From Naegleria gruberi (Eukaryota): a stretch of DNA of 64,000 bases. The number at the start of each line of letters is the position of its first letter. Positions within the stretch are counted from its first letter, which is position 1. Where the stretch lies: NCBI GenBank assembly GCA_000004985.1, contig GG738896.1; one strand, written 5' to 3'. Under the pieces are notes generated by a model that saw only the letters and a program-made list of their open reading frames with translations, ran no database searches and had not been told where the DNA came from. Positions 1-64,000 of this stretch are shown in pieces. Made by a program: the position numbers and the translations under genes.

Positions 1-510
1 ACAAATAAAGTAATAAGTGTTATAATTAGTCAAGATTTTATTAAATCAATTATAGAAGGTCCTATTTATGATTTGGAAATATTTAAAATTATTAATTTAT
101 TATTTGATGAATTATATTTAAATTATTTTGATAAATATAGTAATAATATATTTAATAATATTTCACATAATCCTAATGATTTAATTTCTAAAAATAATTA
201 TAATAAAATATTAAATATTTTAATATGTTGTACTGATAATAATTTTAAAAAACAAAATTTAATGTATAATTTAATTAAATTTCATTTAAATTATTGTAAA
301 TATAAATTTGGATATATTCAATCAAATTTAGAATGTTCAAATGAATATTCTAAAAATTTATTTTTAAAATTTAATTATGAAATTAAATCAATTGTTAATT
401 ATAATAATTTTAATTATCAAAATGAAAATGATGAATTAATTTATCCATTAAAAAATAAAATTGAATATCCACATGAAAATATTTATTTACTTTGGAATTA
501 TAATATTTAA
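1..510 (+). CDS. 3' end of a protein-coding gene (partial; N/K/Y-rich hypothetical protein)
   Basis: The reading frame is open from window base 1 to the stop at 510. The amino-acid composition is mixed (C, H, W, P, E present) despite extreme AT richness. No homology was recognised. Confidence 0.3.
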   Translation, partial: TNKVISVIISQDFIKSIIEGPIYDLEIFKIINLLFDELYLNYFDKYSNNIFNNISHNPNDLISKNNYNKILNILICCTDNNFKKQNLMYNLIKFHLNYCKYKFGYIQSNLECSNEYSKNLFLKFNYEIKSIVNYNNFNYQNENDELIYPLKNKIEYPHENIYLLWNYNI

Positions 511-599
511 TATAAATTAATATAAATTAAAATAAATATTTAATAAAATTAATATTTAAATATTTAATATAAAAATAATAATTTATTTTTCAAATAAAA

Positions 600-1295
600 T
601 TAACATAAATTAGGATTAAAACCAACAGGTTCAGATAAAATAACTTCTTCAAAAGTTAAAGCTTGTAAATAAACTTGTAAATTTAATTTAAAACATTGAG
701 GTGATTGAGAATGGAAATGAACATTATTAATTCTTAAACATAAACCAACTTTATAAAAAATATCAGCACAAATAGGTGGAATTAAATCACCTAATGTAAA
801 TGTATGTTGATATATCATTTCATTATTTGCTTTCATTATAATATTAGCTGTGTGTTGATTTAAATTAATTGATAAAATAGTTTCAGCTTTACCATATAAA
901 TTTTGTGATAAAATCTTTTTAGAAATTTCAAATGAACATTTAAATTTCTTTACATCTTGTTGACTATTATCATATGCACAATTAGCTGATACTCCTCTCA
1001 TTCTATTAGAATATTGTCCATTTGATGTTGTTATTGTTGTAATATTATTATTATTAGCAATAAGATGATGATTATGAGGCTTATTATTGTTACTTGATAA
1101 TAAAATTAAAGGTGAAATAAATGCTCTTTTACCAAGTGCTTCAATTCTTAATTTTGGATTGGATATTGTTTGAACATTATCAACAATTAATAAACCATTA
1201 TTATTATTATTATTAGTGGTACTACTAGTTACACCTGTTATTACTGCTAATATAGTGACAGTAAATATTAAGGTAATAAGAGTGATTGTATTCAT
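600..1295 (-). CDS. secreted cysteine-containing hypothetical protein (cleavable signal peptide)
   Basis: 231-aa ORF. The N-terminus MNTITLITLIFTVTILAVITGVTSS is a typical signal peptide. Six Cys residues lie in the C-terminal half. No family was recognised. Confidence 0.45.
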   Translation of the reverse strand: MNTITLITLIFTVTILAVITGVTSSTTNNNNNNGLLIVDNVQTISNPKLRIEALGKRAFISPLILLSSNNNKPHNHHLIANNNNITTITTSNGQYSNRMRGVSANCAYDNSQQDVKKFKCSFEISKKILSQNLYGKAETILSINLNQHTANIIMKANNEMIYQHTFTLGDLIPPICADIFYKVGLCLRINNVHFHSQSPQCFKLNLQVYLQALTFEEVILSEPVGFNPNLC

Positions 1296-1369
1296 ATTTT
1301 TTTAAGGATGATATCTTCAGAAAATGTGAGATATTTCTTTGGACTTTTTGATTTTTATTGCAATTATGA

Positions 1370-2875
1370 TCAATGTTTTTGTTTTTTATATGGATTTTCA
1401 TTCTCCTTCTCGGACTTTCGCTTGGTTTTGTCATTTTCGTCTGTGAGAGTACTGGTAGAATTAAAGATTTGATCATAATCAAATGTGTCAATACTTGGGT
1501 TCAATCCAATTATTTGCAGGCATTGTTCTGCAGATGGTCTACTTTTTCTTTCAATTTTAATCATCTCTTTTATCAATTCATGTAATTTGATGTGAACAAT
1601 ATCAAAATACTCTTCTTTAACTCTGGGATTTGTTATTTTTGATAATAGTGCATGTTTTTCAAGTAACCTTCCCAATAAAATCTCCATAAAAACCTTTCCC
1701 AATGAATAAATATCAGATTTTGGATGAATACAATGATCTTGACCTTTTCCTTTTTCAGGTGGATTATAGAAATATGTACCACTAGTTGATTGTAATAACT
1801 CATCATGAACATCATATGCCAAATCATCAGTTACAGTTAAAAAGCTCTTTGATAATTCAAAATCAATAAACTTAGCTCTATTTCTGAAAATAACAATATT
1901 ATTTGGTTTAATATCATTGTGTATTACCTTCTGTTCATGTAAATGTTTCAATTCACTCAATAATTGTATAATTAATTCTAATTTAGATATATTAAACCTA
2001 GCAGAAATATTGTCCACTTTCAACACTTCTCCTGCAAGAGATAACTCAAATTTACAACCTAATATTCTGTCACCCTCTCTTGTTGTCACTTTTTCTTGAT
2101 TGAAACATAGTGAACAAAAAGTATTACTTAAACTCTCAGAGTGTTTCAAAATCTTTACATAATAAGATACATTTTCATTGTTTGATGATACTGCTACAAA
2201 TAACTGCTTGTAATGTAAATTTACATGTATATTTGATAGAGTTATTAGAATATTATCTTGTCCTTTCATGAATATTAATTGATCATTTACCTTATAATCA
2301 AGTTTAGAATCTATCATATGAGACTTTTTAAGAGTAGAAAAAGAAGCAACATCATTTAAGGAGCATTGTATAATGTTAGATAGTATTTTCTCCTCCTCAC
2401 TCAGTGCATATTGTGAAGCTGTCATTATGAAAGAAAACAATAAATGATTCTTGTCTTGTTCATTTTCGTTTTTTACATCAAGAGGAAAGGTTCCAATGTT
2501 AAGTAACGTGTATTGAAAAGTTGTTGGGTTAGAATCATTCACTAAAATTTCTGTTCTATTATTTGGGAAACCTTTAATTCCAATAATACGAACAAATTTC
2601 TCATCTTTTAAAAAGAAGTATGTTACAAGTATTTTGACATTCTCCATAATTGAATATTCTATTTTTGGGTTTAAATTTATCATGGTAGAGCTATGGATAA
2701 CCCTTAATATGGTAATTGCTTTAACTAGATCAGTAATGTGAGTACTATCATGTTTAGTTGTGTCTTCAATAAAGTTTAATCTTTTGAATTTTCTATCTTC
2801 GTAGTTGTAATTCATTGTTTCTATGGCAGATATTTCATTTGATGGACCAATTAAGGAACTAAGCAGACCAAACAC
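1370..2875 (-). CDS. divergent protein kinase-like protein (atypical catalytic motifs)
   Basis: 501-aa ORF. The C-terminal half has a kinase catalytic loop VIHNDIKPNNIV (HRD replaced by HND), DFELSK in place of DFG, and a PPE (APE-like) motif followed by SDIYSLGKVFMEILLG. No GxGxxG glycine loop is present. A VKILK beta3-like lysine is present. Confidence 0.6.
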   Translation of the reverse strand: MFGLLSSLIGPSNEISAIETMNYNYEDRKFKRLNFIEDTTKHDSTHITDLVKAITILRVIHSSTMINLNPKIEYSIMENVKILVTYFFLKDEKFVRIIGIKGFPNNRTEILVNDSNPTTFQYTLLNIGTFPLDVKNENEQDKNHLLFSFIMTASQYALSEEEKILSNIIQCSLNDVASFSTLKKSHMIDSKLDYKVNDQLIFMKGQDNILITLSNIHVNLHYKQLFVAVSSNNENVSYYVKILKHSESLSNTFCSLCFNQEKVTTREGDRILGCKFELSLAGEVLKVDNISARFNISKLELIIQLLSELKHLHEQKVIHNDIKPNNIVIFRNRAKFIDFELSKSFLTVTDDLAYDVHDELLQSTSGTYFYNPPEKGKGQDHCIHPKSDIYSLGKVFMEILLGRLLEKHALLSKITNPRVKEEYFDIVHIKLHELIKEMIKIERKSRPSAEQCLQIIGLNPSIDTFDYDQIFNSTSTLTDENDKTKRKSEKENENPYKKQKH

Positions 2876-2972
2876 TTCTTCAGAAAATGGCTCTTGTGGG
2901 AAATGATTAAACGTATTTATACTGATATTTCTATATTAAATAACTAAACAGTTTCTGTTGTTGAATATATAC

Positions 2973-3446
2973 TTACTCGTTTCGTTTAAAATTAAATAAG
3001 CTTGTTAGTTGTAATAATTTTGTAAACTTGTTATCAACACTCTTTAATGTATTAGATTTTGGATTAGTGAAACATGAAATTAATTGCAATACTGTTTCTG
3101 GAGATATTGGTAAATCGAATCTATCCAACAATGTTATTGTTGTTGAAGTTATACCATTTCCAACTTCTTCCCCCATCACAATATTATCAACCAATTTATC
3201 AATTTCATTTCTAAACTCTTTAATGATGAATACATGTTCTTTAGCAGCTGAAAGACATACATCAACTTCATCGGAAAACTCAATATCCAATATTCTAGAT
3301 ACAGCTAGCAACTTTCGTTTCTCTACTAAATTGTTTGTACACCACGACTTTGGAAGTGTAAATGTGGCTAATTGTTCCTTAATGTTTTCGGGTGAAAAGG
3401 ATTTCTCGAATAAACTCATAAATTTGTCATCAAACTCTTGAGCCAT
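2973..3446 (-). CDS. hypothetical protein (157 aa, acidic, globular-looking)
   Basis: Clean ORF starting MAQEFDDKFMSLFEK. No family was recognised. Confidence 0.5.
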   Translation of the reverse strand: MAQEFDDKFMSLFEKSFSPENIKEQLATFTLPKSWCTNNLVEKRKLLAVSRILDIEFSDEVDVCLSAAKEHVFIIKEFRNEIDKLVDNIVMGEEVGNGITSTTITLLDRFDLPISPETVLQLISCFTNPKSNTLKSVDNKFTKLLQLTSLFNFKRNE

Positions 3447-3594
3447 TTTTTTTTAAAATAAAGTGTTTGCCTTAATTTCCAAATTGCCAAACCTTCTCTG
3501 AAATTTCTACTAGTGTTAAATTCTTGAGCTTTAGCATGTTGACTTGATAAAGAAAACCACGTTTTTTCTGAAATTCCTGCTCAAGAATTTAACA

Positions 3595-4499
3595 CTAGTA
3601 GAGTGTGACCTTAGCACTCTTTGTGTTGGATGGAGAGGCACCATTAGCATTTACATTTACAACTTGAGAAAGAGGTGGAGGTGGTGGAGCAGTTGTACTC
3701 TTCTTTTCCTTCGTTTGTTTGATTGCATTTTCGAGACCAACCTCCTTTTCCAATTGAGAAAATTCTTCCAATTCTTTGAATTTTTCAACATCTGGCAAAT
3801 CAATAGTTGCTTCTTCTTCTAATTTTGCCAAAATATCTGAATGCTTGATGGTTTGTTGAGAAGGACGTCTTGAAACCTTCTTTGGTTTGGAACTCAACTT
3901 TCTTTGAATGAGTTGGTTATTAGATTGTTGAATTACCTCTTGAGTTGAAGCGACTGGAGTAGTGATAGTACTAGATGTAACTTCCTTCTTATTGTTTGCA
4001 TCTTCCTTACTACTTGGTTTGATTAAGGAATTGTATGCATTTCCAGAAAAGTTTCTAAACTTCTTCATCTTTAAACGTTCTACAATGAGTCCTGAAATTT
4101 CAGCAGGTTTTGATTGCTTTTCTGGTGTTGCAGTAGTTGTTGGTTGAGTGGCAACATTGTTAGTAATTACTTTGTCGATTTTGGAGTAAGTTTAGTTGTA
4201 GCAACTGGCTCTTTGACAGGTTTAGGAGGTGATTGGATGACAGTTTCATTTGGAATCTTCTTTGTTTCTTCAATAATTGGATTGATTGGTTTGGTGATGA
4301 CAGGTTTGTTATCTTGTTCTGCGGGTTTCTTTTCAACAATTGGTGTTGGCTCACTGATGACAACTTTAGGTTTGATGATGACAACCATTGGAGATTCTTG
4401 TTCTAGCTGGTTCCAAGTCAACTTTAGAAGAAGTTCTGTTTTGTGTTTCTTGAAAATACAATGTAATTTATAACCTAAGAAGCTATCACCATAATTCAT
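3595..4499 (-). CDS. hypothetical Pro/Lys-rich protein, 2 exons
   Basis: Exons: 4499..4171 and 4121..3595 (minus strand). The 49-nt intron 4122-4170 has a GTAATT donor and a CAG acceptor. It restores the frame between the two six-frame ORFs (…TPKSTK | KQSKPAEISGLIVERLKMKKFRNF…). Confidence 0.5.
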
Positions 4500-5633
4500 G
4501 AAGAAGTAATAAAGTTGAGAAATAACAATAATATTGTGTTATTATAATACTAGTATCTGCACGACAACATTTAACAGTTCAAAAAAGCAGAAATATGTTA
4601 TATACCGAAATTTTGAATTAGGGTAATTTAACGAATTTATAACGTTGGAATACAATAACTATACGTTATCCAATACTTGTACTTACGTTAGAATATTATC
4701 ATATGTTTTTATTACATGCACAACTACTGCGAACAAACAACTGGTAATAACAATACACATATTGGCCCAGTGTAAGTAGCGCTACACAATGGTTAAGTCT
4801 AGAACATATGTTGACATAATCCTTTGTTCAAATACACTAGGATCCTTTATAGTGATATAATATGTTTGGTGCTCTGTTACATGCAAAGGTGTTAAATACT
4901 TTAGATAGCCCACAACCTTTGTTAATTCTAGTACCCAGAGTTTACCAGGGTTAATAGTGTATAAGGTATTACTACTTGAACACCAAATACTATTTACACA
5001 AAATGCAACCTATTTATCCAATTTGGTATCTTTCCTTTTACATTGTATTTATTGGTTGAAATTTAACTATCTTGGAGGAAACGTTGTTCGGAAGATTTTT
5101 GACTTTCAAATGGACTACTCTGTGGTGGGTGTTACACAATACTGTAGTGCAGGGCCAAGCCTTGTTCAATACAGCCACCCAGTCTACAGTATTTCTAAAC
5201 AAAACACTATGTTTGTTGAAAATTCTTATTCTAATTTCATTCTATAATATCAATTCCAAGAAAAAACGAGACAATGACGGATCCAAAATTACTTATTACT
5301 AATATCAATACCAGCCTTTCTCAATTCAAACAAGTAACCCAATCTTGTATGATAAATAAATTCCAAAGCTTTGTATCATTCCACATATTGAGATATGAGT
5401 TTCCTCCAAACCCTAAGTGAGCTTTCACATATGTCTGTGGCATCATTAACTGTTGTAGGCCGAGCAATATTATCTATGCCCATGAAACACTTTCCTAAGG
5501 TCTCTTAAACATTCACTTAGAATTACAATATTAGCAGTTCATTCGAAAATGAAAGCAGCTTGAAGAAGAGGAAGAAACATAATTCGTCTTGAATTTTATT
5601 TAAAACTCTTGGAAATTCAAGTAATAATAATAA

Positions 5634-7569
5634 TTAATTTCTCTTATTTGGTTTAATTTTCATTGATTTAAAATATTGTACAACTTGAGAAGGTATTTCC
5701 ATTAAAGTTTCTCTAGCTAATAAATGATAATTTTGATAATTAAATTTACGAAATGGTACAAATTGTACAATATCTCTAATTGAAATTTCATTTCCGTTTG
5801 ATAATCTTTTATCATCACCATCTAATAAATGCATTTGTGAAAAATCAGCAGAACCAACACCAACAATAACAACACTTAATGGATATTTAGATGCTTTAAC
5901 TAATTCCTTAATTGTATCTGGTAAATCTGTAATTTCACCATCTGTTAATATTAATAATATTAAATATTTTTGATTATTTTGAGATTGTTCAACACTTAAT
6001 TGTGATGCATAGGCAATAGCTGTTTGAATTGTTGGTGAAAAATTAGTTGGTCCATATAATTCTATTTTAATTAAATATTAAAGTAATAAATATTATTAAA
6101 ATTGTTAAAATTATTAAATAAATAATTGAAACATACGAACAGTATTTAAAGCTAATCTATATGATTGTAAAATACCATCTACACCTACACAATTAGGATT
6201 AGATGGATTACCATTTAATGCAAAACAATGACTAATATCACCTGTTGGTAATTTTGCACCAAATCCAAATGCTATTAAAATTAAATAAATTAAATTAAAT
6301 AAATATAATAAAATAAAAATATAATTTAATATAAATATAAATATAAATATTAAATAATAAAATAAAAATTTCAACATACATGGAAATAATTTATCATTAT
6401 CATAATAAGATAAAATATCAGTAATAGATTTAATTGCCATTTCATATTCATTAAATTTACCACCAAAATGTAAAGATGATTGATCAGTTGGATTTCCATT
6501 TGAAGCAGTAAAATCAATTGAAACAATTAAAGAAACTTCTAATCCACCTGATAAATAATCTATAAATGTATATTCTTCTTCTTTTGGTTCAATTAATAAT
6601 GTTTTTACTTGTATTTTACCTGTTACTTTCTTTTTATCATCATTTAATATTAAATTATTATTTTTTAATTCTTTTAATTCTTTAATTGTAAAATTTGTAT
6701 ATCCAATCTATATTTTTTATTAAAAATATATTAAAATATATTAAAATATATAAATTAAAATATTAAAAATAAAAATATTATAATAAAAAATAAAAAAAAA
6801 AACCTACCAAATCTGGATCAGAATGTTTATCCCAATCATAAATAGTTAATATTAATTGTAAATTTTCATCTAAATTACATAATTTAAACATTGAAATTGT
6901 AAATGGATTAAATATTGGATTTAAATTATTCATTATAATTTCAGATTTATATAAATCAATTAATTTTCCATTTACATTTCTAGAAATTATAAAAAATGGA
7001 TCACTCTTTCCAAATAAATCTTTTTTAGCTAAATTTTTACCTTCTATTTGTAAAGTTAAATTAAAATCTCTAATTTTAGATATTTCTTCTGCTCTAATAG
7101 TAATAGTACCACCATTTTGAGAATTACCATATTTATCTAATAAAGGTACATTTATAGTAGAATTAGGTTTACTAACAATATCAGATATTTTTAATTCACA
7201 TTTACCTAAAAAATCATCATCATTTAAAGTAGATGATTCATTATCAACATCATAAATAAAAAATTGAATTGGTTGAATTTCTTCAAATTTATAATTTACT
7301 ATAAATGTTTTAATAAAAGAAGGATTTAAATTATTTTTTTGAATTTCAGTTCTACCAATTTCAATATAATTATATATATTATTTGAAGTAGATGAAGTAG
7401 TAGTAGTAGAATTAGTAGTAGAATTGATAGATTGTTTTTCACCTAATTTAACTAATGCTAATGGATCTGATTTACTTAAAATATCTTTATTTTTTAAATT
7501 AGAACATGATATAAATAATTCTAATTTAGTTTGTGGTGTTGATGATGAAAGTACATTAAATGGATCCAT
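5634..7569 (-). CDS. copine (two N-terminal C2 domains plus C-terminal vWA-like A domain), 4 exons
   Basis: Exons on minus strand: 7569..6808, 6707..6380, 6271..6137, 6061..5634. Introns of 100, 108 and 75 nt. C2 motifs include DWDKHSDPDL|IG. The A domain matches the copine consensus (KLFP.FGFGAKLP, QLYGPTNFSPTI, ILLILTDGEITD, VIVGVGSADFSQMHLLDGDD). Confidence 0.85.
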
Positions 7570-7930
7570 TATTATTATTATTAATAGTTTGTTATATTAA
7601 TTATATTAATTATATTAATTTAAATAGATTACACAATTTTATAGAGATGATCAAAGAGAGATAATATCACAACAACAATATAGTGTGTAGTGATGATGTT
7701 TTTTTTGATTGCTTTTTAAAAACCGTTGCCATGATGATGACTTTGTGATGGTGTGATGACTTTTTCCATTGGGTTCATTAATAGATAACATGAACTTTTG
7801 ACAAGAGAAGGGCGACCCAATCCCATTAATCACTGCATCATATCAATACCATTAAATAATACAATAAATAATATTTATTTAAATTAATAAATTATTATAA
7901 TACACACAATTTACAAATAATATTAAATTA

Positions 7931-9408
7931 TTATTCTTGTTGTTGTTGTTGTTGTTGTTGTTCAATATTATTATTATTAAATAAAGTAGGATCTCTAATA
8001 ATTTGTCTTTTAAAAGTAGGTTTAGTAAATTCAGTTAATTCTCTAGCATAGATTTCATATCTAGAAGTGGATTGAAACATCCATCTATCTTTAACTTGTC
8101 TATTTAAATTTAAATCAATTTCAGTAACTAGTAAACCATCACCTAATCTAGTTAATTCAGGTGATCTACTTGCATCAGGTGCACTAACATATGATGATCC
8201 ATAGAAATGTCCAAAATCTTTATGTGCTTTTTTACCATCAGCTGATGTAAATTCATTTGGAAATACTTCTGTACCAACTCTATTAATACTTGCTACAAAA
8301 TAACTATTAGCAATAGCTGCATTTCTTGCTTCTATTTTAATATTAAATATAAATTAAATTAAAATATAAATTAAATATAAATATATTAAATAATATAAAT
8401 ATAAATTAAATAAATAAATAAAAAACATACCAATTGACCACATAGGTTCAGATAAAGTACCAACAGTAGCAGAAGGATTAAAAACAATTTCAGCACCATT
8501 TAAACCATAAGATTGCCAATTTAAAGGAATATGTCTACCATAACAAATATTAATACCAATTCTACCAAAATCAGTTTCAAAAACAGGATGACCTAAATTA
8601 CCTTCCAAATAATAAGTTGCTTCATTAAAATCTCCAACACGTGGTATATGATTCTTTCTAACTTTACCAATATAATTACCTCTATTACCAATTACAACTG
8701 CTGTATTCCAAATTACATCATTATGTTCTGAATCTCTTTCTAAAATTGATGATACAATTACCATATTATATTTTTTAGCTAATTTAGATAAAAATTGTGT
8801 TGAACGTCCTGTTTCTGCTTCTTCAGAAAATTCCATCCATGGCTATATTAAATTATTATTATTATTTTTATATTAAATATTAAATATATTAAAATAAATA
8901 TTAAATAGTAAATATATTAAAATAAATAAAAAATATTAAATATATTAAATAAAATAATATAAAAAAAACCTACTTGTTTTTCTCTTGTACAAAAAGCAAA
9001 TGGCATTGTCCATGCTTCTTGTAAACCAATAACATTAACACCCATTAAATAGGCAGAATCAATAATTTTTTCAATTTTAGATTCAATTGCCTTATATTGT
9101 ACATCAATTGGTTCAGTTGTATTGGTTACAATAGAATTTTGTATTAAACCTAATTTAACAATACGTGGTTTTCTAGATTGTTCTAATTGAACATTATCAA
9201 TCATTGAATAAGCTCTAACTTCAAAATTATGTTCAATTGCTTGTTCTTTTACTTGTTTTGGAATTGGAAGTGATTTCCATTCATTACCATATAAAATACG
9301 ACGAACTTGTGAAAAGGTTTCTTGTGGAAGGTGTTGTTTTAATGCATCATATACTGTTGAAAGTGATGTCATTGGATCATTTGGTTTAATATGTTGATTA
9401 TTTTCCAT
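7931..9408 (-). CDS. pyd3: beta-ureidopropionase (beta-alanine synthase, nitrilase/CN-hydrolase superfamily), 3 exons
   Basis: Exons on minus strand: 9408..8974, 8842..8431, 8331..7931. Introns of 131 and 99 nt, with GTAGGT and GTATGT donors. The alignment to human UPB1 is near-colinear: [20 protein letters not shown]|[95 protein letters not shown]. The start was chosen at MENNQ… (9408). The ORF extends further upstream to 9549. Confidence 0.9.
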
Positions 9409-10150
9409 ACGAATTAATACTTCTTCACTTTTTACAATCATCATATTATTACATTGTAATGTTATTGTTAGAATACATAATAATAACATATTAAATACTA
9501 CTACCATAGTTGTAGTAGTAGTAGACTTATGTTTAGTGATCAAATTCATCTTGATTATATGAGTTTGATCAGTGAATGATGGCTTGATGATTTTTTTTTT
9601 GTAAATTTAATTTCAGTTCATTTGAGAGATGTGATCGACGACGACGGATCACACAACAAGTCTTCAGATGATCGATCACAACAACAACATCACAGGAGAT
9701 GGGATCATGAACTCTACGCAATGATAACATCCAATCAAATAATGCAATTGTAAACTAGTTGTATTTCACACATACATGTTTTAAATATTTATATTTCACA
9801 TAATATTATGCATTGCAGTAGGTTGTATAAATGATGATGCATGTATTTATTATTGATTTGATCAGACATGTACAACTGTAGTGTAATACATTACAAATAT
9901 AGTCATGGTGGTAAAGAAATAAAGATCATACCTTATTAGAGTTCTATTATCATATTGAACTTACTCATCAAAATCTCTTATACATCAAGTTGCATCCTAA
10001 CATTTTAATCTCCAACATGTTTTGCTCAGTTGAATTTTAAATTCAAATTTGAACTACTAGTATTATCATTTTTGAATTAGAACATATTTATTAAACTATT
10101 TATTAATATATATATATTTAGTATATGATAGAGAGAATAAAATAATTTAA

Positions 10151-10690
10151 TTAAAAATTATTTTTCCACATCATACTACCAACAGGTTGATTTGATTGAG
10201 CATTATATTTAGCATTTGATTTTTTACAATAAGGTACTAAAATAGTATCCTTATTAACAGGGAAATAAATTAATTGACCAATTGGCATTCCCTTATATAC
10301 TCTTGTAGGTTTGACACAATTAATTTCCAATGTCCAAGTACCTTGAAAACCAACATCACCTTTACCAGCAGTAGCATGAATAGAAATACCCAATCTACCT
10401 GTACTACTTTTACCTTCTAAAAATGGTACATGTTCATGTGTTTCTGTATATTCTTCTGTTACTCCTAAATATAATTCACCTGGTTGAAGAATATAACCTT
10501 CATCTGGTATATCAAATAATTCAATTTCATTATTCTTTTTAGCATCTAGAATTTCATCTTTATAAATTGCTAATTTACTACCAAGATGAACATCATAGGA
10601 ATTGGAGCCTAAATTCTTTCTATCATACGGTTCAATAATGATCGTCTTTTTTTCAATTTCTTTTAAAATTTCTCCATCTGTTAATATCAT
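10151..10690 (-). CDS. dcd: dCTP deaminase (bacterial-type dCTP deaminase/dUTPase-fold)
   Basis: Single-exon 179-aa ORF. The N-terminus MILTDGEIL and the motif GRLGISIHATAGKGDVGFQGTWTLEINCVKPTRVYKGMPIGQLIYF match the dcd family consensus. Confidence 0.8.
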   Translation of the reverse strand: MILTDGEILKEIEKKTIIIEPYDRKNLGSNSYDVHLGSKLAIYKDEILDAKKNNEIELFDIPDEGYILQPGELYLGVTEEYTETHEHVPFLEGKSSTGRLGISIHATAGKGDVGFQGTWTLEINCVKPTRVYKGMPIGQLIYFPVNKDTILVPYCKKSNAKYNAQSNQPVGSMMWKNNF

Positions 10691-11002
10691 TTTAATGATG
10701 TTTATTTAAATAGATTGGTGTGTGATGATTAAATTTATTATCAAAGCTCTAGAGATGGTAATTAGTTCTTCTCTGTTTTTTTTTTTCTAGTTTTTTAAAA
10801 TTGAGTGTATAACGCATGTTGGTGAGAAAATTGGCGCCAATCAATCCTCCTACTCATATCAATTTGAATCTTCCTCTCCATTCATCACACAATAATTTTA
10901 ATGTAAAACTTGTTTAATAAATCATCACATATTAAACGGATAACATCACAACAACATCATCGGAGTAACTCTAATAATAATAACAAACTCTCTAATTAAA
11001 AA

Positions 11003-11689
11003 ATGTCTTCATTTAATACACAATCATCTTCATCACCTCCACTTCAACAACCACAATTATCATCATCATTAAATAATACTAATACTAATACGAATACTAA
11101 TAATAATAATACAATACCAAATAATTCATCATCTCAAACATTACAACAAACTCCATCCATGTCCTCAATATCATATTATTCATCTCCTTTAAATTCACCA
11201 CAACAACAACAACAACAACAATCAAATAATTTATTAACAAATAATTTATTACAACAATCATTTCAATCTCCAAATAATAATTCTACTATAAATAATAATT
11301 CTACTATAAATAGTAGTAATAATAATAATTTAAATAATTTTGATGTAATTGGATTTTCAGAAGAAGAATTAAAATCAATTGATCAAACATTTTCAATTGG
11401 AGCAATGAATGCATTTGGAATGAAACAAAGTGAAAATGAAATTTTAAATTTAATTGACCAAATTAGTACATTACAAGTTAGATCATTTTTAGGATCAATG
11501 GAAATTGAATTAAAACATCAAAATTTATTAAATAATAATTTTGATAATTTTCAATCAGTTTCACAATTATTTCAAGAAAAGGAAAAATCAATTTCAAATT
11601 TAGTTAAAGATTTAAAAATTATTACAAGATCTATAAATGATATTAATCAAAAAATACATCAATCTAATAATAATAATAGTAATAATTAA
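11003..11689 (+). CDS. hypothetical Q/N/S-rich low-complexity protein with C-terminal coiled-coil-like region
   Basis: 228-aa ORF with poly-Q and N-rich tracts. Confidence 0.45.
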   Translation: MSSFNTQSSSSPPLQQPQLSSSLNNTNTNTNTNNNNTIPNNSSSQTLQQTPSMSSISYYSSPLNSPQQQQQQQSNNLLTNNLLQQSFQSPNNNSTINNNSTINSSNNNNLNNFDVIGFSEEELKSIDQTFSIGAMNAFGMKQSENEILNLIDQISTLQVRSFLGSMEIELKHQNLLNNNFDNFQSVSQLFQEKEKSISNLVKDLKIITRSINDINQKIHQSNNNNSNN

Positions 11690-11862
11690 TATTAGTTAAT
11701 ATTTTTTTGTAAATAAATGTAAATAGTTACGATAATAACAATTCATTTTTTAAAAAGAAATTTAAAATTTTTGTACAAAATTTAAAAATGTTTTATTTAC
11801 ATTGTTTAATAATACTTGTTACACTCTCAAAATTAACAAGTATATATTTGGTAAAATGACTA

Positions 11863-12309
11863 CTACAGATATTGTTGATTGGAATATGAATTTTTCAAGT
11901 AAACAATTGAAGAATGAAATAAATTTGAATCTTGTATAGAATCTTCATAATCTGATAACGTATTATTACTATGAGATAATGTTAATGTATTACTATGTGA
12001 TGATTCATATGGATGTGGATATAATAATGTTGGAGTTGGTGGTGTTTGAGGTGTAATATCAAACTCTGTTATTTCTGTCAAGCCTTCTTCTTCAATTGTA
12101 TGTTCATGTTCTGTACTCATATCATAATGATGATAATGGTGTTTACTGTTATGATGTTTATGATGCACTTTATGTTCAATAACAATGTCATAGTAGTTAG
12201 TGGTATTATTATTATTATTATTGGTATTAGTAGTTGTAGTATTGGATATCGAAGAGTTCAAAGTCTTCTTTTCTTTACGTGAGGTGGCTTTGTTGAATTT
12301 GTTGCCCAT
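11863..12309 (-). CDS. hypothetical His-rich protein with N-terminal MGNK motif
   Basis: 148-aa ORF. HHKHHNSKHHYHH histidine cluster. N-terminal Met-Gly is weakly myristoylation-like. Confidence 0.4.
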   Translation of the reverse strand: MGNKFNKATSRKEKKTLNSSISNTTTTNTNNNNNNTTNYYDIVIEHKVHHKHHNSKHHYHHYDMSTEHEHTIEEEGLTEITEFDITPQTPPTPTLLYPHPYESSHSNTLTLSHSNNTLSDYEDSIQDSNLFHSSIVYLKNSYSNQQYL

Positions 12310-12469
12310 TTTGAGTTGTTTTTTTGTGTTTGTTGGTTTAATCCATTGTGCATTCCAAAGGTCATTTTGTGTTGTTTAAAATTTTCCTTATCCGAATTAT
12401 TTTGCGTCCAATTTCTTTAGAATTGTTATTTTAAATATGCCCTTTTTTGGTCACATTCTCACAAATTTG

Positions 12470-12519
12470 NNNNNNNNNNNNNNNNNNNNNNNNNNNNNNN
12501 NNNNNNNNNNNNNNNNNNN
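12470..12519. other. assembly gap (run of 50 N)
   Basis: Literal n characters in the sequence. Confidence 0.97.
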
Positions 12520-12553
12520 TTAATTTTTATTAAAAGATGATAAATAGTACAAT

Positions 12554-15038
12554 TTAAGCAACGTATTGAATCGTGGAAGAATCCTTAGCATCACGTTCCA
12601 AATATTCTCTGGCAATCAAATCTTCAACTCTTCTCTTAATCAACTTTGGATCTGGTTGGAAGTGAGAACTCAATTGTTTGATAGTTTCAGTCATCAATTC
12701 TTGATACTTGAGAATCTTTCTTGTCTTCATAATACGAACAAGAGCAGCATCAATAACGTATTTTCTTTCTTCTTGTGCCTTTTGACTGATATCTTGCTTT
12801 TGTTGTTGAGTAACGTGAACAACAACGTTTGGAATCTTAATTCTTCTTTGTGGACTTTCAAAATCAGCATTAACAGTAAACTTATCAGTTGGATTAACAG
12901 CCTTCTTATTACCATCAGTACTCAAAAGATTGGCAGCTTTAGTAGCACAGAGAGAAAGTAAATTTCTCTTAATTTCTGTTGGTGGTAAATTCAAAGAATT
13001 TTGAATATCTTGGAATGTCATTTCAGCTTGGTTATTGAAAAGTAATAAAATACAAGCTTGATAAGTGTTGGTTGAAATTTCCTTTGTACCAGCAGAGAAA
13101 CGACCAGTAACAATGGCAGTACCAAGAGAGTGAATCCAATCTAACTTTCTTTGTTGGGTAATAGAATCGTAGAACTTTTTAAAAGTATCTAAACAAACAG
13201 ATAATTCTTGTGGAATTGTCATCTTATCAATCTTCATTTGAGGCCAACAACCAAGTGTTAAAACTTCTGGATTGAAATCAAATGGTAAAGTAATACTCTT
13301 ATTTGTTGTATAATTCTTAAAGTCATTTCTCAAATTTTCTGAAATACTCTTATCTTTGATCATACCTTCTAACTTTTGAGTGAATGACATACCCATACGC
13401 ATCTTAAGTTTACCAATAAAGTTTCTTTCAGCATCCAAGTTCAAACGACTTGCAACCAACAATCTCTTACTCAAATGTTCTCTATAGAAAGCCAAGAACA
13501 TATCCTTATCTTTCAAATAACCGAACAACTTGACAATATTTTCTAAAAGTTCATCCAAGTTTTCTTCACCAACCTTATCAACTTCCTTCATAATAGAATC
13601 ACAATATGTTGAAATTAATTCAGCAGTTGTAGATCTATTCTTATCACCTGGTGAAACAACTTCTAAATTGACAAAATGAGTGAAAGCATCTCTCAAAGCA
13701 TCCAAGAAGAGTGGATTTTGTTTAAATTGGATATTAACCAATTTAGAATAAGTTAAATGTAATTTGAGTAACTCTTCAATATATCCTTTGGCATCAATGT
13801 TTTCTTGTTGACATTGGTTAGTGTGAATTTTAACACCTTCTTCAGTAATAAAATCTCTAAGCTTTTCTGACATTGGTTGCAATGATTCAATTCTATCAAA
13901 CAAAGTATACATTCTAGATAAATCTTCATGCTTATCACCAGTCTTTAACAAAGCAACGAGACCTGAACCATCCATGTTCAAAAGTGTTGTTTGATGCTTT
14001 CTAATAAGTTCATCTTGAACTTTAGAAATAAGTTTAGGCTTGGTATTTGTATGAAGATAAGCAGTAGCTCTTCTTTCTTCACTTTCTAATTTTTCTTCTG
14101 TCTTTTTCATATAATCTGGACAAGAATCTTCAGCGATCCATTTAGAACTTTGAATACTATAATAACTTTGAGTGTTTTGTAATAAAGTACGTTCAAAATC
14201 TTCATCATAAGCATTCAAACTACCCAAACCCATTTCAATGAAGAGAGTAATACCATCTTTCATCATTGATCTATCAATTAAATCACCTTCTCTTTCCTTG
14301 TAAATTTTATCTAAAAGGGCTTGAGCCATATCTTTCTTGATACTTCCATAAACCAATTCTTGATAACACTTCAATCCTACATTTCTCAAGTCATCACGAT
14401 TGTTGTGTTTGGTATAGTATCTATCAAGATAATTGTATAATTTGACCATGTAACGAACAACAAGTTGGTGATCTCTCCATCTCTTAACAGCTTCCATCAA
14501 TAAACCATCACCTTGTTTTTCCTTTAAAGCAACAACAACCAATGACTTTAAATAATCACTAATACAAGTTCTATAGCGATCATACAATAATTCTGTTGCT
14601 CCTCCCTTCTTGTTGGTATCAACCTTTTGTGTACACAAATTGAATACAGTACTATTTAGTTTGTTGTTGTTATTATTATTTTTGATCATTATCAAATTTG
14701 ATCACGTATAACATTTTGTTATTATTATTGTTATTGGAACGTCATCATCATCCATGATGAATAAATAAAATTTATCATTAAAATAATTTTTTGATCGCAC
14801 CACTATTTTCAATACTAAATACTACTTACGAATACAAATCAGCATATTCATTATAGTCAAAAGGCTTGCTCATATTCTTGTCCAAAAAGTCGATCAATTT
14901 ATTGAAGCCTTGTTGCAAGTATTTCCACTTGCCTTCAAAGTCAGGAGCTTCTTGTTTACCAGAACCTGTAGCTTTTTCTATGGTTTGGACGTCCTTCTTG
15001 GCATCAGTCTTGCCAATAAAACTTTGAAAGAAAGGCAT
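12554..15038 (-). CDS. cullin (E3 ubiquitin ligase scaffold), 2 exons, about 768 aa
   Basis: Exons on minus strand: 15038..14830 and 14651..12554. The 178-nt intron has a GTAAGT donor and an AATAG acceptor. The C-terminal neddylation/winged-helix region IDAALVRIMKTRKILKYQELMTETIKQL…YLERDAKDSSTIQYVA is diagnostic. The N-terminal exon aligns to the cullin N-terminus (…YNEYADLYS). Confidence 0.9.
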
Positions 15039-15688
15039 TGCAGAGAGGAAATTGATTTAATTTTTTTTAAAATATGCTGCTAGATAGTGGAAATGTTTGT
15101 TGGCTGATCTATTTTCAGCACGCTGTGTGAGAACAAGAGAGAAGCTCTTGGCAGTGAACTTGGTTACAACACTGTTCATTTTATGTCATCATATGGACCA
15201 GAGCAAATATTTGGGAAGGCTTTTTTGCAACAGTCGCATTCGAGATTGAATTGTTCAACAAGTGTTCTCATCATCACATCTTCTGTTATCCAATCATTCA
15301 ACTCTTATTCATATTAAATAGATGCGGAAGAAAATTATTGGAGTAGATTCTTATTGAAATGATTCAAACTCAGCCACTTAAATAATCATAAACAATCTAA
15401 CAGTGATTGGTGCAAGAAAACTCTAAATCACTATCATTAAAGTGTTCTAACAACAAAGTTTAAAATCACTTAGAGAATAATTCAAACAAGTGAACAATAA
15501 TTTAGCTTAGAAGGATGACTGAGGCAGTGTCTTGATTCCCATAATAATATTATTGGAATTGGTCATTAATTGACTAATTCTGAAAAATTCATCAACATTT
15601 CATCAAATTGAATTAATTGCAAATAAGTTGTTTATTTTGTAAATTATTTTGTAAGATTGTTAATAATATTTTGTTAATATTAACATAT

Positions 15689-18121
15689 TTAAAAGCCAGA
15701 ATCATACACATTGGATGACACGTATGAAATAACTACTTTTGAAGGTGAAAAGTTGTGATCCATCACTTTCTTGCTGGAATACTGCTGCTGTTGTTGTTGT
15801 TGTTGTTGTTGAATCATTGCATTAGTATTACATAATGGTTGACAATGATTATCAACACTCAATTTACCATAATTATCAACAACCATCATTAGAAAATCTT
15901 CATTATTATTGGTACTACTATGAGTATTTTCACTCTGACTCAATAACATTGCATTCTCTTCTTCTTCTTCTTCTAATGAATCATGATGTTGTAATTGATC
16001 TGCTGATGATGATCTTCCATGATTCATCATTATTATATCATGATCATCAATGAGTTCAATATCTTGATAATCATCATTTTGATTGTAATCATCTAATTGT
16101 TGTTGCTGTTGTTCTAACAGTTGTTGTTGTTGTAATTGTTGTAATTCAATTAAATGATCCTTCTTAATTGATTTTAAAGTATTAAAAGCTTCTAATTTTA
16201 AATCATTTGATGAGAGCATATTTTCTTCCCATGCAGTATCGAATGGTGAAAGTGGAATATTCAAATCAGATTGATCATAAAATTCTCTAAAATAAGGATG
16301 TAATAGAGCATCTAATGGATTAATACGTTTGTACATGTTAAAAGTTAACATTCTCTTCATTAAATCAATTGCCATTGGACAAGTGTTTGGTGGTAATCTT
16401 TTTGTAAATGATCTTCTTTTACAAATTGGAAATTTGTTATAAATATAATCACGTGCTGCTTCTGATCCATTAAAATCATCAATGGCAGGTGTACCTAATT
16501 GTTTTATAATTCTTTGAATTTGGTCAATTGAACCACTTCCTTTAAATAAAACTTCACCTTTACCTGATAATAATTCATACATGATACATCCAACTGACCA
16601 CATATCAAGTGTCTTGTTATACACTTGTGTTGCATTTGTTAATAATTCAGGTGGTCTATACCATCTCGAAACAACATAATTACTTGAGAGTTTAGTTTGA
16701 TTTTCACTCAAATCATCTTCTTCATTACCATTATTATTATTAATATTATTAATACCATTATTTTGATTAGAATGATTAGAATGATTCATCATCATTGTAC
16801 CAAGTGGATTATTATTAGTAATATTGTTAATATCAATGATATGAGATTGAGGTGAAGATGATGATAATTGTTTCTTATTCTGAAGAGAATTGTAATAACC
16901 TCTTGCTAAACCAAAATCACAAATAGCAACATCACACTGACTATTCACTAGTATATTTTCAGGTTTTAAATCTCTATGTAAAATCTTTGCTTTTTGCATA
17001 TAATAAACAGAGAGACATATTTGATACATGAACCATTTAACATGTTTAGGAGAGAGTGATTGACCACTATCAAATATATCACGTAAATCAGCTTCCATTA
17101 AACTTGTTATCATTTCAATATCTCTTAATTGATTTAATTGATTTGGAACATAAACATCTTTTAAATTAACTATATATGGACAATTTCTAAAATGATGTAA
17201 CATTTTCAATTCTCTTAACATTCTCAATTGATGTAATTTACCACTATTATTAAATGCTACATATTTACCATTATTTGTGGTGGAATTTGTTGATTGATTT
17301 AAATCATTTTCATCTGGAAATACTCTAATATTCTTTTTCAAGGCAAATTGTTGATCAGTTTGTAATTCTTTACAAATAGCAACAACGCCATACGTTCCAC
17401 TACCAATTATTTCTGTTACTTTATATTTATCAATGGGTGTATCAAAACTATGATTTTGAACTGTTTGTTTGTTGTTATTGTTCTTGTTATTGTTATTGTA
17501 ATTACTTTTGGATTCTTCTTCTACTTGTTGTTGTTGTTGAATAGTATTATTATTATTATTATTAGCATTGATATTAGCATTGTTATTACAATTATTATTA
17601 TTGTTAATGATATTATTGTTATTGATTTGATTATTACAATTAAATAATTGTGATTGATTAATGTTATTATTGATACATGATTGAGAGTTAGATTGAAGAT
17701 GATTGGTAGTAGATAAGTTAGTAATTGTAGTAGTAGTAGTAGTATTAGTAGTTGTATTATTATTATTATTGGAAGTGTAATTATTATTGTAATGATTATT
17801 AATCATTGTACTTGTTGATGACAATTGATTATTATAATACATTTGTGATGATGGAAATGACGTTATTGTTGATGTTGTACAATTAACAGTTGAATTTGTA
17901 TTATTACAATTAGATCCTCCTCCTCCTGATTTTGTAATATATTGTTGTTGTTGTTGTTGATAATTATTATTATTATACATGTGATTATGTTGCTGTTGTT
18001 GTATGGATGGCATTCTTGTTGTGGAATAAAAATCGGTTATTGTTGAATTAAAGTTAGAAGAAGCAGTTGTTGTTGTTGTTGGAGGTAGTTGTTGATCAAC
18101 GAGGTCATGACATGTAGACAT
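15689..18121 (-). CDS. CMGC-group Ser/Thr protein kinase (MAPK/CDK-like) with long low-complexity inserts
   Basis: 810-aa ORF. Motifs: IGSGTYGVV, ALKK, HRDLKPENILV, DFGLARG, long activation-loop insert, then YVVSRWYRPPELL, DMWSVGCIMYELL. Poly-Q/N tracts. Confidence 0.8.
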   Translation of the reverse strand: MSTCHDLVDQQLPPTTTTTASSNFNSTITDFYSTTRMPSIQQQQHNHMYNNNNYQQQQQQYITKSGGGGSNCNNTNSTVNCTTSTITSFPSSQMYYNNQLSSTSTMINNHYNNNYTSNNNNNTTTNTTTTTTITNLSTTNHLQSNSQSCINNNINQSQLFNCNNQINNNNIINNNNNCNNNANINANNNNNNTIQQQQQVEEESKSNYNNNNKNNNNKQTVQNHSFDTPIDKYKVTEIIGSGTYGVVAICKELQTDQQFALKKNIRVFPDENDLNQSTNSTTNNGKYVAFNNSGKLHQLRMLRELKMLHHFRNCPYIVNLKDVYVPNQLNQLRDIEMITSLMEADLRDIFDSGQSLSPKHVKWFMYQICLSVYYMQKAKILHRDLKPENILVNSQCDVAICDFGLARGYYNSLQNKKQLSSSSPQSHIIDINNITNNNPLGTMMMNHSNHSNQNNGINNINNNNGNEEDDLSENQTKLSSNYVVSRWYRPPELLTNATQVYNKTLDMWSVGCIMYELLSGKGEVLFKGSGSIDQIQRIIKQLGTPAIDDFNGSEAARDYIYNKFPICKRRSFTKRLPPNTCPMAIDLMKRMLTFNMYKRINPLDALLHPYFREFYDQSDLNIPLSPFDTAWEENMLSSNDLKLEAFNTLKSIKKDHLIELQQLQQQQLLEQQQQQLDDYNQNDDYQDIELIDDHDIIMMNHGRSSSADQLQHHDSLEEEEEENAMLLSQSENTHSSTNNNEDFLMMVVDNYGKLSVDNHCQPLCNTNAMIQQQQQQQQQQYSSKKVMDHNFSPSKVVISYVSSNVYDSGF

Positions 18122-19021
18122 TTTCTATGTTAATATTGATTATTGGCAGTTGGGTAGAAATCTCTTGAAATGAAATGTTAGGCTGAAGTTGATTTGAAAA
18201 GCTTAATTTAAAAGACTTTTGATATTAAGTGACACTTTCAATAATCCCTAAAAAGTAACCGTGAAGTTGAGAAGGAACGTTTCGTAATAAGGTTTTCGGT
18301 GGTTTCTGGTAAATTTTCAACTAAATTGTCCTCTGCTCGTTTGTTGTATAAATTTTAAAATGATAATTTAAATATTAATTTGAATATATTGTAAAGTATT
18401 AATATAGTATTTTTCAATATATTAATGAATGGTATCAATTAAATTGTTTGAGAGGAGAATATAATGTTTTTGTTTTTTTTCAATGTTTTTCTTTAAATTT
18501 TTTCAATATTTAGATTGTTAACTGTTTTGGTCAATTGAATATTGACGCGAATTTCAACATTTTTATAAATCATCTAAAAATGAAGAGTATGAGAGACATT
18601 ATTGTTATCCATGAAAGAAGAATGGATAAACATTTTGATATCAATACTACTAATAAGGTCACTTTCTAATTTAGCATCTGACTTTTATTGTTGATGGTTT
18701 GATTTTTGGCATTTTTCATATTTATTAATTTTAATGAACTACATTCACTTGATGATAATGTCTTGATTCAGAAAGTATGTATTTATAGGTAATTACATTC
18801 TAAATATGAATCTTTACAATATGCATTACAGTTATTATTAAGATTTCATAATTGTAAAGTTTGAAAAATAATTTATTTAGATTCGTGGTGGTACTAAATT
18901 CTGACACTCTTTAAAATTGTCAGTAGTACTTTCTATTTACACATTCGTATTATTAAATATTTACAAGTTTAAATTCTTCTTAGTATTATTATTATTGGCA
19001 ACTATCATTCTTTCATAATAC

Positions 19022-19489
19022 TTAATAAAATTTAGAATAGGCAGTAGAATAAACCCAATCAAGAAAAACATCTTGAATAACATCACCTGATAAATGTTCT
19101 GTCAAGTGATGTTCCTTTGGAATGACAAAGTTTGCATTGCATTTTCTACTACCATTACTACTAGCATTATTTGTTGTCTTGATTGTTAAATTTGGTTTAG
19201 TTCTCTTCTTCTTATTTGATGATGGTGAACCATTTGATGATAATGATGAGGATGATGGTGAAGATGAACTACTAGATGATGATGATGAATTTGAATAGGA
19301 ACTGTTAGTGGTATCAATTTGGAGAGTTGACTTGAGAGTGTTAACACTTTCAAGTTTAGTCATTGTAGAAGATTTCTTATTAGATTTTTCTTGTTGATTC
19401 TTTTTTGATTTTTTGGAAGTAAAGAGGTTTTGAAACTTGAGAATGACTGAAGTAAAGGCTTCATCATGGAAGATATCGAGTGGAGACAT
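19022..19489 (-). CDS. hypothetical Ser-rich protein
   Basis: 155-aa ORF. Poly-S tract. Confidence 0.4.
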   Translation of the reverse strand: MSPLDIFHDEAFTSVILKFQNLFTSKKSKKNQQEKSNKKSSTMTKLESVNTLKSTLQIDTTNSSYSNSSSSSSSSSSPSSSSLSSNGSPSSNKKKRTKPNLTIKTTNNASSNGSRKCNANFVIPKEHHLTEHLSGDVIQDVFLDWVYSTAYSKFY

Positions 19490-19926
19490 TTTTTCTTAAT
19501 ATTGTTTGTTGTGAATAATTGCAAAGTTTTACCGTTGTACTATTTATATTTTTTGCGTCTATTAAGAATCTAATGTTGCGATGCCGACACGTACGAGGGA
19601 CTCTTGTCGTTGCAAAATTAATTTTTGCTGCTGCGAAGAAATACGTCCAATAAGGGCGCACCGGTTTCAACTCTATCAAGTAGTGCGCAAAAGGATTTTG
19701 TTCGAAGGCCATGTTCTTAGAGAGAAAATAGATTCTAAATGAATGGTTTAGAAGGATGGCATTTCCTTGTTCTTGGGTTGACTTTAAAATTCAGTGAGGA
19801 AGGAAGTGTCATCTAAAACTACGATGAGCTGGCTAATGACTTGGATTGATGGAAGGAAAGTGCGAGACACTGAACTCATTCTAGTTCGTTTGAAAAATGA
19901 AGCAAAAACAATTTAACAAAAGGAAT

Positions 19927-19999
19927 CGCCCACCGTGGGGGTCGAACCCACGACCACAAGGTTAAGAGCCTTGCGCTCTACCGACTGAGCTAGACGGGC
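19927..19999 (-). tRNA. tRNA-Lys (anticodon CUU)
   Basis: The reverse complement GCCCGTCTAGCTCAGTCGGTAGAGCGCAAGGCTCTTAACCTTGTGGTCGTGGGTTCGACCCCCACGGTGGGCG folds as a cloverleaf. A and B boxes are present. It closely matches eukaryotic tRNA-Lys-CTT. Confidence 0.9.
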
Positions 20000-20336
20000 T
20001 TCACGTCCTAACACAACTACAAGATATTTTGTGTTTATCTTATTGTCAATTCCCATGTAGGGAAGTTTGTCATTTGGAATTACATGATGCTATAGTTTGC
20101 TATTCTCTTTAAATTAGACAATCAACACAAAAATCAACAGTTCAACAAAAGATGGTGGATGGAGTTAATTACTTGTTCGACAATAGTATGTATGTACATG
20201 AGTTTATTTACATGTTAGAATATCAAATACATATGTTAGAAAGAATGAATTAAATACACTGCTGATGAAAGGCTTTTTGTTTCATTTTTTGATATTAAGA
20301 AAAATACAATGTATTGAACAACTGGCAAAAGGAACT

Positions 20337-20409
20337 CTCCCCCTGGTGGGCTCGAACCACCGACCTGCAGATTAACAGTCTGACGCTCTACCGACTGAGC
20401 TAAGGGGGA
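20337..20409 (-). tRNA. tRNA-Asn (anticodon GUU)
   Basis: The reverse complement TCCCCCTTAGCTCAGTCGGTAGAGCGTCAGACTGTTAATCTGCAGGTCGGTGGTTCGAGCCCACCAGGGGGAG has a 7-bp acceptor stem. The anticodon loop is CTGTTAA. The T-arm GGTGGTTCGAGCCCACC is typical of tRNA-Asn. Confidence 0.85.
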
Positions 20410-20569
20410 ATTCATAGGCTGTTGAAAATATCTATAAATCTTATCATATATCGATAGAATGAAAAAACACAAAGCAAACTATTTAACTAATATAAGATTT
20501 CAGGCTTACTTTCTTCCTATGTGTAGCATTAAAAATTGCAAGTTTAGAGAGGAAAAAAAAAGTTCAAAA

Positions 20570-21058
20570 AAAATGTCAAAGGTTGATGAAAAAATTCTTA
20601 GAAAGAAAGTTGCTGCCATCTTAAAGTCACAATCTGATGACGACACTGTTTCACTTAAAACCATCAGAGAAGCCCTTGAAAAGGATTTAGGAGTTTCTCT
20701 TTCATCACAAAAGGATGTTTTAAAAACCATCATTAAAGAGGAAATGAACAAAAATCAAGAGGAAGAAGAGGAAGAATCAAATAAGAGAAAACATAATGAT
20801 TCCGATAATGAGGATGAACCATCAGAAAAGAAACAAAAATCATCACACAAAATTACTAAAGCCGATAATGGTGACTTGGTTGTTTTCTTTACTGATAAAA
20901 AGAGAATTACTGTCAATGAATTTAAAAAGTCAAAATATGTTCATATCAGAGAATATTATGAAGATAAACCAACAAAGAAAGGTGTTGCTATGAGTAGAGA
21001 TGAATGGACTAGATTTAAAACCTATATTGATACAATTGATGAAATGATGAATATGTAA
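20570..21058 (+). CDS. PC4/Sub1-family transcriptional coactivator with N-terminal DEK-C-like domain (plant KELP-like architecture)
   Basis: The start was chosen at MSKVDEK. The longer ORF from 20459 overlaps the tRNA-Asn gene. The C-terminal DLVVFFTDKKRITVNEFKKSKYVHIREYYEDKPTKKGVAMSRDEWTRFK matches the PC4 ssDNA-binding domain. The N-terminal ILRKKVAAILKS…LKTIREALEKDLGVSLSSQKDVLKTII resembles the DEK C-terminal domain. Confidence 0.75.
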   Translation, partial: KMSKVDEKILRKKVAAILKSQSDDDTVSLKTIREALEKDLGVSLSSQKDVLKTIIKEEMNKNQEEEEEESNKRKHNDSDNEDEPSEKKQKSSHKITKADNGDLVVFFTDKKRITVNEFKKSKYVHIREYYEDKPTKKGVAMSRDEWTRFKTYIDTIDEMMNM

Positions 21059-21161
21059 ATAAATTATTCTTAGTTATTCTTGTTAATACTATATATTCTA
21101 CAATTATGTTCATGAGATAAATAGTAAATATATTAATATAAATTAATTAGTAAGTTATTGA

Positions 21162-21374
21162 TCATGATGAAAAGAATAAAATCATGAGGAAAATAACAAT
21201 AAAATTCCAAATTGCAATAAAAACTCTCAAAGCCTGAACATCCGAAATAAATTGTTTAATAGTTTCCATCACCGATGATTGTTCCTTTGGTAGAATATTA
21301 AAATTAAGAACGGCAATAGAATTTATCAGTAATGTAAACCCGATAATAAGATCACTGAATGATAAAAGAGCCAT
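21162..21374 (-). CDS. Yos1 / IER3IP1-family small ER-Golgi membrane protein (70 aa)
   Basis: Two hydrophobic helices. Colinear similarity to human IER3IP1 (LL.A.LL.N.IAVL….; …R.V…PLI..N.I.I…LLF). Confidence 0.7.
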   Translation of the reverse strand: MALLSFSDLIIGFTLLINSIAVLNFNILPKEQSSVMETIKQFISDVQALRVFIAIWNFIVIFLMILFFSS

Positions 21375-22049
21375 TTTTTTATAATTTAAATTCTAAAATC
21401 TGTATTAAAGAAACAACAAGGCTTTGAAAATTAATATGATTTGACTTAACAAATTTTTCCTAAATATTACCGAGTATTACAAAATTGGAAGAAAATATTA
21501 ATCTATTAAACATTTAGATTTAAATATTTTCTCATCTGTAATCTCAACATTTTGTAATATTTTAGTCTTTTAATTGAAAATATTTAATATTTGATTCCGA
21601 TAATCACATGATAGGAATGAATCAAATTCATACAACAGATCTACCCAATTAAATATTGGAATATATTTTGAATATTGAAATATCATCTTGTATTAACAAT
21701 TATGTGCATTTCAATTAGAAAATTCTAATTAATGAAAGATTACAACAATACTTAATTGAAAACTTTTGTGATATTTTTTATTAATTTTTCAAGTTTTATT
21801 CAAATATTATTCATGATTGTAATGTCATTCATCTATCACACATTGAAATTCAAATTTTGTAATGCAAAGTATGAAATAATACATCCTTTTTAATTATCCG
21901 TTATATTTCCTCCAATAACTTCACTCCCTCACAGTCCGCGCATTTCAACACAGAGAAAACCACCATTTTAAAGTGTTTAAGAGAGAAGGACTTTATGATT
22001 CAAAGAAAATTAATTTAATTGATTGGAATCATGATGTGGTGATCGATAT

Positions 22050-23115
22050 ATGATCATCAATAAAAAAATGATTAGAAGATTATTCGTATTGGGTGGTGCT
22101 GCTGGTGCTACCTTTGCAGGCTATCATCATTATAATAAGCCTTTCACTCATGATAATAGATTTGATCAACATGTTGAATTGGAAGGAGCCTTCTCACCAG
22201 AAACATTTAAAGCCTACAAATTGAAGGAAATTACACCACTCTCTCACGATACAAGTATTTATACATTTGCATTGGAAGATACCAAGGAGGATAATCTCAC
22301 TGTACCATACAAGATGAATGTTCCTGTTGCTAGTTGTATTGTTGCCAAGGCTCAAGTTGCTGATGAGGTTGTTGTGAGGCCATATACACCAATCAACAAA
22401 TCAGATGATGTTGGAAAGATGGAATTGTTGGTAAAGAGTTATCCTACTGGTAAATTGAGTAAACATTTCTCACAACTTGCTGTTGGTGATCAAATTGAAT
22501 TCAAGGGTCCTTTCGTAAAGATTGATTATAAACCAAATTATAAGAAGGAAATGGCATTCATTGTTGGTATGTTTTTATTGTTTTTATGATGATTATTTAT
22601 ATATTAATTTTATTTATTAATATTATATTATTCATATAATTGTTTTTATTTAAATAATTTCTTCTAATAATTAAATTAAAATAATGAATATAGGTGGTAC
22701 AGGAATTACTCCAGCCTATCAAATTATTCAAAGAGTTTTATCTCAAACCAATGAAGATAAAACCAAGTTAACACTTTTATATGCCTCAAGAACACCTGAA
22801 GATATTTTACTCAAGAAGGAATTGGATACTCTTGCTAAGAAATATCCACAACAATTCAAGATTTATTATACTGTAGATTCTGATCCAAATCAAAAGGCTG
22901 ATTCTTCAATTCAAGGAAGAGGTTTTGTAAATAAGGAAATGATTGAAAAGGCTGGTATTCCAAAACCATCTGAAGATGTTTTGGTTTCAGTTTGTGGACC
23001 AATGCCTTTCTATGATATGTTATCAGGAAGAAAGAAATCACCACAAGAACAAGGTGAACTTAGTGGACTTTTGAAACAAATGGGTTATGATGAAAAGACT
23101 GTTTACAAATTTTAA
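22050..23115 (+). CDS. NADH-cytochrome b5 reductase (FAD/NAD-binding ferredoxin reductase type), 2 exons
   Basis: Exons: 22050..22566 and 22694..23115. The 127-nt intron splits the GGTGITP NAD-binding motif (…FIVG|GTGITPAYQ). Motifs RPYTPIN, MELLVKSY, GPMPF. The N-terminal membrane anchor is MIRRLFVLGGAAGATFAGY. Confidence 0.9.
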
Positions 23116-23299
23116 ATTATTAAATTTTTTAATGACCTATTGCTAAATATGGGTTTTTTAACAACAAGAAAGAATTAATATTATATATCATTAATTTTGT
23201 TTACAGAATATATTATCTTTACAAAACTTTACAAGATTCCACACTTGTGTGTGATATTAAAATAGATGATGAATTAGTTGACTAAACTCTTCAAAAAAA

Positions 23300-25109
23300 A
23301 TGAGACAAGTAATTTTCATCTTCCTTGCCGTTGTCATCCTATCAGTAATATTTTTATTGAATATCGGATCAAGTGTGAAATGTAATGAACCATCATCTTT
23401 ATCCTCTTCATCTTCATCATCTCCATCATCATCATCATCTAAATTAACATCTAAAGATAATATTATTATTGCTGCTGATGAATTATTTGAACAATTTTCA
23501 TCAAATATTCAAAATTCATTAACATTACCAATTAAAAAACTTGTTAATTTAATATCCAAATCCAATAATATTAAATTTGAAAAGATTGAAAGAATAATTA
23601 AAAAAGTACTTCCTAATTATCTTGTTCAAAGTTATTCACCTGAACAAGAGAGTGATCATTTATTTTTAGATAATTTCCATATTGAGACAAATTATCAATT
23701 TCAAAAAAGTACTGATGAATATTCTGCATTTGATATAATGACAAAACAAGAACAGAATTTAATTTTATTCATTTTAGGAACAGCTACTAGAACATTTACT
23801 GATATATTTGGAAATAATTTTATTAGTCAACCTGAAAATGCATATTTAAAAAATTTAATTGAATTTTCAGATCAAGAAAATTATGAACATGATTTAATTA
23901 GATTAAAAGTTAAATTATTCTTTAAAGAAGTTGAAAGAAATATCAAAGAAGGAAATTCTAAAGAAAAGATTGGATGGTTATTTAAAAAATCATATAAGAG
24001 ATTTAATGATGATTTATTTGAATTTGATAGTCAATTATTTACAACAACATATCCATTGGGTGATTGTTCAAATATTAGAGGTATTTTATTTGTTGGTGGA
24101 TTATATACTGATTGGTATCCTTTCTATTTTGATGGATTGAAAGAATATTTAAAAAATTGTAAAGCTGATTTTAAAATTTCACAAGTTGATACTGGAAAAG
24201 GTGTTGAATCAAATGCTGAATTTTTAAAGAATGAAATTATTGAATATTTTAATGAATTGAATAATATTACAACAAGTAGAGTTAATGAAAATAATGAAAA
24301 TAACAATGAACAACAACAACAACAACATTCAACAATTAATACTAATAATAATAGTAATAATAATAACAATGATAATAACAATGATAATAATAATAACATG
24401 ATAAATTCAGAGGAGAAGGAAACTAGTTCAGAAATGAATCAAAAATTACTAGTTATTGGACATTCTAAAGGAGCATGTGATATTACCTATGCATTGGCTA
24501 AATATGAAAATGAATTGAAACCCTATGTTAAAGGTTTAATTTCACTTCAAGCTCCATACGCAGGTAAGTTTTATTTTAACATAAAATTATATGAAAGCCC
24601 AATCATAATAATGATATATATTACAATTATATTAAAATTATATATGATTTGTTTCTACTACATATATAGGAAGTGCACTTGCCAATGATATAACTGAATT
24701 TGGAGCTGCTAAAATTCTTTTACTTAAAATTTTAATTGAAGATGTTTTGGGAGGTGAATTAAAAGCCATTGAAGATATGAGTTATAATGAGAGAATGAAA
24801 CAAGTTACACAATATCCATATCCATCATCAACATTTCCATGTATAGCTATGAGTTCTTATGAAAATAGTCCTAATTCATTATTATATCCTGCCATATCAT
24901 ATTTAAAAGCAAGATATAATGTTACTAATGATGGTCTAGTTCCAACTATGGATGGATATATTCCTGGATGTAAAAATATTATTATTAAGGATATGGATCA
25001 TTCAGGTTCTGCTTTTACAGGTTTTCCAAATCTTTCAAAATATGATCCAGCTCAATTATCTTTAACTTTTATTCACATGTGGAATCATTACTTTACAAAA
25101 AATGATTAA
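23300..25109 (+). CDS. alpha/beta-hydrolase fold lipase/esterase-like protein with N-terminal signal anchor, 2 exons
   Basis: Exons: 23300..24560 and 24670..25109. The 109-nt intron has a GTAAGT donor. GHSKG nucleophile elbow (LLVIGHSKGACDI). The C-terminal exon contains DMDHSG (candidate catalytic His). Poly-S and N-rich linkers. Confidence 0.65.
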
Positions 25110-25269
25110 TTTTAACACCTCAAATCCAGCTCAATCACACAAAAAGTACTCTCTTTATTTGGATTTTATTTAATTTATGAAAAACATACCTATCTATGGA
25201 TGTTAGGATTTGCTTTTGACATGATTGCAACATTCATCCACAAAAAAATAAACAACAAAACTCATTTCA

Positions 25270-27405
25270 ATGCTGGTCTCAAATTCTGATCCTGCTGTTG
25301 TTAAGCCATCACCATCATCATCATCAATTAGCGGTCATGGTATTCAAATTGTGAATATTATTGATGAATTTATTCAGATAATCAAAGATAAAACGAATAT
25401 AGATGATTCCAATGGAAGTATTTGTAATAGCATTACAGAAGAAGATATTATCTCACACAATAATTTATCAACTTCCCCTCCAATGAATAGCAGTATTCAA
25501 GATAATACTGATAATGCTGATAATACTGATACTAATAGTGGTACTAATTCTGAACTGATGAATTGTTCTTATGATGAAAAACAAATATTTTCGGAGACAA
25601 ATAATGATGATGAAAATTGTTCAACTCTTCAACAAGCTGGCAATGTTATTGAATCAGAAGATAATGATGACAACAGTTTAACTGTTGCTGCTGCTGAACA
25701 ACTATTAAACAAAATGGAAGATGATATTAATGAAGGTATTGAGACAATTAATCAATCTTTGGAAGGCATTGATTGTTGTACAACTATTCAACAATCAATT
25801 GATCTGCCATCAACAAGTAATGCTGCCAATTGTACCACTATTAACATGAACAATGATAAGTCCTTCTTCCATCATCGTGATGATGATGATGATGTAATAA
25901 CATGTACTGAAAAGAATGAAAGCAATTGTACAATAGAACAAAAAGATCATCAAGGAAATAAGAGAAAACATGAAGGTTGTCTTGATAATCTTCCAAAGAA
26001 AAGTAAGGTTGAACATAATTCTAATAGGACAATTGCTTCCTTATTGAAAATTGATAAAAATCCTGCCAAGTACATTGTTCCATTACTTCAACAGACTAAT
26101 GCAGAGAAATATCATACTGGATGTGTAAATGAAGTATTGAGCTATTTGAACAAATTTTCCAACGGAATATCAGAAGATGAAATTATCAATACTGACACAT
26201 TGGATGAATATCAAGATAATGATACTAAAATTTGGCATGCTGAGAAGATTGGTGAGGGATCATTTGGATGTGTTTTGAGAGTTACAAAGAGAAATGAGTC
26301 AACACTTAAAAATGAATTTGTACGAGTTGTCAAAATCATTCCAAATGCAACTATGGGAGTGAGTGAAGCTGTTAAGGGTGCCAGATTAACACATCCAAAT
26401 GTTGTCAAAGTACATCATGCCATGTTGATTAGATATATTTGTTGCATTGAAATGGAATATATTGAAGGAGGTAGTTTAGCAAACTATATCAAATTTAATT
26501 GTAAAAAGTTTACTATTCACAAAGACACTGTGAAGAATATGTTATTTCAATGTTTGGAAGTATTATTATTAATGAAACAACATGAAATTGTACACTCAGA
26601 TATTAAGCCAGATAATATTATGGTAAGAGAATCATTTGATATAGCAATTGGTGATTTTGGAGTTTCTTTACAAAATCAAACCATGTCAAGTCAAACATTA
26701 GGTGGTTCAAAACGATATATGGAACCTAAATTGAAGGCAAATTTTAATACTGATGAATTTAAACCAGATTTTAGTACTGATTTGTATTCTCTTGGAATGA
26801 CATTTGAGGAATTGATTGCTAATTCTCCTAGAAATAACAAGGTTCATGAATGTATTCAGGGTTTGAAATCAAAAGATTCATCACAAAGAATTAAAGCATG
26901 TTATGAATTCGCTTCTGAGATCATTGTTAAAGAGAATAGGAATTTTAATAATATTTGGTTCAATGAGGAAGAAATGAAACCTCACTTGAGAGAATTGAGG
27001 AAACAATTAATATTGGAAGAAATGACATCTTACAAAGACTTTAAGAAAGCAACAAAAAATGATCCTTCATTATTGAGTGAAAAACAATTCATATTGAATG
27101 CACTTTGTAAAATACATGAATGGGAAATTATAACACTCATTGATGATTCATTGAAGAGTGATAAGGAAATTGTCATGACTGCTATTAAGGAAAGAGGAAG
27201 CAGTGCTGTTCAGGATGTACTTGAAGAGTTAGACCCCTACTATGTATTATCAGATGAAAAGTGCCTAAATCAGATCTCAGAAATACTAGCAGATGATCCT
27301 GAAAGTAAATATGAGATTAGTGAAATGTATGGAATTGATTTTAGTGATGAAGAAGATATGGACAATTCAGATAATGATGATGATGATGATGAGAACTCAG
27401 ATTAA
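25270..27405 (+). CDS. protein kinase with D/N-rich N-terminal region and C-terminal DUF4116-like repeat region
   Basis: 711-aa ORF. Motifs: IGEGSFGCV, VKII, HSDIKPDNIMV (HRD replaced by HSD), DFGVS, YMEPK, DLYSLGMTFEEL. The C-terminal IVMTAIKERGSSAVQDVLEELD resembles DUF4116 repeats. Confidence 0.8.
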   Translation: MLVSNSDPAVVKPSPSSSSISGHGIQIVNIIDEFIQIIKDKTNIDDSNGSICNSITEEDIISHNNLSTSPPMNSSIQDNTDNADNTDTNSGTNSELMNCSYDEKQIFSETNNDDENCSTLQQAGNVIESEDNDDNSLTVAAAEQLLNKMEDDINEGIETINQSLEGIDCCTTIQQSIDLPSTSNAANCTTINMNNDKSFFHHRDDDDDVITCTEKNESNCTIEQKDHQGNKRKHEGCLDNLPKKSKVEHNSNRTIASLLKIDKNPAKYIVPLLQQTNAEKYHTGCVNEVLSYLNKFSNGISEDEIINTDTLDEYQDNDTKIWHAEKIGEGSFGCVLRVTKRNESTLKNEFVRVVKIIPNATMGVSEAVKGARLTHPNVVKVHHAMLIRYICCIEMEYIEGGSLANYIKFNCKKFTIHKDTVKNMLFQCLEVLLLMKQHEIVHSDIKPDNIMVRESFDIAIGDFGVSLQNQTMSSQTLGGSKRYMEPKLKANFNTDEFKPDFSTDLYSLGMTFEELIANSPRNNKVHECIQGLKSKDSSQRIKACYEFASEIIVKENRNFNNIWFNEEEMKPHLRELRKQLILEEMTSYKDFKKATKNDPSLLSEKQFILNALCKIHEWEIITLIDDSLKSDKEIVMTAIKERGSSAVQDVLEELDPYYVLSDEKCLNQISEILADDPESKYEISEMYGIDFSDEEDMDNSDNDDDDDENSD

Positions 27406-27558
27406 GATGTATATTGATTCAATCATATTTATTGATTAGAAATCATTAGAATTATTTCTTCTTCTTCTTGGCAAAGAAATTACCAGAAGAAACCTTCTTT
27501 TCATCCACTGAAGTCAAATTAGAAAGCTTATCCGAAACTTGACTTTCTAACTTGTCTT

Positions 27559-27807
27559 TCAAGTGGCTTCACTCTGATATAATGGAATGAATACTCCACC
27601 GTGTTCTAACCAATGAGCAGGAACTGTTTTTGAATAATTTTCTACTCTCTTTATTGGAAATCTACCTAAAGAGCTTGGAAGTGGATAAGTTTTTCCATCG
27701 TTGGGAATTCTCAAGGTTCTATGGAAGGAAATTTCTAATGAAGAATCGAATAGATGAAGAGAGTTTTCATTGACAGTTATTGGAATGTTTTGTTCTTGTA
27801 TGAGCAT
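27559..27807 (-). CDS. hypothetical protein (82-aa ORF; may be part of a larger spliced gene)
   Basis: ORF starting MLIQEQNIPITV. A further 38-aa ORF lies in another frame at 27462-27578. No credible intron joins them. Confidence 0.3.
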   Translation of the reverse strand: MLIQEQNIPITVNENSLHLFDSSLEISFHRTLRIPNDGKTYPLPSSLGRFPIKRVENYSKTVPAHWLEHGGVFIPLYQSEAT

Positions 27808-27911
27808 TTTTTTTATCTAATCCGTATTTGTAAATGCTATTTCAAATACGCATTTGAAGGATGTCTCATATTATGTGAATCAAATTGTCGAAATAATCAA
27901 CACTTTAATAA

Positions 27912-28187
27912 TTAATATTCAAATGAATGTCCAAATCTCCATTCTTCTTTTTTGTTTATGAAGAATTTTCTTAACTTGTTGATCACTGGTGTCAATGAAG
28001 TTTTGATACCAATTGAAATTGATGGGAATTGAGGCCTCAATGAACATAACTCAAAGACAACTTTTGGTTTACCAGCAACTAGTAATATTTCCAGTATCAA
28101 TTTACAACTATCAATACTTCCATTAGCAAAATATTGAAACATGAAGAAGAAGAAGACTTTAACATTATCTGGACAGGATAATTTCAA
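27912..28187 (-). CDS. hypothetical small protein (91 aa)
   Basis: ORF starting MKLSCPDNVKVFFFF. No family was recognised. Confidence 0.3.
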   Translation of the reverse strand: MKLSCPDNVKVFFFFMFQYFANGSIDSCKLILEILLVAGKPKVVFELCSLRPQFPSISIGIKTSLTPVINKLRKFFINKKEEWRFGHSFEY

Positions 28188-28492
28188 AGGTTGGATGTAC
28201 TTTAGGTGAATTCCTTTTTGAGATTGGCAGATTTACCTTGGTTTGTTAAATGTGTTAATGTATTAATGTCTCTATTATTTGATATAGATCAAGTTGAATT
28301 TCTTGAAGGATACAAGAATGAATATACAACCAGTTCTTGTAATTTTAAATGTATGCCAGAATGTTATGATTAGATTTTCATGTTTAATTTGTGTATCCAC
28401 TCCAAATTTGTTTACATTCTTTTCAAATGTTTCTGAATAATGCATTTCAATTTGATAAGTTTAATCAATCAATAATAATGGCTTCATTGAAA

Positions 28493-29789
28493 TTAATTAA
28501 ATCTAATATCAGAAAGCAAGTTATCATAAACTCTTTTTTTGAGATTTTCTTTCTGGTTCATTAAATTTTTTGATTCTGTTGAGCATTTCCAATAGGCAAC
28601 TACAAAACCGCTTTCATCTGTAGCAATTTGAAGAGTTTTGAATGGTCTTGGATTAGTTACTGTATGCATGAGTTTGAGTGTAAAGGAATCCTCTTCCAAA
28701 CTAAAAATCTTGTAATTATTTATAAGGAGGTAATATTTACTGGCAGAGCCACACATACGACATGAGACTACTGTTTCACCTATTTTGTCCATAATATTAC
28801 CAAAGAATGTATCATCTTGATAAAGATTGAATTTGTCTTAATATAAGTATTAGAAAAAGATTTGAGATGGCAAAATATTACTTACTTGTTAAATAGAGTC
28901 TACGATAATATGAGGCACAAATATCAATAAAGTATTCATCATATTCCAATGATACAACTCGTTTCAATTGTCTCATCATTTCTAAATCTTTACCACCAAA
29001 CTCCATATCATATCCACAATAGAAAATATTATGATCCTTAGTAATTCCAATAATATTGTGATCCCCATTCACTGTTTTGATAAAGAATGGATTTTCACAT
29101 TCATTCAATGGATCAAGGCAACATTGATTAACTTTGGGAATAATCTGTCCTGTTCTAAACCCAGTTGTTGGTTGAGCTAATTCAGCAAACTGATTACTGC
29201 CACATGCAAAAAGTCTTCCATGAGATGTGATAAATGAACATGCAAATGCAGCACATGAAGAATAATTAACATATTCTCCATTGTTCAATTCAAAATCTTT
29301 CAAATGATACCAGATAATATTTGAGTTTTCATCTCCATCTAATAAATTCTCTTCCTTATCTGAATATTCAGTTACTTCCTCTCCAAAATCCCTATCTGCA
29401 CGTTCTCCATTAACATAACCTACAAATACTCTTGTACTAATATTATTAAATTGACTTCCAGATTGTAAAATTAAAACACAAGCATGATAACTTGCACTGA
29501 CATGAACAATTCTTTCATTGGGATTTTTAAATCCTATTGTAAATCTTTTCCAAGTTGGGTTAAAACCATCATTCACAATTAATCCATCAGCAACAGTTAC
29601 AAATAATTCATCATCCTCCGATAATATCAAACAAGAACCTGACCGTCCTAGCATGAATTTGATTGATCCAAATTTATTCACCAAATTACTTGGAATTTCT
29701 GGTAAATTACTTGTTTCTTCGGAAAGTACAATTTCAATGTCCTCTTCATGATGATTGAACAGGGAAAATAATGGATTTGTGTTGGCCAT
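28493..29789 (-). CDS. RCC1-like repeat (beta-propeller) protein, 2 exons
   Basis: Exons on minus strand: 29789..28886 and 28836..28493. The 49-nt intron has a GTAAGT donor and a TTAAG acceptor. Repeated motifs resemble RCC1 blades: YHACVLI, FACGSNQFAEL, NIFYCGYD. Confidence 0.7.
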
Positions 29790-30241
29790 TTTTTTTTGTA
29801 CAAGAAAATCAGTTCTTTAAAATGTACTAGTTGACCTTTTGTAAATTGTTCTAATATCTAATATTCAACAAAATCTTGATTGTCCATTACAAAAACTATT
29901 CAACACAGTTCGTAGCCAATAAGAAAAGCTCTTCACACAAATCAACAATGAAAATGAAGCCATTATAAAAATAGCAAGCAACGTGTTCTTTTTGAAATTG
30001 AACAATTTTCAAAGGTGTCGAAAACACAAAGTAAAACTATTTTTAACTCCCGTTTTTCAAACGCGCAAAAACTTCAAACATGAAGCAAACACTCAAGCTT
30101 GAAAATGTGCAATTCGAGAGAACTATATTTAAAAATAAATTGAAAAAAATCACTCTCATAGTATTTTAATCAAACCCTCTATCATCAAATAATAGTTTAA
30201 TCACTATTGCAAAAGCAAACCAACAAGAAAATATATTCAAA

Positions 30242-31624
30242 ATGAATACTGCCAAGCTTCAATATCCTTGTCTCGCTAAGCGATATTTCTCAACTCCAAA
30301 TTCAAACAACGATAAACCGAACACTACTACAACTAACTTTGCAACAACAACAACAATTCCCACCATGACCTTGACCGCCACCCTTTCCCAACAAACCGCC
30401 AATGTTGCTGGCTCAACCACTACTGCTGGTGATACTACAGATGATGAAGATACTGAAACTGCTACTACTTCTTCATCTTTTCCAACTACTACCAACCCAA
30501 TTGGTGTTGATGGAGAAGTATTAGAAAACTCATCTGATTCTACTAGTCAAAACTCTGATCAAATTCATCATGGTGAAACAACTGCTTGGAAAATGAGAAT
30601 CAATCATGAACAAATTGTTAATAATTATGATCTTCAATGGAAGACTAGATTAGATCCTCTTGCAGTCTTTCTTGAAGAATCATTGTATGGTCCAATCATT
30701 TATCAATTTGAACATGAATTGAAGGTTAATTTGAATAATTTATTGAATCAACATTCTATTATTTTAATTAGACCATCAGTTGTTTATGATAATGCTGCTG
30801 ATAACCACTCAACTCCTGTATTGAAGAATAATCAAGTTATTTTGAAAGGTGATTTGGAAATTGCAATGACCTCTAAACTTGCTATTGATAATCTTTTGGT
30901 TTTCAAGGGTCATTCAAAGATTCAATTCACTGATTCTTCTTATCACCATAATAGAAAGGCTTTTAGATTGGTTTGGAATTATTTTACTGTTAAACAAGAT
31001 AAGGAAATCTTAATCTATTCAACAGTTTCCACTCCATTCAGAGTTTTTGCTAGAAAGCCTTCTAAAAAGGAAACTGCTGAAACTACTGCTACCACTGAAA
31101 AGAGAGGTAAAAAGAGAAAGGATGAATCTAATACTTCTCCATTAATTACACAACAACAACCATTACCACAACAACCAAGATCTGCTAGTCCGCAACCAAT
31201 TCTTGGTAACCAAAACTCCACCCCTTCAACTTCTCCAATTTTGAATCAAAGTATTGATTCAAATACACCAACTATTGTTGAACCATCCCAAAAGAAAGTT
31301 AAGAAGACTCATCCAACAAGCAATACTACTATTCCTTTGGTTGGTCACCAAAATATTCCACCACTCGAAGAACTCAATATTCGTGCTGTACCAACCATTG
31401 TTAATAGTGTTGCAACTGCTGTCGTATCTCATTTGATTTCTCAAAAAGATAATGTTAATCAAGAACTTGTCATGGAATTATTCAAGACATTGAATGATAT
31501 CAACAAGAGATTAGAGAGATTGGAAAATTCTTCAACTATCCGTGGATGTGGAAACAGTATGACCTCCCAAACCTCCACCACCACCACAACTAATAACTCT
31601 AATTCCCATGACAATACCTTTTAA
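30242..31624 (+). CDS. hypothetical protein with T/S-rich low-complexity N- and C-terminal regions and a central globular domain
   Basis: 460-aa ORF. The central region (aa about 120-270) is non-repetitive. No family was recognised. Confidence 0.5.
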   Translation: MNTAKLQYPCLAKRYFSTPNSNNDKPNTTTTNFATTTTIPTMTLTATLSQQTANVAGSTTTAGDTTDDEDTETATTSSSFPTTTNPIGVDGEVLENSSDSTSQNSDQIHHGETTAWKMRINHEQIVNNYDLQWKTRLDPLAVFLEESLYGPIIYQFEHELKVNLNNLLNQHSIILIRPSVVYDNAADNHSTPVLKNNQVILKGDLEIAMTSKLAIDNLLVFKGHSKIQFTDSSYHHNRKAFRLVWNYFTVKQDKEILIYSTVSTPFRVFARKPSKKETAETTATTEKRGKKRKDESNTSPLITQQQPLPQQPRSASPQPILGNQNSTPSTSPILNQSIDSNTPTIVEPSQKKVKKTHPTSNTTIPLVGHQNIPPLEELNIRAVPTIVNSVATAVVSHLISQKDNVNQELVMELFKTLNDINKRLERLENSSTIRGCGNSMTSQTSTTTTTNNSNSHDNTF

Positions 31625-31725
31625 AATTTTGTCAAAAACCTAATTTATAATATCCCAATATATATTCTCTATCTATATAATAAATATGTATTCTAGAAAA
31701 TTTTAAAATTTATTCTAATCTCAAT

Positions 31726-33177
31726 TCAAATGTAGAAATACACATAAACACAACCTCTCAAAAAGAAAGCAATCACACCAAGCATTTGAAGAGAAACCAA
31801 CCATACGAAAGCAAATTGAAGAAGGGTTTGATCTGGAATGAGTAAAGGTAAACTCTTGTACAAGAACTTAGATACTGGTGTAATAAATAGAATGAAAACA
31901 AAGGCTAAAAAGTATTGAGTGAGAGTATTGCTCACAAAAACTCTCAACAAGAATAGTCCTGTAAATATCAAAATGCATGAAATTGCAAAGTACTTTCTCT
32001 TTTGTACTACTTTTGACAACCAAAATTGTAAAATTAACATACAGAACCCAAGTGCAAATTGAACTAAATAACTGAAAATTCCAATGTTTGTAAAAGTGTT
32101 AAAGTAAGCCATACATGTAAATAATGTAAATATAATAAAATAGTTCAATGATTGATATTCAAAAACAAAAACTCGTTGAAAGTTTTGACCTTCATTTTGA
32201 TTTTCAACAACTTCACTTTCCACAACACTTTCATTCTTCTTTGTTACTTTGATATATGGAATTTGTTGAATTAGTGTAAAATAATTTTTCATTAAAATAT
32301 TATATGGTATATAGAAATATTGATTAAATGTATGAAATAAAACTGTTGTAGTTTGACACATTAATGAAATCCAAAATAAAACCTTGAAATAATCTTCTCT
32401 ATTTAAATCCAAGGATGTTAAAGAATGTCTAGTAGCAAATGTTAAATAAATAAATATATAGGAAAATAAATAATGTAAAATTGAAATTGTAAAATGAAAA
32501 TCAGTTTCCCATTTCACAGTTTGTTTCATTTCAAAACTCATAAAACTCTTCCAAAAAATATTAGAAACTCTATCAGAAAATTGTAATAAATTAAAACAAC
32601 TATAAAAGAATAAACTTTTAAAGTTTGAAAAAATTAAAGCACGTGATGAATATTTTGGATTTTCTTTAAAATGTTCTTCCATAATTGTAAGTGCCATTTT
32701 CAGATCAATTACATTTGGTTTTGTAATAAAAATAGAATTTTGATCAATAAATTGATTAACTAATCCAATCATATTAAATATAAACATTGTAATTAAATAT
32801 TCCATAAATATTACAAATAATATCAGTAAAATTAATGATTTGTTAAATAATAATGTTACAAAAGGAAGTAGGACAATAGATATTCCCATCATGGTTATTA
32901 ATATATTGTTATTTTTCGAACAACAAGTCTTTTTTCTTTTAAAATCGTTATCCTTTCCACCCATCATTTGGTTCATATTAATTGAAACACTTCCAGAATT
33001 ATTTGTTGTTGATAGTGATGCTGTTGTTGTTGTTGTTGTATTATTGATTCCGATACTACCTAAATTATTGGGTGATTTATTATCATCATAATGATTGTAT
33101 GATGATGAATTCATCACTGATAAGTGATTCACTCTATGTTCGGGCATTGATGGAGTGAGAGATGGTGTACTACTCAT
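31726..33177 (-). CDS. multipass integral membrane protein (about 9-10 TM helices) with S/T/N-rich N-terminus
   Basis: 483-aa ORF with many hydrophobic 20-residue segments. Family not recognised. Confidence 0.6.
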   Translation of the reverse strand: MSSTPSLTPSMPEHRVNHLSVMNSSSYNHYDDNKSPNNLGSIGINNTTTTTTASLSTTNNSGSVSINMNQMMGGKDNDFKRKKTCCSKNNNILITMMGISIVLLPFVTLLFNKSLILLILFVIFMEYLITMFIFNMIGLVNQFIDQNSIFITKPNVIDLKMALTIMEEHFKENPKYSSRALIFSNFKSLFFYSCFNLLQFSDRVSNIFWKSFMSFEMKQTVKWETDFHFTISILHYLFSYIFIYLTFATRHSLTSLDLNREDYFKVLFWISLMCQTTTVLFHTFNQYFYIPYNILMKNYFTLIQQIPYIKVTKKNESVVESEVVENQNEGQNFQRVFVFEYQSLNYFIIFTLFTCMAYFNTFTNIGIFSYLVQFALGFCMLILQFWLSKVVQKRKYFAISCILIFTGLFLLRVFVSNTLTQYFLAFVFILFITPVSKFLYKSLPLLIPDQTLLQFAFVWLVSLQMLGVIAFFLRGCVYVYFYI

Positions 33178-33320
33178 TTTTTTTTAATATTAAATAAATT
33201 TATAATATTTAAATTCTTATTAAATATTATATTTATTAATAATATTGTTAAATTGGAATAATTATTGGATAAGTGATCATTGAGGTTTAAGTAAATAAAC
33301 CAATATGGATATCAAATTAC

Positions 33321-34640
33321 TCATTCAATTGATTTAATTAGAATGTCTGTATAAATTTGTCTATTGAGTGTCGAATAGAGTTTTGGAAAGGTTCTATAAA
33401 TTTTAAAATCATAAAGAGGATTCACTTGAATAACTATGTGGGTGTCTGTTCTTCTCTGTTCATCATATCCACCATAGAGATTGATGATACCTCTTTCCTC
33501 ATCAATAAATATTGAGCTACAATTGAGTGGAAGAATATTTTCAACCTCAAGTAGAGTCCATGTGTTATATTTCAAATTGTAAATATAACTGTCAGAGTAG
33601 GGAATGTAATCATCATTACATCCACCAAAAATAAACATTTCATCATTCGATATTTTACAAGTGGTTCCTGCATGTCCAAATAGAGGAGGTGTAATACTAT
33701 TGTCATAGGTTTTCCACACTAAAGTACTTAAATTCAATATACATAATTGGTTGGTAAGTGTTTGATTGTCCACACCAATATCACCTCCATAAATAACAAG
33801 CACATCAGTATTGTCTTTTTTCATGAGAATTCCACTCGAATATCCTCGTGGCACTATTTCATCTCCTGTTGTTGCTAACTTGGTCCATTTTCTGAGTGAA
33901 ATATTAAATTCCCATACATCTGAATAGGATTCATCTCCACATCCTCCAAATAAGAGTAATGAATGATTACTCTCTCTGTACAGAAATACATGACCTCTTC
34001 TTCTAGATGGCCATTCAGAATTTCCATCAGTTGGTTCTGTAAATTGCTCCCAATTCCACTGACAGGTTCTTCCATCTACACGTATTAAATCATTGTAATA
34101 TTTTGATTCTTGGTTATCGAGCCCTCCAAACATCCAAAATATTGGGTCATTCTCTTGTTTAGTAAAGCCATGATAGTATCGTGAATCTTTTTTATCCAGA
34201 TTGGAAGAAATTGGTTTCATCCATGTATATGTTCTCAAATCAAATCTATGAATCTTTCCATTTGTTTCATTTCTTCCTCCCCAAAAGTAAACAATTCCAT
34301 CATGATGAACCACACAAGTATGTGAATCTGAATCACCTATTGAAAATCGACCATCAAAATAATTGTATGCAGGCAACAATCTTCCAACTTTAATCATCAA
34401 TATTGATGGTGAAATATATATTAAAAACCTACCCTCTGATCGATCAGCCAATTCATAACCAGAAGTCTGCATCACTGGTTCCTTGTATTCATCCTCATCT
34501 TCAGTAGTTGTTGTTGTTGTTGTTGTATTCACTTCTTCTTCTTCTACTTTACGTAGACACAAACATCTCTGTCTGAACCAATTTACAGTCCCATCACGTG
34601 CAAGTAATTCCTTCTTCATTATTCTTTGTTTGGATATCAA
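33321..34640 (-). CDS. kelch-repeat (beta-propeller) protein
   Basis: 439-aa ORF. Repeated kelch signatures: YFWGG, MFGGLDN, LLLFGGCGD…SDVWEF, VIYGGDIG, MFIFGGCND…W. Confidence 0.75.
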   Translation of the reverse strand: MISKQRIMKKELLARDGTVNWFRQRCLCLRKVEEEEVNTTTTTTTTEDEDEYKEPVMQTSGYELADRSEGRFLIYISPSILMIKVGRLLPAYNYFDGRFSIGDSDSHTCVVHHDGIVYFWGGRNETNGKIHRFDLRTYTWMKPISSNLDKKDSRYYHGFTKQENDPIFWMFGGLDNQESKYYNDLIRVDGRTCQWNWEQFTEPTDGNSEWPSRRRGHVFLYRESNHSLLLFGGCGDESYSDVWEFNISLRKWTKLATTGDEIVPRGYSSGILMKKDNTDVLVIYGGDIGVDNQTLTNQLCILNLSTLVWKTYDNSITPPLFGHAGTTCKISNDEMFIFGGCNDDYIPYSDSYIYNLKYNTWTLLEVENILPLNCSSIFIDEERGIINLYGGYDEQRRTDTHIVIQVNPLYDFKIYRTFPKLYSTLNRQIYTDILIKSIE

Positions 34641-35605
34641 ATGGTATTGATAATAGAATATATATTATAATTCCGTATTGGCAAGTTGATCAGTAAATTA
34701 TTGGCACCAAAATAATAATAGGCTTTGATTTGGTTCAATTTTTTCTTTTATTGTTTGCCTTGTTGTTATCCATCATATCGGATGAGAAAGGATGATGAAA
34801 ATTCCGAAGAGATGATGGTGATGGTGAATTTGTGATCAATAATCACAATACTCTCATGGTGTGGATGATGAAATTGCTCTTGCACAATTATCTAACTACT
34901 AAAATTGTTTTGCTTTTTATTAATAGAAGAATTTAAGAATACTACTTGAAAAGATGTGAGCAGAAAAAGCTTAATACCTTTAATGCAATAACACAAGAGT
35001 ATTGAATGGAATTAGGTTAATTGATTTCAATACCAGAAAAATATTGTAATGTTTCGGCAGCTTTCCAACGAAATAATTGAGATATTCAGTTTGCCTAGTT
35101 AAATCTTCAACATCCTTACCAAATGAAAAGATTCACCAAACAAGGTTAAACATGATTTCCTTCATGTTGTAGTGTTCAATTTTCTAAATGGAATAAGGTG
35201 ATGAATAAACTTTTTAATAAAGTGAATTTATTTCAAATTAACACAATATCCAACAAAATAAAGGATGGAAAATTACTGGTAATTCTCAACAAACAATCTA
35301 ATTAGAATTTATTATTAGAATTGATGATGGAAGCTTCTAGTTTTTTAATTTAATAAAAAAAATGTTTGCAAATGCTTTTGCCAACTTTGTAAATTATAGA
35401 TTCTATGTTGGATTTTTGTTTTCTCTAGTGTATGTACATACAATGATCATCACTAAATTATTGTGGACAAATGATCCTATCCGATAATATTTAAATATAG
35501 TGGAAGTATATTTTACTTTTTAGGCTTGGCAATATTAAAGTATGCCCATTTAAAAAACAGTGAACAAGTGATTGAATATAGGACTCATTATTTGAAGGAT
35601 AAAAG

Positions 35606-36732
35606 ATGGTGGACATTATTTTCAATGTTTGTATTCGGGTAGGTTTAATTTATTTGATTGGATACAAATTATTTAGTTGGATTTGCGAGATGGTTTCATT
35701 TGCATTTGTTGAATTGACACTTGTTGTTTCTGTTTTGAGTTTTGGTGTTTTTGTTGGAGTGTTTTATACTGCTTGGTATAATGCTGAGAAAATTACAATG
35801 AGAGATTATATTGGAGTATTTATTACAGTGATCGGAATTTTAATATCTGTCATATTTTCAGACAAAATAGTATGTATTTTGTGAATGGAATTGATTATTA
35901 GAAATAATAATAGTATCAACCATTACATCCAATTACAATCTCCTTCATTTCAGGTCAAATTCTCGACTTTAACATTCCAATTTTATTTGTAATTTTAATT
36001 GTGATTTTACCATTCATTTTGATTGTTTTGGGAATTTTCAGAGTTTTCAAAAATGTCTTTTTCAATTCATCCATTTCTGCAACGTAGGTTGACTTTATAA
36101 TTTTGAAATTTATTATTTTAGATTTGCTGCATCTAATTTTATTATATTTAAATTATTTATTGAACTTGTAAAGACATCTGTTGAAACTGATGATAATCAA
36201 TTCAAACATTGGGCCACTTATTTAATTTTGATATTATCCGTTGTATATACAATTTTACACACTCACTTTACTCAAGTAACTCTTGTCCAATATGAATTTA
36301 GTATGTTTTTAAACATAATTTATTGAAGAATATTCATAATAACTTTTATTAGCCATTTCAAATGTTCTCTATTATACCATCATGTCATTTATTACTGTTT
36401 GTGGAGGTGAATTAATTTTCCGTGAATGGTCAGATACTGAAATATTCCAATTAGTTTTATTATTTATTGGATGGTTTATTCAATTTATTGGAATTTTACT
36501 TTTATTGGGATCTCACACAAATACCAATTCGATTTATCCACTCACTCAACTTAATGATTCACACAATGGTCAACTAGTTAGAGTTTCCAATGTTGATTTG
36601 GACTTTGATTCTGATTCCGATAATGAAAACAGTAAATCTGAAAAACAACAATCTGCCCTTCTCCAAGATGAAGAAGACGAAACCATGTTGGAAGAAACAG
36701 AAGACTTGGAACAACCAAAAACCAATCACTAA
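35606..36732 (+). CDS. NIPA-like (DUF803) magnesium transporter family membrane protein, 4 exons
   Basis: Exons: 35606..35869, 35914..36083, 36122..36300, 36353..36732. Introns of 44, 38 and 52 nt, with GTATGT, GTAGGT and GTATGT donors. The protein is colinear with human NIPA2 segments (…ILFKEWQDM vs ELIFREWSDTE; IYYVFFTT vs VLYYTIMSF). Confidence 0.6.
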
Positions 36733-36875
36733 ATTTAATATAAAAAATATCTATTAACTTTTACAATATGAAAAATCTCACATGATAACTTCCATTAAGA
36801 AGTTCCAACAATTGATTCTCATAAACTTGAACAGACAATAGAAAAAATTGGAGTAACACAAACACACATGAAAAC

Positions 36876-38476
36876 ATGAACATACAGGAAGAAGTAAATC
36901 ATCAACAGCAACAGGAAACTTCTCCTAGAACACCACTCAGTGAATCTCCTCCTCTTCCTTCAACAACATCTCTTTTATCTGATAATCATCATGATGATAC
37001 TAACCCAATGAATAATAACAATAACAATAATAATACTAGTAGTGATGATAATAATAAGAATAATAATATAACAATTGATGATCCTATGGAAGAAAAGGAT
37101 GAAGAAGAAGAAGAAGAACATTTTGAAAGACCAAAAAACCTCTCCTCCTTTCTTTTATTATTAAAACAATCTAAAACATATAGGAATTTATTTAAGAAGT
37201 TTTTGGGATTATTATGTATATTGGTAGTGGTGATTTTGTGGACATTGGGAGGTGAAGCAATTCAATTAATTTATTCAGATATGGACTATGAGAAACCTTT
37301 TCTGGTCACCTATATTAGTACTAGTTTATTTTCAATTTACTTGTTGGGATTTATATTTGTTGGAACGTGGAGAAGACCATTGTTAAAAAGTGTATCTTGG
37401 TTGATTAGAGCTAGTTTAAATTGTTGTTTACCAAAACAGGTGTGTGAAAGAATGGGAATTTCACAAATTGATAGAAGAGAATATTCTAGAGTTGGGTCAG
37501 CAAGTCAAGATTTAAGTCAAACACAAGTTGAAAATCAATCAAATGATGTGGATGTTGGAAAAACATTTAGATTGGCTGTGATTGTGACATTCTTTTGGTT
37601 CTTTTCAAATACTGCTTATAATTATGCATTACTTTATACCAGTGTGGCCAGGTAAGTGTTCTTCCTGATCATTGATTCGACAATTTTACAATATTTAGTG
37701 ATACAATCATTTCTAATACTTCATGTTTATTTACATTTCTAGTTGGTTTATTAATTGGTGTGGAAACTCATTTCAGTGTTTTACGATTTATTGCAATTCT
37801 TGTGACCTTATCAGGTGTTGCACTTGTAACTTTATCAGATAGTCATCACAATGGAACAGGAATGAAAACAGATACTGTTTTGGGTAATATGCTTAGTTTA
37901 TTAGCAGCTATGGGATATGGTATCTATAGTTCAATATTGAAAAAGTATGAGGAAAATGTTTCAATGGCCATGATGTTTGGATTTGTTGGAATTTTGAATT
38001 TATTCTTCAATTGGCCAATTTTATTCATTCTTTGGGGATTGGATGTAGAAACATTTGAATTACCTTCTTGGAAAATATTCTTTGCAACAGTTGTTAATAG
38101 TTTAATTTCTGCTGTTTTGAGTGATTTATTATGGGCATTGGCAGTTGTCTTGACATCTCCAGTAATTGCCACAGTTGGTTTAACTCTAACAATTCCATTT
38201 GCCATCGTTTGTGACATGTTAATTCGTTCAGATTTTTCAGCGTTCAATGTAATGTATGCATTTGGTACTCTATTTGTCTTGTTTGGATTCATTGCTGTTA
38301 ACACATCATATTATCTTCCAAAGAAAGCTAGAAAATATGATCAACCATACTTTTGCAGTGTTGCCTATCTTGTTACAAAGGTAAAACCACTCATGCTTTC
38401 TTCCACCCCTGTTGGAGATATTGAGTCAAACAAAACTATTCGAAATTCCAATAACCAATCACCAAATTCTCATTAA
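36876..38476 (+). CDS. SLC35F / EamA-like (drug-metabolite transporter superfamily) membrane protein, 2 exons
   Basis: Exons: 36876..37651 and 37699..38476. The 47-nt intron (GTAAGT…TTTAG) reconstitutes the EamA motif YTSVAR|SDTIISNTSCLFTFL. Ten predicted TM segments. N-terminal N-rich tract. Confidence 0.7.
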
Positions 38477-38702
38477 CATGATGATATTAAATTTGATAAT
38501 GGATTACAATAAAACCATTACCAATTTTCTTGAAATATTAGGTACCTACTTTGGTATTTTGACAAACTAGTTCATCATATCATCTGTTTGACAAGTCATT
38601 CGAAAGAATTGATTAAAAACATCCAAATGGGTTGTTTCTTAGGACACAAAAAAAACTTCATCACAACCTCTTTATTCAAACAACCCATATATTTCTTCTA
38701 CA

Positions 38703-41055
38703 ATGTTATTCAGAATTACAGTTGTTAAATGTACTGATCTTCCACCCATGGATGCCAATGGACTATCCGATGGTTTTTGTGAATTGTGGGTTGTCAATTC
38801 GAAAACCAACAAATACCTCGAACCACCAAAGAATCAAAATGAAATTAAACGTACACAAATTGTCATGAAGAATTTAAATCCAGTCTTTAATGAAACTTTT
38901 GAATTTGATTTTAGTGAAAAGTTGAAGAGACGTGAAATTGATTTTGCAACAAGAGTATCAGAGGAAGATGATATTGATGATGATTATATTCTTGATGATC
39001 CGATGGATAATTTATTAATGATTAGAATTGTTGATTATGACAAATTCACAAAGAATGATGGTATGTATTGAATGATGGTTGTTATATAGTAGCTATATTG
39101 TTCATGATGTTACTACTGATGATGTTATTGATGATGACGATCAAAACTTGTGGATTGTTGTGAAATTGTTGAATATTATGATTTTATATAATTGATTGAA
39201 TAATATAATTAATTGAATATGATGATATTGAATAGTAATTGGATTTGTTCTACTTCAAGTATTCGGATTGAATTTAAAACCAAATGAAAAGCAACGTAGA
39301 ACTTTTCCAATTGTTGGTTCTGATCAGGGTTCTATTGAATTGATTATTGAATCTGTTTATGATCCAAAATCAATGCAAGGTTCTAGTTTTGCTAATTTAC
39401 CAGCTGTTTCCTCACTTTCATATGAAGCTGATGCTCCTTCAAATGTTATCATGACAGTTGGTCCAGTGATTGGTTTAGTAAAGAGTACTAGTGCTAGAAT
39501 TCTTGTGGAATGTTCGAAAGATTTGATTAATAATAATGATTCCGAGTTGGTATTGGATGTGGTTTGTTATCCAATTTGTGAAAGATCTCATTTAGAGAAG
39601 AGAGATGATTATCTCAATAAGCGTTTATTGCATCTACATATGCATGATACTCATGGTTCTTATCATGAAGCTATTCTTAAACGTTCACTTTTAACAAAAT
39701 CAAAGAGGGAAACTCTTAAAGCAACTAATATAATCAAAAAGAAGGTCATTATTCCAAATGCCAACATTCCACACACCTTTACAATTGAAGGTTTATCTCC
39801 AGATTATGTTTATAGAGTTGAATTCCCTAATGTTGTTAATACCAAGACAAGAGTTGGTATTATCAAGACAATGGTTAGTGATAATTTGGGAAATCTCAAT
39901 ACTAGATCACACCATTTGAACACGGCAGCTGTTAGTTGCAATTTAATTGAAAGACGTATTCCTGATAAGGATGTTTGGGAAAGAATGTTAGAAAAAGTTG
40001 ATGAACTTGACATTTTAATGCATTGTGGTGATCAAATTTATAGTGATTGTGGTCACAATGCATTCGATGAAGCAAAAAGAATTTGTGATGGTAGAATTAA
40101 ACTTGAAAAGGATGAGGAAAATGAAATTAAGGAACTTTTTAGAAAGTATTACAGATTAAATTGGAATCACCCTCCAACTAGAAGAATCATGTCTCAAGTT
40201 TCAAATTTAATGATCTTGGATGATCATGAAATTAGAGATGATTGGGGATCTGATGAATGTGATAAGGATAAGGGATCTGTTGAATATTATATTGGTAGAT
40301 TGGCACGTGAAGTTTATTGGGAATATCAAAGAAGTCTCAGAGAAGATGTCCTCTCAATGAATTATGAGGAAACTTTCAAGAAACATGAAGGATATTATCA
40401 TGTGTTTGGTGATTATGCAATCTTATTCTTAGATTTGAGAGCTGCTCGTTCATTCAATTCAGAATTGTCAGGAGATAAACCATTCCTAACACAACCTCAA
40501 TGGGATGATTTAAATAATTGGCTTTTCAAGGATAATAATGCCCTTGCTTCTGAGAATATAAAGGCATTGATTTGTGTCTGTTCCGTTCCATTAGTTTTCC
40601 TTAATAAGAAGATGACTGATAGTTTACCAAAGATTACTTCTAAACTTTCAGATATGAGAGACCACTGGAATTATGGACATCAATTTAATGAACAAATTGG
40701 TATTCTCAACTCAATTAATAGATGGAAGAAAGAACAGCCAAATAGAGAAGCAGTATTTGTTGCTGGTGATGTACATATTGGAGGTGTTACTGAAATTATG
40801 TATAATAATGAAATGGTATTGAAACAATTAACCACTAGTTCTGTTTCTAACAATGAATTTTCATGGTGTTTAGGATTATCAATGAGATTTATGCTCACTA
40901 AGAGTTCAGAACTCAAAGAAGGTTGGACATTTAAACATCAAAAGTGGACAAGAAAACGTAATTATGGAATTCTTAATATTGCAACAGACGGTGAAAAAGT
41001 TACACCAGTGATGAATCCTTACTTGAATACTTACATTAAATCATATAGATATTAA
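38703..41055 (+). CDS. C2 domain fused to PhoD-like metallophosphoesterase, 2 exons
   Basis: Exons: 38703..39060 and 39260..41055. 199-nt intron. C2 features: CTDLPPMDANGLSDGFCELWV, LNPVFNETFEFDF, IVDYDKFTKND|V. PhoD-like motifs in exon 2: HCGDQIYSD, ILDDHEIRDDWG, FVAGDVHIGG. Confidence 0.7.
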
Positions 41056-41117
41056 ACAATTTCAATCTTCTTCACAACAATAAAATTGTAAATATTTCAA
41101 AGTTCATCTTGTAAAAA

Positions 41118-43587
41118 ATGGGCAACAAGGCATCAACACAGGGCAGAATTGGAAGATCTAGATTGGAAATAATTGATTGGAATGATGAGGAGGGAATCAT
41201 ACCACCACCATCATCGGTTATTAAAATATGGAATAGACACGATTTATTGGAGCAAACTTTGACCGATCGAGTAGATATTGACTATTACTATAGAAAATCG
41301 TTGGATAGCAAACCTTTCAAGGTAATTATTAAATATTATTATAATTATTTAATAATAATTAAAAGGTGAATTTATTGTCTGAAGGCTACACTAAGGATCA
41401 AGTTGCCGATTTTGAAACTCATCCCCATCCATCCTATAGATCTAATAATAGGAAAATTTGTTTAAGACTTAAAGAATTGTTTAACAGGATTGAATTGGAA
41501 AATCTGATGGAACATTTGGAAAAACTCCAGTTTCATTCTTTGGAAAAGGAATATCCAAAAGAATATAGAAATTGTAAGAGAGTTTTAATTAAGAGCAAAC
41601 CAATGGCAGATGCTATTTGGAATAGAATTAAACCAATGTTGAAGGTTTCAGATTTTAAAGATTTGAGACCTTATGGATTTGACAATGAAGGATTGTGGAA
41701 ACCTATTGGAATTAATGAAGTATTAAGAATTTCAAAATATGAGGAGGGTGGATATTTCAAACCTCATATGGATGGTCAATTTGTTATCGATGATAATCGA
41801 AAGAGTATTTTAACTGTATTAATTTATTTGAGCCAAAGTTTTAGTGCAGGAACAAATTATTATCATTGTATTGAAAAGAAAGATAATTCTCTATTATTGC
41901 AACACGTACTCTCTACTAATTGCAATATTGGTGATTGTATTCTTTTTAATCATGAAATTTTTCATAGCGGAGAGCCAGTAGATTATGGTACCAAGTATGT
42001 ACTCAGAACTGAAATTATCTTCCAACGTGTAGATGAGGATAATGTTTCTCGTACTGATTATAAACTCAGTCAAGAATATCAGAATATTAAGAACCTTGTT
42101 GAGGAAAGTGATAGATTGGAAAAAGAAGGGGATATTGAAAAATCTACCAAAGTTTACCTTGAAGCTCAATATTTACAAATGAACATTTCATCAAATCTTC
42201 AATGTAGTAAGCCAAGCTTTTTGGAAAGCACACTTCCATCAGAGGTCTTATCACTAATTTTCAGCTATCTTACTCCTACAGAGGTCTGTACGAGTATTGT
42301 CTATCTGAACAGGAATTTGAATGCGAGTGCAAGAGACCAATACACTTGGAAACAAAGATACAAAGACGAATGGTGCGACATCTCAAAAAATGGGTTTGAC
42401 TATAACTCTACCATTATGAAAATGGAAGAGGATATATTTCATGACCTCACAGATTGGTTTCATTTATTTGTTTCCAGGAAAAATCTTGATAAGGAATTTT
42501 GTGCATTTATTGTTAATCCAGGTCCAAATTATTTCAGGTATGCCCTCAAGAGTGATTCAAATATGAGATTTGAGATTTCATATAGTGGAATTGGAATACA
42601 TAGCCAGTAAGTTTAAATTCAAAGATCATGACCTAACATCACATCTTTGTAAATAGTTTTTTCTTTCCTGGAAAAGGGCTTAACGATCTATTTCTTGGTG
42701 ATGCAGGAAAGCAATACCAAAGACTTTATGATCCTATTGATTTATTCATAGATCAAGAAGCAGTTGATCCTATGATTTTAGCTTGTTTTATTGAGTACAT
42801 ATTGAGAGATTCTTTGGACTTGAGTTTGAAACAATATCCAGTACTCCTAGCCAAACCATTCATGTTTTCAAGTGAGGACGAGGAGATTTTGAAAGATATT
42901 CTTGTAAGTTATTAAGTTTATATAATGAAATCTAGAATTGGATAGTTTGGAGCTGGAATACCTGCACTTCATATCGAACACTCTTACACATTGATTTCCT
43001 TATATTATGGAATGCCTAATTGTACAATAATAGATATACGCCCAGATTATGTAGGTGTTGCAGTTGTAGAAAATGGAAAACCATTACCAACATCAACATT
43101 CTTCTCACCAGACTTGACTAATTTTAAACATCATATTAAAGCTCACTATGATATGGACTGGCCAAACAAGTTCGTCCAACAAAATGCAATAGTAAGAATT
43201 GATGAAGATGATAGTTCATCAGTTCAGTATGGATTTGGAGAGTTATTTTACACAACAATTTTACCATACATTGAGGAATTTTTACAAAAATTAGAGAATG
43301 CTCCTCCAAGTACAATTATTAGAGGTGAATTATCACTTGTTCCGGGGCTTGTAACAAGATTAATTAAGGATCTTTCTGGAAAATTTGTGGAGAAAAACTT
43401 TACATTCACTCACGACCCTGAAAATTGTGTTTGGGATATTTTGAAGGGAGGTAAAATAATGTCAAATCTAAGTGATTTCAAAGAAAAATGTCAAAAGAGT
43501 GGAAACTATGAACAAGTTTGCCATCCTTCGCAATATGCTACTTTTGATCAACTTTCTCAAAAAATCAAACAATCAAATAACAAGTAA
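41118..43587 (+). CDS. fusion protein: N-myristoylation signal, prolyl-4-hydroxylase-like 2OG-Fe(II) oxygenase, F-box, divergent actin-related protein (Arp), 4 exons
   Basis: Exons: 41118..41321, 41366..42606, 42657..42903, 42946..43587. Introns of 44, 50 and 42 nt, with GTAATT, GTAAGT and GTAAGT donors. N-terminus MGNKAS. Oxygenase HxD…H…R triad: PHMDGQF, FHSGEPV, KYVLRTEI. F-box: LPSEVLSLIFSYLTPTEVCTSIVYLNRNL…W. The Arp N-terminal subdomain begins in the same continuous ORF (FIVNPGPNYFRYALKSDSNMRFEISYSGIG, compare actin [28 protein letters not shown]). It continues through LFLGDAGKQY, PVLLAKPF, TIIDIRPDYVGVAVVENGKPL and IIRGELSLVPGL. Confidence 0.6.
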
Positions 43588-43684
43588 TCCTAAGTTCAGG
43601 AAGGCTGTTGCTGGTATGGGTAAATTGATTATTTCTGAAATTTACATCAATATGGTTGTTACAAAGAAGTTCATATCATAAAAA

Positions 43685-45280
43685 ATGGATCAAGTTAATA
43701 CATGTTCAATCTTGGATTTAGATCAAGATTACCTCGATCTTATTCTGTCATTCTGTCCGAATAGAGGATGTTATGAAATTCAATCGATGAGACATGTTTG
43801 TAAGGTTTGGAATTTGTTATTGACTGGACAGGGTTCTGAAAGCTCTTCCGATATTGCTTCCCTTCATCAAAGTATATCAAAAACAATTAAGGAAGTATTG
43901 AAGAATGATAATTTTCGTGAAAGAGTTGAAAAAGTCTATTTACCTCGATTGTATTATCAAATATTTCTTGATTTCTTGCCCAGAGATGAACCATTGGACA
44001 GTTTAATGATTCCTATCATGAATGCTTTTAAAAACAAATTTGGTGATGAGGCAGTTAGAAGAATTTCTAGAGTAGAATTTGAAGTTGATTTCATGATGGA
44101 AAACCATCAAGTTCTGGAGAATGTAGAACATACAGTGGATAAGACAATAATATTATCAAATGAAAGATCCGATGAAGAATTTAAAAGTATTGAAAATCCA
44201 AACAAGTTATTCCATGTAGACTTCGAAAAGAAGAACAATCCAGAAGAATTCTTTGCCAAGTACAAACCACTGGATGAGATATTCGGAGAATGGAAAAATC
44301 GACCATTCATAGATAATGATATGCTTGTTAATCCTTACAGATTATATAGAAAAGTAATTCTTCAGTTTAAAGTTTATAGTGAGGAGTTTTTCTCTAAGGG
44401 AGTTTTAAGATTACCAAGTACAGAAATATCAATTGGGGATTCGAGTAATATTTATGAAGAAACTGATGTTGCACTTAAAAGTTGCTTAATTCGTAATTAT
44501 TCATACCAAGAAACAACAGTGTACAAGTTTAAACCTATTGATCCTAGGAAAGATATGGAAAAATTGATGGAGTATACTATTTACTACTTTTTAAAACATA
44601 GATTACTGAGAAGAATGGATAAAATTAATTTGAGTTTGAAAGAATTATTGGAAGATAGTAAGATTAATTACCTAACTCAATTAAATAGGGAGGATCAATA
44701 TTACTTTCTGACAATGAGAGAATCTATGTTGAAGAAGTGTAGAGATTCATTAATATCTGATGTTCGACATTTCAATGGTCCTATTTCAGAAAAGATAAAT
44801 GCCTCTAACGCTTGGACTACTGTTGGTCATCGAATAGAACATTACCTTTCTTTAACCTGCTTAGATACAATGAACAATTATCAAAGAGTCAACTTTCTCA
44901 AACAATTTTTCAACTTTATGTACAAGGAAAAACTCAACATTTCGGAGAAAGTGAGGAAAGAAGTTTTCAAGAAATTTGGAATTGATCATATTGGGAAATC
45001 TTTCACATTCACTGAGACACCAAACAGCCTTAATTTAACTGATATTGTAATGAGCTTTGAGAAAGAATTCGATCACGACAAGAATACCGTTTATTGTCAC
45101 GAATTCATCTTCCCTTCTTTTCCTATAATGTCCATATGTGATGTTAAAGAAACTACTCCGTTCAATACAAGCAAAAAGACAACAAACGATTACAGTTCTA
45201 GGTGCTGCTGCTCAAACCTATTTCAATGTTGCAGAGCACTTTATGGTGTAATGTTTCACCCTGACAGATTTGAAGATTAA
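43685..45280 (+). CDS. F-box-like domain protein with orphan C-terminal region
   Basis: 531-aa ORF. N-terminal ILDLDQDYLDLILSFCPNRGCYEIQSMRHVCKVWNLLL fits the F-box consensus. Cys-rich C-terminus RCCCSNLFQCCRALYG. Confidence 0.55.
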   Translation: MDQVNTCSILDLDQDYLDLILSFCPNRGCYEIQSMRHVCKVWNLLLTGQGSESSSDIASLHQSISKTIKEVLKNDNFRERVEKVYLPRLYYQIFLDFLPRDEPLDSLMIPIMNAFKNKFGDEAVRRISRVEFEVDFMMENHQVLENVEHTVDKTIILSNERSDEEFKSIENPNKLFHVDFEKKNNPEEFFAKYKPLDEIFGEWKNRPFIDNDMLVNPYRLYRKVILQFKVYSEEFFSKGVLRLPSTEISIGDSSNIYEETDVALKSCLIRNYSYQETTVYKFKPIDPRKDMEKLMEYTIYYFLKHRLLRRMDKINLSLKELLEDSKINYLTQLNREDQYYFLTMRESMLKKCRDSLISDVRHFNGPISEKINASNAWTTVGHRIEHYLSLTCLDTMNNYQRVNFLKQFFNFMYKEKLNISEKVRKEVFKKFGIDHIGKSFTFTETPNSLNLTDIVMSFEKEFDHDKNTVYCHEFIFPSFPIMSICDVKETTPFNTSKKTTNDYSSRCCCSNLFQCCRALYGVMFHPDRFED

Positions 45281-45394
45281 TTTCTCATGATATAATCACC
45301 AAATTATTCAAGGTTGGAGTTATAAAGGAATTAAATGAGGAAACCTCAAAAGAGTTACACATGAATATTAATTTTGTAAATATCGGAATTGAAT

Positions 45395-46401
45395 TTATCT
45401 GAGTAACATTTTTCTTGCCTTATCTTGATCATTAGAGAAGGAAAATGTTCCAACAATTGTTTCAGCAGATTGTCTTCTATCATAAATTTGAGAACAAATA
45501 ACATCCAAAACCTTAATCTTATCATTGTCCATATCCAAAACGTTCAAAATTGAAACAGCGTCATTACATGACATTTGTGCAATATTATTTGTTGACTTCA
45601 ATTGGTTAATTACCTTGACTTGATCATTGGCAAAATCAAATAATTTAAGAATTGTCACTAAATCCATGGCCATAATTGGACTACATTCGGCAGATGAATA
45701 CGAAACAACTGCCTTGACCTTATCTGAATCGAAAGTTGAATTCTTACAAGCTGCAATAATTTTTTGAGCCAAACCACCAGATGAATAATTAGTGACAGGT
45801 GGAGGTGTATAATTATTTTGTGGAGGAGGTGTATATGTTGATGTGGAAGTGGTATGTGTAGAAACAGTCATATTTGGCATTCCCATGTTGAAACCAATTC
45901 CAACTCCTGGCATACCCATATTCATATTTACTCCAACAGTTGGTTGCACACCAATTGACATGTCAACGGTAGGTTGCATAGTGACAGTATTATAATTTGA
46001 TTCATAAGTTGTGGTATTCATTGTCATTCCAATAGTTGGTTGAGCATTCATTGTAGAATATCCATTAGAAACAGTCATTCCTACAGTTGGCTGAACATGT
46101 ACAGTTGGTTGTGCACTAACTCCTACACTCAATCCAACACTTGGTTGAGTACTCACTGTAGAATATCCATTATTGGTTGAGGCAGACACTGTCATTGTTG
46201 GTTGAACAGTGGTATGAACATTTCCTGACACTGTGACACTTGGTTGAACATGAACATTACCGGACACTGTTACTGTTGGTTCCTCATCATAGGCTCCAGC
46301 CAATGAATTTTCTAAACATTCAACAAATAATTTAGAACTAACCAAAATTAACGAAACTTACGGTGACTAACACTCCTGAAAATACTTCTAAAGAATGACA
46401 T
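45395..46401 (-). CDS. QPTV-repeat protein with C-terminal DUF4476-like domain, 2 exons
   Basis: Exons on minus strand: 46401..46362 and 46311..45395. The 50-nt intron (GTAAGT…TTTAG) gives the N-terminus MSFFRSIFRSVSHQ|NSLAGAYDEEP. Tandem (V/M)(S/T)…QPTV repeats, a P-rich linker, and a C-terminal globular domain (…FSNDQDKARKMLLR). Confidence 0.55.
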
Positions 46402-46851
46402 GAAGATGCTTAATGTTGTTGAATTGTTTTTTTGTTGTTAAAAGTTTTAAATTGAAAGCCAACATGATGGATTTGATGCACACAATCTTAACATGGCGTA
46501 CTGGGAGGTTACACCCTCGGTGTAGCATCATTAGAAACTTTGCAGTGTGACATTCAGATTTTTCCCATGCCGATTGCGGGGGAGGACCTACAGTACTGTT
46601 TTAACATTTGGCTCACAACGTTTGATTGCCGTTGTTTAGTACATACAGTAATACCAAAAATCTTGAGATTTGACTTTGCGTGCTCAGTACTATTAAAAAG
46701 GAAGACATTCGGGAAGTCCGTTATAATCGGACCGAAAAAAAAATGTGCGTTATCAAAATATCTATTGAGAATGTCTAATGTTATTCCTTAAACTGTCTTA
46801 ATGTTCAATGAAATGTGGTCGCTCTGTATTAGAATCAGCTATCTTGTTGTA

Positions 46852-48120
46852 TCAATCTGAGCTGGTAAATTTAACATGAAAATTTAACATTCTTTCTGTT
46901 GCACAAATTACCAACTCAAAAAATCTGCCAACAGCACTCTTTAAATCAACACCAGAATCAATCATTGGTCTCCAAGCACTGAACATGGACATGTAGAGCG
47001 AGAGTTGAATAACAGCTGCTTTTCTTGTCTCTCTCTTCAATTGCTCTAATGAATAGGTTTTTTCTATTATTGGCTTATTGCAAATTAAACTATTCCAATA
47101 ACTCTCCATTAAATTATGAAAATTATCATTCACCTGTTCACTTAATAAACAGGAAGATATGAAAAACCCTAAATCATAACCACAAGAACCAAATCCAATA
47201 CATTGAAAGTCAACAAACGCAACAGATTCTTCCGAAACTTGCAACATATTGTCTAATCTAAAGTCACAATGATTGAGTGTCCTGTTGTTGGCGGTGAGTA
47301 CTTGGCATCCTTCTTCAACAATTTCGAAAATCTTTCCAGAAGAAACTTGCTCATCAATCACTAGTGCATTCTCTGCCAATTGTTTCATACCAGTTTGTGA
47401 AGAGAAGTACTTTAAAACATAATGATAGTCTTCCCATTTGTCTTTCCACACTTGTTTTACCTCCTCAACCACTTCCTCTACTGGTAGAATATTATTCTTC
47501 TTATTAATCATTGAAGTAACAGTGTGATGAAGTGGAGTCATAACATCATATCCATTCACAACCAACTGAGCCTTGAATTTCTCCTCATCCTCTGCAGTAT
47601 ACCAAAATTCTGATTGTATCAATGCCCACTCCTTCAAGATTAATCGAATCAACTCTGTAGAACATCCAACAATTTGATCTAAAGCCTTCCCTGATTTTCT
47701 CAAAATTAATATGAATTGATCCTTGTTGTTTCTATCAATTTCTGCTACATAAACCGGTGGAACAACATTTCTATTCAATAAATTATTTATACTATTAGTA
47801 TTTAATAAATATTGATAGAAGGCTATTTCCTTCTTGTAGGCTGATGTTTCTGCTAGAAAGTCTCTATCCACATGATGAGCAATACTCTTATCATTCTCAT
47901 CCTTTGCAAATTTAATAAAAACTTCATCCAGAATATTTCCCTCCGAATCTTTTAATTCAAATAAAACAACTTGACTGCATTGTCCCTGAATATTGGAATT
48001 ATTATATGAAACGGAAGCCAATTTATCAAGCCAAACCAACCTTCCATTCATATGTTGCTGATTCGAAAGTTTTTCCTTCAAATATTCAACTGTAATTTCT
48101 GAAGGTGTTTTTGGAATCAT
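46852..48120 (-). CDS. EcKL/CHK-like (aminoglycoside-phosphotransferase fold) small-molecule kinase
   Basis: The start was chosen at MIPKTPSEI. The ORF is open further upstream to 48309. Catalytic HxDxxxxN motif LNHCDFRLDNML and metal-binding VAFVDFQCIGFGSCGYDLGFF match the family. Confidence 0.75.
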   Translation of the reverse strand: MIPKTPSEITVEYLKEKLSNQQHMNGRLVWLDKLASVSYNNSNIQGQCSQVVLFELKDSEGNILDEVFIKFAKDENDKSIAHHVDRDFLAETSAYKKEIAFYQYLLNTNSINNLLNRNVVPPVYVAEIDRNNKDQFILILRKSGKALDQIVGCSTELIRLILKEWALIQSEFWYTAEDEEKFKAQLVVNGYDVMTPLHHTVTSMINKKNNILPVEEVVEEVKQVWKDKWEDYHYVLKYFSSQTGMKQLAENALVIDEQVSSGKIFEIVEEGCQVLTANNRTLNHCDFRLDNMLQVSEESVAFVDFQCIGFGSCGYDLGFFISSCLLSEQVNDNFHNLMESYWNSLICNKPIIEKTYSLEQLKRETRKAAVIQLSLYMSMFSAWRPMIDSGVDLKSAVGRFFELVICATERMLNFHVKFTSSD

Positions 48121-48295
48121 TTTTTTTCCATCTCCAATTTGAAGATTTTCAATTTTTACAATGCAAGTTAGTGCGCATAACCTTAATGAAGTTTGAATAT
48201 TAGATATTATCCTCACTGTAAACAACTTGATTTGCGGCATATAATTGATAACTAATAGTAGAATTAGTACATTTGGGAGTTTAACTTGTAAAAAA
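48121..48295. promoter_or_regulatory. shared divergent intergenic/promoter region between the EcKL-like kinase (minus) and the ABCC transporter (plus)
   Basis: Only 175 bp separate the two inferred start codons, in head-to-head orientation. Confidence 0.4.
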
Positions 48296-51200
48296 ATGGC
48301 TGAACGCACTAAGAATGAAGATGAGGAAAGCCTGATCGTTATTCCTTCGGCATTCTCATCTTCTCAACAAGATCAAGCACAACACCTTGAACAGGTTTCG
48401 GAAGAGAAAGATAATTGGAAGGATGGTGTAGATATTTCCTCTCCTGAACATTTAGATGGAAATGCTTCGTGGTTTTCGATATTGTTTTTTATATTTGTTG
48501 ATCCATTATTAAAAGTTGGATTTAAAAAGGCGGGAGATGGTCCAATGATGATTTGGATTAAAAAGTTGATTTCCAAATTGAAAATTAGAGATTTTGAAAT
48601 TAGAGAAAGTGAGGGAATGACTCATGCAGATATTCCTAAATTGGCAAAACAGTGGACCACTGAACATCAATTTGAAATATTTGAACCAATATTTAGAAAG
48701 AGTTTCATTAATGAAAGACAGAACTATTCAGAAAATGGAGGAATTACAAAGAATTTTGGAACTTTATTTTTGAAAGTTAGCGAGAGAACATTTAGATGGA
48801 GAGGATGGTATGGTGTTGGTCTGTGGAAATTAGCAGAAATGATTTTCCATTACGTTTCACCATTAATTTTATATTTGTTATTGGAATCTATCAAGTCAAC
48901 TGGTATTCAGTCCGATTCTAAACCCTCAAAAGCAGTCGAATCCATATCTATGTTTTATAATGTGCAGTATTCAGTTGTTGCTTTTCAAAATGAAACTCTT
49001 CAAAATGCTGCACTCATCACAAATTCAACATTTAATAACCAAACCAGTTGGCTAAATCAGAACCTTCCTTTAAGCAATGGATTTTTCCAATTTGGGATTG
49101 TAATCTTGCTGTTCTTGTGCAATATACTGCCAACAATTTTCATCAATCAGTATACCTATGGAGTGGGTAATCTTTGGTTTGCTTGGAGAGGTTGTATTCA
49201 AGCAGCTGTTTTTCAAAAGATTAACAGAATTACTAGCTCAGAAAGAAGCAAATTCAAAAGTGGTGAAATTACCAATTTATTTACCACAGATCCAACAAGA
49301 ATTGCAACTCTTATTCTATATTTTCATGAATGTTGGGTTGTTCCAGTTTCACTTTTGGTCGGTTTGTCCATGATTTGCATATTCTTTGGATATAGTGCCT
49401 TCATTGGAGTGGGAGCAATGTTATTAGTGAGTCCTCTTATTCCAGTACTAGCCAAGATTCTAACGAAGGTTGAGGGATGGCTCAGTAAGTTTAGAGATGA
49501 AAGAGTAAAGAATTTGAACGAATTACTGAATGGTATTAGAATTATCAAATTCTTTGTTTTTGAGGAAAAGATGAAAGAGAAAGTTATGGAGAGTAGAAAA
49601 AAAGAGTCCAAAGGGCTGTTTGCATCTGTCCTTACCATGAGTTCACAAAGATTTGCAGCAGTTTTAATGTCAATAGTTGTAAGTTGTAAATTGTTATTAG
49701 AGTTTTTTTTTACACTTTATTAAGGGAGGAAGCGTAACATTTATTTCATATGCTTACTTTGGTGGGCAGTTGACAATTTCAAACATGTTTACTGGCCTTA
49801 TTTTGTTTGATACTTTCAGAGTACCCCTCACAACCTTTCCACTAGTTCTTTCTGGATTAGTTTCTTCTTATGTGAGTGCTAAACGTGTTGGACGATTTCT
49901 TTACAGTGATGAACAGGTTCATCTTCCTCACGACCATTATAATAAGGCTCATTTATGGAATGAAGTTTCCAATCGCTCTTCTTCTGATCACTCTACTAAT
50001 TTGGAAGATAATGTTGCAATTGAGTTTGAAAATGCGTCCATAAAGTGGACTGAAGACGGTGAAACTATAGTTTCAAACTTGAACTTAATATTGGAAAAAG
50101 GAAAACTCTATTCAATCATTGGAGATACTGGTTCAGGAAAATCGACCCTCATTTCTTCCATAATTGGGGAGTCAATTGTCTCTGAAGGCAGTTTGAAAGT
50201 GAATCCTCAGTTGAGCCTTTCTTTATGTGATGAAAATCCATGGATGATCAATTCCAGTGTTAGAAACAATATCATTTTCGATAAGTCCTTAGAATTTGAC
50301 AGTGAAAAGTACAACAGGGTTTTGGAAGTTTGTCAATTGAAAGACGATTTGGAGCAATTCTCAAATTTTGATGAAACTGAAATTGGTTTCTCTGGAATTA
50401 ATCTCTCAGTTGGCCAAAGACATCGTATCAGTCTTGCAAGAGCTTGTTACTCCAATTCAGATATTATCATTATGGATTCTACACTTAATTCAGTTGATGC
50501 AAAGATTTGTAAGTCGATTTTCAGAGATTGTATTTGTGGCCATCTGAAAGGTAAAACCAGAGTGTTACTGACCCATTCACTTCAATTATTGGAGATGGTC
50601 GACGAGGTAATTGTTCTTGAAAAGGGTAAACTCATTGCAAAAGGACCACTTCATTCGATTATGCATGCCTATGATTTTTCAAAGTTAATTTCGGAAAAGG
50701 GAGAAGAATTCGAAAACAATGAATCCAACGACAAGGAGGAACAAGTGAAAAAAGATCCGAAATCCACTGAAAAAGATGACAAGAAGGGTAAACTTGTAAT
50801 TGCTGAAGATAAGAGCAATGAAACTATTAGCTGGGGAGTTTTTCTTTCGTTTGTAAAAGAATGTGGAATTATACTAGTTTTGTTTAGTATAATTTCATGT
50901 CTATTTTCAGTTAGCTCCAAAGCAGGTGGTCAAATATGGATATCAGTTATGAATAATGATTATCTCGGATTGGATATCTTTACTTATGTTTGGATTTTCT
51001 TTGGAATTGGTCTAACAGATGCTTTTTTTGCTTCTCTGAAGGAATTAGCTTTTGGTCTTGCCTCTCTTAAGGCCTCCAACAGTTTTCACAAAAAGATGTT
51101 GAATAATATTCTTCATGCCCCAACTAGATTCTTTGATCAGAACCCAACAGGAAGAATTTTGAATAGATTCACACAAGACGTAGTGGTATTGGACACACAA

Positions 51201-52580
51201 ATGATCTTTGCATTGCCACAATTTATCACAACAATTATTTCAGTTTGCTTTACACTTGTTATGATTTCAATTGTCACTCCACTATTTCTAATTGTAGTTA
51301 TTCCTATCGCTCTTGTATTCTTTGTGGTCCAGGAGTATTATAGAGCTACATCACGTGAAATTAGAAGATTGGAATCCATTTCTAGAAGTCCAGCAATGTC
51401 ACATTTTAATTCCTGTTTGGAGGGTGTTAAAACCATTAAGGCTGCTCTTATTCATGAAAGTATTTACAAGGACAATTTTATGAAGATTGATTTTACAAAC
51501 AAACATTCATACGGAAGATTTCTAATCAATAGATGGTTAGGTGTTAGAATTCAATTAGTTGCACAATTAGTTATTTTTTTTACAGCATTATTTGCAATTA
51601 TTACGAAACACTTTCAACATAATAACGAAGCTCTTTTAGCACTGGTTATTACTTACTCCTTACAATTGAGTGATACTTTCACAGAGTTTGTTCGTTCATT
51701 TGTTGATTTGGAAAGTCATATGACTAGTGTAGAGCGAATCATTCATTACAGTTCAAATATTGAACAAGAGGCCCCTTACGAACTCGAAAGTGATCCAATT
51801 CCATCACAATGGCCTTCTCAAGGGCATGTTCAATTCAACTCTCTTTCTGCAAGATACAGAGATGATCTAGACCCAGTTTTGAATTCCATTCAACTGGAGA
51901 TTAAACCAGGAACAAAAATTGGAGTTGTTGGAAGAACAGGAAGTGGAAAGAGTACCTTGCTAATTTCCCTGTTTAGATTCATAGAAGCAAGTGAAGGAAA
52001 TATAACAATTGATGGAGTGGATATTTCACAAATTGGATTGAAAACTCTCAGAAAATCTCTTTTAATTATTCCACAAATCCCTATTCTATTCTCTGGTACC
52101 ATTCGATACAATCTAGATCCATTCAATGAATTTCAAGACCATGAAATTTGGAAAGCCTTAGAGAGAGTTCATATGAAAGAGAAAATTCAACAAATTGGAC
52201 TCTCTGGAAATGTAACAGAGAATGGCAGCAATTTCTCAATTGGAGAAAGACAATTACTTTCACTTTGTCGATGCATTTTGAGAAGAGCTAAAATAATCAT
52301 ATTTGACGAGTCAACAGCTTTTGTGGATCACAATAGTGATGAGATTGTGCAAAAAGTCATTAGAGAAGAGTTTAAGGAATCGACAATCATTACTGTTGCC
52401 CACAGATTGGATACCATTATTGATTCTGATATGGTTGCATTTATGCAGGATGGTGAAATAATTGAAATCGGTTCTCCAAAGGAATTATTATCTCAGCATG
52501 ATAGTAACTTTTCAAAATTAGTGAATGAAACAGGTAAAAACTATTCAGCACATTTGAAAAAGAAGGCGAATGATAACTGA
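48296..52580 (+). CDS. ABCC (MRP-type) full ABC transporter, 2 exons
   Basis: Exons: 48296..49678 and 49725..52580. The 46-nt intron has a GTAAGT donor and a TTAAG acceptor. This model is colinear with MRP1 (…AAVLMSIV|GGSVTFISYAYFGGQLTISNMFTGLILFDTFRVPL). NBD1: Walker A GDTGSGKST and signature LSVGQRHR. TMD2. NBD2: GRTGSGKST, FSIGERQLLSLCR, IIIFDESTAFVD, Walker B and H-loop. Confidence 0.9.
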
Positions 52581-53152
52581 TAGATTTAAAATAAGATTCA
52601 GATTGAGTAAATATACTGTTGAATCCTTTTGAAGATTGTAATCTCCAACAGTACAGTCTTCTTATTGTTTTCCTGCATAAATTAATTGTTGATACGAGGA
52701 TTACCCTATCTTTTGCTATAGTATCATTAGATTCCATTTCAATGGTGATTGTCTTTCCTGTCAAGTAAAATCAAAGTTATTAACTATATATTGCATCATC
52801 ATCTACTTTCAAAATTGAGGAGTTAAAAAGTTGTTCTGTGGACCATTATCTTCTCATGTAGTATAGGAGGTATTTGTGAAGAAATTTCAGGTGGAAACTG
52901 ATTGTGGTATACAACATCATCGGATGGACAAAATGTTGTTGAGTAAATGGGAGTAAGCCAACAATAGCAGCCGGAGTGGAAGTACCACTGGATGAGATAT
53001 CTGGACTATTTCTTTCTTTTAGATTTGGGGTTGTTTGTGAGAGAATTATTTGGACTAATCTCAATACAAGGACCTGATGACGTTGCAGCAGCTGAAACTG
53101 TGGATACAGTAAGTTTTGTTTCCCTCTTAATGCAAATTTAGAACTGAAAAAA

Positions 53153-53524
53153 ATGAAGAAGCAAAACAACGACTTTAACATCGTGCCATCCATGTTGGTG
53201 CTTATTGTCTGTCGTGCTTTCACCAAAGACACCAATGACTTCACCTTACTAGCCAGCTCAACTATTGATCAACTATTGCTATCGTATAATAAAATAGGCA
53301 AACAATGGCCTCAAAAAATGGTACAATTTATTACCAACAGAACATTGAAAAACTTTACGTATTGGCGAGAGTTGTTCGTTGATGAAAATATTCAACCTTT
53401 AATACAATTTTTATTGAATCAAGAGGATGTTGATCAGGCAACTAAGGCTTCAATTTATAAACTTGTTAGAAAATATAAGTTATCCATTGGTGGTGATGAA
53501 TTTCTACCTAACACCAGTTTCTAG
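53153..53524 (+). CDS. hypothetical small protein (123 aa)
   Basis: ORF with balanced composition. It overlaps an antisense ORF (52846..53244) judged less protein-like. Confidence 0.25.
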   Translation: MKKQNNDFNIVPSMLVLIVCRAFTKDTNDFTLLASSTIDQLLLSYNKIGKQWPQKMVQFITNRTLKNFTYWRELFVDENIQPLIQFLLNQEDVDQATKASIYKLVRKYKLSIGGDEFLPNTSF

Positions 53525-54181
53525 ATTACAGCGATCACTATTCATGACAAATCAATAATTTGATGGGATTGTAAAGTATTTTAACATTTCCAATACGGTT
53601 TACAACATGACACTTATTTCAGAAGCATCTTTACAATATAATCAGCTAAATCTAACAAATGATATCATCAAGAGTCAATTATGATCTTCTTCATGCTTTA
53701 AATGTGATACTATTTCATGTGTTTCTGAACAATAGGGACCAGACACTTTGAATATTGTAATAGTTTCGGTTGGAATAGCTTTCAGATCACCAGTCGTCTA
53801 TTGAAAGAATGGAATCATCTTCTTGGCCACCTTTTTCAATACTTCCATTTCAGAGTTGGATCTATTTTTAAAGAAAGAAATATACCATAATGAAATGAAT
53901 GTTTTCAACAATCTGAAGCTAAGAGAGATTGTAAATCATTACTGAATTTGAGGCATGTAGTGTAATTCTAACATCACGATCAGCTCATTTCTCTGAAGTG
54001 TTGGTGGCGAAACTCCACCCATGCCTTTTTTACAAAAATTTCATTAAGAATTTGAATGGAACTTTGGTATAAGTTTTATCTGGTTCAAAACCATCAATTT
54101 TCGAATGGTCTTTTAGTACTCACAAATTAAACTATAACAAATTAAGAGATAGCTCATTATCTTAATTTTTATATCAACAAT

Positions 54182-54256
54182 GGCTACGGCCATATCACGA
54201 TGAATGCACCTCATCCCGTCCGATTTGAGAAGTTAAGCAGTAGTCTTTTTGGGTTT
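54182..54256 (+). pseudogene. internally deleted 5S rRNA pseudocopy
   Basis: The first about 61 nt are identical to the 5' part of the intact 5S gene at 57621-57740. They are then joined directly to the last about 11 nt (GTAGTCTTTTT) and a T-run. About 55 internal nt are missing. Confidence 0.7.
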
Positions 54257-54786
54257 TTTAACAATAGTTTGGAAACATTTTTAATAATTCTTGGTCAATT
54301 CTAATCTTTTTAAACAATTTTTAACTCTTACCACTCCATTTATCAAATAATTCAGTCTTGTAAAGCTTCCTTATTTGAATCTTTGTGACATGACGATTTT
54401 TTGATGATTTCAAAGGATTTAATTTGTCCACACTGTATCACGCTTGATCCTTTCTACAAAAAGTTGATCTTTCTAATGGAACTTCAGTAATTCTCTCAAT
54501 AACTTTCTTAATTTTCAAATACTCATTTTCATTTACAGTACTATGATTGAAATATTTCACTTTCGTTTACAAACAGTATCTTACCTGTCCAAATAGGATT
54601 ATCAGTTCAACTTTTAGAGTTTCCTGTAGGAAAGTTTAAAGGGTTAAACTTCTATAACGTTAAAATATAATAACTTTTTAACAATAAAATACTCAACTGA
54701 TAGTGGAATAGTTGCTTAGTATTGGCATTATTGAAATTCCATAAAAAAATATATTTAGCATTATGAAAGTAATTGAGATCTTAACT

Positions 54787-55875
54787 TTAATCAGCAAATC
54801 CTGAAGTACCTCCATAATCACCTCCTCCTCCTCCACCACCATAATCATATCCACCACCACCAGAGTAGTCTCCACCACCACCATATCCTCCAGAATAATC
54901 ATAACTTGGTGGCTCATACTTGTATGTTTCTTCAACAGTGGTTGTTGAATATCCTCCATATGGTTCACTTGTAGTAGATGGAGCGTAATAACTAGTTTCT
55001 TTTTGTCTTGTTGGTTGGTCGACCTTTGTAGATGGGGCTGTTGTCGACATTGGAACATCAACTCTTGGATGTGCTGAAACACTTGGTTTGTAAACTGAGC
55101 TAGTTCCCCAATTCTTCTTTAGGAAATAGATTGTGACAGCACCTATTAAAATTATTGCTATAACTCCTACTATAATTAATGGGATTCCAATAGCTTGAAA
55201 ATAAAAATCTGATTTCATACTAGTACCAAGTCCAATTATCTTAATTTCTGGTTTGAAATAAGAATTAGAATTTAATCCTGTCATGTTGAAAGTGGCCTTA
55301 TACTGATTGTCAATTGTCGAGACTTGACCATTGACACAAGTCAAATTATAGGATGAGATTGATGAATCAAATAGGATTGTGGTTGAAATGGATGAAATAA
55401 AGGAATTATCCTGATAGTGATATCTCCAAACAGTGTCTGTTGACTAGTTTTCTCATTGTAATGATTAATAAAATTGTAAACTTACAACTTCAAGATTTGG
55501 AATTAGGGAAAATGATATTCTGAATGAAAACTTGGTTAGTGCATTTGAGGGAGTGGCAGGACTCAAAGTCGAAACAATAAAATAGGATTCAGAACCACTT
55601 TCTAACTTGGAAGAAATCGAATAGGTTGAATCCGAAATAAATACCTTGATTGATAAAGGATCAACACTTGTTGCAATGTCACGTGGAATAGGTCTTCCAA
55701 TCCTTGAGTAACTTCCGTTAAAATTATATTCAAAGTCTTCAACAATGTTCATGGATGATCCTTTTTCCAAGAATTGAATATTCGAAACGATAGAAGAAAT
55801 GGAATATGATTTTTGAGCATGAATTGATGAAAGTTGATACAAAAGTATCATCAAGATAACAACAACCTTCATCAT
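54787..55875 (-). CDS. type I membrane protein with Gly/Tyr-rich cytoplasmic tail, 2 exons
   Basis: Exons on minus strand: 55875..55486 and 55443..54787. The 42-nt intron has a GTAAGT donor and a CTAG acceptor. Signal peptide MMKVVVILMILLYQLSSIHAQ. Single TM helix IGIPLIIVGVIAIILIGAVTIYF. Tail with GGYGGGGDYSGGGGYDYGGGGGGGDYGG. Confidence 0.6.
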
Positions 55876-56241
55876 CCCACCATCCGTGTATTCCAACATT
55901 TTTTTTGATGTTCAAAAGTTTATTCAAGTTTATCCACAGCTCTGATAACTTGCTTTATGTGGGTACCTCGCAGTGGAATTGGTGAGACAATGTCCAAGTT
56001 TGTCCTAGCTGGAATCAGAGTGGAAAGGATCATGAAAAGAGATCAGTATCTTGGAAAGTTCAATGTGAAAACTGGTTGTTGGATTTAATCTGACATGTAT
56101 TGAAGAGCCACTATACGTTATGAATAATTGACTCAAAACTTCATTGGTGTTATTCTTTATCATTCCAATTTTAATATCATACCTGTCCATATTCTTATAA
56201 TCCTCGATAGAATTCTTGACAAAATGACACAAATTCCACCC

Positions 56242-56291
56242 AAGGTACAAGGTTTGATAACTTGGGTGACAAGGTACAAGGTTTGATAACT
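56242..56291. repeat. 21-bp direct repeat x2 (AAGGTACAAGGTTTGATAACT) separated by 8 bp
   Basis: Exact duplication visible in the sequence. It lies in an ORF-poor 1.7-kb region. Confidence 0.6.
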
Positions 56292-57620
56292 GATCTTTTT
56301 GAATTTCCTTATGACTATTGCAGTAAACGCCAAACTCAATTGCATTTCAGTAATTAATGGGATGAAATCATTGTGCAAAGTATGCTGTTGACCTGTTGAT
56401 AAAAAACTTGAAAGTTTTGGGAGTTTTTTCAATCTGTTGGCCAAGGTAGTGAAGAACTCTTTCATTTATGTACCTAAAATGCAAAGAAAGTTCCAAATAG
56501 ATCTGCATGTTCACATGATGAGTGCAAACATATTTTAAATGCTGCCAAAGGACATTTAAATTGTTTAAGTTTCTATTAATTATTAAAAAAATTAAGGTAC
56601 CAATCTGCATGTTCACAAATCCCCCATTCACAAACCATGGCTGGTAAGGAATGCAGCAATCATCTATGAACGAGGAAACCTACAGCGAAGCATGTTTCCA
56701 GTTCGATATCATGCTCAAGATATGTGACTACAGAGTCTTCATCTTGGTTAACCTCAAAGGTCAGATTGACTCAAAAAAGTCGAGTTTATGTATTCCTACA
56801 GAAAAGATCCTGTAGAAGTACAGTCAATGGTTTTATCAAGTTTCATTTGTGAGGTTTGTGATATTGGTTTTGAATGTGTGAAAAGTGAGGTTAAAAAATT
56901 GTGGTACTTTTATGTGAAAAATATAAATTTCGATTCAAGAAAATAATTGAATGTTGATGGCTTCAAGATCAGCTCACAATTTTTAAGAACTTCCTCCTGA
57001 AAGTTGTAAGAAACAACTAATTAAGTGAAGAATTTCCTCATTCCTTGCACAAATACTATTATAATCTGTGAAATGACAAAAAGACAGGTTCCTAATTGAG
57101 ATGAGGTGATATTGATCCTCCCTATGAACTTGTTGATCAAATGAAAATTACATTCATGAATGTTTGCTTCAAAAGTTGAAAGTGGCATTTCCTAAAATAT
57201 AAATAGAAAGAGAGCTGGCTTGAATGTGACAAAATTGTCTCTTGTTCAATTAAAAAAAAAGAAACCTCCTGCAATGAATCTTCAGTCGAGTATTTTCATA
57301 GATTCATTGAGCCCTCTTGTCCAATCAAATCGTTCTAGAAAGAGTGGCGGAGGGCTGATAATTAATGTAGAGGGAGGAAATCCCTGATTGTAACCAAGTA
57401 TTTGCAGTAATGTGAATCCACAGCAGTTAAAAGAGTCTCCTTAATAGTAAACAACAACCCGAACAATTTGGATAAGATTGAATTTACAAGTTTTTCAATA
57501 AAGTTCTTTAAATTGTCAAATGATTTGTATTTAATTTTCTTCAATGTTTGTACATTTCCATTTCAATATTCTCTACATTTCAATATTTAAAGCTGTAAAA
57601 ACAATAAGGTGAAATTAAAA

Positions 57621-57740
57621 AGACTACAGCTTCACAGGTTCCCAAGTTGTCTCCAACCTCAGTACTGATGTGGCTCGACGATGCTTAACTTCTCAAATCG
57701 GACGGGATGAGGTGCATTCATCGTGATATGGCCGTAGCCA
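57621..57740 (-). rRNA. 5S ribosomal RNA gene (chromosomal copy) with downstream T-run terminator
   Basis: The reverse complement (T)GGCTACGGCCATATCACGATGAATGCACCTCATCCCGTCCGATTTGAGAAGTTAAGCATCGTCGAGCCACATCAGTACTGAGGTTGGAGACAACTTGGGAACCTGTGAAGCTGTAGTCTTTTT matches the 5S consensus. It shares the GGTTGGAGACAAC block with Dictyostelium 5S. It ends in a TTTTT Pol III terminator. Confidence 0.85.
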
Positions 57741-58074
57741 TTCACTACTTCAAAATGTATAATTTCAATGTACCTTCCATAACAGTTCATCCTTGCAAAA
57801 TCCTTAGTACCTTATTCAGACCAAAAACTTCAATCAACAAGAAGGTTATTCCAGTTGACAATTTCTGACTTAATGAATTGAACAATTCAATGTTGACTGT
57901 ATTTTCCTTTCCAAACAAAGACTCAATTATTCCATATTTGCACTGATATCGGGAGATTAAATCTGGTAATGTAATTCTTCATGCAACATCATCAGCACAA
58001 CGTTACCTGTTCATTTGCAACTGAAGGTTCTTCTTCAACCCCAAGATGATCATCCTCGAAGTTTCAATATAAAA

Positions 58075-60288
58075 ATGTCCTCACTCGTTCTTGCATTGTC
58101 CCTCACCCTGGTTGTGATGGTTGTTGTAGTGTGGTTGGTTTTATTCAAGGAAACACCAGAGACTGATCCATTGAGTATCATGTTCAATGATGATCCGAAC
58201 AGCATGGATAAACATCAACATGTTGAATATCAGGATCCTAACGAAGTATTGGAAAAGGGAGAATACATGGAAGAAACCAATATTTACAAGTTGAGATTGT
58301 GGAGTAAGCAAATGCCGAATAGGCCTGCTCTCTGGTATAAGAATCAATCAAGTCAGGCAAAGGAGTACATTCCTATCACTTTTAAAGAGTACAATGACCA
58401 TGTTCAAGAGGTTGCCAAATCACTTCTTGCTCTCGGAATTAAAAGAGGTGAGACTTGTTGTATCATGTCTGGAAATAACAAGGAGTGGAATTATTTAGAT
58501 TTGGGTTGCTTGACTGTTAATGTTATTTGTGGAGGAATTTACTTTTCATCATCAGAACTTCAAGTATTGCACTTGTTGAATCACTCAGAAGCAAAGATGG
58601 TTGTTGTGGAAAAGAAGGATCATTTTGAAAAAGTTAAGAGATGTATTTCCAAGTTGACTGATTTGCAAAAAGTTGTGTTTATTAATGAAAGTGTTTTGAA
58701 TGAGTGTTTGAAGGAAAACCCAGAGCCACTTTTGAATGCTTCTGGTATTCAAGTTCAATTGTGGAGTTGGAGCGATTTTATCAAACTTGGAGAAAATATT
58801 ACTCAAGACCAAGTTGATGAAATTTTCAAGTCAATCAAGACAAATGATGTCTGTACCGTGATTTACACAAGTGGTACAACAGGTGCACCAAAAGCTGTTC
58901 AATTGACATATAGAGCAGTTACCTCAGCTACTCTTGCAGCTAGAACAATTGCTAAATATAATGAAACTCATCCAGATTTTGATATTGAGAATCATAATAA
59001 TACCTATCTCAGTGTTCTCCCACTTGCTCATATTGCTGAGAGATTGTTAACTATTTATATACCTTTGAGATGCGGATATCAAGTTTATTTTGCTGAAAGT
59101 ATTTTCACTTTGTTGAATGATTTACAAGTTGTAAGACCTCATATTTTCTTTGGAGTACCAAGAATTTATGAAAAGATCAAATCTGGTATTGAAACCAATC
59201 TCAGCAAGGTCAATCCAATTGTTAGATATTTAATTCAACACTGTATGAAACAAGTATCCAAATACAATACTTTGGTTGCTATGGGAAGAAGCACTAGTTC
59301 ATTGTTGGATTTCAGAGCTAAATTAATTTACAAGTTCATTGTTGGACCATTGAAGAGAAAAATTGGATTTGATAGAACAAGAGTTTTCGGAGTTGGAAGT
59401 GCACCAATTTCAAAGGATGTTATGATATTCTTTTCTGGATTGGATGCCATGTTAATTAACATTTATGGTTCTTCTGAATCATCAGCTATGGGTATGTATA
59501 GATAGTTCAATTTGAAAATTCCTTAATATAATTATCTGCATAATTAACAGGTTCATCCATTAGACCAAGAGCTCTCCATTTCGATAGTGGTATGTTTAAT
59601 AATTGATTTGACATTTCTTAACAATGAAACAGTTGGTGTTCCAATGCCAGGTACAGAAATTAAAATAGATGTCGATGGTGAAGTGTTAATTAAGGCACCA
59701 TCAACAATGGTTGGATATGCTAAAGATGAAAAGTCAACCAAAGCTGCTTTCACTGAAGATGGATTTTTGAGAACTGGTGACTTGGGTATATTAAGGAATG
59801 GTTTCTTAAAGATTACTGGTAGAAAGAAGGACATTATCATGACTAAGAATGGTAAGAATGTTGCCCCAGCATATTTTGAATCATCATTGCAACATGACAT
59901 TATCAATGGAAGCTTAATGATTGGAGATGATAAAATTTTCCTCTCTGCCATTGTTTCCCTTGAACCAACCCAATTAATGAAATATGTCAAAGATCACCAT
60001 AAGGAATTTGGTGTTGAAAATGTAGATTCTCTATCAGATTTAACACCAGAAAGAGCTCTGAATACCTACCATAATCATCCAATTATTTATAAATTGGTTG
60101 AATCTCTCATCAAACAAGTGAATAGTAAGGTATCAGATGCTGAACAAGTTAAAAAGTTCAAAATTCTGTCCAAATCCTTCTCAATAGATGGCGGTGAATT
60201 TACTGCAACTTTGAAAACCAAAAGACATGAAATTTTGAAAAAGTATGAAAAGGAAATTGATGAAATTTACTCTGGTGTTAAGGAATAA
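58075..60288 (+). CDS. long-chain fatty-acyl-CoA synthetase (AMP-binding superfamily), 3 exons including a 39-nt microexon
   Basis: Exons: 58075..59491, 59551..59589, 59633..60288. Introns of 59 and 43 nt, with GTATGT donors. AMP-binding motif VIYTSGTTGAPKAV. YGSSESS (YGxTE-like). GVPMPGTEIKI. TGD…ITGRKKD. An N-terminal TM anchor follows MSSLVLALSLTLVVMVVVVWLV. Confidence 0.85.
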
Positions 60289-61630
60289 TCAACAAACCAC
60301 CTTTACTAAATTAATATTGTAAATAATTATTTAATTGTAAATATTCTCTAGTACATGCTATCATTAATGTCGCAGTGTCTATCAAAGTTATCGATTAATT
60401 CTAATCAATTGATGAGCATCACCAACAAATAAATATCTACATATAAAAACCTCCTAGGTTACGTTTGATCAAGGTGACCAATAATAACTCGGACCTCAAG
60501 TATTAAATAATGTTATTTTACATTAACTTTCATCAATTTAATATATTTGAACTTCCGAAGTGCAAACATCTTGACAATAATAGCCAAGAGATCTGATCCA
60601 CCCAATGCTATCACTCTAAGTTTGAACAATATGTATTGAATTAGAATAAACTCCAGATATCAATTTCATTTACCTTATTTTGAGTGAACAATTACATCTT
60701 CAACGTATCTGTCTCATTAATTTGTAGATGAGTAGCGCCAACAAACACGGTAACGGTTTTGTATGGAAGGCAACAATGTAACGATTCCCGAAATAAACAG
60801 TTTGAAATAACAAGCGTTCTATTCAAGAACTAACAAACAATGAAGTTGCAGTTGTTTCATCTTGTTAGTATTGTTGAATAGACGTTAATTTCATATATTG
60901 ACGTTATCAAATCCTTTTGCTAACTCATCAACAAGCTGGCTCGAAAACATCAAGACTTGCACAAAATAGCGCAGCCAATTGCGTTTTTGAATCTCTCGCC
61001 CATCTTCGGACGGCACCACTTTAAAAAAAAACAAATAGGATCAAATATATTATTTTGCTGTAGGTTGATTTTCCTTCAAAAGCACTTTTACCAAGTAACC
61101 TCAATTTATAAACACCTCTCCAAATGAATCTCTCCATCTTTGAACGTGTTGCAAATTTAAACACTTCCCAACTCGTACGATGACTATTAAACTCACCACC
61201 CAATTATGACAACACTATTACAACAACAACTATCCCTACAACAACAATTAATTATTATATATTATTATATTACATATGCATGTAATATAATTACATGTTG
61301 TTGTTGTACCTCCTTCATCATCACACCAACAATAATTTCTTCCTTTGATATTGATCATAATCATCAAATAGATAATGTCCACCCAAGATCAAGAACAAAA
61401 GAATGGTGCTGGTGACTCCAACATCATGATGATGATTCATTCTCAATCTAACCAAAACCAAGGGTATGTTGTGAATATATATTATCAAATTGGAAATATT
61501 AATTTAAATTATTATTATTATGATCATCACAAATGACAACAACAATTACGATCATCACCATAAACACTGTTGATCAACTAACTACCACAACATTTTGTCT
61601 TGACAACATTCATATTGTCAACCTGTAATT

Positions 61631-62484
61631 ATGTCTTTTTATACAAACAGTATGGCCATGACCCAAATGACTCAAGGAGCTGGTGCCACACAATCAACAC
61701 AAGTTACCAGTGAAGTTGAATCACCACCACAATCTGGAAGTAACTCCAAGAAGAGAGCAGGACGTAGGAAAATTAACATTGAATTCATTCAAGATAAATC
61801 TCGTAGACACATTACTTTCTCCAAGAGAAAGGCAGGTATCATGAAGAAGGCTTACGAACTTTCTACATTGACTGGTACTCAAGTTCTGCTGCTAGGTAAG
61901 TATTTACTGTAATCTACATCCTTATTTAAAATCCAAATTTAGTTGCTTCTGAAACTGGTCACGTTTACACATTTGCTACTCCAAAGCTTCAACCTCTCAT
62001 CACTCAAACTGAAGGTAAAAACCTTATCCAACAATGTCTCAATGCCCCAGAAGCTTCCCAACAACAAATGATGGGAGGTGGTGATGAAGACGAAGATGAA
62101 GAAGGTGACGAAGATGAATATCAAGGAATGATGGGAAATCCACAAATGATGGGCAACCCTCAAATGATGGGAAATCCTCAAGGAATGGGTAATCCACAAA
62201 TGATGAGTCAACACAGTGGTCAACCAATGATGAATCAACAAAACCAACACATGGCTGGAGGTATGCCTCAAACTCAACACATGGGACAAGGCTCTCAACA
62301 GGTTCCTCAAAATCAAAATCAATACTATAACCAACAATCCCAAGCTCAACAATCCACTTTGCCACCACAACGTATGATGAACCAACAAGCCAATTCAAAT
62401 AATGGTATGGGACATTTTCAAGTTCCAATGAACAACCAATCTCAAGCCCAAGGTGGTGGTCATCAACCTCATTATAACTTCTAA
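61631..62484 (+). CDS. SRF-type MADS-box transcription factor, 2 exons
   Basis: Exons: 61631..61895 and 61943..62484. The 47-nt intron has a GTAAGT donor and a TTTAG acceptor. MADS box GRRKINIEFIQDKSRRHITFSKRKAGIMKKAYELSTLTGTQVLLL|VASETGHVYTFATPKLQP is near-identical to the SRF core. The C-terminal region is Q/M-rich, with MMGNPQ hexapeptide repeats. Confidence 0.85.
62128..62199 (+). repeat. 4 x 18-nt in-frame tandem repeat encoding (Q)MMGNPQ within the SRF gene
   Basis: Four near-identical units of atgatgggaaatccacaa, visible directly in the sequence. Confidence 0.7.
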
Positions 62485-62624
62485 GCTAGATTCATATGTG
62501 TACACTAAAGTATTAAAAAACAAATAAATTATTATTCTCTAAAATGTAAAATATGTCATTAATCATCTCAGCATATTTCAGTGATAAAAAAATATCTAAA
62601 CATCTCAAATAAACATATCTCAAA

Positions 62625-64000
62625 ATGGGACAGTTAGAGAGCAAAAGTCTTTCTGATAATTCAGACCACAATAACTTTCAAATGCTTCAACAAAGACAGC
62701 AAAGAAGAGGTTCAAATGTTGGTCAAATTCATGCAACAAGTCCTCCAACTTCAACAACAACTTTCGGAGCAAATTTACTTTTCAGTAGTAGAAGTGATGA
62801 TTTATTTGATGAGTTGGAAGATGATGATTCAAAATCATCTCAATCTTTCCAAACCTCTACACAATTTCTCTCACTCTTGGGTCATAACATTTTGGATCAG
62901 GCAAAAAAAGTTAATGACCTTCATACAACACAAGTACAATCAATTCCAATTTATGGAAATAATAGAAAGGATAGTGTTGATCTTTCAAAGGCTCCAAAGT
63001 TAGTTCTTGTCGGTACTGGTAGTTCAGGTTTGTTTTAAATTCTTTTTAACATTTCTTCTTATTGGAATAATTTCGTTTTTTATATTCGAATAATATTAGG
63101 AAAGACATCACTTTCAAAGTTATTGAAGATACATTCATCTGATTATTCAATCACTAATTTTGATATTAAGAATTGGAGAAAGATTCTCGTAAAGAATATT
63201 TTCCAAGGTTTGTTTTAATTATAACTGATTATTCGAAACCTGACTAGCATTCCGTGTTCTTTTTGATGTTAAGAATAACCTATTTCCAAATGTGCCGTAT
63301 CTGAAAAAAGAATCAGAAGAATTTAAAACTAAATTCTCTCAAATTCCTTCAGATAGTATTGACAATATTCTTGGAGATACCACTTTTTTGAGTGATGAAA
63401 TTTGTGAAAGATTGGTTGATTTTTGGATGGATGAACCAATTATTCAAATGTGTTACTTTTTTGCAAGTATTGCTTACAAATTTATTGAAGGATATGGAGA
63501 TTATTCTAGAAATAGAGCTGAGAAATCAGTTTATATTCGTCACTTGAATCTTGAAAATTTACCAACTCTCATTGATCAATTGGAAGATGTTTTGAGTTAT
63601 GAAACTGAAGGAGATGATTTACAGTCAAAGTTTTCAAGTGCCATTAAGGATGATTCACACATTGTAACTGAGCTCATTGTTAGTACCTATGTAAAAACAA
63701 CTGGTATTATTGAAATTCCAGTTAAATTTGGTGATAACAACCTGATTGGGTTGTATGACACTGGTGGTCAGGTAAGAATTCAATTTAATGAAATATTCTA
63801 ATATTAATTAATATCATTACAGAGAAATGAAAGAAAAAAGTGGAAAAATATCATGAATGATAACTCTCAAACACTCTCTGGAGTTTTGTTCCTTGTTCCT
63901 CTCTCTGAGTATAATCAAATTTGCTATGAAGATGATTCAATTAATAGAACTATTGAATCTTTGAATTTATTCTCAGAACTTGTAAATAGAAATACTTTTG
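62625..64000 (+). CDS. heterotrimeric G-protein alpha subunit (5' part; gene runs off the window end), at least 4 exons
   Basis: Exons: 62625..63027, 63100..63207, 63248..63771 and 63823 to beyond 64000. Introns of 72, 40 and 51 nt. N-terminus MGQLES (N-myristoylation consensus). P-loop KLVLVGTGSSGKTSLSK. Switch region VKTTGIIEIPVKFGDNNLIGLYDTGGQ|RNERKKW, followed by FLVPLSEY. Confidence 0.85.

What the first reader, a model, noticed from the sequence alone, without database searches (positions are those of the whole stretch)
7931..10690. Adjacent pyrimidine-metabolism genes: beta-ureidopropionase next to a bacterial-type dCTP deaminase
pyd3-like beta-ureidopropionase (the last step of reductive pyrimidine catabolism) and a dCTP deaminase lie 740 bp apart on the same strand. 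dCTP deaminase is a bacterial or archaeal enzyme family, rare in eukaryotes but present in dictyostelids. It is intronless here, whereas its neighbour has two introns. The intronless bacterial-type gene is consistent with an old horizontal acquisition. The pairing of two pyrimidine-metabolism genes is notable.
Basis: partly seen in the sequence, partly recalled or inferred. Interest (0 to 1): 0.5.

Follow-up and report, generated by a model that had tools for sequence, protein, structure and literature searches.

The report
Naegleria dCTP deaminase acquired from Bacteroidota
Both genes are real, but the DNA is from the amoeba Naegleria gruberi, not a social amoeba: the dCTP deaminase gene was taken long ago from Chitinophagaceae-like bacteria, and its position next to beta-ureidopropionase is seen only in this species and looks accidental.

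Summary
On the minus strand there is a 3-exon beta-ureidopropionase gene (7931-9549) and an intronless 179-aa dCTP deaminase gene (10151-10690). Both translate exactly to annotated Naegleria gruberi proteins on one 331,721-bp contig, so the window is heterolobosean, not dictyostelid. The gap is 601 bp with the annotated start codon.

The Dcd protein passes the Pfam and TIGRFAM cut-offs and keeps the catalytic Ser, Arg and Glu. It is 70-78% identical to Dcd of Chitinophagaceae (Bacteroidota). Orthologues occur in N. fowleri, N. lovaniensis, Willaertia magna, Acrasis kona and two eukaryotic metagenome contigs. They share a 1-residue insertion and several derived substitutions. Different lineages gained different introns, and GC3 matches the host. 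This indicates an old, domesticated bacterial transfer.

It is not the Naegleria "Dcd1" gene analysed by Liang et al. 2023, so Naegleria has two dcd genes of different origin. I found no paper describing this one.

The pairing is not conserved. In N. fowleri, N. lovaniensis and Willaertia the two genes sit on different contigs with unrelated neighbours. The enzymes also work in opposite metabolic directions. Chance adjacency is the best reading.

Side observation: heterolobosean beta-ureidopropionases carry a conserved N-terminal extension that looks like a signal peptide.

The parts
10151..10690 (-). dcd: intronless gene for a 179-aa dCTP deaminase (dUTPase-fold Dcd family) of Bacteroidota-like origin. 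Catalytic Ser95, Arg99 and Glu122 are present.
   Evidence: ORF. Pfam PF22769 5.6e-39 and TIGR02274 111 bits above the 92.8 cut-off. Aligned to M. jannaschii DCD-DUT 1ogh with S118/R122/E145 conserved. 100% identical to N. gruberi P0001. 70-78% identical to Chitinophagaceae Dcd.
7931..9549 (-). beta-ureidopropionase (pyd3/UPB1-type, CN-hydrolase) gene, 462 aa. Exons 8974-9549, 8431-8842 and 7931-8331. Introns 8843-8973 and 8332-8430.
   Evidence: Splice model. Its translation equals N. gruberi P0121 exactly. Pfam CN_hydrolase 5.9e-54. 530 bits to Drosophila beta-alanine synthase 2vhh and 521 bits to human beta-ureidopropionase 6ftq.
9373..9549 (-). 5' part of exon 1. It encodes a 59-aa N-terminal extension: a basic start, the hydrophobic stretch MVVVFNMLLLCILTITL, then the conserved linker EEVxIx(L/M)E(G/N)N..HIKxND. 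It resembles a signal peptide or signal anchor and is absent from animal and dictyostelid enzymes.
   Evidence: Conserved in N. fowleri, N. lovaniensis, Willaertia, Acrasis and three metagenome homologues. The solved animal enzymes align only from residue 63 onward. Maximum 15-residue Kyte-Doolittle means are 1.9-3.3.
9550..10150 (.). 601-bp spacer between the dcd stop codon and the beta-ureidopropionase start codon. It presumably holds the dcd 3' UTR and the beta-ureidopropionase promoter and 5' UTR. GC is 27%, close to the window mean of 30%.
   Evidence: No tRNA or Rfam family was found here.

Best explanation
The window is nuclear DNA of Naegleria gruberi. Two independent, tandemly oriented genes lie on the minus strand.

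(1) dcd encodes a homotrimer-type, dUTPase-fold dCTP deaminase. It deaminates dCTP to dUTP, or possibly directly to dUMP if bifunctional; which product is made is unresolved. This supplies the dUMP needed for dTMP synthesis. The gene entered an ancestor of Naegleria, Willaertia and Acrasis by horizontal transfer from a Chitinophagales-like Bacteroidota bacterium, plausibly prey. It has since been fully domesticated: host codon composition, spliceosomal introns gained separately in the N. fowleri/N. lovaniensis lineage and in the Acrasis lineage, and it remains intronless in N. gruberi and Willaertia. It is a second dcd in Naegleria, distinct from the 'Dcd1'-clade gene described in 2023.

(2) The downstream gene is an ordinary, vertically inherited eukaryotic beta-ureidopropionase, the last step of reductive uracil/thymine catabolism. 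It carries a heterolobosean-specific N-terminal targeting-like extension.

The adjacency arose by rearrangement in the N. gruberi lineage and has no demonstrated functional meaning.

Shown here: organism, gene models, family membership, catalytic residues, closest relatives, distribution, introns, composition, and lack of synteny.

Inferred: direction and single origin of the transfer, enzyme activity, absence of co-regulation, and the meaning of the N-terminal extension.
For: Organism: both products are 100% identical to N. gruberi proteins on one 331,721-bp contig. The flanking genes are eukaryotic: C2-domain protein, cullin, protein kinases.

Family.

Bacterial affinity:
- Apart from heteroloboseans, the best 120 of 8000 hits are 178-aa bacterial Dcds at 72-78% identity.
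- The best 80 species-representative genomes are almost all Chitinophagaceae/Chitinophagales, including Sediminibacterium, Ferruginibacter, Lacibacter, Flavihumibacter and Segetibacter.
- The next cluster representatives at the 50% level are at most 62% identical.
- Viral contigs are at most 64% identical.

Single eukaryotic clade:
- NJ bootstrap is 83% for six heterolobosean sequences.
- With a heterolobosean profile there is a 30-bit gap to the next hits.
- The group shares a 1-residue insertion plus G6, D103S, G147K and E171G against 243 bacterial sequences.

Domestication:
- N. fowleri and N. lovaniensis share two introns that flank an 11-nt micro-exon. Acrasis has three introns at other positions.
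- N. gruberi dcd has GC 28.7% and GC3 11.7%. The neighbouring beta-ureidopropionase gene has 28.1% and 7.3%. Bacterial dcd averages 41.7% and 41.4% (all).

Distinct from Dcd1: the paper's N. gruberi gene is XP_002678007 / XM_002677961. It has a 519-nt CDS at 40.1% GC, an annotated intron, sits on the 442-kb contig GG738864, and its best prokaryote hit is 54% identical. The N. lovaniensis copy is on PYSW02000047, whereas the orthologue of the window gene is on PYSW02000008 (versus 15, 20, 62).

No synteny.
Against: - The phylogeny is only neighbour-joining on 177 columns. The bacterial backbone is unresolved.
- Adding the metagenome sequence P0028 and more bacteria lowers support for eukaryote monophyly: seven eukaryotic sequences plus one bacterial sequence group at 45%.
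- N. gruberi Dcd is as similar to some bacterial proteins (78%) as to Willaertia (77%) or Acrasis (73%). Sequence distance alone therefore does not separate one transfer from several.
- The genome scan was seeded by exact 8-mers of the query, which may bias the taxa recovered.
- I could not obtain a Dcd1 or Dcd2 sequence to place in the same tree.
- No expression data were available to exclude co-regulation of the two neighbours.
Confidence: 0.8

Rival explanations
1. One reading: a dictyostelid locus in which a dictyostelid-type bacterial dcd is paired, perhaps syntenically and functionally, with pyd3.
For: The AT-rich, poly-N/Q-rich sequence looks like Dictyostelium. Dictyostelids do have Dcd1 and Dcd2 (PMC10733785).
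Against: Both proteins are 100% identical to N. gruberi proteins. The dictyostelid beta-ureidopropionases are only 62-63% identical. No dictyostelid Dcd appears among the best 120 hits with either the single sequence or the heterolobosean profile. There is no synteny.
Confidence: 0.01
2. The adjacency is functional in N. gruberi: a small co-regulated pyrimidine-homeostasis unit that was recently assembled and kept by selection.
For: Both enzymes act on pyrimidines and both release ammonia. They lie on the same strand 601 bp apart. In Willaertia the beta-ureidopropionase gene sits head-to-head with a DPYD-like gene, so pyrimidine genes can cluster in this group.
Against: The pair is not conserved in N. 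fowleri, N. lovaniensis or Willaertia, and no neighbour of either gene is shared. One enzyme feeds dTMP synthesis and the other ends base catabolism, so they share no intermediate (established biochemistry). Chance expectation is about 0.16 such pairs per genome. The beta-ureidopropionase appears to carry a secretory-type N-terminus while Dcd does not, which would put them in different compartments.
Confidence: 0.07
3. The heterolobosean 179-aa Dcd genes come from several independent bacterial transfers, or spread between heteroloboseans by eukaryote-to-eukaryote transfer, rather than from one ancestral acquisition.
For: Heterolobosean-to-bacterium identities (72-78%) equal those between heterolobosean genera. 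Monophyly support weakens with more taxa. Intron positions are not shared between Acrasis and Naegleria. Genomic contexts differ completely between genera.
Against: A shared 1-residue insertion and four or more derived residues are absent from 243 bacterial sequences. Bootstrap is 83% in the first tree. The profile search shows a score gap.
Confidence: 0.1
4. The dcd ORF is bacterial contamination or an assembly artefact.
For: It is intronless and up to 78% identical to bacterial proteins.
Against: It is embedded between intron-containing or clearly eukaryotic genes on a 332-kb scaffold. Its GC3 of 11.7% matches the host, not the bacteria. Orthologues occur in four other independently assembled heterolobosean genomes, three of them with spliceosomal introns.
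Confidence: 0.01

Closest known systems
Dcd of Chitinophagaceae/Chitinophagales (Bacteroidota); 178-aa dCTP deaminase, TIGR02274
   Same: Colinear over the full length at 70-78% amino-acid identity. Same catalytic Ser/Arg/Glu and the same GKSSTGRLG and GKGDVGF motifs.
   Different: The heterolobosean proteins are 179 aa. They have a 1-residue insertion before a VPY motif, plus G6, D103S, G147K and E171G. The genes sit in a nuclear genome with host codon bias, and some lineages have introns.
Eukaryotic Dcd1 and Dcd2 clades (Liang, Mower & Chia 2023, Mol Biol Evol, PMC10733785)
   Same: Prokaryote-derived dCTP deaminases kept in AT-rich amoebae. The dictyostelid enzymes rescue E. coli dcd mutants, which shows that such transferred genes are functional.
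   Different: This is a different gene. The paper's N. gruberi Dcd1 is XP_002678007: 519-nt CDS, 40% GC, with an intron, on another contig, and at most 54% identical to any prokaryote. The window gene is 540 nt, 28.7% GC, intronless, and up to 78% identical to Bacteroidota proteins. The word stem 'Bacteroid' does not occur in the paper or its supplements.
Bifunctional dCTP deaminase-dUTPase of Methanocaldococcus jannaschii (PDB 1ogh) and Mycobacterium tuberculosis (2qxx); monofunctional E. coli Dcd (1xs1)
   Same: Same fold family and catalytic residues. These are the best solved-structure matches: 77.8, 68.8 and 53.8 bits.
   Different: Similarity is only distant. Whether the Naegleria enzyme releases dUTP or dUMP cannot be read from the sequence.
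Animal and dictyostelid beta-ureidopropionase (human UPB1 6ftq, Drosophila pyd3 2vhh, dictyostelid beta-alanine synthases)
   Same: 62-68% identity over about 95% of the length, a CN-hydrolase domain, and the motifs carrying catalytic Glu/Lys/Cys conserved.
   Different: Heterolobosean enzymes carry an extra N-terminal segment of about 30-65 aa (59 aa in N. gruberi) that resembles a signal peptide, with a conserved linker.

Membership tests
dCTP deaminase (Dcd; PF22769 / TIGR02274) | Matches the family profiles above the curated cut-offs over the full length | tested here: met
   PF22769 134.1 bits (cut-off 27). TIGR02274 111.2 bits (cut-off 92.8), covering residues 2-167 of 179.
dCTP deaminase (Dcd; PF22769 / TIGR02274) | Catalytic Ser, Arg and Glu (M. 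jannaschii S118/R122/E145; E. coli S111/R115/E138) | tested here: met
   S95, R99 and E122 align to these residues in the 1ogh alignment. They are invariant in all six heterolobosean sequences.
dCTP deaminase (Dcd; PF22769 / TIGR02274) | Catalyses dCTP to dUTP (or dUMP); homotrimer; inhibited by dTTP | not testable with these tools
   Needs enzymology or complementation of an E. coli dcd mutant.
   The only Pfam hit is DCD. No dCMP_cyt_deam family was reported.
Eukaryotic Dcd1 clade of Liang et al. 2023 | Is the Naegleria gene analysed there (XP_002678007; 519-nt CDS; intron present; closest prokaryote about 54% identical) | tested here: not met
   Accession, contig, CDS length, GC, intron status and best prokaryote identity all differ (versus 11, 15, 20, 62).
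Eukaryotic Dcd1 clade of Liang et al. 2023 | Groups with dictyostelid and other eukaryotic Dcd1 in a phylogeny | tested here: inconclusive
   No Dcd1 sequence could be retrieved. Indirect evidence only: no non-heterolobosean named eukaryote appears in the best 120 hits.
Horizontally acquired bacterial gene in a eukaryote | Closest relatives are bacterial and the gene is restricted to one eukaryotic group | tested here: met
Horizontally acquired bacterial gene in a eukaryote | Physically integrated: eukaryotic neighbours, host composition, introns in orthologues | tested here: met
   neighbours; GC3 and introns; orthologous loci.
beta-ureidopropionase (CN-hydrolase type, EC 3.5.1.6) | CN-hydrolase domain plus full-length similarity to solved beta-ureidopropionases, including the catalytic Glu/Lys/Cys motifs | tested here: met
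   PF00795 183.5 bits. 2vhh 530.8 bits, 8pt4 523.8 bits and 6ftq 521.3 bits. [15 protein letters not shown] and NICYGRH are conserved in the alignment.
Conserved metabolic gene pair or cluster | Adjacency conserved in related species | tested here: not met
   In N. fowleri, N. lovaniensis and Willaertia the two genes are on different contigs. No neighbour of either gene within 10 kb in those three species occurs in the 64-kb window. Acrasis is uninformative because its dcd contig is only 6.5 kb.
Conserved metabolic gene pair or cluster | Co-expression or a shared regulatory region | not testable with these tools
   No expression data were available.

The most novel reading that the evidence does not exclude
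Heterolobosea carry a third, independently acquired lineage of eukaryotic dCTP deaminase. It derives from Chitinophagales-type Bacteroidota and coexists in Naegleria with the Dcd1-type gene. If so, prokaryote-to-eukaryote dcd transfer happened at least three times. Two-Dcd systems would then have arisen separately in two groups of AT-rich amoebae, the dictyostelids and Naegleria. That is contrary to the published remark that social amoebae are unique in having two. The two Naegleria enzymes may have diverged in product (dUTP versus dUMP), regulation or life-cycle stage.
Probability: 0.75. Interest if true: 0.4.

Novelty: new member of a known kind. Interest (0 to 1): 0.3.

Why it matters
Bacterial dCTP deaminases in eukaryotes are a recently described curiosity, linked by Liang et al. 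2023 to dTTP supply in AT-rich genomes. That survey analysed a different Naegleria gene. It described social amoebae as unique in having two dCTP deaminases (Dcd1 and Dcd2), with Diphylleia rotans as the only other possible case. The gene in this window adds an independent, well-dated example with an identifiable donor group, Chitinophagaceae, which are common freshwater and soil bacteria.

It also offers a clean case of intron gain after transfer, including an 11-nt micro-exon. The pathogen N. fowleri has the orthologue, and humans lack this enzyme family, which gives the gene some interest as a parasite-specific enzyme. Horizontal transfers into heteroloboseans are numerous, so a specialist would find this useful rather than surprising. 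The gene pairing that motivated the finding is not meaningful.

Tried and rejected
- Exact-sequence look-ups of the two N. gruberi proteins for their contig returned nothing. The N. gruberi context therefore comes from the window itself.
- I tried to name the more distant Dcd cluster representatives, and to find the Naegleria or dictyostelid Dcd1 among them, with the listing of cluster members. Only one organism name came back, a Dependentiae MAG. Dcd1 and Dcd2 could therefore not be placed in my tree.
- Rfam and tRNA scans found nothing in or near the spacer. Its 27% GC is normal for this 30%-GC window, so the 'GC-rich intergenic' lead was dropped.
- A viral intermediate was considered. The viral contigs found by a pattern-seeded scan of IMG/VR hold only Dcds at or below 64% identity, further away than the Chitinophagaceae proteins.
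- Searches of the Acrasis kona genome paper and its supplements for this gene were uninformative, because 'dcTP' there is a taxon code.
- Literature searches for dCTP deaminase with Naegleria, fowleri or Heterolobosea, and for ureidopropionase with Naegleria, found no description of this gene.
- Mono- versus bifunctionality could not be decided from similarity to solved structures. The scores are mixed between the two types.
Full report
**1. What is in the sequence**

Both genes lie on the minus strand. The ORF at 10151-10690 encodes 179 aa beginning MILTDGEIL.

The neighbouring gene is assembled from three exons: 8974-9549, 8431-8842 and 7931-8331. They are joined across two very AT-rich introns with canonical GT..AG ends. 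Intron 1 is 8843-8973 (131 nt) and intron 2 is 8332-8430 (99 nt); both are 3-4% GC.

The spliced 462-aa product and the 179-aa product are each identical, residue for residue, to annotated proteins of Naegleria gruberi. Both of those proteins are recorded on a contig of 331,721 bp. The window is therefore N. gruberi (Heterolobosea, Discoba), not a social amoeba. The AT-richness and poly-N/Q tracts that suggest Dictyostelium are misleading.

Neighbouring ORFs are ordinary eukaryotic genes: a C2-domain protein, cullin and protein kinases. With the annotated start codon the two genes are 601 bp apart.

**2. Gene identities**

The 179-aa protein matches Pfam DCD (PF22769, 5.6e-39). It exceeds the curated cut-off of the NCBIfam equivalog TIGR02274 dCTP_deam (111.2 versus 92.8 bits).

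Its best solved relatives are as follows:
- the bifunctional dCTP deaminase-dUTPase of M. jannaschii (1ogh, 8e-21)
- the M. tuberculosis enzyme
- E. coli Dcd

In the 1ogh alignment, Ser95, Arg99 and Glu122 correspond to the catalytic S118, R122 and E145. Whether the product is dUTP or dUMP cannot be told from sequence.

The 462-aa protein has a CN-hydrolase domain. It aligns over residues 63-447 with Drosophila beta-alanine synthase (2vhh, 530.8 bits) and similarly with human beta-ureidopropionase (6ftq, 8pt4). The motifs that carry the catalytic Glu, Lys and Cys are conserved. Its closest non-heterolobosean relatives are eukaryotic beta-ureidopropionases at 62-68% identity, from animals, dictyostelids, Capsaspora and Planoprotostelium. 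It is therefore a normal, vertically inherited eukaryotic enzyme.

**3. Origin of dcd**

Among 5.8 billion proteins, the hits after N. gruberi itself fall into two groups:
- N. lovaniensis and N. fowleri (79-81%), Willaertia magna (76%), Acrasis kona (72%) and a metagenome protein P0002 (80%)
- hundreds of 178-aa bacterial Dcds at 72-78% identity

Among one genome per prokaryotic species, the best 80 loci are almost all Chitinophagaceae or Chitinophagales. They include Sediminibacterium, Ferruginibacter, Lacibacter, Flavihumibacter, Segetibacter, Edaphocola and Hanamia, at 70-74% identity. One caveat applies: that scan is seeded by exact 8-mers of the query.

In a library clustered at 50% identity, the representative of this Bacteroidota-type cluster is 69% identical. 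The next full-length clusters are at most 62% identical. Viral contigs reach only 64%.

**4. One eukaryotic clade, long resident**

A neighbour-joining tree with 300 bootstraps recovers the six heterolobosean sequences as a clade at 83%. The clade lies among or beside the Chitinophagales sequences, and the backbone is unresolved.

A profile of the six scores them at 360-382 bits. The next hit is P0028 at 330 bits, and bacteria score 322 or less. P0028 lies on metagenome contigs next to an RHD3/Sey1 GTPase gene, so it too is eukaryotic.

Compared with 243 bacterial sequences, the eukaryotic proteins share a 1-residue insertion before a VPY motif. They also share G6, D103S, G147K and, except in P0028, E171G. 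Adding P0028 and more bacteria lowers NJ support: seven eukaryotic sequences plus one bacterial sequence group at 45%. Monophyly therefore rests mainly on the shared rare changes.

The genes are domesticated:
- N. fowleri and N. lovaniensis share two introns, at codon 118 phase 2 and codon 122 phase 1, that flank an 11-nt micro-exon.
- Acrasis has three introns at other positions: codons 26, 111 and 155.
- N. gruberi, Willaertia, P0002 and P0028 have none.
- N. gruberi dcd has GC 28.7% and GC3 11.7%, like the neighbouring beta-ureidopropionase gene (28.1% and 7.3%). Bacterial homologues average 41.7% and 41.4%.

Contamination is excluded. The most economical history is one transfer from a Chitinophagales-like bacterium into an ancestor of Naegleria, Willaertia and Acrasis.

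**5. Relation to the literature**

Liang, Mower & Chia (2023, PMC10733785) showed that D. discoideum Dcd1 and Dcd2 are functional. They defined two eukaryotic clades, with Naegleria placed in Dcd1. Their Naegleria genes are different ones:
- N. gruberi XP_002678007 / XM_002677961: 519-nt CDS, 40.1% GC, intron annotated, 442-kb contig GG738864, best prokaryote hit 54% identical
- N. lovaniensis XP_044543397 on PYSW02000047
- N. fowleri KAF0981355

The window gene's orthologues are N. lovaniensis XP_044553026 on PYSW02000008 and N. fowleri KAF0972511. Naegleria therefore has two dcd genes of different origin.

The paper states that social amoebae are unique in having both Dcd1 and Dcd2. It never mentions Bacteroidota. 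I found no other paper describing this gene. Large HGT lists, such as that for Acrasis, may include it without naming it.

**6. The pairing**

In N. fowleri and N. lovaniensis, dcd is flanked by a Myb gene and an AMP-binding-enzyme gene. In Willaertia it has other neighbours.

The beta-ureidopropionase genes of these three species lie on other contigs. In N. fowleri the gene sits between otubain-like and ADH-like genes. In Willaertia it is head-to-head with a DPYD-like gene.

I translated all ORFs from these loci and searched them against the 64-kb window. Only dcd and beta-ureidopropionase themselves were found, apart from a stretch of the window's 5S rRNA gene region and a paralogous G-alpha fragment.

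The adjacency is therefore confined to the N. gruberi lineage. The enzymes do not share a pathway: one feeds dUMP and dTMP synthesis, the other ends uracil/thymine degradation. About 0.16 such pairs are expected by chance.

**7. Side observation**

All heterolobosean beta-ureidopropionases, and three metagenome relatives, have an N-terminal extension absent from animal and dictyostelid enzymes. It consists of a short polar or basic start, a hydrophobic stretch of about 15-20 residues, and small residues near a plausible cleavage site. Examples are Willaertia MRSSLVFVGILLIVLSCVIWA/ATADE and Acrasis MTKLVLSILPVLIFLVCAALA/HKEG.

In Naegleria and Willaertia a conserved linker follows, EEVxIxLEGNPHIKxND (N. 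gruberi reads [17 protein letters not shown]). Acrasis lacks this linker. In all of them the usual MTS(L/F)S start comes next.

This supports the upstream start codon at 9549. It also suggests entry into the secretory pathway or membrane anchoring. That is inference only, because no signal-peptide predictor was available.

**8. Verdict**

It is partly wrong on the organism, the dictyostelid affinity and the meaningful pairing. The gene is a new member of a known kind. Interest is modest.

Noticed in passing
window 9373-9549 (-); also P0122, P0123, P0124, P0131, P0129, P0130, P0136: Heterolobosean beta-ureidopropionases carry a conserved N-terminal extension of about 30-65 aa with a hydrophobic, signal-peptide-like core. 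In Naegleria and Willaertia a conserved linker (EEVxIxLEGNPHIKxND) follows it. The enzyme is cytosolic in animals and plants, so a secretory or membrane-anchored form would be unusual.
   Followed up: partly
L086 6265-9687 (-) and 10001-11505 (+) (Willaertia magna JBEGDK010000082): In Willaertia the beta-ureidopropionase gene is head-to-head, about 314 bp apart, with a 1041-aa gene that has the dihydropyrimidine dehydrogenase domain set (Fer4_20, Pyr_redox_2, DHO_dh, Fer4_21). These are the first and last enzymes of reductive pyrimidine catabolism as divergent neighbours. The arrangement is not seen in N. fowleri or in the N. gruberi window.
   Followed up: partly
L001 10354-10509 and L084 10354-10581: The dcd genes of N. 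lovaniensis and N. fowleri share two introns only 11 nt apart, which creates an 11-nt micro-exon (TTGGACACTTG in N. lovaniensis) inside the region that encodes the catalytic Glu.
   Followed up: yes
L087-L092 (JGI metagenomes 3300057248 and others), dcd at about 2673-3272: P0028 is a more divergent member of the eukaryotic 179-aa Dcd type. It sits next to an RHD3/Sey1 GTPase gene on contigs recovered from at least six metagenomes. It probably comes from an unsampled heterolobosean or related protist, and it keeps the bacterial Glu at position 171.
   Followed up: partly
window 56599-56827 (-), 57621-57739 (-), 19927-19999 (-), 20336-20410 (-): The window contains a U3 snoRNA gene and a 5S rRNA gene about 800 bp apart, and a tRNA-Lys(CTT) / tRNA-Asn(GTT) pair. 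In a translated search, L001 17315-17464 near dcd in N. lovaniensis matches the window's 5S rRNA gene region (57608-57685), which may be a 5S-like sequence; not checked.
   Followed up: no
window 7931-10690: Composition is extreme for a genome reported at about 33% GC. GC3 is 7-12% in both coding sequences and the introns are 3-4% GC. The other N. gruberi dcd (the Dcd1 type) is reported at 40% GC.
   Followed up: no

What the first reader, a model, noticed from the sequence alone, without database searches (positions are those of the whole stretch)
38703..41055. C2 (Ca2+/lipid-binding) domain fused to a PhoD-like metallophosphoesterase
Exon 1 encodes a complete C2 domain. Exon 2 encodes a roughly 590-aa region with the PhoD/calcineurin-like metallophosphoesterase signature (GDQIYSD, DDHEIRDDWG, GDVHIGG). 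PhoD-family enzymes are typically secreted alkaline phosphatases or phosphodiesterases. A cytosolic, C2-targeted version implies Ca2+-dependent membrane recruitment of a phosphoesterase, which is an uncommon combination.
Basis: partly seen in the sequence, partly recalled or inferred. Interest (0 to 1): 0.5.

Follow-up and report, generated by a model that had tools for sequence, protein, structure and literature searches.

The report
C2-tethered PhoD-type phosphoesterase gene
A two-exon Naegleria gruberi gene encodes a cytosolic iron/calcium PhoD-type phosphoesterase with a calcium-sensing, membrane-binding C2 domain at its N-terminus, and it belongs to an unstudied enzyme clade that eukaryotes have repeatedly joined to calcium sensors and membrane anchors.

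Summary
Window 38703-41055 (+) is a two-exon gene of Naegleria gruberi: exon 1 38703-39060, a 175-nt GT..AG phase-1 intron, and exon 2 39236-41055. It encodes 725 aa. Pfam finds C2 (E=1e-17) and PhoD (E=2e-17).

One detail needs correcting. Exon 1 does not hold a complete C2 domain, because the intron splits it and strands 6-8 lie in exon 2. The same intron, in the same phase, is present in N. fowleri and in a second Naegleria paralogue. The two exons therefore cannot be separate genes.

All nine metal-ligand positions of B. subtilis PhoD are occupied, two as Asn-to-Asp changes. All five Ca2+-ligand Asp of synaptotagmin-type C2 domains are present. There is no signal peptide or transmembrane segment.

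The PhoD part belongs to a signal-less clade. Its eukaryotic members carry C2 domains at the N-terminus, the C-terminus or inserted internally, in at least four separate lineages. Others carry EF-hands, a voltage-gated cation channel, or CaaX boxes (34 of 150; P=4e-28).

The best reading is a Ca2+-recruited, membrane-proximal phosphoesterase, possibly acting on phospholipid head groups. The substrate is unknown. I found no literature on it. I rate it a new variant of a known kind.

The parts
38703..39060 (+). Exon 1. Codons 1-119 plus the first base of codon 120. Encodes C2 strands 1-5, Ca2+-binding loop 1 (D17, D23), an acidic insertion (about residues 72-102) and loop 3 (D111, D113, D119).
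   Evidence: ORF and splice. (Pfam C2). (alignment to synaptotagmin C2 domains).
38751..38771 (+). C2 Ca2+-binding loop 1. The codons of D17 (38751-38753) and D23 (38769-38771) correspond to Syt1 D172 and D178.
   Evidence: alignment. HMMER alignments to Syt3 and Syt7.
39033..39059 (+). C2 Ca2+-binding loop 3. D111, D113, T116 and D119 correspond to Syt1 D230, D232, S235 and D238. The loop ends one base before the splice donor.
39061..39235 (+). Intron, 175 nt, GTATGT...AATAG, phase 1. It lies inside the C2 domain between loop 3 and strand 6.
   Evidence: this is the frame-preserving donor/acceptor pair that restores the conserved IGFV strand; the same position and phase occur in N. fowleri L001 (exon ends at 8682, next exon starts at 8781) and in the paralogue-B locus L002 (ends at 7752, starts at 7987).
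39236..41055 (+). Exon 2. Last two bases of codon 120, codons 121-725 and the TAA stop.
39236..39357 (+). C-terminal third of the C2 domain (strands 6-8, residues about 120-160).
   Evidence: eight strands in the orthologue model, three of them after the intron position. (Syt7 alignment of query residues 101-164).
39448..39912 (+). N-terminal beta-sandwich of the PhoD module (residues about 191-345). It resembles DUF7800 / PhoD_N / PAP-N and carries a Naegleria-specific helical insertion (about residues 232-290).
39913..41052 (+). PhoD catalytic (calcineurin-like metallophosphoesterase) domain, residues about 346-725. There is no C-terminal capping helix.
39937..39939 (+). Codon of C354, equivalent to the Fe3+ thiolate ligand Cys-180 of B. 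subtilis PhoD.
   Evidence: alignment plus PMC4223295. Cys in 172 of 177 clade members.
40027..40047 (+). GDQIYSD motif. D385 corresponds to Bs D207 and Y388 to the Fe3+ tyrosinate Bs Y210.
40219..40248 (+). DDHEIRDDWG motif. D448 and D449 correspond to Bs D265 and D266. D454 and D455 correspond to Bs N271 and N272 (Asn to Asp).
   Evidence: The mutagenesis list is in PMC4223295.
40765..40785 (+). GDVHIGG motif. D631 corresponds to Bs D436 (which bridges Fe and CaA). H633 corresponds to Bs H438.

Best explanation
SHOWN

The locus is a single two-exon gene of Naegleria gruberi. Its 725-aa product has four parts, in order:
- a synaptotagmin-type C2 domain (residues 1 to about 160);
- a short linker;
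- a beta-sandwich;
- a PhoD-type metallophosphoesterase domain.

The product has no signal peptide or membrane span. Every residue that ligates the Fe3+/Ca2+/Ca2+ centre in B. subtilis PhoD is present (two positions as Asn-to-Asp changes). Every Asp that ligates Ca2+ in synaptotagmin or PKC C2 domains is present.

INFERRED

The protein is a soluble cytosolic enzyme at resting Ca2+. When Ca2+ rises, the C2 loops bind Ca2+ and dock onto acidic phospholipids. This brings the uncapped PhoD active site to the cytosolic face of a membrane. The active site itself needs two Ca2+ ions, so activity would be gated by Ca2+ twice.

At the membrane it would hydrolyse a phosphomono- or phosphodiester. The most likely substrate is a phospholipid head group, giving PLD/PLC-like or lipid-phosphatase chemistry, as in the PhoD-type phospholipase D of Streptomyces. 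The substrate identity is the weakest step.

The wider clade supports a Ca2+/membrane role. Independent eukaryotic lineages attached C2 domains, EF-hands, a voltage-gated cation channel or a prenylation box to the same catalytic module.
For: Gene and organism
- Neighbouring ORFs are identical to N. gruberi XP_002672642 and XP_002672570.

Domains and fold
- Pfam: C2 E=1e-17, PhoD E=2e-17.
- Orthologue model: pLDDT 83, pTM 0.85. Foldseek top hit is 2YEQ (E=2e-18), followed by C2 domains.

One transcript
- The phase-1 intron inside the C2 domain is conserved in N. fowleri and in paralogue B.
- Full-length C2+PhoD orthologues exist: P0001 at 64% identity and P0003.

Catalytic centre
- Bs C180/D207/Y210/D265/D266/N271/N272/D436/H438 map to C354/D385/Y388/D448/D449/D454/D455/D631/H633 (with PMC4223295).
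- Seven of these columns are at least 95% conserved in 177 clade members. At the two Asn-equivalent positions (D454/D455) Asp is the commonest residue (143 and 146 of 177), with Asn next (29 and 13).

C2 ligands
- D17, D23, D111, D113 and D119 are all Asp.

Cytosolic location
- No hydrophobic N-terminus or transmembrane segment.
- Bacterial relatives start at the first strand with no signal peptide.

Comparative support
- C-terminal C2 in P0121 (Paradermamoeba), P0142, P0216, P0177 and P0211.
- EF-hand pair plus a C2 inserted inside the PhoD domain in P0178 and P0169.
- A four-repeat ion channel with a C-terminal PhoD in P0168, as one uninterrupted ORF.
- CaaX-type ends in 34 of 150 members, binomial P=4e-28.
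- C2, EF-hand and the ion channel were the only recurrent partner domains in the Pfam scans.
- The C2-bearing groups are never sisters in 100 NJ bootstraps.

Precedent
- PhoD-fold enzymes can act on phospholipids and are strongly Ca2+-activated (S. chromofuscus and S. avermitilis PLD, PMC13435022).
- The models show no C-terminal capping helix.
Against: - There is no expression, localisation or enzymology for any member of this clade.
- The C2 part of the model has only moderate confidence (pLDDT 50-80).
- C2 domains with all five Asp usually bind Ca2+, but not always.
- The substrate is unconstrained. Bacterial homologues are solitary genes with no informative neighbours.
- N271 and N272 are Asp-Asp here, so the second and third metals may not be Ca2+.
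- The tree used to argue for independent fusions is a rough NJ tree, and the taxa of most members are unknown.
- No N. gruberi protein record for the locus could be retrieved.
Confidence: 0.6

Rival explanations
1. Membrane-proximal enzyme for soluble substrates. The protein is an active phosphatase or phosphodiesterase that works on soluble phosphoesters such as nucleotides, sugar phosphates or glycerophosphodiesters, for phosphate economy. The C2 domain only concentrates it at a membrane or organelle, possibly constitutively rather than as a Ca2+ switch.
Against: All five Ca2+-ligand Asp of the C2 are kept, both in the two Naegleria species compared (N. gruberi and N. fowleri) and in most independent fusions. 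The only recurrent partners across the clade are Ca2+ modules and lipid anchors. That is hard to explain for a housekeeping scavenger.
Confidence: 0.2
2. Ca2+-signal terminator. The enzyme is recruited or activated by Ca2+ to destroy a phosphorylated Ca2+-mobilising messenger close to channels. Candidates are an inositol phosphate, NAADP 2'-phosphate or cyclic ADP-ribose. This would give negative feedback.
For: One clade member is fused to the cytosolic tail of a four-repeat voltage-gated cation channel in a single ORF. EF-hand and C2 fusions also exist. From my own knowledge, a Ca2+-dependent 2'-phosphatase activity that degrades NAADP has been described biochemically in animal membranes.
Against: This is purely associative. 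No messenger pathway of this kind is documented in Naegleria. CaaX and C2 anchoring fits a lipid substrate equally well.
Confidence: 0.1
3. Catalytically dead scaffold. The PhoD module has lost activity and serves as a binding domain, like GAP50 or Vps29 in the same superfamily.
Against: All nine ligand positions are retained in the window protein. Seven are at least 95% conserved over 177 sequences, and the two Asn-equivalent positions are Asp or Asn in about 90-97% of them. That pattern indicates purifying selection on the metal centre.
Confidence: 0.04
4. Gene-model artefact. A small C2 gene and a separate PhoD gene lie in tandem and are not spliced together.
For: Prokaryote-style gene callers report the two exons as separate ORFs (142 aa plus 611 aa in L002 and L003; P0257 is the exon-1 ORF). 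No transcript data were available.
Against: Exon 1 stops inside the C2 fold, and strands 6-8 are in exon 2. Exon 2 has no ATG until codon 166. The intron position and phase are conserved in three loci and two paralogues. NCBI models in N. fowleri and N. lovaniensis join the exons.
Confidence: 0.02

Closest known systems
Bacillus subtilis PhoD (PDB 2YEQ), Fe3+/2Ca2+ phosphodiesterase and alkaline phosphatase D
   Different: BsPhoD is exported by a 56-residue Tat signal peptide and has a C-terminal helix capping the active site. The window protein has neither. Bs N271 and N272 are Asp-Asp here. Sequence identity is only about 15-17%. BsPhoD has no C2 domain.
PhoD-type phospholipase D of Streptomyces chromofuscus and S. 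avermitilis (PDB 9UYA)
   Same: It is in the PhoD superfamily (profile E=2e-14). It lacks the capping helix, so it has an open cleft. It is strongly Ca2+-activated and shows that this fold can hydrolyse membrane phospholipids (PMC13435022).
   Different: It is a secreted bacterial enzyme that binds membranes through its own surface Ca2+ sites, not through a C2 domain. Conservation of its hydrophobic cleft and choline pocket residues could not be tested here.
Eukaryotic C2-bearing lipid enzymes: cPLA2 (C2 + lipase), PLC-delta/zeta (EF-hand + catalytic + C2), plant PLD-alpha (C2 + HKD), PTEN (phosphatase + C2)
   Same: The design logic is the same: a C2 domain, with or without EF-hands, delivers a catalytic domain to the membrane. 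The EF-hand/PhoD/C2 members P0178 and P0169 mimic the PLC domain set. cPLA2 and PLC-delta C2 domains appear among the Foldseek hits.
   Different: The catalytic folds and chemistries are unrelated. This is an analogy of architecture, not homology of the enzyme.
Membrane-anchored eukaryotic PhoDs (Babesia BdPhoD, Plasmodium PF3D7_0912400, Phaeodactylum PtPhos5/6)
   Same: They are eukaryotic PhoD-domain proteins held at membranes (PMC10907312).
   Different: They have a signal peptide plus a C-terminal transmembrane helix and enter the secretory or apicoplast system. The window protein is peripheral and cytosolic, and belongs to the signal-less DUF7800+PhoD clade.
Purple acid phosphatases
   Different: PAPs use Asp instead of Cys at the Fe site, and a His2-Asp-Asn site for a single divalent metal. 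The window protein has the PhoD ligand set.

Membership tests
PhoD-like phosphatase family (Pfam PF09423) | Significant match to the family HMM above the curated threshold | tested here: met
   63.8 bits against a cut-off of 27, E=2e-17, profile positions 4-338 of 343.
PhoD-like phosphatase family (Pfam PF09423) | PhoD fold: N-terminal beta-sandwich plus calcineurin-like beta-sandwich core | tested here: met
PhoD-like phosphatase family (Pfam PF09423) | Fe3+ ligand set Cys/Asp/Tyr/Asp/His (Bs C180, D207, Y210, D436, H438) | tested here: met
   C354, D385, Y388, D631 and H633. The ligand list comes from PMC4223295. I assigned Y210 and H438 from the motif and the PAP analogy.
PhoD-like phosphatase family (Pfam PF09423) | Two Ca2+ sites (Bs D265, D266, N271, N272) | tested here: inconclusive
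   D448, D449, D454 and D455 occupy the positions. The paper notes that N272 to Asp occurs in the family. N271 to Asp is additional. Metal identity cannot be read from sequence.
PhoD-like phosphatase family (Pfam PF09423) | Export (Tat or Sec signal), typical of canonical 'extra-cytoplasmic' PhoD | tested here: not met
   The protein starts with C2 strand 1. There is no hydrophobic N-terminus or transmembrane segment. The nearest bacterial relatives also lack signal peptides. The protein is therefore a member of the fold family but not of the secreted alkaline phosphatase D functional group.
PhoD-like phosphatase family (Pfam PF09423) | Phosphomono- or diesterase activity | not testable with these tools
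   Needs recombinant enzyme.
C2 domain (Pfam PF00168), Ca2+-dependent type | Significant HMM match and eight-stranded beta-sandwich | tested here: met
   64.7 bits against a cut-off of 22. The orthologue model has eight strands. Foldseek finds C2 domains at E about 5e-8 with TM-score about 0.7 normalised to the target length.
C2 domain (Pfam PF00168), Ca2+-dependent type | Five acidic Ca2+ ligands in loops 1 and 3 (Syt1 D172, D178, D230, D232, D238) | tested here: met
   D17, D23, D111, D113 and D119 (supported by the HMMER alignments to Syt3 and Syt7). The Syt1 numbering is from my own knowledge.
C2 domain (Pfam PF00168), Ca2+-dependent type | Ca2+-dependent phospholipid binding | not testable with these tools
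   Needs liposome binding or live-cell translocation assays.
PhoD-type phospholipase D (S. chromofuscus type) | Open active-site cleft without a C-terminal capping helix | tested here: met
   The models end in beta-strands with no terminal helix. Compare PMC13435022.
PhoD-type phospholipase D (S. chromofuscus type) | Hydrophobic acyl-chain cleft, choline pocket and extra surface Ca2+ sites; PLD activity | not tested
   Model coordinates cannot be inspected with these tools, and sequence identity is too low for a residue-level transfer.

The most novel reading that the evidence does not exclude
The gene is the N. gruberi member of a widespread, unstudied eukaryotic family of cytosolic Fe/Ca PhoD-type phosphoesterases. 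These act as effector enzymes of Ca2+ signalling at membranes. This would be a further class of Ca2+-activated phospholipid-head-group (or messenger) hydrolase, alongside PLC, cPLA2 and C2-PLD. It is absent from animal and yeast models, which would explain why it has been overlooked. Catalysis would be gated twice by Ca2+, through the C2, EF-hand or channel tether and through the two catalytic Ca2+ sites.
Probability: 0.3. Interest if true: 0.75.

Novelty: new variant of a known kind. Interest (0 to 1): 0.55.

Why it matters
PhoD is known as a secreted phosphate-scavenging enzyme of bacteria and algae. This locus suggests that a signal-less branch of the family works inside cells.

In eukaryotes that branch has been coupled again and again to Ca2+ sensors (C2, EF-hand), to a voltage-gated cation channel and to prenyl anchors. 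Such convergence is strong circumstantial evidence for an unrecognised Ca2+-controlled reaction at the cytosolic face of membranes. The organisms involved include Heterolobosea (among them the genus of the pathogen N. fowleri), Amoebozoa, euglenozoans, dinoflagellates and a fern.

The finding gives a concrete, testable candidate enzyme with defined point mutants. It also offers a possible non-animal target in Naegleria.

Tried and rejected
1. Bacterial gene neighbourhoods of three close homologues (Kiloniella L004, Blastocatellia L005, L006). There are no shared neighbours and no functional hint.

2. A suspected EF-hand at the N-terminus of P0051 and P0052, seen by eye. Pfam gave no hit at E<=0.1, so the idea was dropped. 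Genuine EF-hands were later found in P0178 and P0169.

3. Retrieval of the N. gruberi protein or contig for the locus.
- Exact look-ups of four gene models failed.
- Look-ups of the exon-2 ORF and of a neighbouring protein found no contig.
- Only the exon-1 ORF (P0257) is on record.
- Whether the 2010 annotation has a model here cannot be decided.

I used the orthologue P0001 and the contiguous exon-2 translation instead.

5. The AFDB Foldseek library was unavailable.

6. The sigma-70 promoter and terminator scan is irrelevant for a eukaryote and gave chance-level results.

7. Literature searches found nothing relevant. These covered C2+PhoD, DUF7800, Naegleria alkaline phosphatase D and the orthologue locus tags.

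8. The alternative acceptor at 39260 keeps the frame but deletes the conserved IGFVLLQ strand. It was rejected as the main isoform.

9. Synteny with N. fowleri. The neighbours differ: ArfGap, an ABC transporter and Sel1 there, against a multi-pass membrane protein and a 2OG-oxygenase/F-box protein here. This gives no support and no contradiction.
Full report
WHAT IS THERE

The window is AT-rich eukaryotic DNA (GC about 0.30). Two of its unspliced ORFs are identical to Naegleria gruberi proteins XP_002672642 and XP_002672570, which lie on a 331,721-bp scaffold. The source is therefore N. gruberi.

At 38703 an ATG opens a 122-codon ORF. From 39268 to 41055 a second ORF runs in another frame. The donor after 39060 (G|GTATGT) and the acceptor before 39236 (AATAG|TA) join them in frame. 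A second acceptor before 39260 also keeps the frame, but it deletes a conserved strand. The product is 725 aa.

Pfam reports C2 (PF00168, E=1e-17) and PhoD (PF09423, E=2e-17, residues 352-707), with a weak PhoD_2 hit. The observation and its coordinates are correct.

CORRECTION TO THE OBSERVATION, AND WHY IT HELPS

Exon 1 is not a complete C2 domain. HMMER alignments to synaptotagmin-7 and -3 run from residue 4 to about residue 164, across the splice junction at residue 120. The AlphaFold model of the N. fowleri orthologue has eight C2 strands, three of them after the junction.

Exon 1 alone cannot fold. The first 40 residues of exon 2 make sense only as the end of a C2 domain. Exon 2 has no ATG before codon 166.

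The intron falls at the identical codon (..KND|x-IGFV..) and phase (1) in three loci:
- the N. fowleri gene (L001; exon ends at 8682, resumes at 8781);
- a second Naegleria paralogue (L002; 7752 and 7987);
- the window.

NCBI models in N. fowleri (P0001, 732 aa, 64% identity, full length) and N. lovaniensis (P0003, 701 aa) join C2 and PhoD in the same way. The 'two separate transcripts' refutation is therefore rejected on sequence grounds, although no transcript data were available.

IS THE ENZYME INTACT?

A profile of the clade aligns to B. subtilis PhoD (2YEQ) at E=8e-17 and to the S. avermitilis PhoD-type phospholipase D (9UYA) at E=2e-14. I converted chain indices to the paper's numbering (+56). 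The residues whose mutation abolishes or cripples PhoD are C180, D207, D265, D266, N271, N272 and D436 (PMC4223295). Together with the tyrosinate Y210 and H438, they correspond to window C354, D385, D448, D449, D454, D455, D631, Y388 and H633.

Both Asn are Asp here. The paper itself notes that N272 to Asp occurs in the family.

Across 177 clade members:
- seven of these columns are at least 95% conserved (for example C in 172 of 177 and D631 in 171 of 177);
- D454 and D455 are Asp in 143 and 146 sequences, with Asn as the main alternative.

IS THE C2 A CALCIUM SENSOR?

I aligned the domain to synaptotagmin-1 C2A (sequence and numbering from my own knowledge). The five Ca2+-ligand Asp (D172, D178, D230, D232, D238) correspond to D17, D23, D111, D113 and D119. 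All are Asp in the window protein and in N. fowleri. The same positions match in the tool-generated alignments to Syt3 and Syt7.

Model confidence in the C2 is moderate (pLDDT 50-80). This is partly due to a roughly 30-residue acidic insertion. Ca2+-dependent lipid binding is therefore likely but inferred.

WHERE DOES THE PROTEIN SIT?

There is no signal peptide. The highest 19-residue hydropathy (1.59) is a conserved core strand, not a membrane span.

The closest relatives outside Naegleria are about 455-aa bacterial 'alkaline phosphatase D family' proteins from Blastocatellia, Pyrinomonadaceae and Kiloniella, at 32-38% identity. They begin 'M..ITVGPVIG' at the first strand of the beta-sandwich, leaving no room for the 56-residue Tat peptide of BsPhoD. 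The whole clade (DUF7800 + PhoD) is therefore cytoplasmic.

THE WIDER PATTERN

An exhaustive HMMER search with the N. fowleri orthologue against 1.84 billion representatives found 1,809 relatives, 169 of them at E<1e-30. Among the best 150:

1. Thirty-four end with Cys at position -4, often preceded by further Cys. The Cys frequency is 1.7%, giving a binomial P of 4e-28. Named examples are from Ploeotia vitrea, Ansanella granifera and the fern Adiantum capillus-veneris. This is the signature of prenylated proteins.

2. C2 domains follow the PhoD domain in P0121 (Paradermamoeba levis), P0142 (UniProt F2DF58, labelled barley cDNA), P0216, P0177 and P0211.

3. P0178 and P0169 have an N-terminal EF-hand pair and a C2 domain inserted inside the PhoD domain. 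P0178 is one uninterrupted ORF seen in two samples.

4. P0168 is a 2,372-aa four-repeat voltage-gated cation channel (Ion_trans x4 and a GPHH motif) with DUF7800-PhoD on its C-terminal tail. It is encoded by a single 7,119-nt ORF.

5. A Pfam census of 52 further long members found only one other partner domain that fits this pattern, another EF-hand, besides three isolated weak single-member hits.

Most of the independent C2 domains keep the Ca2+ ligands. In a neighbour-joining analysis (69 taxa, 433 columns, 100 bootstraps):
- the Naegleria clade is monophyletic in 100 of 100 replicates;
- it is never sister to another C2-bearing group (0 of 100);
- at least 12 C2-less taxa always intervene (full tree).

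Together with the different positions of the C2 (N-terminal, C-terminal in two clades, internal), this indicates at least four independent fusions. The tree is rough, and most taxa are unnamed.

MECHANISM

Shown: one gene, two intact domains, a cytosolic protein.

Inferred:
- The protein is soluble at rest.
- A Ca2+ rise makes the C2 dock on acidic lipids.
- This places an uncapped Fe3+/Ca2+/Ca2+ centre at the membrane surface.

PhoD-type enzymes need Ca2+ for catalysis. The Streptomyces enzyme is so Ca2+-dependent that it is used to assay serum calcium. In the low-Ca2+ cytosol the catalytic site itself would then be Ca2+-limited. That may be why evolution keeps attaching Ca2+-microdomain tethers to this module.

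The substrate is unknown. A phospholipid head group is my preferred guess. The PhoD fold has a proven phospholipase D representative with an open cleft. The EF-hand/catalytic/C2 arrangement of P0178 copies the PLC domain set. CaaX and C2 anchoring puts the site at the bilayer.

I give 0.6 to 'active, Ca2+-recruited, membrane-proximal phosphoesterase'. Within that, I give perhaps 0.35-0.4 to a lipid substrate.

Rivals:
- an enzyme for soluble substrates, with C2 used only for localisation (0.2);
- a degrader of a Ca2+-mobilising messenger (0.1);
- a dead scaffold (0.04);
- a gene-model artefact (0.02).

COMPARISON WITH WHAT IS KNOWN

The protein is a member of the PhoD fold family. The HMM match, the fold and the Fe ligand set are all met. 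It fails the 'exported' trait of canonical alkaline phosphatase D.

It works like the C2-bearing lipid enzymes (cPLA2, PLC, plant PLD-alpha, PTEN) by analogy of architecture only. It differs from the signal-peptide plus transmembrane PhoDs of apicomplexans and diatoms.

I found no paper on a C2-PhoD protein, on DUF7800, or on a Naegleria PhoD. The architecture is visible in automatic annotations of N. fowleri, N. lovaniensis and F2DF58.

VERDICT

The finding is real and correctly read, apart from the exon and domain detail. It is a new variant of known kinds (PhoD enzymes, and C2-targeted enzymes), not a new category.

Its interest is raised by the clade-wide, convergent coupling to Ca2+ and membrane modules. 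To my knowledge this is undescribed, and it makes a specific biochemical hypothesis testable. Interest 0.55.

LEADS THAT WENT NOWHERE

- Bacterial neighbourhoods gave no functional hint.
- No N. gruberi protein record for the locus could be retrieved.
- The AFDB library was unavailable.
- There is no synteny with N. fowleri.

Noticed in passing
Relatives P0045, P0050, P0124, P0125, P0130, P0140 and others (34 of the 150 best representatives): Eukaryotic members of the same signal-less PhoD clade end in CaaX-type boxes (CSIM, CTLI, CNIF, CTVA and others), often with extra upstream Cys. The binomial P is 4e-28. Named sources are Ploeotia vitrea, Ansanella granifera and Adiantum capillus-veneris.
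   Followed up: partly
P0168, encoded at L007:278-7396: A 2,372-aa four-repeat voltage-gated cation channel (Ion_trans x4, PKD_channel, GPHH) carries a C-terminal DUF7800-PhoD module. It is one uninterrupted 7,119-nt ORF on a Logan contig (DRR659772). The organism is unknown.
   Followed up: partly
P0178 (L008:19-2394, L009:19-2394) and P0169: These have an EF-hand pair at the N-terminus and a C2 domain inserted inside the PhoD catalytic domain. The domain set resembles PLC (EF-hand / catalytic / C2). The ORF was seen in two independent samples.
   Followed up: partly
P0121 (Paradermamoeba levis), P0142 (UniProt F2DF58, labelled Hordeum vulgare cDNA), P0216, P0177, P0211: These have the reverse domain order, DUF7800-PhoD followed by a C-terminal C2. 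F2DF58 clusters with an amoebozoan sequence, so the barley label may reflect a contaminant in the cDNA library.
   Followed up: partly
P0003 (N. lovaniensis C9374_005329) against P0002 (L002:8001-9836): The N. lovaniensis gene model lacks about 30 residues that include the GDQIY metal-ligand motif. The near-identical protein P0002 keeps them. This is probably a mis-called intron in the annotation rather than a dead enzyme.
   Followed up: no
L002:7410-9836, L003:3983-6409, L001:8001-10715: Naegleria has two paralogues of the C2-PhoD gene. Type A comprises the window gene and N. fowleri FDP41_001724. Type B comprises P0002 and P0003, where the fifth C2 ligand is Glu. N. fowleri type A has at least three introns in the C2 region against one in N. 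gruberi.
   Followed up: partly
window 38703-41055: No N. gruberi protein for this locus was returned by the 5.8-billion-protein search or by exact look-ups, although neighbouring genes of the window are present. Only the 122-aa exon-1 ORF (P0257, ENA contig) is on record.
   Followed up: partly
window 38916-39008 (residues about 72-102) and about 39571-39747 (residues about 232-290): There are lineage-specific insertions: an acidic, low-confidence loop inside the C2 domain and a helical insertion inside the PhoD N-terminal beta-sandwich. The latter is shared by both Naegleria paralogues. Their function is unknown.
   Followed up: no
window 41118-42610 (+): The downstream gene starts only 63 bp after the stop codon. 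It has a short first exon and then a protein with a 2OG-Fe(II) oxygenase domain followed by an F-box-like motif, an unusual pairing.
   Followed up: no
window 36876-38476 (+): The upstream gene has two ORF blocks, 36876-37655 and 37760-38476. It encodes a multi-pass hydrophobic protein with an Asn-rich N-terminus. Pfam gave no hit on either block alone. It ends 227 bp before the C2-PhoD start codon.
   Followed up: no
window 19927-19999 (-) and 20336-20410 (-): tRNA-Lys(CTT) and tRNA-Asn(GTT) genes lie about 340 bp apart.
   Followed up: no
window 33324-34640 (-): An ORF encoding a Kelch-repeat beta-propeller protein (Pfam E=5e-41).
   Followed up: no

What the first reader, a model, noticed from the sequence alone, without database searches (positions are those of the whole stretch)
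41118..43587. Single reading frame joining a myristoylated prolyl-hydroxylase-like 2OG oxygenase, an F-box and a divergent actin-related protein
Between 41366 and 42606 there is no stop codon separating three elements. The first is a P4H-like 2OG-Fe(II) oxygenase domain (HxD…H…R triad PHMDG / FHSGEPV / KYVLRTEI). The second is a canonical F-box (LPSEVLSLIFSYLTPTEVC…W). The third is the start of an actin-fold N-terminal subdomain. Across two short GTAAGT introns the frame continues with unmistakable actin/Arp blocks (LFLGDAGKQY, PVLLAKPF, IDIRPDYVGVAVVENG, IIRGELSLVPGL). An upstream exon adds an MGNKAS myristoylation signal.

I do not know this domain architecture (2OG oxygenase + F-box + Arp) from any described protein family. 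Dictyostelids use a cytoplasmic prolyl hydroxylase (PhyA) to modify Skp1, the adaptor that binds F-boxes. Fusing a P4H-like domain to an F-box would place a hydroxylase directly on the SCF complex. The Arp moiety could tether it to actin or to chromatin-remodeller-type assemblies.

Alternatively the locus may be two or three genes that became fused by stop loss or by assembly error.
Basis: partly seen in the sequence, partly recalled or inferred. Interest (0 to 1): 0.85.

Follow-up and report, generated by a model that had tools for sequence, protein, structure and literature searches.

The report
Hydroxylase–F-box–actin-fold fusion gene in Naegleria
The finding is a real single gene of the amoeba Naegleria gruberi that joins an oxygen-using prolyl-hydroxylase-type enzyme, an F-box (the handle that plugs proteins into SCF ubiquitin ligases) and a divergent actin-like domain, and it belongs to a widespread family that I found described in no paper.

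Summary
Window 41118-43587 (+) holds one four-exon gene with introns of 44, 50 and 42 nt, encoding 777 aa. The protein has three parts:
- a P4H-type 2OG/Fe(II) oxygenase with H202, D204, H268 and K278 all conserved;
- a canonical F-box;
- a full but divergent actin-fold domain.

It is not a mis-join. The same order of domains occurs in many proteins from Naegleria, Willaertia, Acrasis, dictyostelids, Physarum, Arcella, a foraminifer, a diatom and a chytrid. Several of these are transcript-derived, and in Naegleria lovaniensis and Willaertia the domain junctions lie inside single exons.

The window is Naegleria gruberi, not a dictyostelid: a cullin gene 27 kb away is 100% identical to an N. gruberi protein. 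This copy is a long-branch paralogue and is absent from the public protein sets I searched. Its actin ATP-site residues are degenerate.

Most likely it is a Skp1-docked, O2/2OG-dependent protein hydroxylase whose actin-fold domain acts as a targeting or substrate module. The function is inferred, not shown. The closest precedents are the JmjC F-box proteins (Dictyostelium JcdI, KDM2A/B). I found no paper describing this architecture. I rate it a new variant of a known kind, of moderate to high interest.

The parts
41118..41321 (+). Exon 1 (residues 1-68). The ATG lies two codons after an in-frame TAA. Starts MGNKAS, a possible N-myristoylation motif.
   Evidence: Residues 33-68 align to the N-terminal profile of paralogues. 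The MG start is not conserved.
41322..41365 (+). Intron 1, 44 nt, GTAATT...AAG, phase 0
   Evidence: The unspliced frame stops at 41367-41369. The 'K|VNLLS' junction is conserved in paralogues.
41366..42606 (+). Exon 2 (residues 69-482). Carries the oxygenase, the helical hairpin, the F-box and the first strands of the actin fold in one uninterrupted frame.
   Evidence: ORF 41366-42610. Spliced model.
41453..42031 (+). P4H-type 2OG/Fe(II) oxygenase domain (residues 98-290). Key codons: H202 (41765-41767), D204 (41771-41773), H268 (41963-41965), K278 (41993-41995), R282 (42005-42007).
   Evidence: Pfam PF13640. The five residues are invariant in A1. H268 and K278 stay invariant across 110 family members, and H202, D204 and R282 are kept in at least 90% of them. 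AF2 model pLDDT is 75-92 here. Foldseek finds PiuC, PPHD, DdPhyA, PHD2 and Tpa1. The profile hits only P4Hs in the PDB. Coordinates.
42059..42196 (+). Conserved helical hairpin linker (residues 300-345), specific to this family
   Evidence: Two helices with pLDDT about 80 in the AF2 model. Conserved consensus in A3 and A4. Present in most of the 156 relatives. No Pfam family.
42215..42373 (+). F-box (residues 352-404; Pfam match 357-400)
   Evidence: PF12937 25.7 bits, above the 24.3 cut-off. Family F-box profile against the PDB: FBXL5 1.8e-13, KDM2B 1.8e-10, Cdc4, Skp2, Fbw7.
42494..43584 (+). Divergent actin-fold (orphan Arp) domain, residues 445-777, spanning exons 2-4. Degenerate nucleotide-site motifs at 42509-42532 (IVNPGPNY), 43027-43050 (IIDIRPDY) and 43315-43335 (IIRGELS). 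The subdomain-4 region is shortened.
   Evidence: Family profile against actin, E 5e-18 over actin residues 1-337. Single-sequence hit to Arp4, 2.7e-5. Alignment to beta-actin. The model of relative P0004 matches actins over about 355 columns.
42607..42656 (+). Intron 2, 50 nt, GTAAGT...TAG, phase 2, inside the subdomain-2 region of the actin fold
   Evidence: Willaertia has its single intron at nearly the same place.
42657..42903 (+). Exon 3 (completes residue 482, then residues 483-564)
42904..42945 (+). Intron 3, 42 nt, GTAAGT...TAG, phase 0
   Evidence: This is the only AG acceptor that keeps the frame and restores the actin block 'ILFGAGIPALHIEHS'.
42946..43587 (+). Exon 4 (residues 565-777 plus the TAA stop at 43585-43587)

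Best explanation
This is one real, intact, four-exon gene of Naegleria gruberi. It encodes a 777-aa member of a conserved but unstudied eukaryotic protein family. The domain order is P4H-type 2OG/Fe(II) oxygenase, helical hairpin, F-box, actin-fold domain.

Mechanism, step by step:
1. The F-box docks the protein onto Skp1. This is inferred from a canonical F-box.
2. The oxygenase is catalytically competent and hydroxylates a protein side chain, most likely proline, using O2 and 2-oxoglutarate. This is inferred from the conserved metal triad and 2OG-binding Lys, and from its only solved relatives by sequence being prolyl 4-hydroxylases.
3. The actin-fold domain sits where F-box proteins carry their substrate receptor. 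In this copy it has lost key nucleotide-site residues, so it most likely serves as a nucleotide-independent protein-binding or targeting module. Partners could be actin, actin-binding proteins or another Arp partner. This is inferred.

Whether the Skp1 complex goes on to act as an SCF ubiquitin ligase, coupling hydroxylation to ubiquitination, is open. The alternative is that Skp1 merely stabilises or regulates the enzyme, as in Dictyostelium JcdI.

Shown here: gene structure, domain identities, conservation of the fusion, source organism. Inferred: every biochemical step.
For: Gene and architecture:
- Open frame and splice model; matching splice signals in the annotated cullin gene nearby.
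- Pfam and profile assignments of the three domains.
- Structure models and fold matches.

The fusion is conserved:
- N. lovaniensis ORF L001:6902-7813 carries the end of the oxygenase, the F-box and the start of the Arp in one exon.
- Willaertia ORF L002:6001-7761 does the same.
- A 2032-nt environmental contig is one ORF for the whole protein.
- Transcript-derived Physarum and Arcella proteins have all three Pfam domains above cut-off.
- Members occur in N. gruberi, N. fowleri, Acrasis, five dictyostelids, Dracoamoeba, Bolivina, Odontella and Rhizophlyctis.
- 502 cluster representatives score below E 1e-30.
- 59 of 62 long members with an F-box also have the actin fold.

Catalytic competence: H297 and K307 (P0001 numbering, equal to H268 and K278 here) are invariant across 110 members, and H228, D230 and R311 are at least 90% conserved.

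Precedent for step 1 and the open question: JcdI is an F-box dioxygenase that binds Skp1 and needs it for solubility (PMC9485057).

Source organism: the cullin is 100% identical to an N. gruberi protein.
Against: - There is no transcript, protein or interaction data for this gene. The product is absent from the public protein collections searched: the best relative is 35% identical.
- This copy sits on a long branch.
- Its Pfam scores are marginal for the oxygenase (27.5 against 27) and below cut-off for Actin (17 against 27).
- Its actin ATP-site residues are degenerate: D11 to N, G156 to R, G302 to E, Q137 to H. Subdomain 4 is shortened.
- The substrate is unknown.
- Inter-domain geometry could not be judged (pTM 0.41-0.58).
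- An oxygenase placed N-terminal to the F-box is atypical for SCF receptors.
Confidence: 0.55

Rival explanations
1. The locus is two or three separate genes (oxygenase, F-box protein, Arp) that only appear joined because of stop-codon loss, an assembly error or a wrong splice model.
For: No transcript data exist for this locus. No identical protein is on record.
Against: The same domain order is found in dozens of proteins from Heterolobosea, Amoebozoa, Rhizaria, stramenopiles and a chytrid. This includes transcriptome-derived sequences and single-exon junctions in Naegleria lovaniensis and Willaertia. The first beta-strands of the actin fold are in the same exon and frame as the F-box, so a separate Arp gene would encode an incomplete fold.
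Confidence: 0.02
2. The window copy is a decaying or functionless paralogue (an incipient pseudogene) of a family whose other N. gruberi members, P0158 and P0160, do the work.
For: - Long branch, with no close orthologue in N. fowleri or N. lovaniensis.
- Degenerate ATP-site residues and a shortened subdomain 4.
- Absent from public protein sets.
Against: - 777 codons across four exons stay open, with canonical splice sites.
- All oxygenase catalytic residues and the F-box consensus are retained.
- Exon 1 homology is retained.
- The family as a whole evolves fast: Naegleria paralogues are only 30-50% identical to each other.
Confidence: 0.1
3. The tethered hydroxylase acts on the SCF machinery itself. 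It would hydroxylate Skp1, as PhyA does in Dictyostelium and Toxoplasma, or the cullin, rather than an outside substrate.
For: The F-box would bring the P4H domain next to Skp1. Skp1 prolyl hydroxylation by a P4H is established in other protists (PMC9485057). DdPhyA is among the structural neighbours.
Against: - The oxygenase is not a PhyA orthologue. The profile E-value is 0.17 to DdPhyA against about 5e-6 to Bacillus and Chlamydomonas P4Hs.
- From background knowledge, the Skp1 target proline lies by the F-box-binding region.
- This idea gives no role to the conserved actin-fold domain.
Confidence: 0.1
4. The C-terminal domain is a working ATP-binding actin-like protein that joins or caps actin or Arp filaments, bringing the hydroxylase and F-box onto the cytoskeleton.
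For: The fold aligns with conventional actin over its full length. Many family members keep D11/G13, G156 and the GG301-302 adenosine motif. Physarum members score 98-124 bits on Pfam Actin.
Against: In the window copy D11, G156, G302 and Q137 are replaced and subdomain 4 is shortened. D157 and H161 are not kept in any of the 19 family members aligned. No member groups with Arp1-11 by sequence; the best matches are generic actins.
Confidence: 0.12

Closest known systems
Dictyostelium JcdI/Fbxo13 (and paralogue JcdH), F-box proteins with a JmjC dioxygenase domain
   Same: A non-haem Fe(II)/2OG dioxygenase and an F-box in one polypeptide of an amoeboid protist. JcdI binds Skp1 through the F-box, needs Skp1 for solubility and has an O2-limited activity (PMC9485057).
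   Different: The oxygenase class differs: JmjC there, P4H-type (PF13640) here. The order is reversed: the F-box is N-terminal to JmjC there, and the oxygenase is N-terminal to the F-box here. JcdI has no actin-fold domain.
KDM2A/KDM2B (FBXL11/FBXL10)
   Same: F-box proteins that carry a 2OG oxygenase. Their F-boxes are among the best PDB matches to this family's F-box profile (KDM2B E 1.8e-10).
   Different: They are JmjC histone demethylases with CXXC, PHD and LRR domains, and are chromatin-bound. They have no P4H domain and no actin fold.
Collagen-type and bacterial prolyl 4-hydroxylases (B. anthracis P4H, Chlamydomonas P4H-1, PBCV-1 P4H, P4H-TM)
   Same: They are the only solved proteins hit by the oxygenase profile. 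They share the HxD...H triad and a Lys about 10 residues after the distal His.
   Different: Identity is about 15%. None is fused to an F-box or an actin fold. The substrate of the present enzyme is unknown.
PhyA (Skp1 prolyl 4-hydroxylase) and PHD2/EGLN
   Same: Cytoplasmic P4H-fold oxygenases linked to ubiquitin-ligase biology. Both are structural neighbours.
   Different: Not orthologous (profile E 0.17 to DdPhyA). They are stand-alone enzymes that act in trans on Skp1 or HIF.
Orphan or fused actin-family proteins (for example Dictyostelium filactin, and orphan Arps of flies and mammals)
   Same: An actin fold joined to unrelated N-terminal domains, or divergent Arps outside classes Arp1-11 (PMC2441452; PMC7038667).
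   Different: The actin domain of filactin is nearly conventional. None of these carries an F-box or an oxygenase. The D. discoideum actinome paper mentions no F-box, hydroxylase or oxygenase.

Membership tests
2OG/Fe(II) oxygenase, P4H type (Pfam PF13640) | Score above the Pfam gathering cut-off | tested here: met
   27.5 bits against a cut-off of 27, which is marginal. All 59 relatives scanned in A4 match PF13640, best E 2e-14, and individually scanned relatives score up to 50.5 bits.
2OG/Fe(II) oxygenase, P4H type (Pfam PF13640) | HxD...H iron triad and a basic residue that binds the 2OG C5 carboxylate | tested here: met
   H202, D204, H268, K278 and R282 are invariant among close relatives. 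H268 and K278 are invariant across 110 members, and the other three are at least 90% conserved.
2OG/Fe(II) oxygenase, P4H type (Pfam PF13640) | Double-stranded beta-helix fold similar to solved prolyl hydroxylases | tested here: met
   AF2 model pLDDT is 75-92 in this domain. Foldseek finds PiuC-like, PPHD, DdPhyA, PHD2 and Tpa1/OGFOD1 at probability 1.0. All 9 PDB sequence hits are P4Hs.
2OG/Fe(II) oxygenase, P4H type (Pfam PF13640) | Prolyl-hydroxylase activity on a defined substrate | not testable with these tools
   Needs a biochemical assay.
F-box proteins (SCF substrate receptors) | F-box motif above the Pfam cut-off and homologous to Skp1-bound F-boxes | tested here: met
   PF12937 scores 25.7 against 24.3. 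The family profile hits FBXL5 (1.8e-13), Cdc4, Skp2, Fbw7 and KDM2A/B.
F-box proteins (SCF substrate receptors) | Binding to Skp1 and assembly with Cul1/Rbx1 | not testable with these tools
   No complex prediction or experiment was possible. A cullin-1-like gene exists in the same window, which shows only that the machinery is present.
F-box proteins (SCF substrate receptors) | A protein-interaction domain C-terminal to the F-box | tested here: met
   An actin-fold domain occupies this position. It is unusual in type: not WD40, LRR or kelch.
Actin/Arp superfamily | Full actin fold, by sequence profile and by structure | tested here: met
   The family profile aligns to actin residues 1-337 of 375, E 5e-18. 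The model of relative P0004 matches actins over about 355 columns, E 1e-13. The window protein alone scores only 17 bits on Pfam Actin, below the cut-off of 27.
Actin/Arp superfamily | Intact nucleotide-binding motifs (phosphate-1 DxG, phosphate-2 DxGxG, adenosine GG) | tested here: not met
   The window copy reads NPGPN, DIRPD and GE in place of DNGSG, DSGDG and GG. Several relatives keep the D/G positions, but D157 and H161 are not kept in any family member aligned.
Actin/Arp superfamily | Assignment to a defined class, Arp1-Arp11 | tested here: inconclusive
   The best profile matches are conventional actins. The best single-sequence match is a local hit to Arp4, 2.7e-5. No class-level phylogeny was done.
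PhyA-type Skp1 prolyl hydroxylase | Orthology to DdPhyA/TgPHYa | tested here: not met
   Profile E is 0.17 to DdPhyA against about 5e-6 to Bacillus and Chlamydomonas P4Hs. The architecture is also different.
JmjC F-box proteins (JcdI, KDM2) | JmjC/cupin-type catalytic domain | tested here: not met
   No JmjC or cupin Pfam hit at E up to 1. The domain is PF13640.
N-myristoylated proteins | N-terminal MGxxxS/T consensus | tested here: met
   The start is MGNKAS. The motif is not conserved: none of 20 relatives inspected starts with MG. The modification itself cannot be tested here.

The most novel reading that the evidence does not exclude
The family is an ancient eukaryotic oxygen- and metabolite-sensing module wired to the actin system. 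The actin-fold domain would dock on actin, filament ends or actin-binding proteins. The tethered P4H would hydroxylate them in an O2/2OG-dependent way. The F-box would then hand them, or the enzyme itself, to SCF for ubiquitination. That would put a PHD-plus-VHL-like logic into one polypeptide, retained in amoeboid and some other protists and lost in animals, plants and most fungi.
Probability: 0.15. Interest if true: 0.85.

Novelty: new variant of a known kind. Interest (0 to 1): 0.6.

Why it matters
F-box proteins that carry a 2OG oxygenase are known only with JmjC domains (KDM2A/B, JcdI). Actin-related proteins are known as parts of cytoskeletal or chromatin complexes, not as the receptor arm of an F-box protein.

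Here a conserved family joins a prolyl-hydroxylase-type enzyme, an F-box and an actin fold. It spans at least five major eukaryotic lineages. That gives a concrete, testable candidate for a link between oxygen or 2-oxoglutarate sensing, ubiquitin ligases and the actin system in amoebae. Genetically tractable Dictyostelium has an orthologue.

The work also flags a gene that appears to be missing from the public N. gruberi protein set. It adds an unclassified branch to the 78 actins and Arps reported for that genome.

Tried and rejected
- **Dictyostelid origin.** Rejected: the window's cullin is 100% identical to an N. gruberi protein.
- **Mis-joined genes.** Rejected on the conservation evidence.
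- **Synteny with N. lovaniensis.** The neighbour of L001 also has a weak F-box hit, but it shows no similarity to the window's downstream ORF. That ORF has no Pfam hit even at E up to 10.
- **Seeing the public N. gruberi annotation at this locus.** This failed. Exact-product look-ups found nothing for the downstream ORF or for the cullin model, and the spliced product was not accepted.
- **Profile search with 110 members through the word-indexed database.** It returned only 15 Naegleria-type hits because of the candidate cap.
- **AFDB fold search.** Unavailable.
- **First attempt to slice the oxygenase domain by HMM columns.** It cut the domain short and was redone by motif.
- **Literature.** Five full-text searches and targeted reading found no description of the architecture. 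The papers read were on peptide dioxygenases, the Dictyostelium actinome, the Dictyostelium Skp1 interactome with its supplement and Naegleria actin.
- **A conserved 'HPHF/Y' motif at the D-loop position as an in-cis proline substrate.** Considered and not pursued. It aligns with the generic actin 'GRPRH' region, and the window copy has HSH.
Full report
**The observation**

The region was read and its ORFs listed. ORF 41366-42610 (+) is open for 414 codons. With this window's base composition (30% GC) the chance of that is about 1e-15. Joining 41118-41321, 41366-42606, 42657-42903 and 42946-43587 gives a 2334-nt CDS of 777 codons with no frame break.

The three introns are 44, 50 and 42 nt long. 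They read GTAATT..AAG, GTAAGT..TAG and GTAAGT..TAG. An annotated N. gruberi gene in the same window, the cullin, maps with an intron that also starts GTAAGT and ends TAG. The start ATG lies two codons after an in-frame TAA.

**Domain identities**

Pfam on the product gives:
- 2OG-FeII_Oxy_3, residues 189-281, 27.5 bits (cut-off 27);
- F-box-like, residues 357-400, 25.7 bits (cut-off 24.3);
- Actin, residues 526-616, 17 bits (below the cut-off of 27).

Alone, the protein hits yeast Arp4 in the PDB at E 2.7e-5. Family profiles settle each part.

*Oxygenase.* A profile of the oxygenase domain hits nine PDB sequences, all prolyl 4-hydroxylases. The best are B. anthracis P4H (4.5e-6) and Chlamydomonas P4H (5.3e-6), followed by PBCV-1 P4H, P4H-TM and DdPhyA (0.17). 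An AlphaFold model of the exon-2 product has pLDDT 75-92 across this domain. Its Foldseek neighbours are PiuC-like oxygenases, Pseudomonas PPHD, DdPhyA, PHD2, Tpa1/OGFOD1 and vaccinia C16.

*F-box.* A profile of the F-box segment hits FBXL5 (1.8e-13), FBXW12, KDM2B (1.8e-10), FBXL2, Cdc4, Skp2 and Fbw7.

*Actin fold.* The whole-family profile aligns to actin residues 1-337 of 375 at E 5e-18. A model of the compact relative P0004 matches conventional actins over about 355 columns.

H202, D204, H268, K278 and R282 are invariant among the closest relatives. Across 110 family members the equivalents of H268 and K278 are invariant, and those of H202, D204 and R282 are at least 90% conserved. K278 lies ten residues after the distal His. 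From background knowledge, this is where collagen-type P4Hs place the Lys that binds 2OG.

**The fusion is real and conserved**

The first database search found only four relatives, at about 31-34% identity. All have the same three Pfam domains: two from Naegleria lovaniensis, one from Willaertia magna and one environmental.

- In N. lovaniensis, ORF L001:6902-7813 carries the C-terminal half of the oxygenase, the F-box and the start of the actin fold in one exon.
- In Willaertia, ORF L002:6001-7761 runs from the ATG through the oxygenase and F-box into the actin fold. Its single intron lies almost where the window's intron 2 is.
- The environmental member is one uninterrupted ORF filling a 2032-nt contig.

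An exhaustive profile search of 1.84 billion cluster representatives gave 8524 hits at E up to 1e-3 and 502 at E up to 1e-30. Exact look-ups named their sources:
- Heterolobosea: N. fowleri, N. gruberi (P0158, P0160), at least six N. lovaniensis paralogues, Acrasis kona.
- Dictyostelids: D. purpureum (2127 aa, with extra lipase, STAND and TPR parts), D. cf. discoideum, Cavenderia, Tieghemostelium, Acytostelium.
- Other Amoebozoa, all transcriptome assemblies: Physarum, Arcella, Dracoamoeba, Pyxidicula.
- Others: the foraminifer Bolivina, the diatom Odontella and the chytrid Rhizophlyctis.

The transcript-derived Physarum and Arcella proteins carry all three Pfam domains. Actin reaches 98-124 bits in the Physarum proteins.

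A local classification of 156 relatives found the oxygenase and the helical linker in nearly all of them, and the F-box in about 70. An actin-seeded, iterated HMM found a C-terminal actin fold in 83 of 100 proteins of 600 aa or more, and in 59 of 62 that also have an F-box. Pfam independently found Actin in 13 of 59 members that my first HMM had missed. This rules out the reading in which separate genes were joined by error.

**Source organism and status of this copy**

A cullin ORF at 12554-14695 (-) is 100% identical to a Naegleria gruberi predicted protein. It is 88% identical to N. fowleri, 60% to Willaertia and 55% to Acrasis. The window is therefore N. gruberi, not a dictyostelid.

The focal product has no identical or close match in the 5.8-billion-cluster collection or among the 50% representatives. 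The best relative is 35.5% identical. A copy of it would have scored about 940 bits against the search profile. The gene therefore seems to be missing from public N. gruberi protein sets. I could not inspect the annotation itself.

In a neighbour-joining tree the protein lies inside the Naegleria/Willaertia clade on a long branch, with no close orthologue.

D157 and H161 are not kept in any of the 19 family members aligned. The window copy additionally has D11 to N, G156 to R, G302 to E and Q137 to H, and a shortened subdomain-4 region.

The MGNKAS start fits the myristoylation consensus, but none of 20 relatives inspected starts with MG.

**How it most likely works**

Shown:
- one gene;
- three homologous domains in a conserved order, plus a conserved helical hairpin between the oxygenase and the F-box;
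- strong conservation of the catalytic residues, with much weaker conservation of the actin fold.

Inferred:
- The F-box binds Skp1.
- The P4H-type domain is an active O2/2OG-dependent protein hydroxylase.
- The actin fold sits where F-box proteins carry their receptor domain and, in this copy, probably does not bind nucleotide. It would act as a protein-binding or targeting module.

Two sub-models remain open. In one, the protein is a true SCF receptor that couples hydroxylation to ubiquitination. In the other, it is a Skp1-stabilised or Skp1-regulated enzyme like Dictyostelium JcdI. JcdI binds Skp1 through its F-box, needs Skp1 for solubility and has an O2-limited activity. The same paper notes that some F-box proteins may carry the F-box only to regulate their own turnover (PMC9485057).

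Hydroxylation of actin by a prolyl hydroxylase has been reported for PHD3 (PMC4161513). Non-HIF substrates of the PHDs are contested (PMC6739866).

**Comparison with known systems and novelty**

The nearest functional precedents are the JmjC F-box proteins: JcdI/JcdH, KDM2A/B and sporadic JMJD6-F-box fusions (PMC2938197 Table 1). The present family differs in three ways:
- the oxygenase class is P4H-type, with no JmjC hit;
- the domain order is reversed;
- it has an actin fold.

It is not a PhyA orthologue. It could not be placed in any class from Arp1 to Arp11.

Five full-text searches and targeted reading found no description of this architecture (27, 34, 37-39, 68, 87). Public records call the members 'hypothetical', 'F-box domain-containing' or 'Fe2OG dioxygenase domain-containing' proteins. 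The Naegleria actin literature only counts 78 actins and Arps in N. gruberi (PMC7594500).

**Verdict**

- I rate it a new variant of a known kind, interest 0.6.
- The gene and its architecture are near certain. The Skp1-docked hydroxylase mechanism is plausible but unproven.

Noticed in passing
window 12557-15038 (-): A two-exon cullin-1-like gene (Pfam Cullin 563 bits plus the neddylation domain). It is 100% identical to an N. gruberi predicted protein and identifies the source organism. It lies about 27 kb from the F-box gene, and I have no evidence that the two are linked in function.
   Followed up: yes
window 43685-45280 (+): The ORF directly downstream (531 aa, 97 nt after the focal stop codon) starts with a stretch that looks F-box-like by eye (LDLDQDYLDLILSF...VCKVWNLLL). 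It has no Pfam hit even at E up to 10, no similarity to the F-box neighbour of the N. lovaniensis paralogue, and no exact product on record.
   Followed up: partly
window 41118-43587 (+): The focal protein seems absent from the public protein collections, although neighbouring N. gruberi genes are present. It is possibly a missed gene model in the N. gruberi annotation.
   Followed up: partly
window 42059-42196 (+); family-wide: A conserved helical hairpin between the oxygenase and the F-box, with consensus ...LxxSxxLxxxGDxxxSTxxYLxAxxxQ.... It is present in most family members and matches no Pfam family.
   Followed up: partly
window 19927-19999 (-) and 20336-20410 (-): Two tRNA genes, tRNA-Lys(CTT) and tRNA-Asn(GTT), about 340 nt apart.
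   Followed up: no
window 39268-41055 (+): A PhoD-like phosphatase ORF ends only 62 nt before the focal ATG on the same strand, so the intergenic and promoter space is very compact.
   Followed up: no
P0043 (Dictyostelium purpureum, 2127 aa): One dictyostelid family member carries a 1400-aa C-terminal extension with weak, below-cut-off lipase and STAND-NTPase hits and TPR repeats after the oxygenase, F-box and Arp core.
   Followed up: no
window 33321-34640 (-), 46852-48309 (-), 45395-46345 (-), 49770-52580 (+), 58015-59505 (+): Other genes in the window: a kelch-repeat protein, an EcKL/APH-like kinase, a DUF4476 protein, an ABC transporter and an AMP-binding enzyme. There are also three protein kinases (1370-2875, 15689-18121, 25270-27405) and a C2-domain protein (6778-7569).
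   Followed up: no

What the first reader, a model, noticed from the sequence alone, without database searches (positions are those of the whole stretch)
54182..57740. Chromosomal 5S rRNA gene and an internally deleted inverted 5S pseudocopy bracketing a membrane-protein gene
A complete 5S rRNA gene with a T5 terminator lies on the minus strand at 57621-57740. 3.4 kb away on the plus strand (54182-54256) is a copy whose first 61 nt are identical. It then jumps to the last 11 nt plus a T-run. The deletion junction shows GC(A) microhomology.

Flanking sequences differ apart from a shared AATGG immediately 5', so these are separate insertions or duplications rather than one assembly artefact. In D. 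discoideum, 5S is carried on the extrachromosomal rDNA palindrome. A dispersed chromosomal copy with a truncated partner is unusual there. It is informative about species identity or about Pol III-gene retroposition.

The inverted pair flanks a type I membrane protein gene and 1.7 kb of ORF-free DNA.
Basis: seen in the sequence. Interest (0 to 1): 0.6.

Follow-up and report, generated by a model that had tools for sequence, protein, structure and literature searches.

The report
Naegleria 5S gene plus dead copy

Summary
The sequence observation holds. A complete 5S rRNA gene lies at 57621-57739(-) (Rfam 97.1 bits, threshold 38). An inverted partial copy lies at 54182-54250(+). It consists of 5S nt 1-58 joined directly to nt 113-119 plus the T-run, and all 69 nt are identical to the full gene.

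The interpretation rests on the wrong organism. Two window proteins are 100% identical to Naegleria gruberi proteins. In that species 5S genes are already known to be nuclear, separate from the rDNA plasmid and dispersed: 279 loci on 117 scaffolds (Feng et al. 2012). This gene is almost certainly their entry R33462. In that catalogue 72 of 279 loci have a neighbour within 6 kb, and 20 entries are short.

The partial copy scores below the Rfam threshold (30.9 bits). It lacks the intermediate element, box C, helices IV/V and half of helix II. It lacks the upstream TTGAAATTATA element shared by the full gene and a second Naegleria 5S gene. Its fold is no better than shuffled sequence. It is best read as a young pseudogene.

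The "ORF-free" DNA contains a U3 snoRNA gene (56599-56827(-), 76.1 bits). The bracketing looks incidental. Interest is low.

The parts
57621..57739 (-). Complete 5S rRNA gene (119 nt), one of N. gruberi's dispersed nuclear 5S genes. It is a minority sequence variant: A108/A109 unpair 2 bp at the base of helix V.
   Evidence: Rfam RF00001 97.1 bits, model 1-120. Box A at nt 50-64, an IE-like GTCGAG at nt 61 and box C at nt 80-97 with 2 mismatches. Matches Table S1 entry R33462, scaffold_52:57620-57736, similarity class 0.7333 against a modal 0.75. Two non-canonical pairs are flagged by cmscan. The L005 copy has G/T at those positions and folds 3.5 kcal/mol better.
57617..57621 (-). T5 run that ends the full 5S gene (Pol III terminator type).
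   Evidence: Read directly from the sequence.
57758..57768 (-). Upstream TATA-like element TTGAAATTATA at -29..-19 of the full 5S gene.
   Evidence: Identical 11/11, at the same distance, upstream of an independent Naegleria-type 5S gene on metagenome contig L005. Homology between the two loci runs from just past the T-run to exactly this element, 57618-57768. It is the only exact occurrence in the window. A TATA box for N. gruberi 5S genes is reported in PMC3369914.
54182..54239 (+). Partial 5S copy, 5' block: 5S nt 1-58, 100% identical to the full gene.
54240..54250 (+). Partial 5S copy, 3' block: 5S nt 113-119 (GTAGTCT) plus TTTT, 11/11 identical to the end of the full gene. Followed by GGG and T6 (54251-54259), which the full gene does not share.
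   Evidence: I5. The whole partial copy scores 30.9 bits against RF00001, below the gathering score of 38.
54176..54181 (+). AACAAT immediately 5' of the partial copy. It recurs at 54260-54265 just after the T5-GGG-T6 tail, so it is a possible 6-bp target-site duplication (weak evidence).
   Evidence: Read from the sequence. The background frequency of such a 6-mer recurrence in this window is 2.8%.
54787..55899 (-). Protein-coding gene between the two 5S copies: exon 1 55899-55486, intron 55485-55444, exon 2 55443-54787. The 356-aa product has a signal peptide, one TM helix and a Gly/Tyr-rich C-terminal tail. No known family.
   Evidence: Gene model and translation, ORFs, no Pfam match.
56599..56827 (-).
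   Evidence: Rfam RF00012 76.1 bits against a gathering score of 34, model 1-219. Sequence and flanks.

Best explanation
The window is nuclear DNA of Naegleria gruberi, probably the first 64 kb of JGI scaffold_52.

**Full gene.** 57621-57739(-) is an ordinary member of that species' dispersed, loosely clustered nuclear 5S rRNA gene family. Its unit consists of an upstream TATA-like element at -29..-19, an internal box A / IE / box C region and a T5 terminator.

**Partial copy.** 54182-54250(+) is a young, non-functional 5S pseudogene made of nt 1-58 fused to nt 113-119 plus the T-run. It has lost 54 nt. These include the 3' strand of helix II, all of helices IV and V, the intermediate element and box C. 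It also lacks the conserved upstream element. It should therefore neither be transcribed like a 5S gene nor yield an RNA that can enter a ribosome.

**Origin (inferred, not shown).** I favour, at about 50% given that it is a pseudogene, insertion of a transcript-derived and internally deleted copy. Such a copy could arise by reverse-transcriptase template switching near the AAGC repeats, or by capture of a 5S fragment at a DNA break. The reason is that homology with the full gene starts 3 nt before the mature 5' end and stops at the terminator T-run. Decay in place of a once-complete gene is nearly as likely.

**Arrangement.** The inverted arrangement around a membrane-protein gene and a U3 snoRNA gene is incidental.

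The confidence given is for identity and non-function, not for the origin step.
For: **Organism.** Two window proteins are 100% identical to N. gruberi proteins.

**5S family context.**
- 279 N. gruberi 5S loci are catalogued, unlinked to the rDNA. R33462 at scaffold_52:57620-57736 coincides with the window's gene.
- In my re-analysis of that table, the loci lie on 117 scaffolds. 72 of 279 have a neighbour within 6 kb against 22 expected. 20 entries are shorter than 113 nt, and five of those lie within 6 kb of another entry.

**Full gene.** 97.1 bits, full-length model match.

**Partial copy.**
- 30.9 bits, below the threshold of 38.
- The IE and box C motifs are absent and only the box A core remains.
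- Its MFE of -11.7 kcal/mol gives z = -0.19 against shuffles.
- Its upstream -29..-19 matches the conserved TTGAAATTATA at only 4 of 11 positions. The full gene and L005 match each other at 11 of 11.
- 69/69 identity to the neighbour implies a recent origin.

**Origin.**
- Homology is limited to -3 through T5.
- AACAAT flanks the insert on both sides.
- Retrotransposons, a possible source of reverse transcriptase, are reported in N. gruberi (PMC12344493).

**Precedent.** Truncated 5S pseudogenes are common in other dispersed 5S families (Rooney and Ward 2005 as cited in PMC5555474).
Against: - No expression data exist here, so transcription of the partial copy is not excluded. It keeps the box A core, has TATA-like AT-rich runs upstream (TTTTTATATC at -16..-7) and has a proper T-run.
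- TFIIIA was not found in N. gruberi (PMC3369914), so the real promoter requirements are unknown.
- The conserved upstream element rests on only two genes.
- For the insertion origin: there is no A-rich tail. The GGGTTTTTT after the T5 is unexplained. The 6-bp repeat has a 2.8% background and was found post hoc. The shared AAT upstream and the proposed duplication AACAAT cannot both be meaningful.
- I could not count the junction variant elsewhere in the genome.
Confidence: 0.85

Rival explanations
1. This explanation reaches the same end state (a dead pseudogene) by a different origin. A complete dispersed 5S gene once sat at 54182(+) with its own flanks. It lost nt 59-112 in place by replication slippage or end-joining near the AAGC repeats, possibly followed by a T-to-A change.
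For: - All dispersed 5S genes have unique flanks anyway (Table S1), so unrelated flanks do not by themselves require insertion.
- AAGC occurs at nt 54-57 and nt 108-111.
- Loose pairs of full genes 1-6 kb apart are typical of this genome.
- The upstream region is AT-rich, with ATTATC and a TTTT run roughly in register with the full gene (17/40 matches).
Against: - The upstream element shared 11/11 by the full gene and L005 is not present (4/11), although the retained body is 69/69 identical. The promoter would have had to decay while the body stayed perfect.
- The junction is not the clean microhomology product.
Confidence: 0.4
2. The 65-69-nt mini-5S is a functional, transcribed small RNA or a founder of a 5S-derived mobile element (SINE-like), not a dead copy.
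For: - It retains the 5' end, the box A core, helix III / loop C and 6 bp of helix I.
- It ends in a Pol III-type T-run followed by a second T6.
- It is 100% identical to the gene.
- A possible target-site duplication flanks it.
- N. gruberi may not use TFIIIA.
Against: - Its fold is no more stable than shuffles (z = -0.19).
- It scores below the Rfam threshold.
- It lacks the conserved upstream element.
- No second copy of the junction exists in the window or in any fetched locus.
- It has no appended body or tail of the kind 5S-derived SINEs carry.
Confidence: 0.05
3. The partial copy is an assembly or sequencing artefact, such as a chimeric read or a collapsed repeat.
For: 5S is a roughly 279-copy repeat, which can confuse assemblers. 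I had no read data.
Against: - The copy is embedded in unique sequence on both sides, with no discontinuity in composition.
- It sits between the 3' ends of two genes.
- A collapse would not create a clean 54-nt internal deletion with an intact terminator.
- Short 5S entries occur at about 20 other loci in the published catalogue.
Confidence: 0.03
4. One reading: a Dictyostelium chromosome carrying an unusual dispersed 5S gene outside the extrachromosomal rDNA palindrome.
For: Only the AT-rich composition and the Asn/Gln-rich proteins resemble Dictyostelium.
Against: Two window proteins are 100% identical to N. gruberi proteins. The next best hits are N. fowleri (88%) and Willaertia (60%), and no dictyostelid appears among the named hits.
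Confidence: 0.01

Closest known systems
Dispersed nuclear 5S rRNA gene family of Naegleria gruberi (Feng et al. 2012, PLoS One 7:e36878, Table S1)
   Same: Same organism. The full gene coincides with catalogue entry R33462 on scaffold_52. It is unlinked to the rDNA plasmid, has a TATA box plus an internal control region, is 117-119 nt long, and sits in a loose kb-scale cluster like many other entries.
   Different: The partial copy at 54182 is not in that catalogue. The scaffold_52 entries are 57620, 194080, 209738 and 212551. The full gene belongs to a minority similarity class (0.7333 against a modal 0.75) and carries two unpaired positions in helix V.
Truncated 5S rRNA pseudogenes in dispersed 5S families of filamentous fungi (Rooney and Ward 2005, as summarised in PMC5555474), and the classical Xenopus laevis oocyte 5S pseudogene (Jacq, Miller and Brownlee 1977; my own knowledge)
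   Same: An incomplete 5S copy lying near an intact gene, called a pseudogene because the missing part destroys the 5S secondary structure. It is part of a multigene family with birth-and-death turnover.
   Different: Those pseudogenes are mostly truncated at the 3' end. Here the deletion is internal (nt 59-112), and both ends and the terminator are retained. The copy is inverted relative to its neighbour.
5S-derived SINEs (for example SINE3 of zebrafish; my own knowledge)
   Same: A 5' portion of 5S including box A, found away from a complete gene and possibly flanked by a short target duplication.
   Different: It has no 5S-unrelated body, no LINE-like or A-rich tail and no evidence of multiple copies. 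It keeps the true 5S 3' end and terminator.
U3 snoRNA (Rfam RF00012)
   Same: Full-length covariance-model match at 76.1 bits with the 5' hinge/box A region and the box B/C/C'/D regions aligned.
   Different: Low posterior probability in the central and 3' stem regions. An internal T6 run and a 15-nt repeat of its 3' end about 100 nt downstream are unexplained.

Membership tests
5S rRNA gene (RF00001): full copy 57621-57739(-) | Covariance-model score at or above the curated gathering score (38 bits) over the whole model | tested here: met
   97.1 bits, model 1-120, E 7e-20
5S rRNA gene (RF00001): full copy 57621-57739(-) | Three-way junction with helices I-V intact | tested here: met
   All helices are present in the cmscan alignment and the MFE fold. 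Two pairs at the base of helix V are non-canonical (A108, A109).
5S rRNA gene (RF00001): full copy 57621-57739(-) | Pol III signals: internal box A / IE / box C, a terminator T-run, and (in this lineage) an upstream TATA-like element | tested here: met
   Box A at nt 50-64, IE-like GTCGAG at nt 61 and box C at nt 80-97 with 2 mismatches to the consensus used by Feng et al.. T5 at 57617-57621. TTGAAATTATA at -29..-19, shared 11/11 with L005. Function of these signals was not tested.
5S rRNA gene (RF00001): partial copy 54182-54250(+) | Covariance-model score at or above the gathering score | tested here: not met
   30.9 bits against 38. The match is obtained only by skipping 43 model positions.
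5S rRNA gene (RF00001): partial copy 54182-54250(+) | Helices II, IV and V and loops D/E present | tested here: not met
   nt 59-112 are deleted. MFE -11.7 kcal/mol, z = -0.19.
5S rRNA gene (RF00001): partial copy 54182-54250(+) | Promoter elements (IE, box C, upstream TATA-like element at -29) | tested here: not met
   No IE or box C match. Only the box A core AGTTAAGC is retained. Upstream element matches 4/11.
Retroposed (RNA-derived) Pol III pseudogene | Homology to the source gene confined to the transcribed region | tested here: met
   Identity runs from -3 to the T5 run and the flanks are unrelated. Two independent full genes share 29 nt of upstream sequence.
Retroposed (RNA-derived) Pol III pseudogene | Target-site duplication flanking the insert | tested here: inconclusive
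   AACAAT at 54176-54181 and 54260-54265. Background frequency 2.8%, and found post hoc.
Retroposed (RNA-derived) Pol III pseudogene | A-rich 3' tail or linked retroelement sequence | tested here: not met
   The 3' end is T5-GGG-T6, with no A-run or retroelement-like ORF nearby.
5S-derived SINE | Many copies sharing the same 5S-derived head and a non-5S body and tail | not testable with these tools
There is one copy in the window and none in the 14 metagenome loci.
U3 snoRNA (RF00012): 56599-56827(-) | Covariance-model score at or above the gathering score (34 bits), full-length | tested here: met
   76.1 bits, model 1-219, E 8e-15

The most novel reading that the evidence does not exclude
The internally deleted 5S is not a one-off. 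It would be a transcript-derived, possibly still transcribed 'mini-5S' that has been copied through an RNA intermediate. That would be direct evidence that Pol III transcripts are retroposed in Naegleria, and hence a mechanism for how its roughly 279 5S genes became dispersed, or a nascent 5S-derived SINE.
Probability: 0.05. Interest if true: 0.45.

Novelty: new member of a known kind. Interest (0 to 1): 0.12.

Why it matters
The value is mainly corrective.

- It fixes the species attribution: Naegleria gruberi, not Dictyostelium. That removes the reason the finding looked unusual.
- It adds two small annotation items to a genome whose non-coding RNA genes are poorly annotated. One is an uncatalogued 5S pseudogene. 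The other is a U3 snoRNA gene.
- The sharp transcript-limited homology of the pseudogene, set against the 29-nt upstream homology shared by two intact genes, is a small clue to how a dispersed 5S family spreads. Anyone with the full genome could test it in minutes.

Nothing here bears on a long-standing open question.

Tried and rejected
**Reaching the N. gruberi record.** The look-up of encoding contigs failed for two window ORFs and for the two N. gruberi proteins P0001 and P0079. I therefore could not read the rest of the scaffold or the other 5S loci.

**Collecting more Naegleria 5S loci.**
- The single metagenome scan gave 14 loci, but only one (L005) is Naegleria-type. The other 13 come from other protists.
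- Scans of genome contigs and viral contigs found nothing.
- I searched the protein database with the spurious 43-aa ORF that overlaps the 5S gene, hoping to pick up gene calls across 5S genes in other Naegleria assemblies. No candidates came back.

**Synteny test.** The adjacent acyl-CoA ligase has only one eukaryotic relative with a contig (L015, 55% identity). That contig has no 5S or U3 upstream and no other shared gene, so it says nothing about insertion versus deletion.

**Ideas considered and dropped.**
- That U3 is Pol III-transcribed because a T7 run follows it. An internal T6 would terminate Pol III.
- That a 15-nt match between the regions upstream of the partial 5S and of U3 (I13) is a shared promoter. 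It is at chance level for 6 kb.
- That the cloverleaf-like fold at 53951-54031 is a tRNA. Neither ARAGORN nor the Rfam tRNA model supports it.
- Pfam gave nothing for the membrane protein or for the small ORFs in the 'ORF-free' DNA.
Full report

Yes. Rfam's 5S model (RF00001) matches 57621-57739 on the minus strand over the whole model at 97.1 bits (gathering score 38, E 7e-20). The gene runs straight into a T5 run at 57617-57621.

The repeat finder reports a 61-nt perfectly complementary inverted repeat, 54179-54239 / 57682-57742. A direct comparison shows that this is 5S nt 1-58 plus the three bases AAT immediately upstream. After nt 58 the plus-strand copy continues GTAGTCTTTTT. That is identical to the last 7 nt of the gene plus four further T. 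So nt 59-112 (54 nt) are missing and all 69 retained nt are identical.

A 29-mer from the 5' end occurs twice in the window and in none of 100 shuffles. A 31-mer from the deleted part occurs once. A sensitive blastn finds no other 5S fragments in the 64 kb.

Three details need correcting:
- The 3' block is 7 nt of 5S plus the T-run, not 11 nt plus a T-run.
- The microhomology is AAGC (nt 54-57 and nt 108-111), offset by one base from the junction. The observed AAGCAGTAG is therefore not the clean slippage product AAGCTGTAG.
- The interval is not merely 'a membrane protein gene and ORF-free DNA' (section 4).

**2. Whose DNA is it?**

It is not Dictyostelium. GC content is 25-34%. A cullin ORF (12554-14695, minus) is 100% identical to a Naegleria gruberi protein from a 331,721-bp contig. 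It is 88% identical to N. fowleri and 60% to Willaertia.

**3. What is known about 5S genes in that organism?**

Feng et al. 2012 (PMC3369914) searched the JGI N. gruberi genome. They reported 279 putative 5S genes, not located with the rDNA units, with an internal control region and a TATA box. They found no recognisable TFIIIA.

Their Table S1 lists R33462 at scaffold_52:57620-57736. That is within 1-3 nt of the window coordinates of the full gene. The window is therefore very probably the first 64 kb of scaffold_52, and this gene is already catalogued. The partial copy is not listed.

I re-analysed the table:
- The 279 loci lie on 117 scaffolds.
- 72 have another 5S locus within 6 kb, against about 22 expected for random placement.
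- 20 entries are shorter than 113 nt, and five of these lie within 6 kb of another entry.

A chromosomal 5S gene with a second, shorter copy a few kb away is thus the normal state of this genome.

**4. What lies between the copies?**

- *A protein gene.* On the minus strand, 55899-54787 encodes a 356-aa protein through one 42-nt GTAAGT...CTAG intron. It has a signal peptide, one transmembrane helix and a Gly/Tyr-rich tail, and no Pfam family.
- *A U3 snoRNA gene.* The 'ORF-free' stretch contains this gene at 56599-56827 (minus), at 76.1 bits against a gathering score of 34. It has an internal T6 run, so I do not propose Pol III transcription.

I see no functional link between these genes and the 5S copies.

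**5. What is the partial copy?**

Against RF00001 it reaches only 30.9 bits, below threshold, and only by skipping 43 model positions. I used the motif definitions of Feng et al. The full gene has box A at nt 50-64, an IE-like hexamer and box C at nt 80-97. The partial copy keeps only the box A core and has no IE or box C.

Structurally it has lost the 3' strand of helix II and all of helices IV and V. Its predicted fold (-11.7 kcal/mol) is no better than shuffled sequence, z = -0.19.

The one other Naegleria-type 5S gene I could obtain is on metagenome contig L005. It is 97.5% identical and scores 106.3 bits. It shares with the window's full gene not only the gene but also 29 nt of upstream sequence, ending in an identical TTGAAATTATA at -29..-19. 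The partial copy has CTCATTATCTT at those positions, matching 4 of 11.

So the partial copy lacks both the internal and the upstream signals of an intact Naegleria 5S unit. It cannot form a 5S structure, and it is 100% identical in what remains. It is a young pseudogene. I put 0.85 on this.

**6. How did it arise? (inferred)**

Homology with the full gene begins 3 nt before the mature 5' end and stops at the terminator T-run. In other words, it coincides with the transcript. An AACAAT hexamer flanks the insert (54176-54181 and 54260-54265). That points to insertion of a transcript-derived or fragment-derived copy, with the internal deletion arising by template switching near the AAGC repeats. 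N. gruberi does carry some retrotransposons (PMC12344493).

The evidence is thin:
- The hexamer repeat has a 2.8% background frequency and was noticed post hoc.
- There is no A-rich tail.
- GGGTTTTTT after the T5 is unexplained.
- The 'conserved' upstream element rests on two genes.

In-situ deletion of a formerly intact dispersed gene is nearly as likely. An empty or filled orthologous site in another strain would settle it.

**7. A point about the 'complete' gene**

Compared with L005 it differs at nt 24, 108 and 109. A108 and A109 unpair two base pairs at the base of helix V (flagged by cmscan). They cost 3.5 kcal/mol in the predicted fold. The gene falls in the 0.7333 similarity class of Table S1 rather than the modal 0.75 class. 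It is therefore probably a minority variant of the family. Whether it is fully functional cannot be told here.

**8. Comparison with known things, and verdict**

The full gene is a known, catalogued member of a known dispersed 5S family. The partial copy is a new, uncatalogued member of a very familiar class. Truncated 5S pseudogenes sit beside intact genes in fungal dispersed families. From my own knowledge, the same holds for the Xenopus 5S repeat, for which the word 'pseudogene' was coined. It differs only in having an internal rather than a 3' deletion.

It fails the membership tests for a functional 5S gene. It meets only one of three tests for a retroposed copy, and SINE status could not be tested.

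Interest is low (0.12). The most novel reading not excluded is a multi-copy or expressed mini-5S that documents RNA-mediated spread of Pol III genes in Naegleria. I put that at about 5%.

Noticed in passing
It contains an internal T6 run and is followed by a T7 run.
   Followed up: partly
window 56501-56515 and 56603-56617: A 15-nt exact copy of the U3 3' end (TGTGAACATGCAGAT on the minus strand) recurs about 100 nt downstream of the U3 gene. It could be a remnant of a partial U3 duplication or a 3'-end signal. Unexplained.
   Followed up: no
window 56241-56262 and 56270-56291: A 22-nt exact direct repeat (CAAGGTACAAGGTTTGATAACT), 29 nt start to start, in the non-coding stretch between the membrane-protein gene and U3.
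   Followed up: no
window 53951-54031 (+): An 80-nt stretch folds into a four-arm cloverleaf-like structure with a 7-bp closing stem and is followed by T6. It lies 150 nt upstream of the partial 5S copy. Its z-score is only -1.74, and neither ARAGORN (with introns allowed) nor the Rfam tRNA model calls it. It could be a decayed tRNA-like element or chance.
   Followed up: partly
window 57621-57739 (-), 5S nt 108-109: The 'complete' 5S gene is a minority variant. A108/A109 unpair two base pairs at the base of helix V. The Naegleria-type copy on L005 has G/T there. Table S1 of Feng et al. places this gene in the 0.7333 similarity class against a modal 0.75.
   Followed up: partly
window 58075-60288 (+): The long-chain acyl-CoA ligase gene next to the 5S gene has, apart from Naegleria-type sequences, mostly unnamed best matches at about 30% identity, among which most of the named ones are myxobacterial (Archangium, Enhygromyxa). 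No N. fowleri orthologue appeared. Possibly an old bacterial acquisition.
   Followed up: no
window 19927-19999 (-) and 20337-20409 (-): tRNA-Lys(CTT) and tRNA-Asn(GTT) genes lie 340 nt apart on the same strand. They are the only other Pol III-type genes in the window.
   Followed up: no
loci L001-L004, L006-L010, L012, L013 (metagenome contigs VFQM/VFQO): Eleven contigs from one or more unidentified protists each carry a solitary 5S gene with unrelated flanks. The copies differ by compensatory changes in helix II (GCAUA/UGUGC, GUGUA/UGCAC, GCGUA/UGCGC, GCUGA/UCAGC). One copy (L003) has a 6-nt deletion at a TACT microhomology near the 3' end. This looks like another dispersed 5S family with deletion variants.
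   Followed up: no
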